From Tubulanus polymorphus (Eukaryota > Animalia > Nemertea), in NCBI RefSeq assembly GCF_964204645.1, contig NC_134027.1, positions 23,832,560-23,896,559 on the forward strand: DNA of 64,000 nucleotides, given 5' to 3'. Position numbers and translations under genes: made by a program. Within the stretch, counting starts at the first letter, position 1. Every line of letters begins with the position of its first letter. A model generated the notes under the pieces. It did no database searches. It saw only the letters and a program-made list of their open reading frames with translations, and was not told where the DNA came from. Positions 1-64,000 of the stretch are shown here, piece after piece.

Positions 1-122
1 GAGAATGAACCCGAAAGCGATAACGGCGCCTCAAATGTTCGGTTTGTTGGACGTTGCGACCAACGATTGGACGGACGGTATCTTCTCAACTCTGTGGAGA
101 CGAACGTTAAAAGCGAAGAAAG
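1..122 (+). CDS. DNAH5: Dynein HC exon (partial, AAA2)
   Basis: [40 protein letters not shown]; donor gttcgt. Confidence 0.9.
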
Positions 123-3100
123 GTTCGTGTTTCATTCGTGATATGATATGATAACTCTCAAATTCTCCATTCCTTTTCCTCTACAAAGATGTCTGCTTGT
201 GATAACCTTGGCATATTCATTGTTGCATTGACTGGAACTCACTTCATCGATGATAATGCATGAATGATGGAGCAGTCCCATGTGTTTTTTGGCACTTGAA
301 GAGTCTGAAATTTTGACAGATTATCAAATCAAAAAGATGTTAATGTTTTCATTGTCTTGATGAATATTGATGACTTTCTTAGACTGACAAGTCATAAACT
401 TATTTTCAATGCCAACCAGCCGTGAAATACGAATTTAGCTTTATAAGTTTTAATTGTATAAGAGTTTTGTACCGCGGCAGTCTCGATGCCATCAGGTTTG
501 AATCCCCGCCGGGGGAAGATGTAGCGTTGGGACTGTAAATATATCACCGAGTTGAGAATCTTCTGTAAAACATTTAAATATTGATACGTTCTTGTTTTTC
601 TCCAATCAGGTGAGCATATCTGGATTGTATTGGACGGGCCGGTCGACGCGATTTGGATCGAGAATTTGAACTCGGTTTTGGACGACACGAAGAAGTTGAC
701 GCTGGCCAACGGCGATCGTATTCCGATGGCGCCGAACTGTAAAATCATCTTCGAACCGCACAACATCGATAACGCGTCGCCCGCGACTGTATCCAGGAAC
801 GGTATGGTCTACATGAGCAGCTCGGGTCTCGACTGGAAACCTATTCTTCAGGTACAACCAATTTATCCATTCGATTCTTACGACAATTTCTAATCCTATG
901 ATGCTGGGAGAAAAATACTATTCCTAACGAAATCCGGGGCTGGTTCCATAGTTGAGACTTAAGGTGGCCCCCTAAGTGGGCTTAACTCTTAAGATTGGTC
1001 TTAAGTTGTTAGATTGGCTAAAAGACTGACATGGTCTTAGATGAATCTTTAAGTCTAAGTCATAGTTTGCCTGACGGAAGTCACCAGGATCGTCATTCGG
1101 AACAACCATGGCAGCATCTGGTAGGGTAGACTTTAAAAGTGACATTGACGATAATGATGAAAATGATCATGAATTTTGTGCAATTAATTGAAACTCTGAG
1201 AAAATGGAATCAAGAAACAATGGAAACCTTTAAGGGGTTAAGGTTAGATGCCGTAAGAACCAGGTTTGAAATCTTACTCCGAATTTCAGGGATGGTTGAA
1301 CAATCGTCAAGCGGGCGAGGCCGATATCATCATGGATCTATTCGAGTCGTCGTTCCCAGCGATCTACCGCTTCTGTACGCAAAACCTGATCTTCAAAATG
1401 GAGGTTCTCGAAGCGTTCGTCATCAGCCAGGCGTGCAACATCCTCGAAGGTTTGATTCCGTCGAAGGACGAACGAGAGGGCGCCATCAGTCGGCAACATT
1501 TCGCGCGGTTCTACGTGTTCACGGTGATGTGGAGTTTGGGCGCGTTTTTCGAATTGGACGACCGCGCGAAACTCGAAGAGTTCATACGAAAGAACGACGA
1601 GTTCACGCTAGACCTGCCCGACACGTCGAAGGTCACCGATTCGACGATGTTCGATTTCATGATCAACAACGACGGTCAGTACGCTTTCAAATTTTCAAGT
1701 AAACTCCAGCACTGCACATTGTTATGTTCTAACAGTCGAGAAAAGACTTGAAGAAAATACCAAGTGCTAAGATTTTAATGTTTGTTAACCCCAGTGCCGA
1801 CTAATTATCATCCCAATGTGCAGGGGCCAGTTGCACAGTCGTGACTTAAGGCAAAAAGTGGTCTTAAATCTTAAGACCGGTCTTAAGTTGTTAGATTGGC
1901 TATAGAACTAAGTTGGTCTTAGACTGGTCTTAAGTCTAAGCCATGACTATGCGACCGGCCCCTGGAGATAATTTGAAAACATTTCCATGCCAGTGTATTA
2001 AATAACCGGTACTAAAGTATGTGCACACCGCTGCGTGATGTGTCATTAGTTACTAATATTTCGCTATGTTTCGCTATGACTGGTCCTGCAATCTTCCAAT
2101 AGATATAAAAACTAATTACATGTGACATCAATACACCCCAATGCGATGTACTAGCTAAGTCCATTACCGATTCAGGAATACTGGGCCCCGTTTTATAGAC
2201 TGGTATTACCTTTAACCTGGGGGCTAACTCAATTCATTATCAATCGAGTTAGCTCCCGGGTTAAAGGTAATACAAGACTTTAAAAGCTAAAATCGGGCCC
2301 TGATGACTACTAGAATACATTGAAAAAGTCAAATAGTCATCTTCGTTTCGAAAAATGCTTTTACGATGTATATTTCCATTGTATTTTCTCTCGCGTGCAG
2401 GCGATTGGCAGCACTGGAATAATCTGGTGGAGGACTACATCTACCCGCCGGACAGCACGCCCGAATACGGATCGATTCTCGTGCCGAACGTCGACAACGT
2501 GCGAACGGATTTCCTCATCAATATCATCGCCAAACAAGAGAAAGCCGTTTTACTGATCGGCGAACAGGGCACGGCGAAAACGGTCATGATCAACGGTTAC
2601 ATGTCGAAATACAATCCCGAATATCACATGGGGCAGTCGTTGAACTTCTCGTCAGCTACGACGCCTCTCATGTTCCAGGTACGGTCATTCAGAGCTGCCA
2701 ACTGTTCCCGAGTTTTAAAATTTATTACTATTTCATAACAAGAAATTCGGATCTGATTTGTTAGATGCGTACAGAAATATGAAAGATGTTGCTGAGGGTC
2801 TTACTGTTGGATATTGATTAATTTCAACAGAAAGATGAAAGATGTTGCTGAGGGTCTTACTGTTGGATATTGATTAATTTCAACAGAAATATGAAAGATG
2901 TTGCTGAGGGTCTTACTGTTGGATATTGATTAATTTCAACAGAAATATGAAAGATGTTGCTGAGGGTCTTACTGTTGATTACTGATTAATTTCAACAGAA
3001 ATATGAAAGATGTTGCTGAGGGTCTTACTGTAGGATATTGATTAGTAATATCAAAAATTGAAAATGAACAATTTGGACTCTTCGGATTAAAACTTGTCTG

Positions 3101-6100
3101 TCTACTAGAAGTAGTTGATTTAATTGGAAATGAAGTAATTTTGATTATCCCTGTAGTCGAAGTGAATGTGTTTACAGCTTGGGAAAAAATTTACATTTCA
3201 GAGAACAATTGAAAGTTTCGTCGACAAGCGAATGGGCAGCACGTACGGTCCGCCTGCCGGTAAAAAGATGACCGTTTTCATTGACGACATCAACATGCCG
3301 ATTATTAACGAATGGGGCGATCAGATAGCCAATGAAATCGTGCGACAGTTGATGGAAATGAAAGGATTTTACAACCTTGAAAAACCGGGAGACTTCACGA
3401 ACATGGTCGATATTCAGGTATGATGTGATTCATATCGAATTCGTGAAATCCCTGAAGTCAAACTTTAAGATATCCAGCTTTTACAATACAGTAAATTTGG
3501 CTTAATGTTTGATGACATGAATAGGATTCTGGATTCTGAGAGCTCCCTCTCAGATACCTGGTGGATCTTGCCAGTCAAAAGAACATTGTCTTGGGGAACA
3601 GCCTGAGAGAGACCGTCTATTAATTAGATAAAATTCTTCTGGCAACAACTCTTAATAGATGTGGCCAGAAATCCTTTGTCACTAGAACAGGAATCTGGGT
3701 GAATTCCTGACACAGATTTGGTGTGCAAAACCCCTAGTTAGGAGCCTGGGTAATTACAAGAACCTTGGTTCTTGATGAGCTCAGTGAATGGGCTCTGAAG
3801 CGACTAACTTAAAAGAAAAACTGGATTCTTAGAGGGTAGAAAAAATGATCTCTTCAGAAACATAGGTTCTTGTTCACTACATCTAGTATTGGCTGCAGCT
3901 ACCTGTCTGCTACGTTAGCAGTACTTTAGACAGAGACATTGATTCGGTAAAACCTAAAAATGTCCGTTATTTTGCAGTTTATGGCAGCTATGATTCAACC
4001 TGGCGGAGGGCGAAATGACATACCGCAACGATTGAAGAGACAGTTTACGATATATAACTGTACGTTGCCGTCGAATACGTCCATCGATAAAGTATTCAGC
4101 GTTATCGGATCGGGTCATTACTGTCCGCAACGTGGATTCAGCGATGATGTCCGCGGCCTCGTCGACAAGCTCGTTCCGTTGACCAGGCGTTTGTGGCAAC
4201 TGACAAAGGTATTTATCGAAAATCGGACACCAACAATTCAGCGAGTGTATTGTTTCTAAAAAAGGGTGACCTCGATTCTGAAAAACTGGGAAAACTCAGG
4301 GAGTCCCATGGAAAACAGTGGGAATTGGTTTTTACTCTGGAAAACAACTTTACAATTCATTTCATATTGTAAATTTTGAAATTTTGAAATTGAATATAAA
4401 AGTATATTAGCGAAAAGTAGGAATGTTTATAGCTGGGCTTACCACTTGGGTCACTAAAAAAAACAACTCTCCCGTCCTTCTTAACGCCATTCATCAGAAC
4501 ACCGGGAAAGTTCCACTTTTACCGCGAAAACACAGGAAATACAAAATTCGATGTATCGTCTGGCTGTAAAATCTTGGCAGAATATTTCTGCCATCACAGA
4601 GATGGAAGAACCAGGGGCTGAAACTTTCAAATGCAGCAATCGAAAGAGAAAGTAGATAATTCCTCTTGATTAGAAATTAGCGCGATTAAACAGTTCCTAT
4701 GACCCAATATCAATTTAATTTGTATGTTTTCCTTTTCTCTTCGATACTTATAGATCAAAATGTTGCCGACGCCAGCGAAGTTTCATTACGTGTTCAACTT
4801 GCGGGATTTGTCGAGAATTTGGCAGGGAATGATCAACACGCAGTCCGATGTAATCGTCGACGAGAAAGTCTTACTCGGTCTGTGGAAACACGAATGTTGT
4901 CGCGTCATTGCCGACAGGTAAGTTGGAATCATCGAATACAATTTCGATTTTCTTGAAGTCATCGATTTTTTGACGTAACTGTGAAAAGAAATGTTGCTGT
5001 GCCTGGGATATTTATGGAAATCATATAAAAGTCTTTGATATTTAACTGGAAATTATAGATTATTTCTTTTTGAATTAAGATTGGTGTCATAATCGGTACA
5101 GAGTTTACAAGATCAAAATTTTGAGTTAGCCCTTTCCAGTCATATAAGTATACTATATCATATTTTACGTTCAAAGCTGCATTTTCAATTACCATGTATT
5201 GTTAGTTACTCATAGACTTTCCGCTATTCAATTGAAGAAAAAATCAACAATTACAAAGAAAAACTTCAGGAAGTTGTGACGTTTCAACTCAAATGAGCTG
5301 TTTTAAAAGCGATTTTACTCCCTTAGTGTTTCTTTCATAATTGCGGGTTTTAACTCAGAAATGAGTCTCAAATTCAATTTTGGAATTGACACTTGTCATT
5401 CAACATACATGATTCTTTTTCAGGAAGAATTTAAACCTGATAATTTCTTCTTGCTTCCAGATTTTGAAATGTGCTTCTCGATTTCATATGTTTAAACCCT
5501 TTCACTCCGTTACTCACAAGTGAACATGTCTACCCTGACTTATTGCAATGCCAGCGGTCACGGGGGGACCTGGGTAATGATCTTAGCTCCATAGCATGGG
5601 AAAGCCTCTGCAGTGTATATGAAAAAATGGCTGATTTTGTGTACAGAGGGGGAGGGGGGTTGAAAATTTCAAATCTTATGCGTACGTAATAAATGAATGA
5701 TCCCTTTCCGGAATATAGATCCGACTAACTGAAATCTGAAATTCGGTTTCACTTAGTTCGACTATAGTCGACTAACTCAGATAAACGGAGTTGGCCCTGT
5801 ATGTATTTTACCGGTTTTTGAAGACGTTACTTATATCGTTTATCGCCCGTAGATTTACGACGTTTGACGATTACGGCTGGTTTACGAAGACGATGTCGCG
5901 TATCGCCGTCGAGGATCTCGGCGAGCAGCACGCGCCGCATCTCGACACCGAGAATTTTTTTGTAGATTTCTTGAGGTAAAAAATCCGTCGCTGGAGCGAA
6001 CAGAAGAATCCCGTGCGGATGTTTTTGACGGCAAACATAACTAATAGATAACGCTTGAACACTTAAGCCGCGATCACACGAGCCCTTTTGGGTCGAGCAA

Positions 6101-9100
6101 AATTTGGTCATGCCAGATTGATAGAGCTGCGCCAACTTTTCTCCCTGGCGCAAAATAGATCAGTGCCAGTAGCTTAGGCTCGCGTGATTGCGGCTTCAAT
6201 CAGCAACATAATTTGACGACAGGTGTGCATTTTAATACTGTGCCTACTGTAAAACCGGCTTAATTCAGATGATTTGGGAGCGATAAATTCAATCCAGTTC
6301 GTGATGAGATATTCAGATGAAACATCGTATTTGATTTATATGTATGTATTGAAGGGATGGTAAATAGTATCTGGATTGAACTGATGCGGATTAAACCGGT
6401 TTGACTGTGGTCACATATTCAGCAGAACCTCGTTAAAACAAACTGTACTGTGAAATGGGAAATTGATGAGAAATATATGGCTGCCTCCATGAAATACCCC
6501 TATGACATCACCGCAAACATCGAAGTTTTGTTTAATGAGACAATTTTCTATGGATCATACCAGAAATCTTTGATGATGTCATAGGATTGGTTTTAGATTC
6601 TGCCATTTTTCTGGAATGGACGAGACTTCAATTTCTGGTTTGAGTAGAATTTGACAAGTTTCTATGTTCATTTTTGTTTTAATGAAGCTTTGCTGACATA
6701 GCAAAAAATACTTGACTGTTCGCAGAGCTTCTTTCCGTATAAACAATCAAATTTGAAATATTGATGACTTTATAGAAATATTTCAGAGTCTATAAAATGT
6801 TGTTCATCTGGAAAGGAAGTGTTAGTGATATTCAAGTGTTTTAAGAATGTTCACAAATTTTATTTCAGTCACGAACAAACAGTGAAAGTTTACTTTTTGC
6901 ACTATATTCACCTGATTCTGGTTTCACACTTGTGGGTTGGACTATGACTGCGGAGTGGAACTGAACCCACACCTGTGAAACCAGTGATCCGAGGTCAGTT
7001 GCGTACCAGAGGTGGTTAGATATAAACTAAGACCAACTTTCAAGGTCCAGTTGCGCAATGGTTACTGTCCAAAAATGCTATAAAACCTTAGGACTTGTCT
7101 CAGACTGTTCATAAGTTGTTCGATGGGCCATTCTAGCTAAAATGAGCGTAGACTGGTCTTAAGTTGTTAGATCGGCTATAGAACCAAAATGAGCTTAGAC
7201 TGGTCCTGAATCGAAGCCCTGTCTGTGCAGGCTCGTAAGTCAGATTTAAGTCCTATAGGTCAACATAGGTTAATTTTTATCGAATCTTAGTCTTAAGATT
7301 CTAATAAAACTCACAGCAACTATGGAACTGGATTCTAAGAAGTTTTGTTTTGCGAGACCCTGGTAAAAGAGCGACTGGTGTCGGATCTGAGTTCTTTTGC
7401 AGCCATGAATAACACAAATAACGCGTTTGTGGCTTTCATTGTCTAATAATTATGTAGCATGTTTTTGTACTAATTTAACGCAGTTTTGGGAGTGATTTCG
7501 TAATATTTTTTATCATCTAACGTTCGAATATTTTATAACACGATGCACAGGTTCACGAATTTCGACGATTTGCGTTGGTTCGATAAAACTATACAGCGTA
7601 TTGTCGCGGAGGACTTGTCCGAGGACTATATACCCGACATACAAGTAGATCAGTACTACTGCGATTTCTTAAGGTATCGGTATCTAACACTGTGCACTAA
7701 ACACTGATAAGGGTTTCCGCTTTGCTTTGATAATTTGATGAAATAATTTTGAAACTTTAAAACTATGAATATGTCAAAAAATGAATAAGATTAGAATTCC
7801 TGAAAATAAATTGATAATTTGTGTTTTGATTATTATCTTAAATTCAGAACTTTCAGGCTGCATTTTCTAAAGCACTATTTATTCAGAATAAGAATCTCCT
7901 AAGGGTTCCTTCATTCCTTCATTCCACTGAGCGCAACTCGGGGCATCATTAGCAGGTTCGAGGTTTCTTTTTCCATTTTATGGAGAGGACAGATCTAGAA
8001 ACTGCCACCACCAAGATTCGAGCCCATGAAGCCTGAAATTGACGAGATGACTGAATGCTACCACCAGGATTCAGACATGAACCCATGATAGTGAAATTCT
8101 GAGTTATCGCCGAGATTGTGGGATACTGCTTTAGAAAATGTAACTGATTCTCATAAACGGAAAGTTTTAACAATATGACTATTTTCTCGAACATTTCATA
8201 GAGATCCAGCGGAAGCTACTGGGGAAGAGCCAGACGATGCCGACTTCGATATGCCTAAAGTTTATGAACCTGTAAGTTGTAATACGATGTCGAAACATCA
8301 TTTATTTAATCTTGATTGAAGTTAGAGCTTCTTCCTGAGGTTATGTGTAGTATGAATTAGCTCAGCGGGCTGAATAGAGCACAATGGGTTAGGAGGCAAG
8401 ATGACTCGGTGCTGACTAATTGATACCCTAAAGTGCTGGAGATAATTTGAAAATGTTTGAAAGATTCCAGCCCAGTGCATTAAATAATGGGCATCCACTA
8501 TAATGTGTCCACACCGTGGTGCGGTGTATCATTAGTTACTTATATCTAACTATGTTTGTCAGGTGATGCCATCTTTTGTTAGAGATAAAAACCTGTACGA
8601 ATCACATCAATACACCGCAGTGCGGTGTACTAGCAAAGTCCATCACCGATTTATAAACCGTGTGTAATGAAACGGAACAAGGGCTCCTGGGGCCAGTTGC
8701 ATAGTCATGGCTTAGACTTCGGACCAGTCTAAGACCAACTTAGTTCTATAGTCAATCTTACAACTTAAGACCAGTCTTAACATTTAAGACCACTTTTTGA
8801 CCTAAGCCATGACTGTGCAACTGGCCCCTGATACCTTTGCCTTGTTTATCTATAAGACAAGCATATTTCCTTGCAAGGTGAACGCCTTACGACCAGAATC
8901 ACTAGACTCTGTGTAGGTTAGCGCCGCGACTTGTTGCGATGCTATTCTCTGCAGTATTATTCTCTATAATGTTGTACACCGATTACGTTACGTTTTTTCT
9001 TCAGATCACGACGTTCGAACAATTGCGCGAGCGTTTGATCATGTTCATGGGTCAGTACAACGAATCGATCCGCGGCAGTAAAATGGACCTCGTATTCTTC

Positions 9101-12100
9101 AGAGACGCGATGATCCACCTGGTGAAGATTTCGCGCGTCATACGCACGCCGCGCGGTAACGCGTTGCTCGTCGGCGTCGGCGGTTCCGGCAAACAGTCGC
9201 TGACGAAATTAGCTTCGTACATCGCCGGCTATCAAACGTTCCAGATTACGCTGACTAGGTACGTGCCCCCTGTGCCGATTTCGCGAAATTATGCTGGTGG
9301 CCACTGACCTGCAAAACCTAGAAAACTCAGGGAATCAGAAAAATCTAGAGAAAACTCAGGGAATTTGACAAATTTCACCAAAAACCTGGAAAGCTCAGGG
9401 AATTCGGATCGTGCTATTCACAATGTGTTGTTTCTTAATCAATATGTGATTCAATGAAAAATGAATGAAATTTAACATTTTAAACCTAGAAATTCCTCAG
9501 ATTCGATCTGGGAATTTTGCGTAATCACATGGAAAACTTAGCGAATTTGTAAATGGGTGTAACCGTCCTGTTAGGTTCATTCGTAAAATTTTCTTGAGAG
9601 CCAATTATTCGTATTTGATGATTTCATAATTTTGAATGATTTCTTTATTCCTACAAGCCGGTAAGATTCATTGTGAATGTTTCGTAGCTCTTTTCTTCCT
9701 GTTTGCCGTTTCATGTTTTTCTCCCTGATTTGGTTCCGCAGTCAACGAGACAATTGTCAGAGAATTAATGGCTAAATCTGGATATCGGTATCTTTGAATC
9801 GGTTCTAGAATTCGAATTAGCTAAGCAAAACTTTGGCTTAATTTCATGAAAAACATTCGACAAGCTTAAAACGGTTGAATCAATTGAAAAAATAAGTAAT
9901 CTAACTAAAAAAGATGTTTAGTCTGAAATATCTAAAAAAGTTTTAATCAAAATGGTCTCTGGTTTTGTCTTTTCACTGTGGAACCGGCCTGTCCGTATTT
10001 TACCTATTACATGAAATCGTGTTGGATTATGATGATTGAAATGTTCTGTGAAAATCTCTTTGCGGTCACATGTTTTTGCTGCAGTGTGAACTCCTTACAC
10101 TTGTTGAACTATCAGTAGTGTTGATTTTATTTCGTTCCCAAGGACTGATTCGATGATTATTCGACTCATGAAATCTTTTGACCATTGAGTCTAATCTGAA
10201 CTGATTACCAGATGCTATGAAACCGAGTCCAGGGCCAAATTCCACAATTGACTATACAGTAAAAATGAGTTCACCATCAATGTTACAAATTTAAGTCGGA
10301 CTTTTGGTACAGTCTCAATTGTGGCCCTTGAAACATTTTTGAATTGCAGTTCTTTCCATTGAGCAACATTGCACTGCTGCAGTCCATTGAAGTTTTGATT
10401 TTACGATTCAATTTCTCAATGTGACCACTATGGAGCTGGTTGCAGCCCGAGAACTGAACCTGGGTGGGATCCAACATTGTTCCTTTCCTCTCACGACGAA
10501 TGAATACTTTGAGCTAATAGCGTCGGATATTACGTGATGTTTTCTACAGGTCGTACAGCGTATCGAACTTGCTCGAAGACTTGAAGTTCTTGTACAGAAC
10601 GGCCGGACAACAAGGCAAAGGTATCACCTTCATATTCACCGATCAGGAAATCAAAGAAGAAAGTTTCTTGGAGTACATGAACAATGTTCTCTCGTCGGGT
10701 GTGGTAAGTACTGAGCTTAATTCATTTGTATATTATTAAGAGTTGTATTAAACAATGCCAGGGTAATTAATTGGGAACCCGGGGCCTATGGAACGACTTG
10801 GAAGATTCATCATTATCCATGGCAAGGAAAAGCTTTATCGAAATATAAAGCAATTTTGAAATGATGTAAAGTATAAATCTGAATTGAAATAAGTTAGTTT
10901 TTTCGACTATACACAAATTACAACCATGGAACTAGGACCTGCCTATAAACTGATAGCTCAAAATTTGGTTCTTTATGATCAGATGGCGTGCTGGTAAACT
11001 CAATCAAATTTGAATTGATTTTATATTAGCTTTCGTCTAGATTTCAAGTCTCGTGCATCCGAGATCAGGCTAATTGTTGAACATGACTAAACGAAACTTC
11101 ACTGATAAATGGCTGTATCTAAAGCTTCAAAAATTTTCCCCTTCAATTGTTATCAGCAACATAATTTCACGCTTCGAATATTTTTTCAATTCAAGGTGTC
11201 GAATTTATTCCAACGCGACGAAATCGATGAGATCAACGGCGAACTGATTCCGATCATGAAGAAAGAGTTCCCGCGACGTCCGCCGACCAACGAGAATCTG
11301 AACGAGTATTTCCTCAGTCGAACCCGTCAGAATCTTCACGTCGTCCTCTGTTTTTCGCCGGTACGTTTGAGAGAAATATTTGAGAGAAATATTTCAAACA
11401 TATTATTTAAGAGATATCTGGTTATGGCGATGGTGGTAGAACCGTGAAGGTTGAGATATCTTGTAGTAGCAATGGCGTTAGACCTAGAAGCACGAGGTAT
11501 CTCAATAGTGCTGGCGGTAGAACCAGAAATTTGAGATATTTCAATAGTTGCAATGGTGGTAGAACCAGAAATATGAGATATCTCAATAGTTGCAATGGTG
11601 GTAGAACCGTGAAGTTTGAGATATCTTGTAGTAGCAATGGTGTTAGACCTAGAAGCACGAGGTATCTCAGTAGTGCTGGCGGTGGAACCAGAAATATGAG
11701 ATATCTCAATAGTTGCAATGGTGGTAGAACCAGAAATATGAGATATCTCAATAGTTGCAATGGTGGTAGAACCGTGAAGTTTGAGATATCTTGTAGTAGC
11801 AATGGTGTTAGACCTAGAAGCACGAGGTATCTCAGTAGTGCTGGTGGTAGAACCAGAAATATGAGATATCTCAATTGTTGCAATGGTGGTAGAACCAGAA
11901 ATATGAGATATCTCAATAGTTGCAATGGTGGTAGAACCGTGAAGTTTGAGATATCTTGTAGTAGCAATGGTGTTAGACCTAGAAGCACGAGGTATCTCAG
12001 TAGTGCTGGTGGTAGAACCAGAAATATGAGATATCTCAATTGTTGCAATGGTGGTAGAACCAGAAATATGAGATATCTCAATAGTTGCAATGGTGGTAGA

Positions 12101-15100
12101 ACCGTGAAGTTTGAGATATCTTGTAGTAGCAGTGGTGTTAGACCTAGAAGCACGAGGTATCTCAGTAGTGCTGGTGGTAGAACCAGAAATATGAGATATC
12201 TCAATTGTTGCAATGGTGGTAGAACCAGAAATATGTGATATCTCAATAGTTGCAATGGTGGTAGAACCGTGAAGTTTGAGATATCTTGTATTTGTAATGG
12301 TGGTAGAACCAGAAATAAGAGATATCCCATAGTAGTAATGGTGTAAGACCTAGAAGCACGAGGTATCTCAGTAGTTTTGGTGGTAGAGCCAGAAATATGA
12401 GATATCTCTGACCAAGAAGTACAAGTTGTCTTTAGATATTTGGATTTCCGACCTTTTCTAACATTTTCTTTATTCCTGAGAACAGTGTAAATCACCTCAA
12501 TCGCTTTAATCACCTAAATCGCGGGCGTCAAATCGGAGCGCTCCGTAGTTTTCGGCAGTTGTTAGCACAACTGTGGAGTCCGAGAAACCAATATGGCATC
12601 TCATCCAAAAAGCGGCTCTTATTCAGGCCCAAACTATTAATATTTTGACCAAAAGGAAGTAAGTTTTTTGGCTAAAAGTTACTGACTTCTGTTCCCCAAA
12701 AATTTCTTTTTTTTTTGAAAATATTTTCCGACTTTTCCAATATGGGTCGTTTTCATCCCTGTAGCTCTAAAGGAGGTAGCACGATGCTAGAAATACAACT
12801 TTGAATCAAGAGCTGTGAAACTGCGTCCAGATTAGCGCTCGCTAACACCGCATTACGTTTCGTTTTACAGGTCGGCGAAAAGTTCCGAAATCGCTCACTG
12901 AAATTCCCGGGACTGATCTCCGGTTGCACGATGGATTGGTTCCAGCGTTGGCCGAAGGACGCGCTGATCGCCGTCGCCGATCACTTCCTGTCGACGTTCA
13001 ACATCGAGTGCACGTCTGAGGTGAAAACTCAGATCATACACTGTATGGGTATCGTACACGACGGCGTCGCTGAGAGCTGTACCGAATACTTCCAAAGGTA
13101 AAAACTTGCGACAAATCTAACTTTAAAACTAACAGTAAACCTCTCAGTAAATCTCTCTAAAATGAATGCCTTCAGGGCAGATCCAGGAGTTCACTAAGAG
13201 GAGCTCACATAATGAATTAGGACCCACGATCCCAAGACGAGAAGGTGGAGTCTGGGGATTTTTTTAATGCAAGATGCGTCTTAGAGACATCTTGAAGTCA
13301 TGATCCTAGAAAGACAACCATCCACTTTCAAGCGAAAACAACTGAAAATCAATCTTCAAAATCTTAGATAGTTATAAAGAACCAGACTGCAATGCAAAGG
13401 GGTGTTCATTAGGTGTATCATAACTTTTTGTCACAGCGTCACCTTGTGGTCACTCAAGTCATTCATTTCCCAAATTTCCTATAAATAGAGTCAATTAGTA
13501 CCGTACATACCGGTACATTATAAACCATTCCATGGTGTACAATGGTAATGAACTGGTCGATAATGTATGATATCACATGAAAACATATCGATTGTTAACT
13601 TTTGATCGGCCAGACACTGACACGTTGGCGCTGTTCACTGTAGGGGGTGAAATATTCAGAAAATAGTTACTGCTTTTTGCTGTTAAGAAGTGTTCATCGT
13701 ACTCTTACTTGAAAATGAACTGGCAAAGCTTTTGTTATGGGAGGTGTTTTATGTGGAGAGGTATTTGTTTAGGGAGGTTTTATTGCAAACTGTTATAAAT
13801 TGATCGTCAAAGTCAATTCACCAATATTAGGTTCATTGTCTATTTCGACCATTGCGCGACTTAACTTTTTAGCTTCCGATCTTCATCGTTTATTTGTTGA
13901 CGTTCATGAATATATGATATGTTTGTTTGCGTTTTCAGGTACCGTCGTCAAACTCATGTGACGCCGAAGTCGTACCTTTCTTTCATCAACGGTTATAAGT
14001 CTATCTATGCCAGCAAACTTTCCGAGATCGCTGAATTAGCTGAACGCATGAACACAGGTATGGAATTTTTGTTAATTCAAGGATCTAAAACGTTTTCTGC
14101 TGGCAACAAGTATACTCGTACTTTCAGTTCTGTCACCAGTGCCAGCCATGAATATATTCATAGTTGATTCTTCTATAGTTACACTACAGTTAGATATTAG
14201 ATTGGTTAGCAATGTGAACAAACTCTGCTTGATTCTCAGTGCTCATTGGTCGATTTTGATGAAAGGCTGACTTTCTAACAGCTCCAGTGCCAAGCTACGA
14301 ATATATTTATAATGTAAATCGGGGGCAGCACTGAAGTTGTTAAACTAGTTTATTTTCAATGAGCTTATTCCGCTTATTATCATTCTCAATATTCCTTCAG
14401 GTCTCGAGAAACTTGTGGAGGCCTCGCAATCGGTAGCCGAACTGAGCAAAGAACTCGCCGTCAAAGAGAAAGAACTCGCCGTCGCCAACCAGAAAGCCGA
14501 GGTCGTCCTGAAGGAAGTAACGGTCAAGGCGCAGGCCGCGGAGAAAGTGAAGAACCAAGTGCAAAAGGTCAAGGACAAAGCCCAAGCGATCGTCGATTCG
14601 ATCGAAGCCGACAAGTTGGTCGCCGAATCGAAGCTGGAGGAGGCGCGACCGGCGCTGGAGGAGGCGGAGAACGCGTTGAACACGATCAAACCGGCCGATA
14701 TATCGACCGTGCGTAAACTGGCGAAGCCGCCGCATCTCATTCAACGGATCATGGACGCCGTGTTGTTGCTGTTTCAACGCCGATTGGACCCGATCATGAA
14801 AGATCCCGAACGCGATTGCATGAAACCGTCGTGGAGCGAGTCGTTGAAGGTCGGTAGCCGATACGGGCATTGTTTTTTTTTTATCGTTCAGAAATCAATC
14901 CTTGTCCCTCCCAAATCGTTGAAAAAGAACTTTTGATTTTCGTCCTTGTTTTGAACATTCGTCATGGCAACTTATCTAAGATTCTGAAATGAACATTTCA
15001 ATGCCAGTCTCATGAAAGAGCTCTAACTAAAATTGGTGGATAAAGTTCATACTTTCAATTTAGTGACGACAATTAGAACTTAACAATCGAAACAGTTTTG

Positions 15101-18100
15101 AATTTAGAAAATCATTCTTGCTTTTGAAGTTCGTCGCATCAGGTCACTTTACCCTTATCCTGAAAGTGCTGGAGATAATTTGAAAACTTCCAGCAGTTAT
15201 ACCTTAGTACCAATAGTGCGTCTACACCGCGGCGCAGTGCATTGTTAGTTATTATTATTTCACTATGTTTGACAGGTGCTGCCATCTTTTAATAGAGATA
15301 AGAACTGAGAGAAAAGATAAATATTAACAATGCATCGCAATGCAGCATATTAGCAAAATCCTTTACCGATTTATACATCGCACTGTGGTGTAGATGCACT
15401 GAAAGGATTAATCAGGCCTCCAGTTCAAGTTGATTCTTACGTTAATCGGGGCAGTATAAATCATCCAGCTGAAAGCTTTTTACCGTCGGTGACCCAACGT
15501 TTAATAAAATCATTTCAGCTGATGGCCGGCTCCGGATTCTTGCAAAATCTAATGAACTTTGCGAAAGATTCGATCAACGACGAAACGGTCGAATTGCTCG
15601 CGCCGTACTTAGAAATGGAGGACTACACGCTGGAAATCGCGAAGAAAGTCTGCGGTAACGTCGCCGGTTTGTGCTCGTGGACGAAAGCAATGGCCGCGTT
15701 TTTCGCCATCAACAAAGAAGTTTTGCCGCTGAAGGTAGGGATCGTAATTTTAGATCCTGAAATAGTATTGCAGTGCCAAATTTCATTAGCTGGGTTTCCA
15801 CGGTACCAAAGAATCGGGACAAACTTTCGAATTTCGAAATTGTATTTCTTTGTTTGATAATTCATGTGGAAATTTTAAGGTTTTCCTTTAATCTGGGAAA
15901 TTTCTAGAAAATCGCACCATCCAGGGCTGGTTGCGTAGTCATGGCTTAGACTTATATCATATCTTTTACCATCAAAGAAGGCCGTAGGCCTATTTACAGA
16001 CAGGCTCTTAGTTTACATATTTAACGTCCTCTCTTACAACCAATCTAATACTGACTATACACAATCCAACGACTTAAGAACAGTCTCAAGAATTACGACC
16101 ACTTTTGGACATAAGTCATGAATGTGCAACTAGCCGATTCAAGAGTTAATTAAGATTGAAGACCGAAAAATCTGAAAATTTTGTTTATCAATGCGAATTG
16201 AGTGTTGTGTCTATTTGAGATATTGTTGAAATATTTGAGCTGAATATTGAAAACGAAATTGATTCGAAACGATATATACCTTTTCCAGGCCAATTTGACC
16301 GTTCAACAAGCGCGATTGAACGCCGCTATGGCCGATTTGAACGCCGCTCAAGCTCAACTCGACGCCAAACAGGCCGAGTTGGACGTCGTGCAGGCGCAGT
16401 ACGACGCGGCGATGGCCGAGAAACAGCGACTGATGGAAGACGCGGACACGTGTCGGCGTAAGATGACGGCCGCGACGGCGCTGATCAACGGTCTCGGCGG
16501 AGAGAAAGAGCGCTGGACCGAACAGAGTAAAGAGTTCAAAGCTCAAATCGGCAGGTTAGTTCATTCGGCTCTGCGAGCATTCAGACGGTCAGGAGGGTGG
16601 CCGCTTACCTGAAAATCAAGGAAAAGTCAGGAAGATTTCTTTTCTTGAAAAAGTCGCAAAGGAAAATATCAGGGAAAATATGTAAGATTGCTAGATCGCG
16701 CGTAAAATCATATCAAATAAGTGGCCATCTGGGTCTGGCTTTTGATTTAGTTTGCCCAGTTTACGGGGAAGGTTGATCAATTTTGATTTAATCTTTGAGT
16801 ACTCATTGGATTCTGACCCGGTTCCATAGATGCCCATTGATAATATATCCCTTCTTCTTTTCTTTACCCGTAAACCTAGGTGGATAAAAAAAAAAATCAT
16901 TTCAGATAATGATAGACTCATTTCGTCTGTAGTCATATTTTAACCAGACAACTATCTAACCACTGCATGCATCTTTGATAAGCTGCTGAAATACTAATTG
17001 TTCGAATAATGTTCGATATAGGTTGGTCGGCGATGTTTTGATGGCTACGGCTTTCCTGTCGTATTCCGGGCCGTTCAATCAAGATTTCCGTATTCTGTTG
17101 AACAAAAACTGGCAGAAAGAATTGAAAAATCGTAAGATTCCGTACACGGCCAGCTTGAACGTGGTTAACATGCTGACGGACCCGACGACGGTAAGTTCAT
17201 CAATTAATGCCAGTCAACGATGCCACGTAAAAGCATGGTTTTTGAAAGTGTGCTGATAAAAGTCTGGTGGCCCAAATTCTGTATTCAAACTTCAAAATTC
17301 TGCTTTAGATCGGCGAGTGGAACCTACAAGGATTGCCGAACGACGAGTTGTCCATTCAAAACGGTATCATCGTCACGAAGGCTGCGCGGTATCCTCTACT
17401 GATCGATCCGCAAGGTCAAGGCAAAATCTGGATCAAAAATAGGGAAGCGGATAATGAGCTACAGGTAAGAGTGAGCTTACCGCGCTTCCGGAAGTTTTCC
17501 AGTTTCGAATCGGATATGTTATAAGCGCCATCAAGATTTCCTAATCTCGATAAGAGAAACCTACGATATCTATTTCAAAAACCGTCTTGTTATTTTCTTA
17601 CGTTTCGGTGGAATCCTTCCACCAATCTTCAGGATCCAGTTCCACAGGTCCGTGTTCCCATAAACTCTTGAGTTAAAATTAGTTCGTTTTCAATGAGTTA
17701 ATTCTGAATCAAATCTTAACTCAGAACTGTGGAACTGAATCCAGAGTTTATTTTAAATAAACCTCTGTACTAAACTTACCTTTGCTTGAAGCTGAAATGA
17801 GATTAACTGCAAAAACTCAAAAAAGAATGCTTGCGCGTAAAGCTGATTCTCTTGGATTCTGATTCAATTCCAGATCTCTTCGTTGAATCACAAATATTTC
17901 CGAGTACACCTGGAAGATTCTCTGTCGCTCGGACGGCCGTTACTGATTGAGGACGTCGGCGAAGAACTCGACCCGGCTTTGGACAATGTTCTCGAGAAAA
18001 ACTTCATCAAAAGCGGATCGACATACAAGGTACGTGGTACAACATACTGAACTAGGATCCAGTTCTGCAGTTGAGTTTGACTCTAGAGTTGAAATTAGTT

Positions 18101-21100
18101 CATATAGAGTAATTCAACTCTTGAGAGTCAAATCTTACCTCATATGTGGAACCGGGTTCATTATGTTACTGAGCCGCCAGGATTCGGCTGCACGGTCGCG
18201 GGTTAAGAATACATGTATGTTGAACTCTAGGAGCTGAAATGAGTTCAATTTGAGAGATTTTTACCCGGAACCCAGAAATCCTAGTGCGCATGGCGCATGA
18301 TAAACGCTTAACAAAAACAAGAAACCCTGCTCAACGAATATGACATGTTTATTTCGTTGTATCACACTTTCTTGTTTCGTATTAACGCACCCAGTTGCAA
18401 AACAAGTGGAAAGCTTTAGCGAGTAAACTACGGACTCGATTCATTGGTGAAGGAATCAAACCGAAATGCATTGAGAGGAAAATGTCTTTCTTGTTTTAAT
18501 GTTTTTCTTATTGTGTACGCTACGCTTTAGAGACTTAAGTCACTTGTTGAGATTAAAGTGGTTTTTCAACTGATGGTTTATACGCGTAGTTAGTTCCGTA
18601 TTGAATTGATAGATGGCTTTGCTGAGTCGGTATCGCGGCATAGCTTAATTCATCGAAAAACGCTGTATGTAGATCCCTCCAATTGTTAATATATTGTAAA
18701 TCGTGTCTGTATGGATTGATGATAAATTTGCTATATTTTATCGAGAAAAGGTCTCCGTTGTTTTGTAAATTGTGTGTATATTCTCTAGTCTCCCTTCATA
18801 TACCATGGATTCGAAATGGTTAGAGTGTAAATGAAATCCTGAAGTCCAGATATTCAGAATGTTCTCTTTCTATAATCGTTCAGGTAAAAGTCGGCGACAA
18901 AGAAGTCGACGTGATGACCGGGTTCATATTGTATATAACGACGAAACTGCCGAACCCGGTTTACACTCCGGAGATCTCGGCTCGTACGTCGATCATCGAT
19001 TTCACCGTGACGATGAAAGGTTTAGAAGATCAGTTGCTGGGACGCGTCATTCTCACTGAGAAAGCTGTAAGTATCCACGCCCCCTCCCCGCGAAATGTAA
19101 CACCCGAAGACGCCCCATCGGTCGCGAAAATCCCGGGCCCGGTTTCATGGACTGAGTGTCAAAGTCATCCCCAGGGGTAAATCCTGAATCTGTGGGTGAC
19201 AACCACCATAGTAACGACGAGAAACCATGGTCCAGTTCCACAGTTCTGAGTTAGGATTTGACTCAGAGTTAACTCATCGAAAGTGAACTATAACTCAAAC
19301 TCACAACTGTGGAACTGGATCCATGGTTACTTATAACTGACGAATTTCAAAATATTCTCAGCAACTGTTTTTTTTCCGCATCTATGAGACCCAGCCCGGG
19401 GCTTTGAAAAATGAAATAGAAGATCAAACATTATATATAGCCATGGGATTACGCGAGCGTTTTGACCCTGGCAAAGTTGGCCCGTACCAGATTAGGCCAG
19501 GCGAACCGTTCACACTGGTGCCTGAGGGGTCCATGCCTGTTTGACAAGATGGCACGACCAAAATTTCCGATCAAATTTCCGATTAGCGCTGAATTGCTTA
19601 AGTGTTGGTCAAATCAGTCGGCAAATTTTCAGCTTTCGTTTGTGATTTAGTTTTGACTGAAACAATGATTTTGCTTCAGGAACTCGAGAGCGAACGGGTA
19701 AAACTGATGGAAGACGTTACTTCGAACAAGAAAAAGATGAAGGAATTAGAGGATAATCTGCTGTATAGATTGACAAGTACTCAGGTAGGCGGTCGTTCGA
19801 TCGAGCGCGAGGAATCCTCACTCGCCACAGTAGCATGCATTCCTGGTATGCCGTTATTTCCGAGTATTTCACGCGTCAAGCGACGTTTCGTCATTTTCAG
19901 GGTTCGTTGGTCGACGACGAAGATCTGATTAACGTTTTGAACGTGACGAAAGCGACGGCCGTCGACGTCACGCAGAAGCTGCAGACGGCCGCTGAAACGG
20001 AAATCAAAATCAACTCGGCGCGTGAAGAATTCCGTCCTGTGGCGACTCGTGGCAGTATCCTGTATTTCTTGATCACTGAGATGAGCATGGTGAATCCGAT
20101 GTATCAGACTTCTCTACGACAATTCCTCGGTCTGTTCGACATCTCAATGGCCAGGTAAGATTAATAATATACAATAATAGTAAATTGTCACTTATATAGC
20201 TCAAGGCTCCTAATAAAAGTTCTAATGCGCTCCTCTAGAAACTATCCGTGATAAAACGATGATTACAAATCCCATAATAGATGAATTGATCTAAAAAGTT
20301 CATTTAACCCTTTCGGTGCTGACTAATTAATACCCTAAAGTGCGGGAGATAATTTGAATATTCCAGTCCAGTTCATCAAATAAACAGGCATCAGCTATAA
20401 TGAGTCTACAACCCGGCGCGGTGTATCGTTAATTACTTTTATCTTTACGGTGTTTGACAGTTGCTGCCATCTTTCTTTACAAATTACATCAATACACCGC
20501 AGTGCCGTGTATTAGCAAAGTCAATCACCGATTTATACACCGCACTGCAGTGTAGACGCACTGAAAGGGTTAAAATATACTCATCACGGATTTTTGCTCA
20601 TCAGGCTAGTCTAGTTCCATTGTAATTTCACTATAAGAGTCGCTCGTTAGTCGTATGCAGCTGACAGTCTAGCTTTTTTTCTAGTAAAAGATCTTTTTTA
20701 CGACGATGACCGGTTTTCGAAAAACGTGTTCGACTTCTTTTCAGATCGATCAAATCGCCGATTACTCAAAAGCGAATCACTAACATCATCGAATACATGA
20801 CGTTCGAAGTGTTCAAATACGGCGTACGCGGCCTCTACGAGGAGGATAAAATGACCTTCACGATGTTGCTGGCCTTGAAGATCGACATCCAATGCGGAAA
20901 GATCCGACATGAGGAATTTATGACATTCGTTAAAGGTAAAAAAAAAACAGCGTGCCCATTCCTCGAAATTAAATCATGATTAGTTATTAAAAAAAATTCA
21001 TCATTCTCAATGACTAAAATAATTCTGAAATTAATCGGGTCCTTGGTATTGGATTTAAATTACTGGTAGTGAGTAGACTAAGTTAGCAACCAGTATCGTC

Positions 21101-24100
21101 ATCTTTTTTGAAGAGAATGTTTTTGACCTTCGTGGTCATAGATACCTTACGCAGGAAAAAAAACTCCCGTTATTTGAACAACTTTTCTCCCTAGACGTAT
21201 TTGGCATGTGACAAATATCAAAATCAATACTAAAAGAAAAAACAATGTTTGTTCGCAATTTGATGAATTATGACAGGCTTTTTTTGCAGGCTGTGTTTGT
21301 TGAAGCACTTGGAATTGTTCAATGTGCATTATATGTTATTAGATCATTTTTTTTCGAACGATCAATTTTTGTCTCTTCGGCAGGTGGTGCCTCGTTGGAT
21401 TTGAACGTCGTACAACCGAAGCCGTGTAAATGGATCCTCGACATGAATTGGCTGAATTTAGTCGAACTGAGCAACTTGCATCAGTTCTCCGGCATTCTTG
21501 ACCAGGTACCGACAATAGGAAAATCAGAATCGATCGTACAATTTTTATCTCTTTATCTACTGGTCAGGCGTCTTCTTTAGTGTTTAAGATTCTTTTCAAG
21601 TTCAAGTATGCCCCTAAATCGTAATACCGGTCATAACTAAGATTGCCAATAGAACCAAATTGAGCAAAGACCAGGCTCTAAGTTGTTAGATCGACTCTGA
21701 TAATGATCTCTGACCGGTCTTCATTGACTATAGAATCAAAATGGGTTTGGACTGGTCTTAAGCTGCTGCGGTAGATCGGTTTAACAGCCGACACGGGCTT
21801 AGACCAGTCTAATGTTTTTAGCTTTAAATCTGCAACACTGGATTTTCTAGACTTCAATTCATTATTTGGTCAAAATGGTCCAGTAAGTCTCGGATGTAAT
21901 TCTACTGCAAGCAAGCTATAAGGGTTATCATTTTACTTGGAACTTGAGTTTTAAATCGTGCGATATTTTTTCAGGTCGCCAGAAACGAAAAACAATGGAA
22001 GCAATGGTTCGACAAGGAGGCTCCGGAAGACGAGGTTATTCCGGACGGTTACAACAACTCGTTGGATACGTTCCGACGATTGTTGCTCGTGCGATCGTGG
22101 TGTCCCGATCGTACGTTGTCGATGGCGCGAAAATACGTGTCCGATTCGCTCGGCGAAAAGTACGGCGAAGGCGTCATCCTCGATCTGGAGAAAATGTGGG
22201 AGGAAAGCACGAGTCGTCAGCCGCTGGTCGGTCTACTGTCGATGGGTTCCGATCCGACGAATAACATCGAGCTACTCGCGAAAAAACTGAAAATCGGTAC
22301 GTCTGCCCAGCCTTGCCTGGAAATTGATTGACCCGTGACAAAGTCAAATTGAAACAACACAATTGTGGAACTGGATTCAGAGTCAAAGTAAACTCACACA
22401 ACCGTGGAACTGGATCCAGAGTCAGATTAATCCCATGGAACTGCATTCGTAGTCTTAATTAAACCCACAAAACCTGTGGAACTGGATCCAGAGTCAAATA
22501 AGACCCACACAACTGTGGAACTAGACCCAGAGTCAAATTAATCCCACAAAACTGCATTCAGGGTCTTATCAAACCCACAAAACTGGTCAAATGTGACCAC
22601 AGTCCCTGGATCCAGAGTAATTAAACCAACACAACTATGGAACTGGATCCAGAGTAATTAAACCCACACAACTATGGAACTGGATCCAGACTAATTAAAC
22701 CCACACAACTATGGAACTGGATCCAGAGCAATTAAACCCACACAACTATGGAACTGGATCCAGAGCAATTAAACCCACTCAACTATGGAACTGGTTCCAC
22801 AGTCAAATAAAATTTACAAACTGGTTTCATAAACAAATTCAATTTAAGAACTCGCAGAATGTTTAGGTCATGAGCACATAGGGGATTAAAGGATGATTAA
22901 TCACTAGGTATTGTTGGTATTAAAATCATGGATTTGAATATGATGAGCCTGTTATTGATGTGTTTTGGGAAATCCGATTTGCAGTCTGTTGACAAACCCA
23001 ACCATTAAAATGATTCATTACAATTAGTAAAAGCCTGTTTACATAATTCTACTTATACATAACGGATTTGCGACTGAACATTTGAGACTATTTAGATTAT
23101 GATATCTAATTTGTTTCAATAAACTCAATATATCACGTATATATATATATATAATCCACACTCCCAGAGTATGAACAATTCTGGTTTTGTCTTTTTTAGA
23201 ATGTCGGGCGATATCTATGGGTCAAGGCCAAGAGGTGCACGCTCGGCGACTGCTGACGCAAGCCTCGCAGAACGGAGGCTGGGTATTGTTGCAGAATTGT
23301 CACTTGTGTCTCAACTACATACTCGAAGTGATGGATTTCGTCATCGAAACCGAAACGATTCACGACGGTTTCCGACTGTGGGTGACCACCGAAGTACACC
23401 CGAAGTTCCCCATTAGTTTCTTACAGGTACTTACCGTTACTTGAAATGCATAGACGATGAAAGTCACGCCAAAATTCACCGCATCGAGTACTGGGGACTA
23501 GTTGCACTGTGTTGGCTTGGATTTAAGACCAGTTTGATGCCCATCTTTATAGTTATTTAACCAATTTAAGATCCGTCTTAAATTCAAATTATATTTTTGG
23601 ACTTAAGTTATGAATGCGCAACTGGGCCCTAGACGACTATGAACAACGCTACCCATCCAAGACGACTGCCATAGTTGAAATAAGTGGAAAATGTTATTTC
23701 AGCACTTCAAATCGGACATCAAACTCACTTTTTCTGCGGCTAATTTTTGCAAAACAAACCATGGAAAATGTGTAACCTTAAAATGAAAACCAAGGCTACG
23801 CTTTTTTTATGTATTTCACTTTCTGCAGTTAGCCCTTGATTATACCCCTCCTCGGGACCAATGGCTTTTTTCGCGGATATTCCTCGTTATTGGGAATTGA
23901 AAATTTTGGCCGTAATTGTTGCATTATTAACAACTCAATACGTAATGATTCGTGGTTGCGCGGGATGTTTTGGATTTCTCGGTTTAAATCTAGATATCAG
24001 CGACATTACACGGAAGATCTGAATAATCAAATCATTGTTGTGTATGTTGATGTCCTTATGAGAGTGCAACTTAACCCGAACATCTAAAAAAAAGTTTGTC

Positions 24101-27100
24101 AGACCGTATAATCGATATTTCAGATATTTTTTCTCATATAAATAGGAGTGTCTGTTTTCACCGATTATGTTCAGATCACACTTAAAAGTATGGCCACAGA
24201 TGGCTGAAAATCGGTAGTACTTGGAAATGAGAAATTCTAATCCGGAGTAAAGCGGTACTTTTGAACGGCTGACCGGGTTGAGTTCATACTCGATACGGCC
24301 GAATGAAAGAAAATCAATCGCAAATTGCAGAACAACCTGATCTAATGCTGGTTTAACATATTGACATATCGACGATATTGGCGTCTGCCTGACATAACGG
24401 ATATGGCGTTATTTAAACTGATCTTATTTCATCAGCTGTCACGCAAGTTTTCAAACAAGTTTGCGCACACCCTAGTCGCTCGGGCGTAGCTGCAGCATTG
24501 GGAACCAGGAGGGTTCATACAGCGAGTCATCTATTTTGGTATTTATTTGTATATTTCAAAATCTCACAGAGCCAGATTTTGTTTCGAATGTCTTAGACAT
24601 ATATACTCATAAAGTCACCAAAAAGTTTTTTCATCTTTTGTCATTTTATGAATGAATTGGTTCAGATTTCTAGAATTCCGGTAACGTAGTTTCTTGTTGC
24701 GGGCCATTTTATTGATCACTGGACAGCGCATGATGATTTATCTGCGTTAGTTCATTCTTGCGCCAGATTCGAACGTACCGTAGCTCAGATAACGCTTGAA
24801 TAAAAAGGTTTTATTTTGTTCAGGCTCAGTTTTTGGCGTGAGATTTTGTTGAATCGTCCTGTAGTCTGATCTTAGTTGCAATTGAACTATTGCGGTCATT
24901 TTCTCAGTGCCCGTCATTATTTCGATTCTTCTTTCGATACATTCTATGCAAATCGACTGTAAATGCATCCGCTTGTTAGCCACCTGCCATGTCATCTGCA
25001 TAAGCCCCAATATGGTTAAGATTTTCTAGCGCCCTCGAAAAATACTGAAGAGTATTTTGATATCTTGAAGTCGAAACTATAAGCAAAGCCTCACAAAGAC
25101 CTCATTATGCACCAAATGTGACTTGAATTTTCGAGATTTTTTGTTGGCAGGAACTCAACCTCCCCAATTTTGGTATTGAATCGACAGTACTCACCCTGTG
25201 GGGGGAGGGGTTGTACCAATGGCCAATTTTCAAGATCGTTTGCCCTTGTCCTCGAGAAAGATTTAGTCTAGTAACGTTCTGGACTCGGCCAAACCTGTGC
25301 AGACCTGAATATGACTACTATCTATTTGAGAGCTGGTTTCTACGTTTAAAGAGCTCAACTTTTGTCAAAAAGATAAAATACGCTAAAAATGTGAATAATT
25401 TCTAGTACATTTTCGATTAAACGACCGACTTTTTGTCAATAACGCTTTTTTGTGTTGAAACTACAACAATTACAGAGATCAGGTAATCTGGTCTGCTAGC
25501 GGCCCTACTTCATTCATTCAGTACGCTTACTTATAGATTATGGGGGAATCGGAGTCATTGCCTAAACTGATGTTTTTATTCGTTATTTCAATCATTTCAG
25601 ATCGCGATCAAATTCACCAACGAGCCGCCGCAGGGAATCAAAGCCGGTTTGAAGCGTACGTACACGAGCATGACGCAAGATTTCCTCGACGTTTCGAACA
25701 TGCCTCAGTGGAAGCCGATGTTGTTCGGCGTCGCGTTCTTGCACACGACCGTGCAGGAACGCCGGAAGTTCGGCCCGCTCGGCTGGAACATACCGTACGA
25801 GTTCAACACGTCGGATTTCAACGCCAGCGTGCAATTCGTGCAGAACCATCTCGACGATATGGACATCAAAAAGGTTCGTGCGCCCTTAAATCTTGAATTA
25901 ACCGGAGATTTCAGGGTCCAAACAAACCCACACAACTGTGGAACTATATCCAGAGTGAAATTAAACCCACACAACCATGGAACTGGATCCAGAGTGAAAT
26001 TAAATCCACACAACTGTGGAAATGGATCCAGACTGAAATTAAACCCACAAAACTGTGGAACTGGATCCAGAGTGAAATTAAATCCACACAACTGTGGAAC
26101 TGGATCCAGAGTCAAATTAAACCCACACAACTGTGGAACTGTATCCAGAGTCAAATTAAACCCGCAAAACTGTGGAACTGGATCCAGAGTCAAATTAGAC
26201 CAACACAACTTTGAACTGGATCCTGAGTCAAATTAAACACACAATTCTGGAACTGGATCCAGAGATGAAGTGGACATTTGATATTTGCGCTATGAGTATT
26301 GAACTTTTTAAGTTAATTGAATTTTGCTGATGGCTTCGATGAAACAAATCAATATGTATATATATATATATTCATAGGGTGTTAGTTGGACGACGGTGAG
26401 GTATATGTTTGGCGAGATCCAATATGGCGGACGTGTTACCGACGACTACGACAAACGTCTGCTGAACACGTTCTGTAAAGTATGGTTCAGCGAGCAGATG
26501 TTCACTCCGGCGTTCTGCTTCTATAAGGGTTACACGATTCCGAAATGCGCGAAACTGAACGAATATCTCGAATTCATCGCCACGCTGCAACAAACCGACA
26601 CGCCGGAAGCGTTTGGGCTGCATCCGAACGCCGATATTACGTAAGTGGTCACCCCCCCAACTGCTGTTGAGAGGCAAATCTGATGAGTTATGAAACGATA
26701 AGGAATGAATCAGTTTTGACTTGCAAGTTAAATCAAACTCACCTGAATCTGGTTTATTCAAACTTAACTGTGAAAATTAATCCAGAGTTATTTAACTAAT
26801 ACAAATCAAATCAAACCCACACAAATGTGGAACTGGATCCAGAGTCAAATTGAACTCGCACAACTGTGAAACTGGATCTAATGTCAAATTAAACACACAC
26901 AACTGTGGAACTGGATCCACTGTCAAATTGGACTCGCACAACTGCGGAACTGAGTCAAATCAAGCCCACACAATTGATCCAAATTCGAATTGAACTGGAT
27001 ACTGTGAAAATGGGCCTCGCACCTAGTTCCCAGTCATAAGTCGAATAATGATAATAAATTTAACTCGAGAACTAAAATATCACATTTCAATCATCTAACT

Positions 27101-30100
27101 CTGAGAATATTGCCGAATTTAAACGCACCGTACTAACGAACATTTCCGTGTTGTTTCAGCTATCAGACGAAAACATCGAAATCGATCCTCGACACGATCA
27201 TGAACATCCAGCCGAAGGACAGCGGCGGCGGCGGCGGGGAAACCCGTGAGGTCATCGCGTATCGCATGTGCGACGACATGCTCGACAAGCTGCCGCAGGA
27301 TTACGTGCCGTTCGAAGTTCAAGGTCGCCTGGTGAAAATGGGCGCGTTGCAACCGATGAACATTTTCCTGCGCCAGGAAATCGACCGCATGCAGAAAGTG
27401 TTGACGGCCGTGCGCACGACGTTGACCGATCTGAAACTGGCGATCGACGGTACGATCATCATGAACGAGAATTTGAGAGACGCGCTCGATTGTATGTACG
27501 ACGCTCGCATACCGAAACTGTGGGAGAAGGTGAGTAATCGGCGCAGGGGGGGGGGGGGGTAACTGGGACTGCATCTGAAATTTTGGGCTAATTAAGTATT
27601 TAAGAAACTGGGGTCGTATTTTGCGGCAAGAAGTTCTGGTCATATTAGCAACACTGAGGCTGTATCTGAAACTGGGGCGTATCAAGAATTTCGGGCCTAT
27701 TAAGGATATAAGAAGCTTGGGCTATATGTGGGACATGAAACTGGGGCCACATAATCTAAGGCCGTATCAGAAACTGGGGCCAATTAAGGATATAGGAAAC
27801 TGGGGTCATATTTTTTAGAAGAAAATGAGAAACTGGGGCCGTATCAGAGATTTAGGCCAATTGAGGATATAGGAAACTGGGGTCATTTATGGGACGAGAA
27901 AATGAGGCCATATGAAAATCTGGGGCCACATAAGAAACTAGGCTAAACTATCTTCAAGGGCATAAAATCTATCCAGTTTTGAAGGGCAAATATTTGCTAC
28001 TAGCTTCAATCCTCGGATTGATAGTGGCTGATAGAAAAAATACCGTAGAATTATTCGCAATATGGCTGAGATGAAATACTGATATCGAATTCAGACTATT
28101 TCGTGTTGTATTACATGTACTTGTGTAACACCGCTTGAAAAAATAACACTATGAAATCATGTACTGCATGCAAATGTAATCGAAGTATATTTCATTGATA
28201 CCTATACTTGTATTACAATAAAAACGCCATATGTTAGGATATTCTATATCTGCAAGGGTAGGTAACCTCTTGTTGGGTGCTAATCGAGGATTTTTGGAAG
28301 GGGAGGACGAAAATAATCACATGCCCTAAACTCAGGAGCGCGAGGCAGTATTGGCTGGTGGGTCTGCAGGAACTCCCCCAAAAATTATTGAAAATTTGGA
28401 GCAGGGAAGTAATTTCCCGGCATCTGAGGGCTTAAGCTTTCACTGATACAGTAGCGCCTGATTTCCCTTTGCTTGTCAAAAAATAGGAGCGGTCGGATCC
28501 ACCTTGGCCCTCGGTAGATTGGCGCATGTCTAGGAGGGATATTTAAATCAGGATCATTTTGAGTTCCAGAAACCAAATTTTGCCACTGAATGGTACACCA
28601 GAACATTTCAGGTTTGAGTGTAATCCAAATCAGGCCATTTCGATCAACTGTGAACTCGATTTTGAGAATTTGCGAATGCAAGTGTATAATCATAGCAGCA
28701 ACTAGAACGATATCAGATTTCGCTTTTTCTATCCGGTGTTTAATGCACTTCTGAGAATAGGTGATTCAATTTTGATTGCAATGTAGATGGAATTGAACCA
28801 AGTAACATATACAAGTAGCATATTATTATGCAAATTCAAAGCCTCTACAGGGGCACATCTAGGATATCTTTAAGTGGCAGGGCAACTATACATCTTAGTT
28901 GACACTGTGCAAGCACTGAAATCTGGAGGCGCTTCCCTCGATAATTTTGAAAACGTAGACTTATTTTAGTGGCTTTTGAGGCCATCATTGAAACTATAGA
29001 TGTATTTATAAAAACGTATTTCAAAAATACGGCACCAGGAAAATAGGGCGTTGGGAAAACTTTTAGGGGAGGATGCTCTAATGTAGAATAAGATATAGTA
29101 CAGATAAACTACAGTATAAGTGACCTGTCTAATCCAAGTTGAGAGGGGACGTTGGCCTCTTTTTATTGCGATGGTTTCCGGACAATCAGATGAGCACGAA
29201 TCACATCATTTGACGTATTGTTAAAGCGAGGATAAACATGTGTCATCTGTTTTTCCACGGAATGAAACAATTGAATCGATTCTCATCCCAACTGTTCGCG
29301 CTGCTTTATTACGGTATGGATTTCTTATGCTTACGTTTTTTTTTTACGGTTCGTATTTTCGTAGATATCGTGGGATTCGAGTACGCTCGGATTTTGGTTC
29401 ACCGAACTCATCGAACGCAACTCGCAGTTCAACACGTGGTGCTTCGAGGGGCGGCAGAACACGTTCTGGATGACCGGCTTCTTCAATCCGCAGGGATTCC
29501 TCACCGCGATGAGACAGGTTTGTGCATGCGTGTCTTTTTTTCGGGTTATCAAGGTCGGAAAGCAGATGACGATCTATCGGGTTCAATGCACTGGCTTGCC
29601 TTCATTGAGGCGTCATATGTTATATTATGTCCTCAATTAATAGAAAAAAAAAACAATCAAAAACTCGGTTCTGAATGAAAATACGCACTACGGATTAATA
29701 ATAGAATCCAAAACGTCTTCATTAATCAGTGTTATTTTGATGGATTAGAAATTCTTATTTCTCTTCTAAATGTGTACAAATTCAAAAAGGAGTTTTGATT
29801 TTTGGTGAATAAAAATTGGAATTTATAGAAAATTCAAGTTCGTGGGAGGGTTGACATAGGTGTTCAAATTTCGATTAATTCAAATGAAAAATACAAATTC
29901 ATCAAAGTTCAAAAGACAAGACATTGATGAAAATTTAGTTTTTAATTCTCTGTTACATTTTTACAAATCAAAAATAGGATGGAAAATACAAATTTCTGTT
30001 AATCAAAATTTATGAGACTTACTAGAAAAAGATGAAATTTGTGCTTTGACTTATAGGCTATAAGCGTTAATCAAGTTCACTATATTCCGCTACTAATTCA

Positions 30101-30544
30101 TCAGTAAATTCAGTTGAGTTTGTATCTAAAAAATGCCTACGTTTCGACTAATTGCAGGAAGTGACCCGCGCGCACAAAGGCTGGGCGTTGGACACCGTGG
30201 TCCTGCACAACGACGTCACCCGATACTTGAAAGACGACATCACGCAACCGCCGCAAGAGGGCGTCTACGTCTACGGCTTGTTCCTGGAGGGCGCCGGCTG
30301 GGATCGACGCGGTTGCAAGCTCATCGAGCCGAAGCCGAAGGTGCTGTTCGAACCGTTGCCCGTCATTCACATCTACGCGATCAACAGCACGGGCGGCGCG
30401 GACCCGCGCATGTACCTGTGCCCGATTTACAAAAAGCCGCGACGAACCGATCTGACGTACATCGCCGCCGTCGAGCTGAAAACCAATCAGATTCCGGATC
30501 ATTGGGTTTTGCGCGGCGTCGCGTTACTCTGCGATATCAAATAA
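1..30544 (+). CDS. DNAH5: Axonemal outer-arm dynein heavy chain, gamma type (DNAH5/DNAH8 family); 5'-truncated multi-exon gene, AAA2 to stop codon
   Basis: Spliced translation shows AAA2 ([18 protein letters not shown]), AAA3 Walker [12 protein letters not shown]4 Walker [10 protein letters not shown], stalk/MTBD, AAA5, AAA6 and the C-terminus [14 protein letters not shown], typical of DNAH5/8. All introns are GT-AG with compatible phases. Symbol is family-level: likely co-orthologue of vertebrate DNAH5 and DNAH8. Confidence 0.93.
610..851 (+). CDS. DNAH5: Dynein HC exon (AAA2)
   Basis: [25 protein letters not shown]...WKPILQ; cag/gtac. Confidence 0.92.
1290..1674 (+). CDS. DNAH5: Dynein HC exon
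   Basis: GWLNNRQ...FDFMINND; cag/gtcagt. Confidence 0.9.
1824..1960. mobile_element. MITE family 1 copy nested in a TTAA-MITE
   Basis: GGGCCAGTTGCACAGTC...GACTATGCGACCGGCCC flanked by CAG and CTG. Confidence 0.8.
2401..2678 (+). CDS. DNAH5: Dynein HC exon (AAA3 Walker A)
   Basis: DWQHW...GEQGTAKT...TTPLMFQ; cag/gtacgg. Confidence 0.92.
2771..3043. repeat. Intronic minisatellite, 56-bp unit, about 5 copies
   Basis: ACAGAAATATGAAAGATGTTGCTGAGGGTCTTACTGTTGGATATTGATTAATTTCA at 56-bp spacing. Confidence 0.95.
3202..3417 (+). CDS. DNAH5: Dynein HC exon (AAA3 Walker B)
   Basis: [12 protein letters not shown]...VFIDDINMP...VDIQ; cag/gtatga. Confidence 0.92.
3978..4208 (+). CDS. DNAH5: Dynein HC exon (AAA3)
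   Basis: [23 protein letters not shown]...LWQLTK; cag/gtattt. Confidence 0.92.
4754..4917 (+). CDS. DNAH5: Dynein HC exon (AAA3 lid)
   Basis: [25 protein letters not shown]...RVIAD(R); tag/gtaagt, ends phase 2. Confidence 0.92.
5853..5975 (+). CDS. DNAH5: Dynein HC alternative exon A (candidate mutually exclusive)
   Basis: (R)[40 protein letters not shown](R); 123 nt, phase 2-2, tag/gtaaaa. Confidence 0.88.
7551..7673 (+). CDS. DNAH5: Dynein HC alternative exon B (candidate mutually exclusive)
   Basis: (R)[40 protein letters not shown](R); 123 nt, phase 2-2, cag/gtatcg, CTAAC branch-like motif at 7517-7521; absent from the ORF track. Confidence 0.85.
8202..8271 (+). CDS. DNAH5: Dynein HC exon (AAA3-AAA4 linker)
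   Basis: [23 protein letters not shown]; tag/gtaagt. Confidence 0.9.
8690..8827. mobile_element. MITE family 1 (PIF/Harbinger-like, CWG target)
   Basis: TIRs GGGCCAGTTGCATAGTCATGGCTTAG...CTAAGCCATGACTGTGCAACTGGCCC flanked by CTG on both sides; related copies near 936, 1824, 15923, 23494, 50788, 50929. Confidence 0.85.
9005..9258 (+). CDS. DNAH5: Dynein HC exon (AAA4 Walker A)
   Basis: MDLVFF...[11 protein letters not shown]...QITLT; cag/gtacgt. Confidence 0.92.
10550..10703 (+). CDS. DNAH5: Dynein HC exon (AAA4)
   Basis: [12 protein letters not shown]...[25 protein letters not shown]; cag/gtaagt. Confidence 0.92.
11196..11360 (+). CDS. DNAH5: Dynein HC exon (AAA4)
   Basis: VSNLFQRDE...[10 protein letters not shown]; aag/gtacgt. 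Confidence 0.9.
11410..12408. repeat. Intronic higher-order tandem repeat, 165-bp unit built of four related ~40-bp subunits, about 6 copies
   Basis: ACCGTGAAG recurs at 11441, 11606 and onward every 165 bp; subunits share GGTAGAACC...GAGATATCT. Confidence 0.95.
12871..13097 (+). CDS. DNAH5: Dynein HC exon (AAA4)
   Basis: [32 protein letters not shown]...; cag/gtaaaa. Confidence 0.92.
13939..14057 (+). CDS. DNAH5: Dynein HC exon
   Basis: [20 protein letters not shown]...ERMNT; cag/gtatgg. Confidence 0.92.
14401..14849 (+). CDS. DNAH5: Dynein HC exon (stalk CC1 / MTBD)
   Basis: [11 protein letters not shown]...[13 protein letters not shown]...SWSESLK; cag/gtcggt. Confidence 0.92.
15519..15734 (+). 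CDS. DNAH5: Dynein HC exon (MTBD)
   Basis: [11 protein letters not shown]...GLCSWTKAM...EVLPLK; cag/gtaggg. Confidence 0.92.
16289..16554 (+). CDS. DNAH5: Dynein HC exon (stalk CC2)
   Basis: [10 protein letters not shown]...[16 protein letters not shown]...; cag/gttagt. Confidence 0.92.
17022..17190 (+). CDS. DNAH5: Dynein HC exon
   Basis: [23 protein letters not shown]...DPTT; tag/gtaagt. Confidence 0.92.
17309..17464 (+). CDS. DNAH5: Dynein HC exon (AAA5)
   Basis: [19 protein letters not shown]...[11 protein letters not shown]; tag/gtaaga. Confidence 0.92.
17874..18029 (+). CDS. DNAH5: Dynein HC exon (AAA5)
   Basis: [41 protein letters not shown]; cag/gtacgt. Confidence 0.92.
18884..19066 (+). 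CDS. DNAH5: Dynein HC exon (AAA5)
   Basis: VKVGDKEVD...TTKLPNP...GLEDQLLG; cag/gtaagt. Confidence 0.92.
19680..19784 (+). CDS. DNAH5: Dynein HC exon (buttress/strut)
   Basis: ELESERVKL...[13 protein letters not shown]; cag/gtaggc. Confidence 0.92.
19901..20154 (+). CDS. DNAH5: Dynein HC exon
   Basis: [10 protein letters not shown]...[16 protein letters not shown]...; cag/gtaaga. Confidence 0.92.
20308..20569. mobile_element. piggyBac-like MITE (TTAA target)
   Basis: TTAA-CCCTTTCGGTGC...GCACTGAAAGGG-TTAA; related copies near 1788, 8407, 15150, 59642, 61959. Confidence 0.85.
20745..20935 (+). CDS. DNAH5: Dynein HC exon
   Basis: [15 protein letters not shown]...RGLYEEDK...FVK; cag/gtaaaa. 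Confidence 0.92.
21384..21505 (+). CDS. DNAH5: Dynein HC exon
   Basis: GASLDLN...[15 protein letters not shown]...ILDQ; cag/gtaccg. Confidence 0.92.
21975..22296 (+). CDS. DNAH5: Dynein HC exon (AAA6 start)
   Basis: [18 protein letters not shown]...RSWCPDR...LSMGSDPT; cag/gtacgt. Confidence 0.92.
22340..22810 (+). repeat. 37-39-bp minisatellite
   Basis: AACTGTGGAACTGGATCCAGAGTCAAATTAAACCCACAC-type units. Confidence 0.9.
23200..23426 (+). CDS. DNAH5: Dynein HC exon (AAA6)
   Basis: ISMGQGQ...WVLLQNCHL...FRLWVTTE...FLQ; tag/gtactt. Confidence 0.92.
25601..25873 (+). CDS. DNAH5: Dynein HC exon (AAA6)
   Basis: [12 protein letters not shown]...[17 protein letters not shown]...; cag/gttcgt. Confidence 0.92.
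25915..26262 (+). repeat. 39-bp minisatellite
   Basis: Same unit; produces the spurious 13-aa repeat [13 protein letters not shown] in the ORF track. Confidence 0.93.
26378..26640 (+). CDS. DNAH5: Dynein HC exon (AAA6 lid)
   Basis: [25 protein letters not shown]...FGLHPNADI; tag/gtaagt. Confidence 0.92.
26810..26970 (+). repeat. 39-bp minisatellite, short degenerate array
   Basis: Same unit family. Confidence 0.8.
27160..27529 (+). CDS. DNAH5: Dynein HC exon (C-terminal domain)
   Basis: YQTK...[15 protein letters not shown]...[10 protein letters not shown]...PKLWEK; cag/gtgagt. Confidence 0.92.
27550..27945. repeat. Degenerate tandem repeat built on GAAACTGGGG
   Basis: Repeated GAAACTGGGGCC/GTCATA and TTAAGGATATAGG motifs. 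Confidence 0.7.
29365..29517 (+). CDS. DNAH5: Dynein HC exon (C-terminal domain)
   Basis: [15 protein letters not shown]...[18 protein letters not shown]; tag/gtttgt. Confidence 0.92.
30158..30544 (+). CDS. DNAH5: Dynein HC last coding exon
   Basis: [12 protein letters not shown]...[10 protein letters not shown]...[14 protein letters not shown] then TAA. Confidence 0.93.
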
Positions 30545-32819
30545 TCTGTGTATCGTTCATTTGTTACTTCGTATACTTCATATACAGCAGACCTTCCTAT
30601 TTATGTTAAGTTTTCCACTCCTTTTCGAAGCTTTATCAACTTAATCAAAATTGTCAAAAAATTGACAATAAGGCACTAAAAATATCTGCGGCCGGTCGCT
30701 CGAAATTACGCGTTACTATGCTTATCTGTTTATGCTTGGTCTCTTTAACTGCCGGGTATCTTTAACCAACTTTTGAGGAACTGCAGCTACTGGCCTGTAT
30801 TTCTTCCATAGTCTATGCGATGAAATGAGATCTTTTTATACCAATGGATATTTTTCGATCAGGATCGTTTGAAATCAATCTCGTTTACGCGAAATTCAGA
30901 TCACGGCAAAATCATCTTTTTATCTCTAACATGAGCTGAATGGACCGTAAATTTGGACCTGTTTAGTACTGAATAGACCGTAAATTTGGATTCAGCTGTA
31001 CGAATCTAATCAGTTATGAGTGAAATCTCCTGATTGAAAAAGAAACTAATTAGATTAGATACATGGTATGTACTATTCAATCTAACTCAGAATTCCCGAA
31101 CTGGACCATGGTCTGTACATGTAACACATTACATACACATCTCAGTCAAAATGATGTTTTACATCGGGACGCGCTGTCATTTTAATTACAATATTCATGA
31201 AGTCACTTTGTTGTTCCATGATAGCTGTGATAATATTTAGATTGCGAAAAACATGCTTTTGTGTTTACCAACGTTTGCCAACTCTGGGCCCCTTACACAC
31301 TTATCTATTTGTATTCTATCCAAACAAATAATTTTTTCGTCTGCTTTTCCGAACTTATTTGCACAGTAAAAAGTAATTATATCAGGTCTTTCGCCGCCGA
31401 AAGCCAAATATTTGTTATTAGTAATTTTTTCATGTCTATTAATGAATTAATGCAGGTATCAGTGTCTGGACCTCACACCCCTTTACATCATGCAAACTTT
31501 CAGAGCTGCCAACTGTTCCTGATGTTCGGTATTTGTTGCTATTTCGTAATGAGAAATTTGATGCGCTCAGAAATAAGTCATCATCCACGCTTCACGTGTT
31601 AAGAACTTTACCCAAGACCAGTTTTGATTGAAAATAAACTAATTGACCTAAAAACACTTGATGCACGTTGAAAAAAGACATCACCCACGCTTCACGTGTG
31701 TTCAGAACTTCCCCTCGAGATGTTTTGAATTGGAAATGAACTTTTTGAACCATCAACACCAGATGTACTTTAAAAAAATGATCAATTTTAATCGAAAATT
31801 GACTACAAACATAATTACTAATATTATAACAGTCATCACCTATTTTATGAACACATCTCTACTTACTACAGGGGTGAATGTCTTAAGAGGGGTGTGAGGT
31901 TCCAGGCTGCTGTGTATTCTTACCTGAATCATACTCATAGTTCCAGTCGGTTCAGTTTTTTTTGTTTACTTCACATACATGTACATATTCAACTAATACA
32001 TTTTCGATTCCGTCCAGGTCTGCGCGAAATTGTTATTTTTTTGTCAGACTATATTGTTTATATAAGAAACGTGTTTTTGCAGATGATATAATATTGTAGA
32101 TTTTTCATTCATTATTTGCTGAAAATGTTCCGTCCGCTCTGGAGAGCCACTGATCATGCGATACTGTTGATTACATATACAATGTATGTTCAGTTTTCAA
32201 TTAATTCGTATTTGTCAAAGCCTAGCTCGTTTCTGTGATAACAGTTGTACAATTTAAACAAGAGATATCCGGATAAACTGTATGATCATCATATCACTTT
32301 CCAGTTGTTAGTTTTTCTGGTAATGTTCTGGGTGCCTATGCAGATGAGGAACCACGAGGCGGGAGAAAGTGGTTGAAATGTGAAAAGAGTCCTCGTAGTT
32401 TGATTCCATATATCTATATAAGCCTACCATTTAGTGAATCAAAAGTTTATTGCTTGGAATGCCCTCAGATGCAAGGAAAAGGACAAAACATCATATGCCG
32501 TGAAAATGCTGTAATCGATGCGAGGTCACTTGGAGCTACGAGCAATCATGATTGAGATGATTGCTTGTAGCAATCATGGTTGAGATGATTGCTCGTAGCT
32601 TGGAGCTATTTGAATATTCATCCAGTTCATGAGGATTGAAATCATTATCTTCGTAGTGACTGGATTTAAGATCAAAATTAAGATCCAGACTAAGAGGTTT
32701 GATGATGAATGATGGATACCTATGTGCACTGATTGGAGCTCTGGAAGTGCAATAAGTCGCTAGATCCTTGTAGCATGGACGTATAAACTAGTTTATGTGT
32801 GTGAATGCTTATAGTAAGA

Positions 32820-35800
32820 GATTCCTCTTTAGCTCATTGGGAGAGCTCAGATTGGGTGCAATAGGTCTCTGTCAGTCTTCCTACAGTCTTATAGAACAGT
32901 GATTCCTTTTTAGCTCAGTGGGGGAGCTCAGATTGGGTGCAATAGGTCTCTATCAGTCATCCTACAGTCTTATAGAACAGTGATTCCTCTTTAGCTCAGT
33001 GGGGGAGCTTAGATTGGGTGCAATAGGTCTATCAAGTCATCCCACAGTCTTATAGAACAGTGATTCCTCTTTAGCTCAGTGGGGGAGCTCAGATTTGGTG
33101 CAATAGGTCTCTATCAGTCATCCTACAGTCTTATAGAACAGGGATTCCTCTTTAGCTCAGTGGGAGAGCTCAGATTTGGTGCAATAGGTCTATGGAGTCA
33201 TCCTACAGTCTTATAGAACAGCGATTCCTCTTTAGCTCAGTGGGGGCCTCAGATTGGGTGCAATAGGTCTATCAGTCATCCTACAGTCTTATAGAACAGC
33301 GATTCCTCTTTAGCTCAGTGGGGGCCTCAGATTGGGTGCAATAGGTCTATCAGTCATCCTACAGTCTTATAGAACAGTGATTCCTCTTTAGCTCAGTGGG
33401 AGAGCTCAGATTTGGTGCAATAGGTCTATCGAGTCATCCTACAGTCTTATAGAACAGAGATTCCTCTTTAGCTCAGTGGGAGAGCTCAGATTTGGTGCAA
33501 TAGGTCTATCGAGTCATCCTACAGTCTTATAGAACAGTGATTCCTCTTTAGCTCAGTGGGGGAGCTCAGATTGGGTGCAATAGGTCTCTATCAGTCATCC
33601 TACAGTCTTATAGAACAGTGATTCCTCTTTAGCTCAGTGGGGGAGCTTAGATTGGGTGCAATAGGTCTATCAAGTCATCCCACAGTCTTATAGAACAGTG
33701 ATTCCTCTTTAGCTCAGTGGGGGAGCTCAGATTTGGTGCAATAGGTCTCTATCAGTCATCCTACAGTCTTATAGAACAGGGATTCCTCTTTAGCTCAGTG
33801 GGAGAGCTCAGATTTGGTGCAATAGGTCTATGGAGTCATCCTACAGTCTTATAGAACAGCGATTCCTCTTTAGCTCAGTGGGGGCCTCAGATTGGGTGCA
33901 ATAGGTCTATCAGTCATCCTACAGTCTTATAGAACAGCGATTCCTCTTTAGCTCAGTGGGGGCCTCAGATTGGGTGCAATAGGTCTATCAGTCATCCTAC
34001 AGTCTTATAGAACAGTGATTCCTCTTTAGCTCAGTGGGAGAGCTCAGATTTGGTGCAATAGGTCTATCGAGTCATCCTACAGTCTTATAGAACAGAGATT
34101 CCTCTTTAGCTCAGTGGGAGAGCTCAGATTTGGTGCAATAGGTCTATCGAGTCATCCTACAGTCTTATAGAACAGTGATTCCTCTTTAGCTCAGTGGGGG
34201 AGCTCAGATTGGGTGCAATAGGTCTATCAGTCATCCTACAGTATTATAGAACAGTGATTCCTCTTTAGCTCAGTGGGGGAGCTTAGATTGGGTGCAATAG
34301 GTCTATCAAGTCATCCTACAGTCTTATAGAACAGTGATTCCTCTTTAGCTCAGTGGGGAGCTCAGATTGGGTGCAATAGGTCTATCGAGTCATCCTACAG
34401 TCTTATAGAACAGGGATTCCTCTTTAGCTCATTGGGAGAGCTCAGATTGGGTGCAATAGGTCTATCAGTCATCCTACAGTATTATAGAACAGTGATTCCT
34501 CTTTAGCTCAGTGGGAGAGCTCAGATTGGGTGCAATAGGTCTATCAGTCATCCTACAGTCTTATAGAACAGTGATTCCTCTTTAGCTCAGTGGGGGAGCT
34601 TAGATTGGGTGCAATAGGTCTCTATCAGTCATCCTACAGTCTTATAGAACAGGGATTCCTCTTTAGCTCAGTGGGAGAGCTTAGATTGGGTGCAATAGGT
34701 CTATCGAGTCATCCTACAGTCTTATAGAACAGGGATTCCTCTTTAGCTCAGTGGGAGAGCTCAGATTGGGTGCAATAGGTCTATCGAGTCATCCTACAGT
34801 CTCATAGAACAGTGATTCCTCTTTAGCTCAGTGGGAGAGCTCAGATTGGGTGCAATAGGTCTCTATCAGTCACCCTCGTGTCTTATAGAACAGTGATTCC
34901 TCTTTAGCTCAGTGGGAGAGCTCAGATTGGGTGCAATAGGTCTATCGAGTCATCCTACAGTCTTATAGAACAGGGATTCCTCTTTAGCTCAGTGGGAGAG
35001 CTCAGATTTGGTGCAATAGGTCTATCGAGTCATCCTACAGTCTTATAGAACAGTGATTCCTCTTTAGCTCAGTGGGAGAGCTCAGATTGGGTGCAATAGG
35101 TCTATCGAGTCATCCTACAGTCTTATAGAACAGTGATTCCTCTTTAGCTCAGTGGGGGAGCTCAGATTGGGTGCAATGTCTCCATCAGTCATCCTACAGT
35201 CTTATAGAACAGTGATTCCTCTTTAGCTCAGTGGGAGAGCTCAGATTGGGTGCAATAGGTCTATCGAGTCATCCTACAGTCTTATAGAACAGGGATTCCT
35301 CTTTAGCTCAGTGGGAGAGCTCAGATTGGGTGCAATAGGTCTATCGAGTCATCCTACAGTCTCATAGAACAGTGATTCCTCTTTAGCTCAGTGGGAGAGC
35401 TCAGATTGGGTGCAATAGGTCTCTATCAGTCACCCTCGTGTCTTATAGAACAGTGATTCCTCTTTAGCTCAGTGGGAGAGCTCAGATTGGGTGCAATAGG
35501 TCTATCGAGTCATCCTACAGTCTTATAGAACAGGGATTCCTCTTTAGCTCAGTGGGAGAGCTCAGATTTGGTGCAATAGGTCTATCGAGTCATCCTACAG
35601 TCTTATAGAACAGTGATTCCTCTTTAGCTCAGTGGGAGAGCTCAGATTGGGTGCAATAGGTCTATCGAGTCATCCTACAGTCTTATAGAACAGTGATTCC
35701 TCTTTAGCTCAGTGGGGGAGCTCAGATTGGGTGCAATGTCTCCATCAGTCATCCTACAGTCTTATAGAACAGTGATTCCTCTTTAGCTCAGTGGGAGAGC

Positions 35801-35941
35801 TCAGATTGGGTGCAATAGGTCTATCGAGTCATCCTACAGTCTTATAGAACAGTGATTCCTCTTTAGCTCAGTGGGGGAGCTCAGATTGGGTGCAATGTCT
35901 CCATCAGTCATCCTACAGTCTTATAGAACAGTGATTCCTCT
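32820..35941. repeat. Tandem satellite, 80-bp monomer, about 39 copies
   Basis: Monomer GATTCCTCTTTAGCTCAGTGGGAGAGCTCAGATTGGGTGCAATAGGTCTATCGAGTCATCCTACAGTCTTATAGAACAGT repeated head-to-tail, with degenerate flanking monomers. Confidence 0.97.
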
Positions 35942-36112
35942 TACCGGGGCTCTAAACCGGGTTCACAAGGATCTATTAGCCATCCTAAATGCTATGGTAT
36001 AAGTAATACCTCTTAAGTTCGGCAAACTCAGAAGTAACTGCTATTACATATTTCGAAACAAATAATACGAATAACCACGACGTAACAGAGAAATAATTAT
36101 TGCTATACCAAT

Positions 36113-36123
36113 TTTATTTTATT
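36113..36123 (-). promoter_or_regulatory. Candidate distal polyadenylation signal of FoxP (two overlapping AATAAA on minus strand)
   Basis: Plus-strand TTTATTTTATT just before the satellite boundary; other AATAAA hexamers lie closer to the stop, so usage is uncertain. Confidence 0.3.
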
Positions 36124-36511
36124 CTTTAATTTACTTACAAGTTCTATTTCATGGATATGTACGTAATGTATGTAGTAATGGAGGAGACGGTTCTATACAA
36201 CTAATGTTATTTCGAATATGAGATAATAATGTTTGTTTGGTCCACTACACACAAAGTAATAATGATAATCAATAATTAATAATTAATAATAATCAATTTA
36301 CAGTTACTCGGACATACACACGAACACGCAGAAGACCCTCTCGTTATTAACGGAGAGCGACAACGGATTATTACAATTGTTACAAAATAAATGAAATTCA
36401 TACATACTAATAACTTACTACGATGGGAGAATTCAAATTTAGAACGTTTTCTCGTCGATGCTCTTCGCGACAAATTCACCCGCATGAAAAATGATTCTAC
36501 ATTCAACATTC

Positions 36512-36740
36512 CAGGCGCAGATCCAGGTTTTTTCCAGGAGGGGGTTCATAAAGAATGTTCAACCGCCGACTAAAATCTCTGAAAGGGGGCCTATACGGCA
36601 TATTGTTTGGCCAAACATAAGATGATATGGTAACAATTATGTAGTACCATTCACCCGCTTTGTCTTGAGTACATTCCTTCAAGATAAAGATATAAAATTT
36701 TGTTACGACCCCTGAACTCCCTCCCCTGGATCCGCGCCTG
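36512..36740. mobile_element. MITE with CAGGCGCAGATCCAGG termini
   Basis: CAGGCGCAGATCCAGG...CCTGGATCCGCGCCTG inverted ends; no clear target duplication. Confidence 0.7.
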
Positions 36741-37545
36741 CATACTAGAGTCCTACATATTCAGAATGGCAATTGGTATTATGCTCATAATGTTTACACC
36801 TCCGGGTTGCTGGTTCAAATTTTGATTAAGCTAACCGTTTTGTAAGTTAAGTTAACCACGGTGTCCTGTTCCATGAAAAAGCTGAACTCCAATCAAGGAC
36901 GGGGTTCCTTTTACTGGAAGACCAGTAACAGGGTATGGTCAATTCAATTGGAGAGCTCTGACAATTCTTCATTTAGTCAGTTTCGTCATGAATTGACTTT
37001 CAGGACGTGATCCTTTTAGAAACTGGACCCTCGTGGTCACTGTCAATCAATAACTTTTCTAATTCATGAACTTTTGACCCAAGGCCTGGTTTCATAGACT
37101 GAGAGTATCAAGGTATCCCTAAGGGTAAATCTTCAATCTGGGTGACAAAAACCATAGTAATAACGAGAAACCATGGTTATAACCCGACAAATTTTAAAAT
37201 GTTCCCGAGGAAACCCACCTCAAAGGTTCAGAATTCAATCAACTTTCAAGCAACCAGTCCCTGGTTCGAAAAACCCGGAAATGTACGCACAAAACCCGAG
37301 GATCTAGTACCACAGCAGTTTTCTAATATTCGATTCAACGTGTCGTATATATGCTTCATTATGAAGCCATGATTTTTTACTTGTTTTACCAAAAAATAAA
37401 TACACTCTACAAAATCGTAGAAAAACTCGAATACCTTTCGCAGATATCAAACCTATCATATAGGATCATTTTTCGTAATAAATTAGAAATTCGAAGCAGC
37501 GAATTTGCTTGTACCAACTTTAAATTTCAAATACAAAACAGTCAG

Positions 37546-37673
37546 GGGCCAGTTGCCCAAAAGTTGGTTATAGTAAACCAGTGGATAGTTGACTTAGTAA
37601 CAATTAAAAGTTCATTGTCACTAATGGTACTTATCCGCTGGTTATCTTTAACCAACCTTTGGGCAACTGGTCC
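37546..37673. mobile_element. Short MITE with family-1-like termini and a different interior
   Basis: GGGCCAGTTGCCCAAAAGTTGGTTA...TAACCAACCTTTGGGCAACTGGTCC; relative near 59045-59165. Confidence 0.75.
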
Positions 37674-40600
37674 GGGATTTATTGCTGTTATCCAACGAAT
37701 ATGAACAGCGGATACCTGTTTCACATGAACAGAATCAACAAAACCAAACATCTAACGGTCGAATCGGTCGATGCAGTAAACCGGTCAAATCGGTGAATTT
37801 TAGAAAACTTATCGCGAAAACCTACTTTTCACTACCGATTTTCAATTCCAGTCCTAACACCTCCAAGTAAGGCGCAGTTTACTGCACTAAATTCGACCCT
37901 ATGAAAATCATCATAGACACACAAACACAGCGAACTAAAGTCAGTCGTAAATGATAAAGACGTTATTTTTTCTTCGAACGCACGACGAAAAACCTTTTTC
38001 TAACCGATGCAGCCCTCGCTTTCTCTACACACGGGAACTATCCCCGTACGCACGTATTTTATACAAACATATATATATATAACATTTCTATCTAGTAAAA
38101 ACGAACTTCTTGCATAAGTAGAAAACTAGCTTCATTTTCATGGCACGAGAGAATACATTTTTTATCACTAATTATTTTTTTTCGATTTCGATTTCCCGAG
38201 ACGGCTTACAGCCTACATACGAACATTCGTATTTCATCAAAAAGTCGTTGCGACTATTTCGTTTCTTTTCAGACAGATATGGTCGGCGCATCGTTCAAAC
38301 GAATTTCGGTAAAATCCGTTTTCTTGAAACGACGCGTAACGGAATGACGCGAATTTTAGAATTGAATTCCGTTGAATTTCGGGGGAAATCTTGATTTGTT
38401 TCACAAATATTCCCAAAATGTTCCTAACACCACTGATGAAAAGGATTACGTACAAAAATACTGAATGTTACTCCGTTCTCTGTTTTGTGAAATGATGTTA
38501 CGTTATTTCTATACCCAGCTGATGAGTTAACCGGTTTTACCGCAACACGAGCCATGCCGCTCACCAGATGGCGTGACTAGCAGTCAGCGTTACAGTACAT
38601 AGTCAAAAATAAGTTCATTTTTAATCAACTTTCAATTTGATTTTTTTCCTGACTCAAAATAATTATTTTCACACTCGCCAATAAGATAAACTTATGACCG
38701 ATATTTCTACGAGTTTGAAGCGGTTATTTGCCACTTGATTCGAGTTTAATCGAAAAACTTACAATCGTAACATGGATATTATTTTACTAGTGACACCTGG
38801 TGGATGTTCGACTTCGGGACCGATGTTGCCCGTAGCCCGTTAAAGACTGATGTATATATTTTATCGGCAAAACTCTTACATAGCCGAACAGACATTCAGC
38901 GTTCATACAAAATTCATAAGTATCTCGTTATCGACGGATGAGCTGTAAATGAATTCTTATGAATGAATACATGTAACTCCCCGCAAGGCAAAAACCACAG
39001 TTACCTGGCTCGCGATATCGTTGAAAATTGTTTTGTATCGAATTGCGATATTCTGGGGGCGGGTACAGACAGACGGCGGATTAGGTCACCTTCCATCCCT
39101 AGTTATACACCATATCGAAAAAAGAGTCTTACCTAACATGATAATAATAATAATCATTATTATAATAATGATATTTTTCTTAAAAATCTTCATTCAAACT
39201 ACTGAGACAGATTATGATTGTTAAATGCACTATGAGACATACGCCCGAAATTGCGCACTCCAATGTCAAGGTCGACGAATCGATCAAGAACGGCCGTATT
39301 ATGAATTAATCAATAATCGCGAAATTTCCCCTAGTACGAACGAACGCTCAGTTATTACCCCTTTGTACGGAGCTACGCACCATATTCTCTGATATGAAGG
39401 TGTATATTTACATGATTTCTTTGTTTTCCGTTTTAAATTTCTGAACTATTTACATCAATTCGCGCCAAATTTAGACAGCATTTTTTTATTCTGAGACATA
39501 TTATTACTAAATATATTTCATTTTATATATATATATATCTATACTGTACTGTTTCTGCTGCTTTTTTTTATCTGCATGGAAAATTTCTAGAAAATTTTGT
39601 ACGGGGAGCCTTTCGTGAAGTACGCACGCAAACGGTAAATTTTACCCCCTTCCCACCCGTGCTGGCCCATGCGTAACGTACTTTACAAACGGCTATGATA
39701 ACCATTTTCAACAATTACTATAAAACGTGGCTGGCTGGTTGACTGACGGTGCTACCTTTGTTGTTGGTGATACATTTTTCAACGATCAGACAGATTTTCC
39801 AAACGACGACAATGACAACAATGAATATGAAATAAAAATGAGGCGCACAACTCGATTTACGCGGCGAAAAATAAGCGATACAAAATGCAAAATCGTCTTC
39901 ACCCAGGTCCGGGGAAAGATCGAAAAAATCTTACTGGCAATTTTTTTCTTATCGAATTCAAAATTCGCGGTTACCTTCGCATTTATTGCACTAAAACAAA
40001 TTCTCGATAAAAAAATCCAATTGACAAATTTTTCCAAACGGAGTTTCGTTGTGAGACAGATTTGAGGGGGGGAACGGACTTAATTCAAGGACGAGTTTAA
40101 TCGGTAATGGGTTCAATATAGATAGATACATCAACACAGTAATTAATCGTGATATGTTTGTAAAACTAAAGAGCTGCAAAATAATAAAATGCAGTCTCTC
40201 TATCTCGCGTATTGGAAGATCGCTACGTTCAGCATCTAGTCACACGCAAGTAAAGCTTACGCGCACTTTTTTCAGCCGTTGCGAGAAAGAGATCAAATAT
40301 CAAATACTAAAAAAAAAAGATAGATCCGTTAAATTTTTTTTCGACACAGTTTACTAGACTTGCCTCGGATCGCGCCCGTTTTCTCCGGAGGGGGGCAGAC
40401 GGGAATTCGAGCAGGAAAATCTTTTGAACATTTCGTCATCCGGCGCGAGCGATAATCCGAGGTAAATCCGTCGCAAGCAGTCTAATACACCAACTTATTC
40501 GTTGTCGCGGGTTCCATGATTTTGAAATCTTCCTTTGAATTTTCCTTTCGACTGAAATTCCGAATGAAAATTCTTGAAGCGCGAAACGGATCGTTGCTTT

Positions 40601-41654
40601 TTTAGTATCAAACGATAGAATTTCAATCGGGTTTACCCTGATGGTTAGATCGATGTGATCAGATGGCGTGCACGTCCTGCAGGCCTCGATTAAGAAGTTA
40701 AGTGAGTCCCAATTCGCCCGTTTAGTACAACGCATGCGGGACTGGGGCCTGGACACAGTTGCACAGCTGTGAGTTAAGCGCATAACTTAGATTTAAAAAA
40801 TTTACTTTCTACCACGTGCAAACCTAACAAAAATTCAATGAAAATACATTTCCTTACCGCGCCAAATTCATCATAATACCAAGTCTTTTTGCGCCTTTAC
40901 TTGAAAATGGGTAACTCACCATGATTTTTCGTTTTGCGAAACTTGCCCCTGGATTTAAGTCAAACTCACAATTGCGGAAACAGTCAGATCAAATCATGTC
41001 TCCGATCCAGAACAGGTTACCCGGTTTTTTTCCAATCGTACTTAGGCGTACTTTTGTAAACGCAATCGATACACTGAAAATGCCTCGGTATGTTCCACTC
41101 TACTTGAAAAAGGGGATACTCAACCTATTCAACAAAATTGACACCCAGTATTATTAACTCAGCGTTAGTCGATAACCGGCGCCAGTTATCTCTATCGTTA
41201 TTCAATTTCGTCCTTCCAAATCGATTCGAAACCACGCGAGAAACGAAAAACCCGCCGACACTCGACGACGCTTTTCGTAAACGTATACGTGTATATACAC
41301 GCGCACGCCCGTCGCAAAAACGCGCGGACAGGCGACTCCCGTATAACGACGGATTCGAAAAGTGTAAAAATCACTTTCGTTTTAGTCAGCATGTTCGATA
41401 TCTTCTCCGTAAAACACACACGCGACGACGTTACAGTCGACGGACGATAATAAAAGGGGGCAGCAGCTGTTCTATGGAAACTCAACGAAATACAGCAGAA
41501 TTCATAAATATATATATATATATATATATCGTATAAATGGTATAAGTACCGTACTCGGCTAAACGACCAGTGTGGGGGTTGTTTTTTTTTTCGCGCGCGG
41601 CGTATCGTGTCGCGGGAACAGCATTCGAGGTAACCCGCGGACGCCTATATCTGA

Positions 41655-41660
<6 letters not shown>

Positions 41661-41696
<36 letters not shown>
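41661..41696. repeat. (CA)n microsatellite in the presumed FoxP 3' UTR
   Basis: Direct. Confidence 0.95.
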
Positions 41697-41699
<3 letters not shown>

Positions 41700-42395
41700 T
41701 GATTAATAATCACGTCGATTAATTAAAAAGATGTGTTTCGATACCCGTGTTTTTCACTCGGTTAAGAATGAACGAATGGCAAGCGATGATTATTATTGCT
41801 AAGTATCACTAGTCAGTGTACGGTCCCGTTATCGCGTGCTGTTCTCCTGTCGTATTTCCCTAAAACACGCGCGCGTGCGTACAACAGCTCGAACTCTGCT
41901 TTTTTCCTCGTTACACATGTATAGACACTACCGTGTGCGGCCGTTCGCGTTCGCGCCCCCGCATTCCAGGTTTTCGCGGCAACAGCGAACAAGTGGCGGA
42001 TCCGGAGACCAGTTTCGAAGAACTTGTCGCGTCCCAAAACCGCACTAAGATGTCCACGAAGGCAATATAAGGTGTACTAACGCACTAAACACCGAAGCGC
42101 GAGATTCGCATTTACTACCGCTAGGTGGCGTATCCGGCGAAGATAAATATTGTACGACTGATTTCCGATACGCGAGACTTGCTCGTATTCATCTGCTCTA
42201 CTCATGTCCATTTAGATCCGAAATATTCAACGTACGTAGTAAACTACACAACAAACGACCACATCGGCGCCCTCTATACAGCCGCAACATTACTAATCCG
42301 AGATTGATTCAACCGACGCGATAACACGCGTAGCAGCATGCGCGCGCTCACGCGACGACGATTTCGTGGAATGTGTGTCTGCGCTACAATAATCA

Positions 42396-63751
<21,356 letters not shown>

Positions 63752-64000
63752 CTGAATTAAGGATAAAAAGATCTAATTTAGCACGGGTCAAAAATGCTCA
63801 AGCGATCGCCGCTTGCATAGCGAGCTATCGCTGGTTTCGTCCTTCTTTTCTTAACAATTCTCTCTCCCACCCTCGCTCCCTCTCTATCTCGAGAATTGAA
63901 ACTAGAATTATAATTTCGACTGACGACGAACCTGCTATTAGGTTATACGTATCGGGCGCCGCCCCGTTGAGAATCGGTAGTAAATTCGCCGCCGTCGAGT

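Follow-up and report, generated by a model that had tools for sequence, protein, structure and literature searches.

The exon pair and its host gene

The window, a 64,000-nucleotide stretch of Tubulanus polymorphus DNA, carries on its forward strand (positions 1–30,544) the 3′ half of an outer-arm dynein heavy chain gene, the 5′ half of which lies outside. The gene model comprises 32 exons, including one of the pair described below, and 2336 codons without an internal stop. It is colinear with isoform X1 of Lineus longissimus, with 1907 of 2339 aligned positions identical. The Pfam domains of Lineus X1 are complete, and by colinearity the motor domain of the window gene is intact to its C-terminus. 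FastTree places the gene in a clade (support 1.0) that also holds vertebrate DNAH5 and the orthologues from amphioxus and ambulacrarians, and among the spiralians (0.984), in a set that included no named vertebrate DNAH8; DNAH5 was also the top match in a structure search. The gene encodes an outer-arm gamma heavy chain of the DNAH5 type (DHC3B) and is lophotrochozoan. The tree contains a second gamma paralogue in spiralians. Three gamma dynein paralogues date to the start of Metazoa (Kollmar 2016), and the Drosophila orthologue of DHC3B is kl-3 (Kollmar supplement).

Between a constitutive upstream exon encoding part of the AAA3 lid (4754–4917, ending in phase 2) and a constitutive downstream exon encoding the acidic loop before AAA4 (8202–8271, starting in phase 2) lie two alternative exons, A (5853–5975) and B (7551–7673), all on the forward strand. 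The coordinates, the 123-nt lengths, the phase 2-2 boundaries, the AG/GT sites and the stop-free frames given in the first-pass annotation were all reproduced, and a recount gave the same 19/40 gap-free identity between the two peptides. Exon A, bounded by TAG/A and AG/GTAAAA, codes for the final helix of the AAA3 lid and the linker that follows, and is the more conservative copy. Exon B, bounded by CAG/G and AG/GTATCG, is the faster-evolving copy, with an acidic residue at position 11 and Cys in place of Val at position 37. The intron separating them (5976–7550, 1575 nt) holds inverted-repeat and high-copy repeat insertions and ends in a 56-nt AG-free zone ahead of B. The splice sites of both exons are weak: against the 30 constitutive sites of the gene, the donor and acceptor of A beat four and one, respectively, and those of B beat three each.

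The resemblance of B to A was set against chance. Both strands of the window together hold 61 stop-free 123-nt candidates in the same phase with AG..GT flanks; against A, B reaches 114 (BLOSUM62) and the runner-up −8. When each of the 32 exons of the gene model is searched against the window, B comes up at E = 4e-11 and the next off-target match at E = 0.022. The A/B exon is thus the sole duplicated exon among the 32, and the window contains neither a third copy nor a second duplicated exon. An assembly or haplotype artefact was ruled out, as the copies differ by 44% in DNA, their flanks are unrelated, and the pair recurs in other animals. Contigs of three sequencing runs matching the window span introns and so behave as DNA. 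In those of run X1, possibly the source sample, A and B show zero differences; since the other differences in that run are clustered and the flanks are quiet too, this exon identity is not taken as selection.

Between A and B, pS is 0.90, which is saturated, and pN is 0.35; with dS saturated, no dN/dS figure is obtainable for exon B. GC3 is 0.56 in B and 0.67 in A, a difference that is not significant (p = 0.10), and net charge (−6 and −7 in the two copies) does not separate A from B.

Both peptides match human DNAH5 (8j07) at about residues 2833–2876, weakly (E of 0.03 and 0.008). The Pfam AAA_lid_1 domain extends over the first 26 residues of the exon. In an AlphaFold2 model of a rotifer homologue, where the segment has a pLDDT of 82–96, the exon forms the final helix of the AAA3 lid and then, where the AAA3–AAA4 linker begins, a short helix and a beta-bridge residue. 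The domain boundary and the model agree with the earlier placement of the segment at the end of the AAA3 small domain.

Use of the two copies in transcript models

The RefSeq models of relatives take one copy or the other. Each of the 36 RefSeq models with the segment (12 from Mytilus, 9 from Lineus and 15 from oysters) has exactly one copy; 21 are A-type and 15 B-type, and eight species show both types. Position 11 served to label the models of mussels, oysters and Lineus and the single-copy ones, and is therefore circular as a marker for them. This survey covered isoforms outside the Dreissena, Ostrea, Liolophura, Bradybaena and Plakobranchus sets and took in at most 15 members per protein cluster. 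The segment is the sole difference between isoforms X1 and X2 of M. californianus, X1 and X2 of M. galloprovincialis, and X1 and X3 of Lineus. RefSeq X-isoforms rest on RNA-seq junctions.

Across 273 segment-bearing proteins, seven join both copies, all of them non-RefSeq gene models (one each from Macrostomum and Biomphalaria, two from Didymodactylos and three from Rotaria), and one Batillaria model skips both. All four splice paths of the window gene are in frame and stop-free, so double inclusion is possible, and the joined or skipped models could be real transcripts. The proposal that A and B are mutually exclusive finds backing in the RefSeq isoforms of relatives that differ only here, and is qualified by the seven models that join both. 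Set beside the criteria of Pillmann et al. (2011), the exons have similar length, splice sites and reading frame (as do those in metagenome loci L004, L011 and L018). They also encode homologous peptides for a structural element found once in single-copy homologues, and, in the models of relatives, orthologous transcripts take one copy or the other.

Three ways of enforcing exclusivity can be set aside in the window gene. Nonsense-mediated decay is ruled out, because neither double inclusion nor double skipping shifts the frame or brings in a stop. U2/U12 incompatibility is ruled out as well; the donors GTAAAA and GTATCG, like the unrelated GT donors at four further loci, do not fit the U12 consensus. 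In the window gene, the 1575-nt intron with its 56-nt AG-free zone rules out steric exclusion, which is possible in rotifers, where the intron is 100 nt long with an 80-nt AG-free zone. Competing RNA structures of the docking-site/selector kind may still play a part: of thirty flank-pair duplex tests, each made within one of three loci, none exceeded shuffles beyond z = −1.5. Counts of splicing-factor motifs (ACTAAY, TGCATG, YGCY, YCAY, TGTG and others) show nothing common to all four loci. We suggest that trans-acting splicing factors, working on the four weak splice sites, would set the choice between A and B.

Distribution and age of the duplication

The pair is found also in molluscs, a nemertean, a flatworm, bdelloid rotifers and two further animals. 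It had been stated that DNAH5/8 proteins have a single copy of this segment; that is true of the models examined from vertebrates, amphioxus, echinoderms and corals, but the pair itself occurs across Spiralia and is not peculiar to this genome. In metagenome data, two intact 123-nt copies with GT/AG sites occur in 6 of 80 loci, the best 80 of 424 related stretches, and represent three distinct animals (L004 = L006 = L008, L011, and L018 = L021). A second partial match of 11 residues in L034 lies in another paralogue and was not tallied as a pair. Between L008 and L004, all 246 exon bases are identical, whereas the flanking introns differ at 31 of 1287 bases (Poisson p = 0.003); the same contrast for L006 gives p = 0.057.

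In bdelloid-type loci, copy 1 may be absent (L002 = L003, L013, L023) or frameshifted (L014, 110 nt), and copy 2 never is; genes lacking copy 1 have the upstream exon fused directly onto copy 2. Copy 1 is intact in L018, in two Didymodactylos genes and in two Rotaria species. Identity between bdelloid genes is 21–36 of 40 for copy 1 vs 23–38 of 40 for copy 2.

Approximately unbiased (AU) tests on the 40 alignment columns reject a separate duplication in each species (p = 0.007) or each phylum (p = 0.019). Exchanging the labels of the two window copies is likewise rejected (p = 0.016), whereas trees with a single origin survive the test. Left unconstrained, the 40-column tree fails to separate A and B into clean clades. 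At position 11, the first copy has T or V and the second D in the four non-rotifer pairs of known order (the window, L004, Macrostomum and Biomphalaria). Position 37 is Val in 10/10 A-type and 13/13 outgroup segments and is not Val in 11/13 B-type segments. In human DNAH5, positions 11 and 37 correspond to D2844 and V2872. B is the more divergent class, with a mean identity of 15.7 of 40 for B–B and 20.6 for A–A comparisons. The alignment tests show the window copies A and B to be orthologous to the mollusc and nemertean copies. The duplication would then be older than the split between molluscs, nemerteans and the window animal, and it probably arose in an early spiralian. The rotifer pairs and L011 score reversed or unresolved relative to the other pairs, so the duplication may have occurred more than once. 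The earlier suggestion of an old duplication kept under selection is supported by the tree test, by the disparity of pS and pN, by the contrast between exon and intron differences in L008 and L004, and by the RefSeq isoforms of relatives.

Two probable motor forms and their possible roles

A and B are intact, diverged tandem copies of a 41-codon exon. They are likely spliced singly, and we think it probable that the two motor forms so produced are allotted to different kinds of motile cilia according to cell type. As the models of relatives use one version or the other, the window gene likely makes two forms. Docking of the dynein linker at AAA3/AAA4 and at the AAA3 extension has been described (Rao et al.; Zimmermann et al.); the AAA3-extension contact in Rao et al. 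concerns other outer-arm chains, not the DNAH5 orthologue. The swap may tune the AAA3-lid/AAA3-extension surface, near the docking site of the linkers after the power stroke, and at such a site it would alter beat kinetics or arm contacts, not the ATP sites. That two forms serve different somatic cilia types is a serious possibility, if somewhat short of even; mixed or developmental use is unlikely, and little functional difference quite unlikely. On a broader reading, the pair would be a splice switch that predates the spiralian phyla and provides two gamma motors, distinct at the AAA3 lid and the surface where the linker docks, for different axonemes by exon choice instead of by paralogue, for example for locomotory or feeding cilia as against sperm or nephridial cilia. 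We regard this as nearly an even call.

A special case of the two-form reading, in which one copy makes the sperm flagellar motor and the other serves somatic cilia, seems doubtful. The DHC3B orthologue kl-3 has a sperm role in Drosophila, which shows that a protostome can use this paralogue in sperm; mammalian sperm replace DNAH5 with DNAH8 (PMC11779644), and in bdelloid-type loci it is copy 1 alone that is lost or frameshifted. However, several bdelloids, a group described as asexual, retain an intact copy 1, spiralians already own another gamma paralogue, and the three gamma paralogues are as old as early Metazoa. The original conjecture that the pair stands in for the DNAH5/DNAH8 split is thereby weakened. 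Near-equivalence of exclusive exons, each retained through part-time use, is in keeping with the similar core residues and net charge and with a C-terminal half that varies freely among species, yet class-specific residues are conserved across phyla and near-neutral duplicates would be expected to vanish more often; we consider it improbable.

We give very little weight to two further readings. One holds that both copies are included, routinely or optionally, as a tandem insertion in the motor ring, as the open joined path and the seven joined models would allow. Against it, no RefSeq model joins both, single-copy homologues all show a single helix-loop unit within a packed domain, the Rotaria cluster that holds joined models also has copy-1-only and copy-2-only models, and bdelloid genes without copy 1 fuse the upstream exon to copy 2. 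The other makes one copy, most likely B, a silent relic in T. polymorphus, in line with the greater divergence of the B class, the lower (not significantly so) GC3 of B, and the copy loss seen in L014; but B has kept its length, open frame and both splice sites despite saturated synonymous divergence, and it has B-class residues at positions 11 and 37.

The first-pass annotation knew of no description of such a switch, and the literature searched yielded none for axonemal dynein; the available text of two oyster transcriptome papers (PMC6611504, PMC11270918) does not mention it. The orthologous pair is already present as automatic RefSeq models named "dynein axonemal heavy chain 5-like" (Mytilus XP_052062309.1/XP_052062310.1 and XP_076112875.1/XP_076112876.1, Lineus XP_064640331.1/XP_064640333.1, and also oysters). 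These are database models only, and we found no paper noticing, dating or interpreting them. The comparison also corrects annotation: among public models, several either join the two copies or leave both out.

The nearest described case is SmDHC1, the cytoplasmic dynein heavy chain of Schistosoma mansoni, which has a mutually exclusive exon pair (Pillmann et al. 2011, PMC3228551). As here, there are two equal-length homologous exons with codons split at both ends, and exclusivity was argued from alignment; unlike here, the protein is cytoplasmic dynein-1 instead of an axonemal outer-arm chain, and the text consulted neither places the pair within the protein nor shows conservation across phyla. 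In arthropod muscle myosin heavy chain, tandem-duplicated exons likewise swap a piece of the motor domain, and exclusive clusters fine-tune mechanochemistry by tissue, as outlined in PMC3228551. The myosin is an actin motor whose many clusters have been tested functionally, whereas the T. polymorphus gene has a single two-exon cluster, of putative function, in a ciliary microtubule motor. In mammals, DNAH5 (epithelial cilia) and DNAH8 (sperm) (PMC11779644) also provide two outer-arm gamma motor versions per animal, but as whole-gene paralogues of an early-metazoan split (PMC5100056), against a 41-residue splice swap here. Such paralogue swaps are the usual explanation for what distinguishes one type of cilium from another; here an exon would be swapped in an otherwise identical protein. 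Conserved across molluscs, nemerteans, flatworms and rotifers, the swap offers a natural experiment for learning which surface of the axonemal dynein ring adjusts the beat.

The exon pair and its gene

The pair consists of exon A (5853-5975) and exon B (7551-7673). Both are 123 nt long with AG/GT flanks, are in phase 2 at entry and exit, and hold 40 whole codons; 19 of the 40 residues are identical. The coordinates and peptides in the first-pass annotation were exact on re-checking. A gene model spliced against the DNAH5-like X1 isoform of Lineus longissimus extends from the window start to a stop at 30544. It comprises 32 exons and 2336 codons, none of them an internal stop, and matches X1 at 1907 of 2339 positions. 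When the modelled exons are searched against the window, only exon 8 is duplicated (E=4e-11; next off-target match, 0.022). The window offers 61 candidate 123-nt segments that are free of stops and flanked by AG..GT, and of these B alone is like A (score 114; runner-up, -8). Synonymous sites are saturated between A and B (pS 0.90, against pN 0.35), indicating an old duplication with both frames under purifying selection, as the same annotation had proposed. The duplication is real and old.

A FastTree analysis of the motor region, run with the A/B segment masked and against references lacking any named annelid, brachiopod or vertebrate DNAH8, places the window gene with spiralian sequences (support 0.984). 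That group is nested in a clade of vertebrate DNAH5, amphioxus and ambulacrarian orthologs (support 1.0). The closest matches are from Lineus and bivalves. A second gamma paralogue, present in Lineus, molluscs, rotifers and flatworms, falls in a separate clade. The portion of Kollmar 2016 (PMC5100056) consulted equates human DNAH5 with DHC3B and DNAH8 with DHC3A, and dates two DHC3 splits to the start of Metazoa.

RefSeq isoforms of the same gene (P0364-P0414) also display alternative N-termini (first 40-50 residues; molluscs, Lineus, amphioxus) and, around residues 115-150, a cassette of 14-22 residues (molluscs and Lineus). An 80-nt satellite (39 copies, 94% matches) lies just 3' of the gene at 32808-35942. 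Also present, at 11430-12408, 22342-22811, 25924-26952 and 45110-46102, are a 165-nt intronic tandem repeat that gives rise to spurious long ORFs and dispersed minisatellites of one 37-39-nt family.

Distribution and age of the two copies

The segment is present in 36 RefSeq models, from Mytilus (12), Lineus (9) and oysters (15): 21 are A type, 15 are B type and none has both. Both types are found in 8 species, and in three isoform pairs the segment is the sole difference. Seven of 273 segment-bearing proteins, all non-RefSeq models, join both copies, so Macrostomum, Biomphalaria, Didymodactylos and Rotaria also have the pair. Among the best 80 of 424 metagenome loci, two intact 123-nt copies occur at six, representing three animals (L004=L006=L008, L011 and L018=L021). 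Locus L014 has one intact copy and one frameshifted 110-nt copy. The latter, copy 1 (1203-1312), carries a 13-nt deletion, reflecting recent decay or assembly error, and its remainder looks constrained (pS 0.60, pN 0.17 against L018). In the bdelloid-type loci L002 (696-980), L003 and L013, the upstream exon is fused straight to copy 2, and copy 1 and its introns have been lost; recombination with a spliced copy-2 message would be expected to leave such a structure. Because the contig names of L002 and L018 begin with a common prefix, the fused and paired states may coexist in one genome or sample.

Outside Spiralia, at the level of protein models rather than genomes, a single version was seen (amphioxus 14/14, echinoderm 10/10, coral 13/13); absence of a second copy there is weakly shown. 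The second Lineus paralogue has one version in 3/3 models. A pseudoscorpion DNAH5 model, P0123, holds the segment twice, far apart, within a ~790-residue internal duplication that is likely an assembly or annotation artefact.

For the window copies, matching like types (A to A-type, B to B-type) outscores the crossed arrangement by +51 for Biomphalaria, whose copy order is known, and by +55 for Lineus, +35 for oyster, +32 for mussel, +16 for L004 and +7 for Macrostomum. The difference is -2, +31 and -8 for three rotifer pairs and -4 for L011. In L011 the first copy (10378-10500) has two otherwise near-invariant Phe replaced and an end resembling the B class; its copy order may be reversed. An AU test (40 columns, 23 sequences) rejects per-species duplication (p=0.007), per-phylum duplication (p=0.019) and a swapped assignment of the two window copies (p=0.016). 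It does not discriminate among a single origin, a single origin with the rotifer order reversed, and a separate rotifer origin. At position 11 the first copy has T/V and the second D in four pairs (window, L004, Macrostomum, Biomphalaria); in rotifers these residues are mostly the other way round. Position 37, kept out of the A/B labelling, is Val in 10/10 A-type and 13/13 outgroup segments and non-Val in 11/13 B-type segments. B is the faster-evolving class. Between two assemblies of the L004 species, 0/246 exon A+B bases differ, versus 31/1287 flanking-intron bases.

Place in the motor ring and choice of copy

The first 26 residues of the exon still belong to the Pfam AAA3 lid family, and AAA4 starts ~50 residues past the exon. 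A rotifer homologue was modelled with AlphaFold2 (41-row alignment, mean pLDDT 71.9, segment 82-96), and human DNAH5 is the top structural match of the model. In it the segment forms helices of 19 and 6 residues, followed by a loop and a two-residue strand (positions 36-37) directly before an acidic loop. In other outer-arm chains, according to the sections seen of Rao et al. (10.1101/2020.12.08.415687), the linker contacts the AAA3 extension and AAA3 small-domain grooves; those of Zimmermann et al. (PMC10267688) place every linker over AAA3/AAA4 in situ without ATP. The segment is not named in the portions consulted of Kubo et al. (10.1101/2020.11.30.404319) or Walton et al. (PMC7817835). We infer that exchanging one copy for the other would tune linker docking or inter-arm contacts.

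NMD cannot enforce exclusion, because the frame is kept in all four splice paths. U12 incompatibility is ruled out, as the A/B donors are not U12-like, and so is steric blocking in the window, given the 1575-nt A-B intron and 56-nt AG-free zone. Thirty duplex tests showed no outstanding intron-flank pairing. In strength, the four A/B splice sites all fall in the lowest seventh of those in this gene. The AG-free zone is longer ahead of copy 2 than copy 1 in 4/4 intact pairs (56/27, 61/44, 63/32, 80/21); in the broken pair, L014, the order is reversed by one base. By elimination, the most likely mechanism is competition among weak splice sites, which cell-type splicing factors would set.

Putative roles and known relatives

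We read A and B as putative cell-type-specific motor forms. The first-pass annotation had raised a split between cilia and sperm flagella, which we consider possible, if rather doubtful. The fly gene kl-3 has a role in sperm. In favour of such a split, kl-3 is the fly DHC3B ortholog in the part of Kollmar 2016 (PMC5100056) consulted, and the copy decayed or lost in bdelloid-type loci is always copy 1. However, five bdelloid genes retain copy 1 at a conservation close to that of copy 2, though bdelloids are described as asexual in the passages seen of PMC8494291 and 10.1101/226720, and gamma paralogues are already at hand for a sperm role.

No description of the A/B switch was found in the literature searched, the coverage of which mostly excludes subscription journals. 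The consulted text of Kollmar 2016 (PMC5100056) mentions alternative motor-domain splice forms of some dynein genes without a list, so Kollmar's curated database may hold the switch. This type of exon switch is well known as a kind, and the isoforms are already modelled in RefSeq. Schistosoma SmDHC1 likewise has an exon pair, but in a cytoplasmic dynein, per the portion seen of Pillmann 2011 (PMC3228551); cross-phylum conservation in an axonemal motor appears to have gone unremarked.
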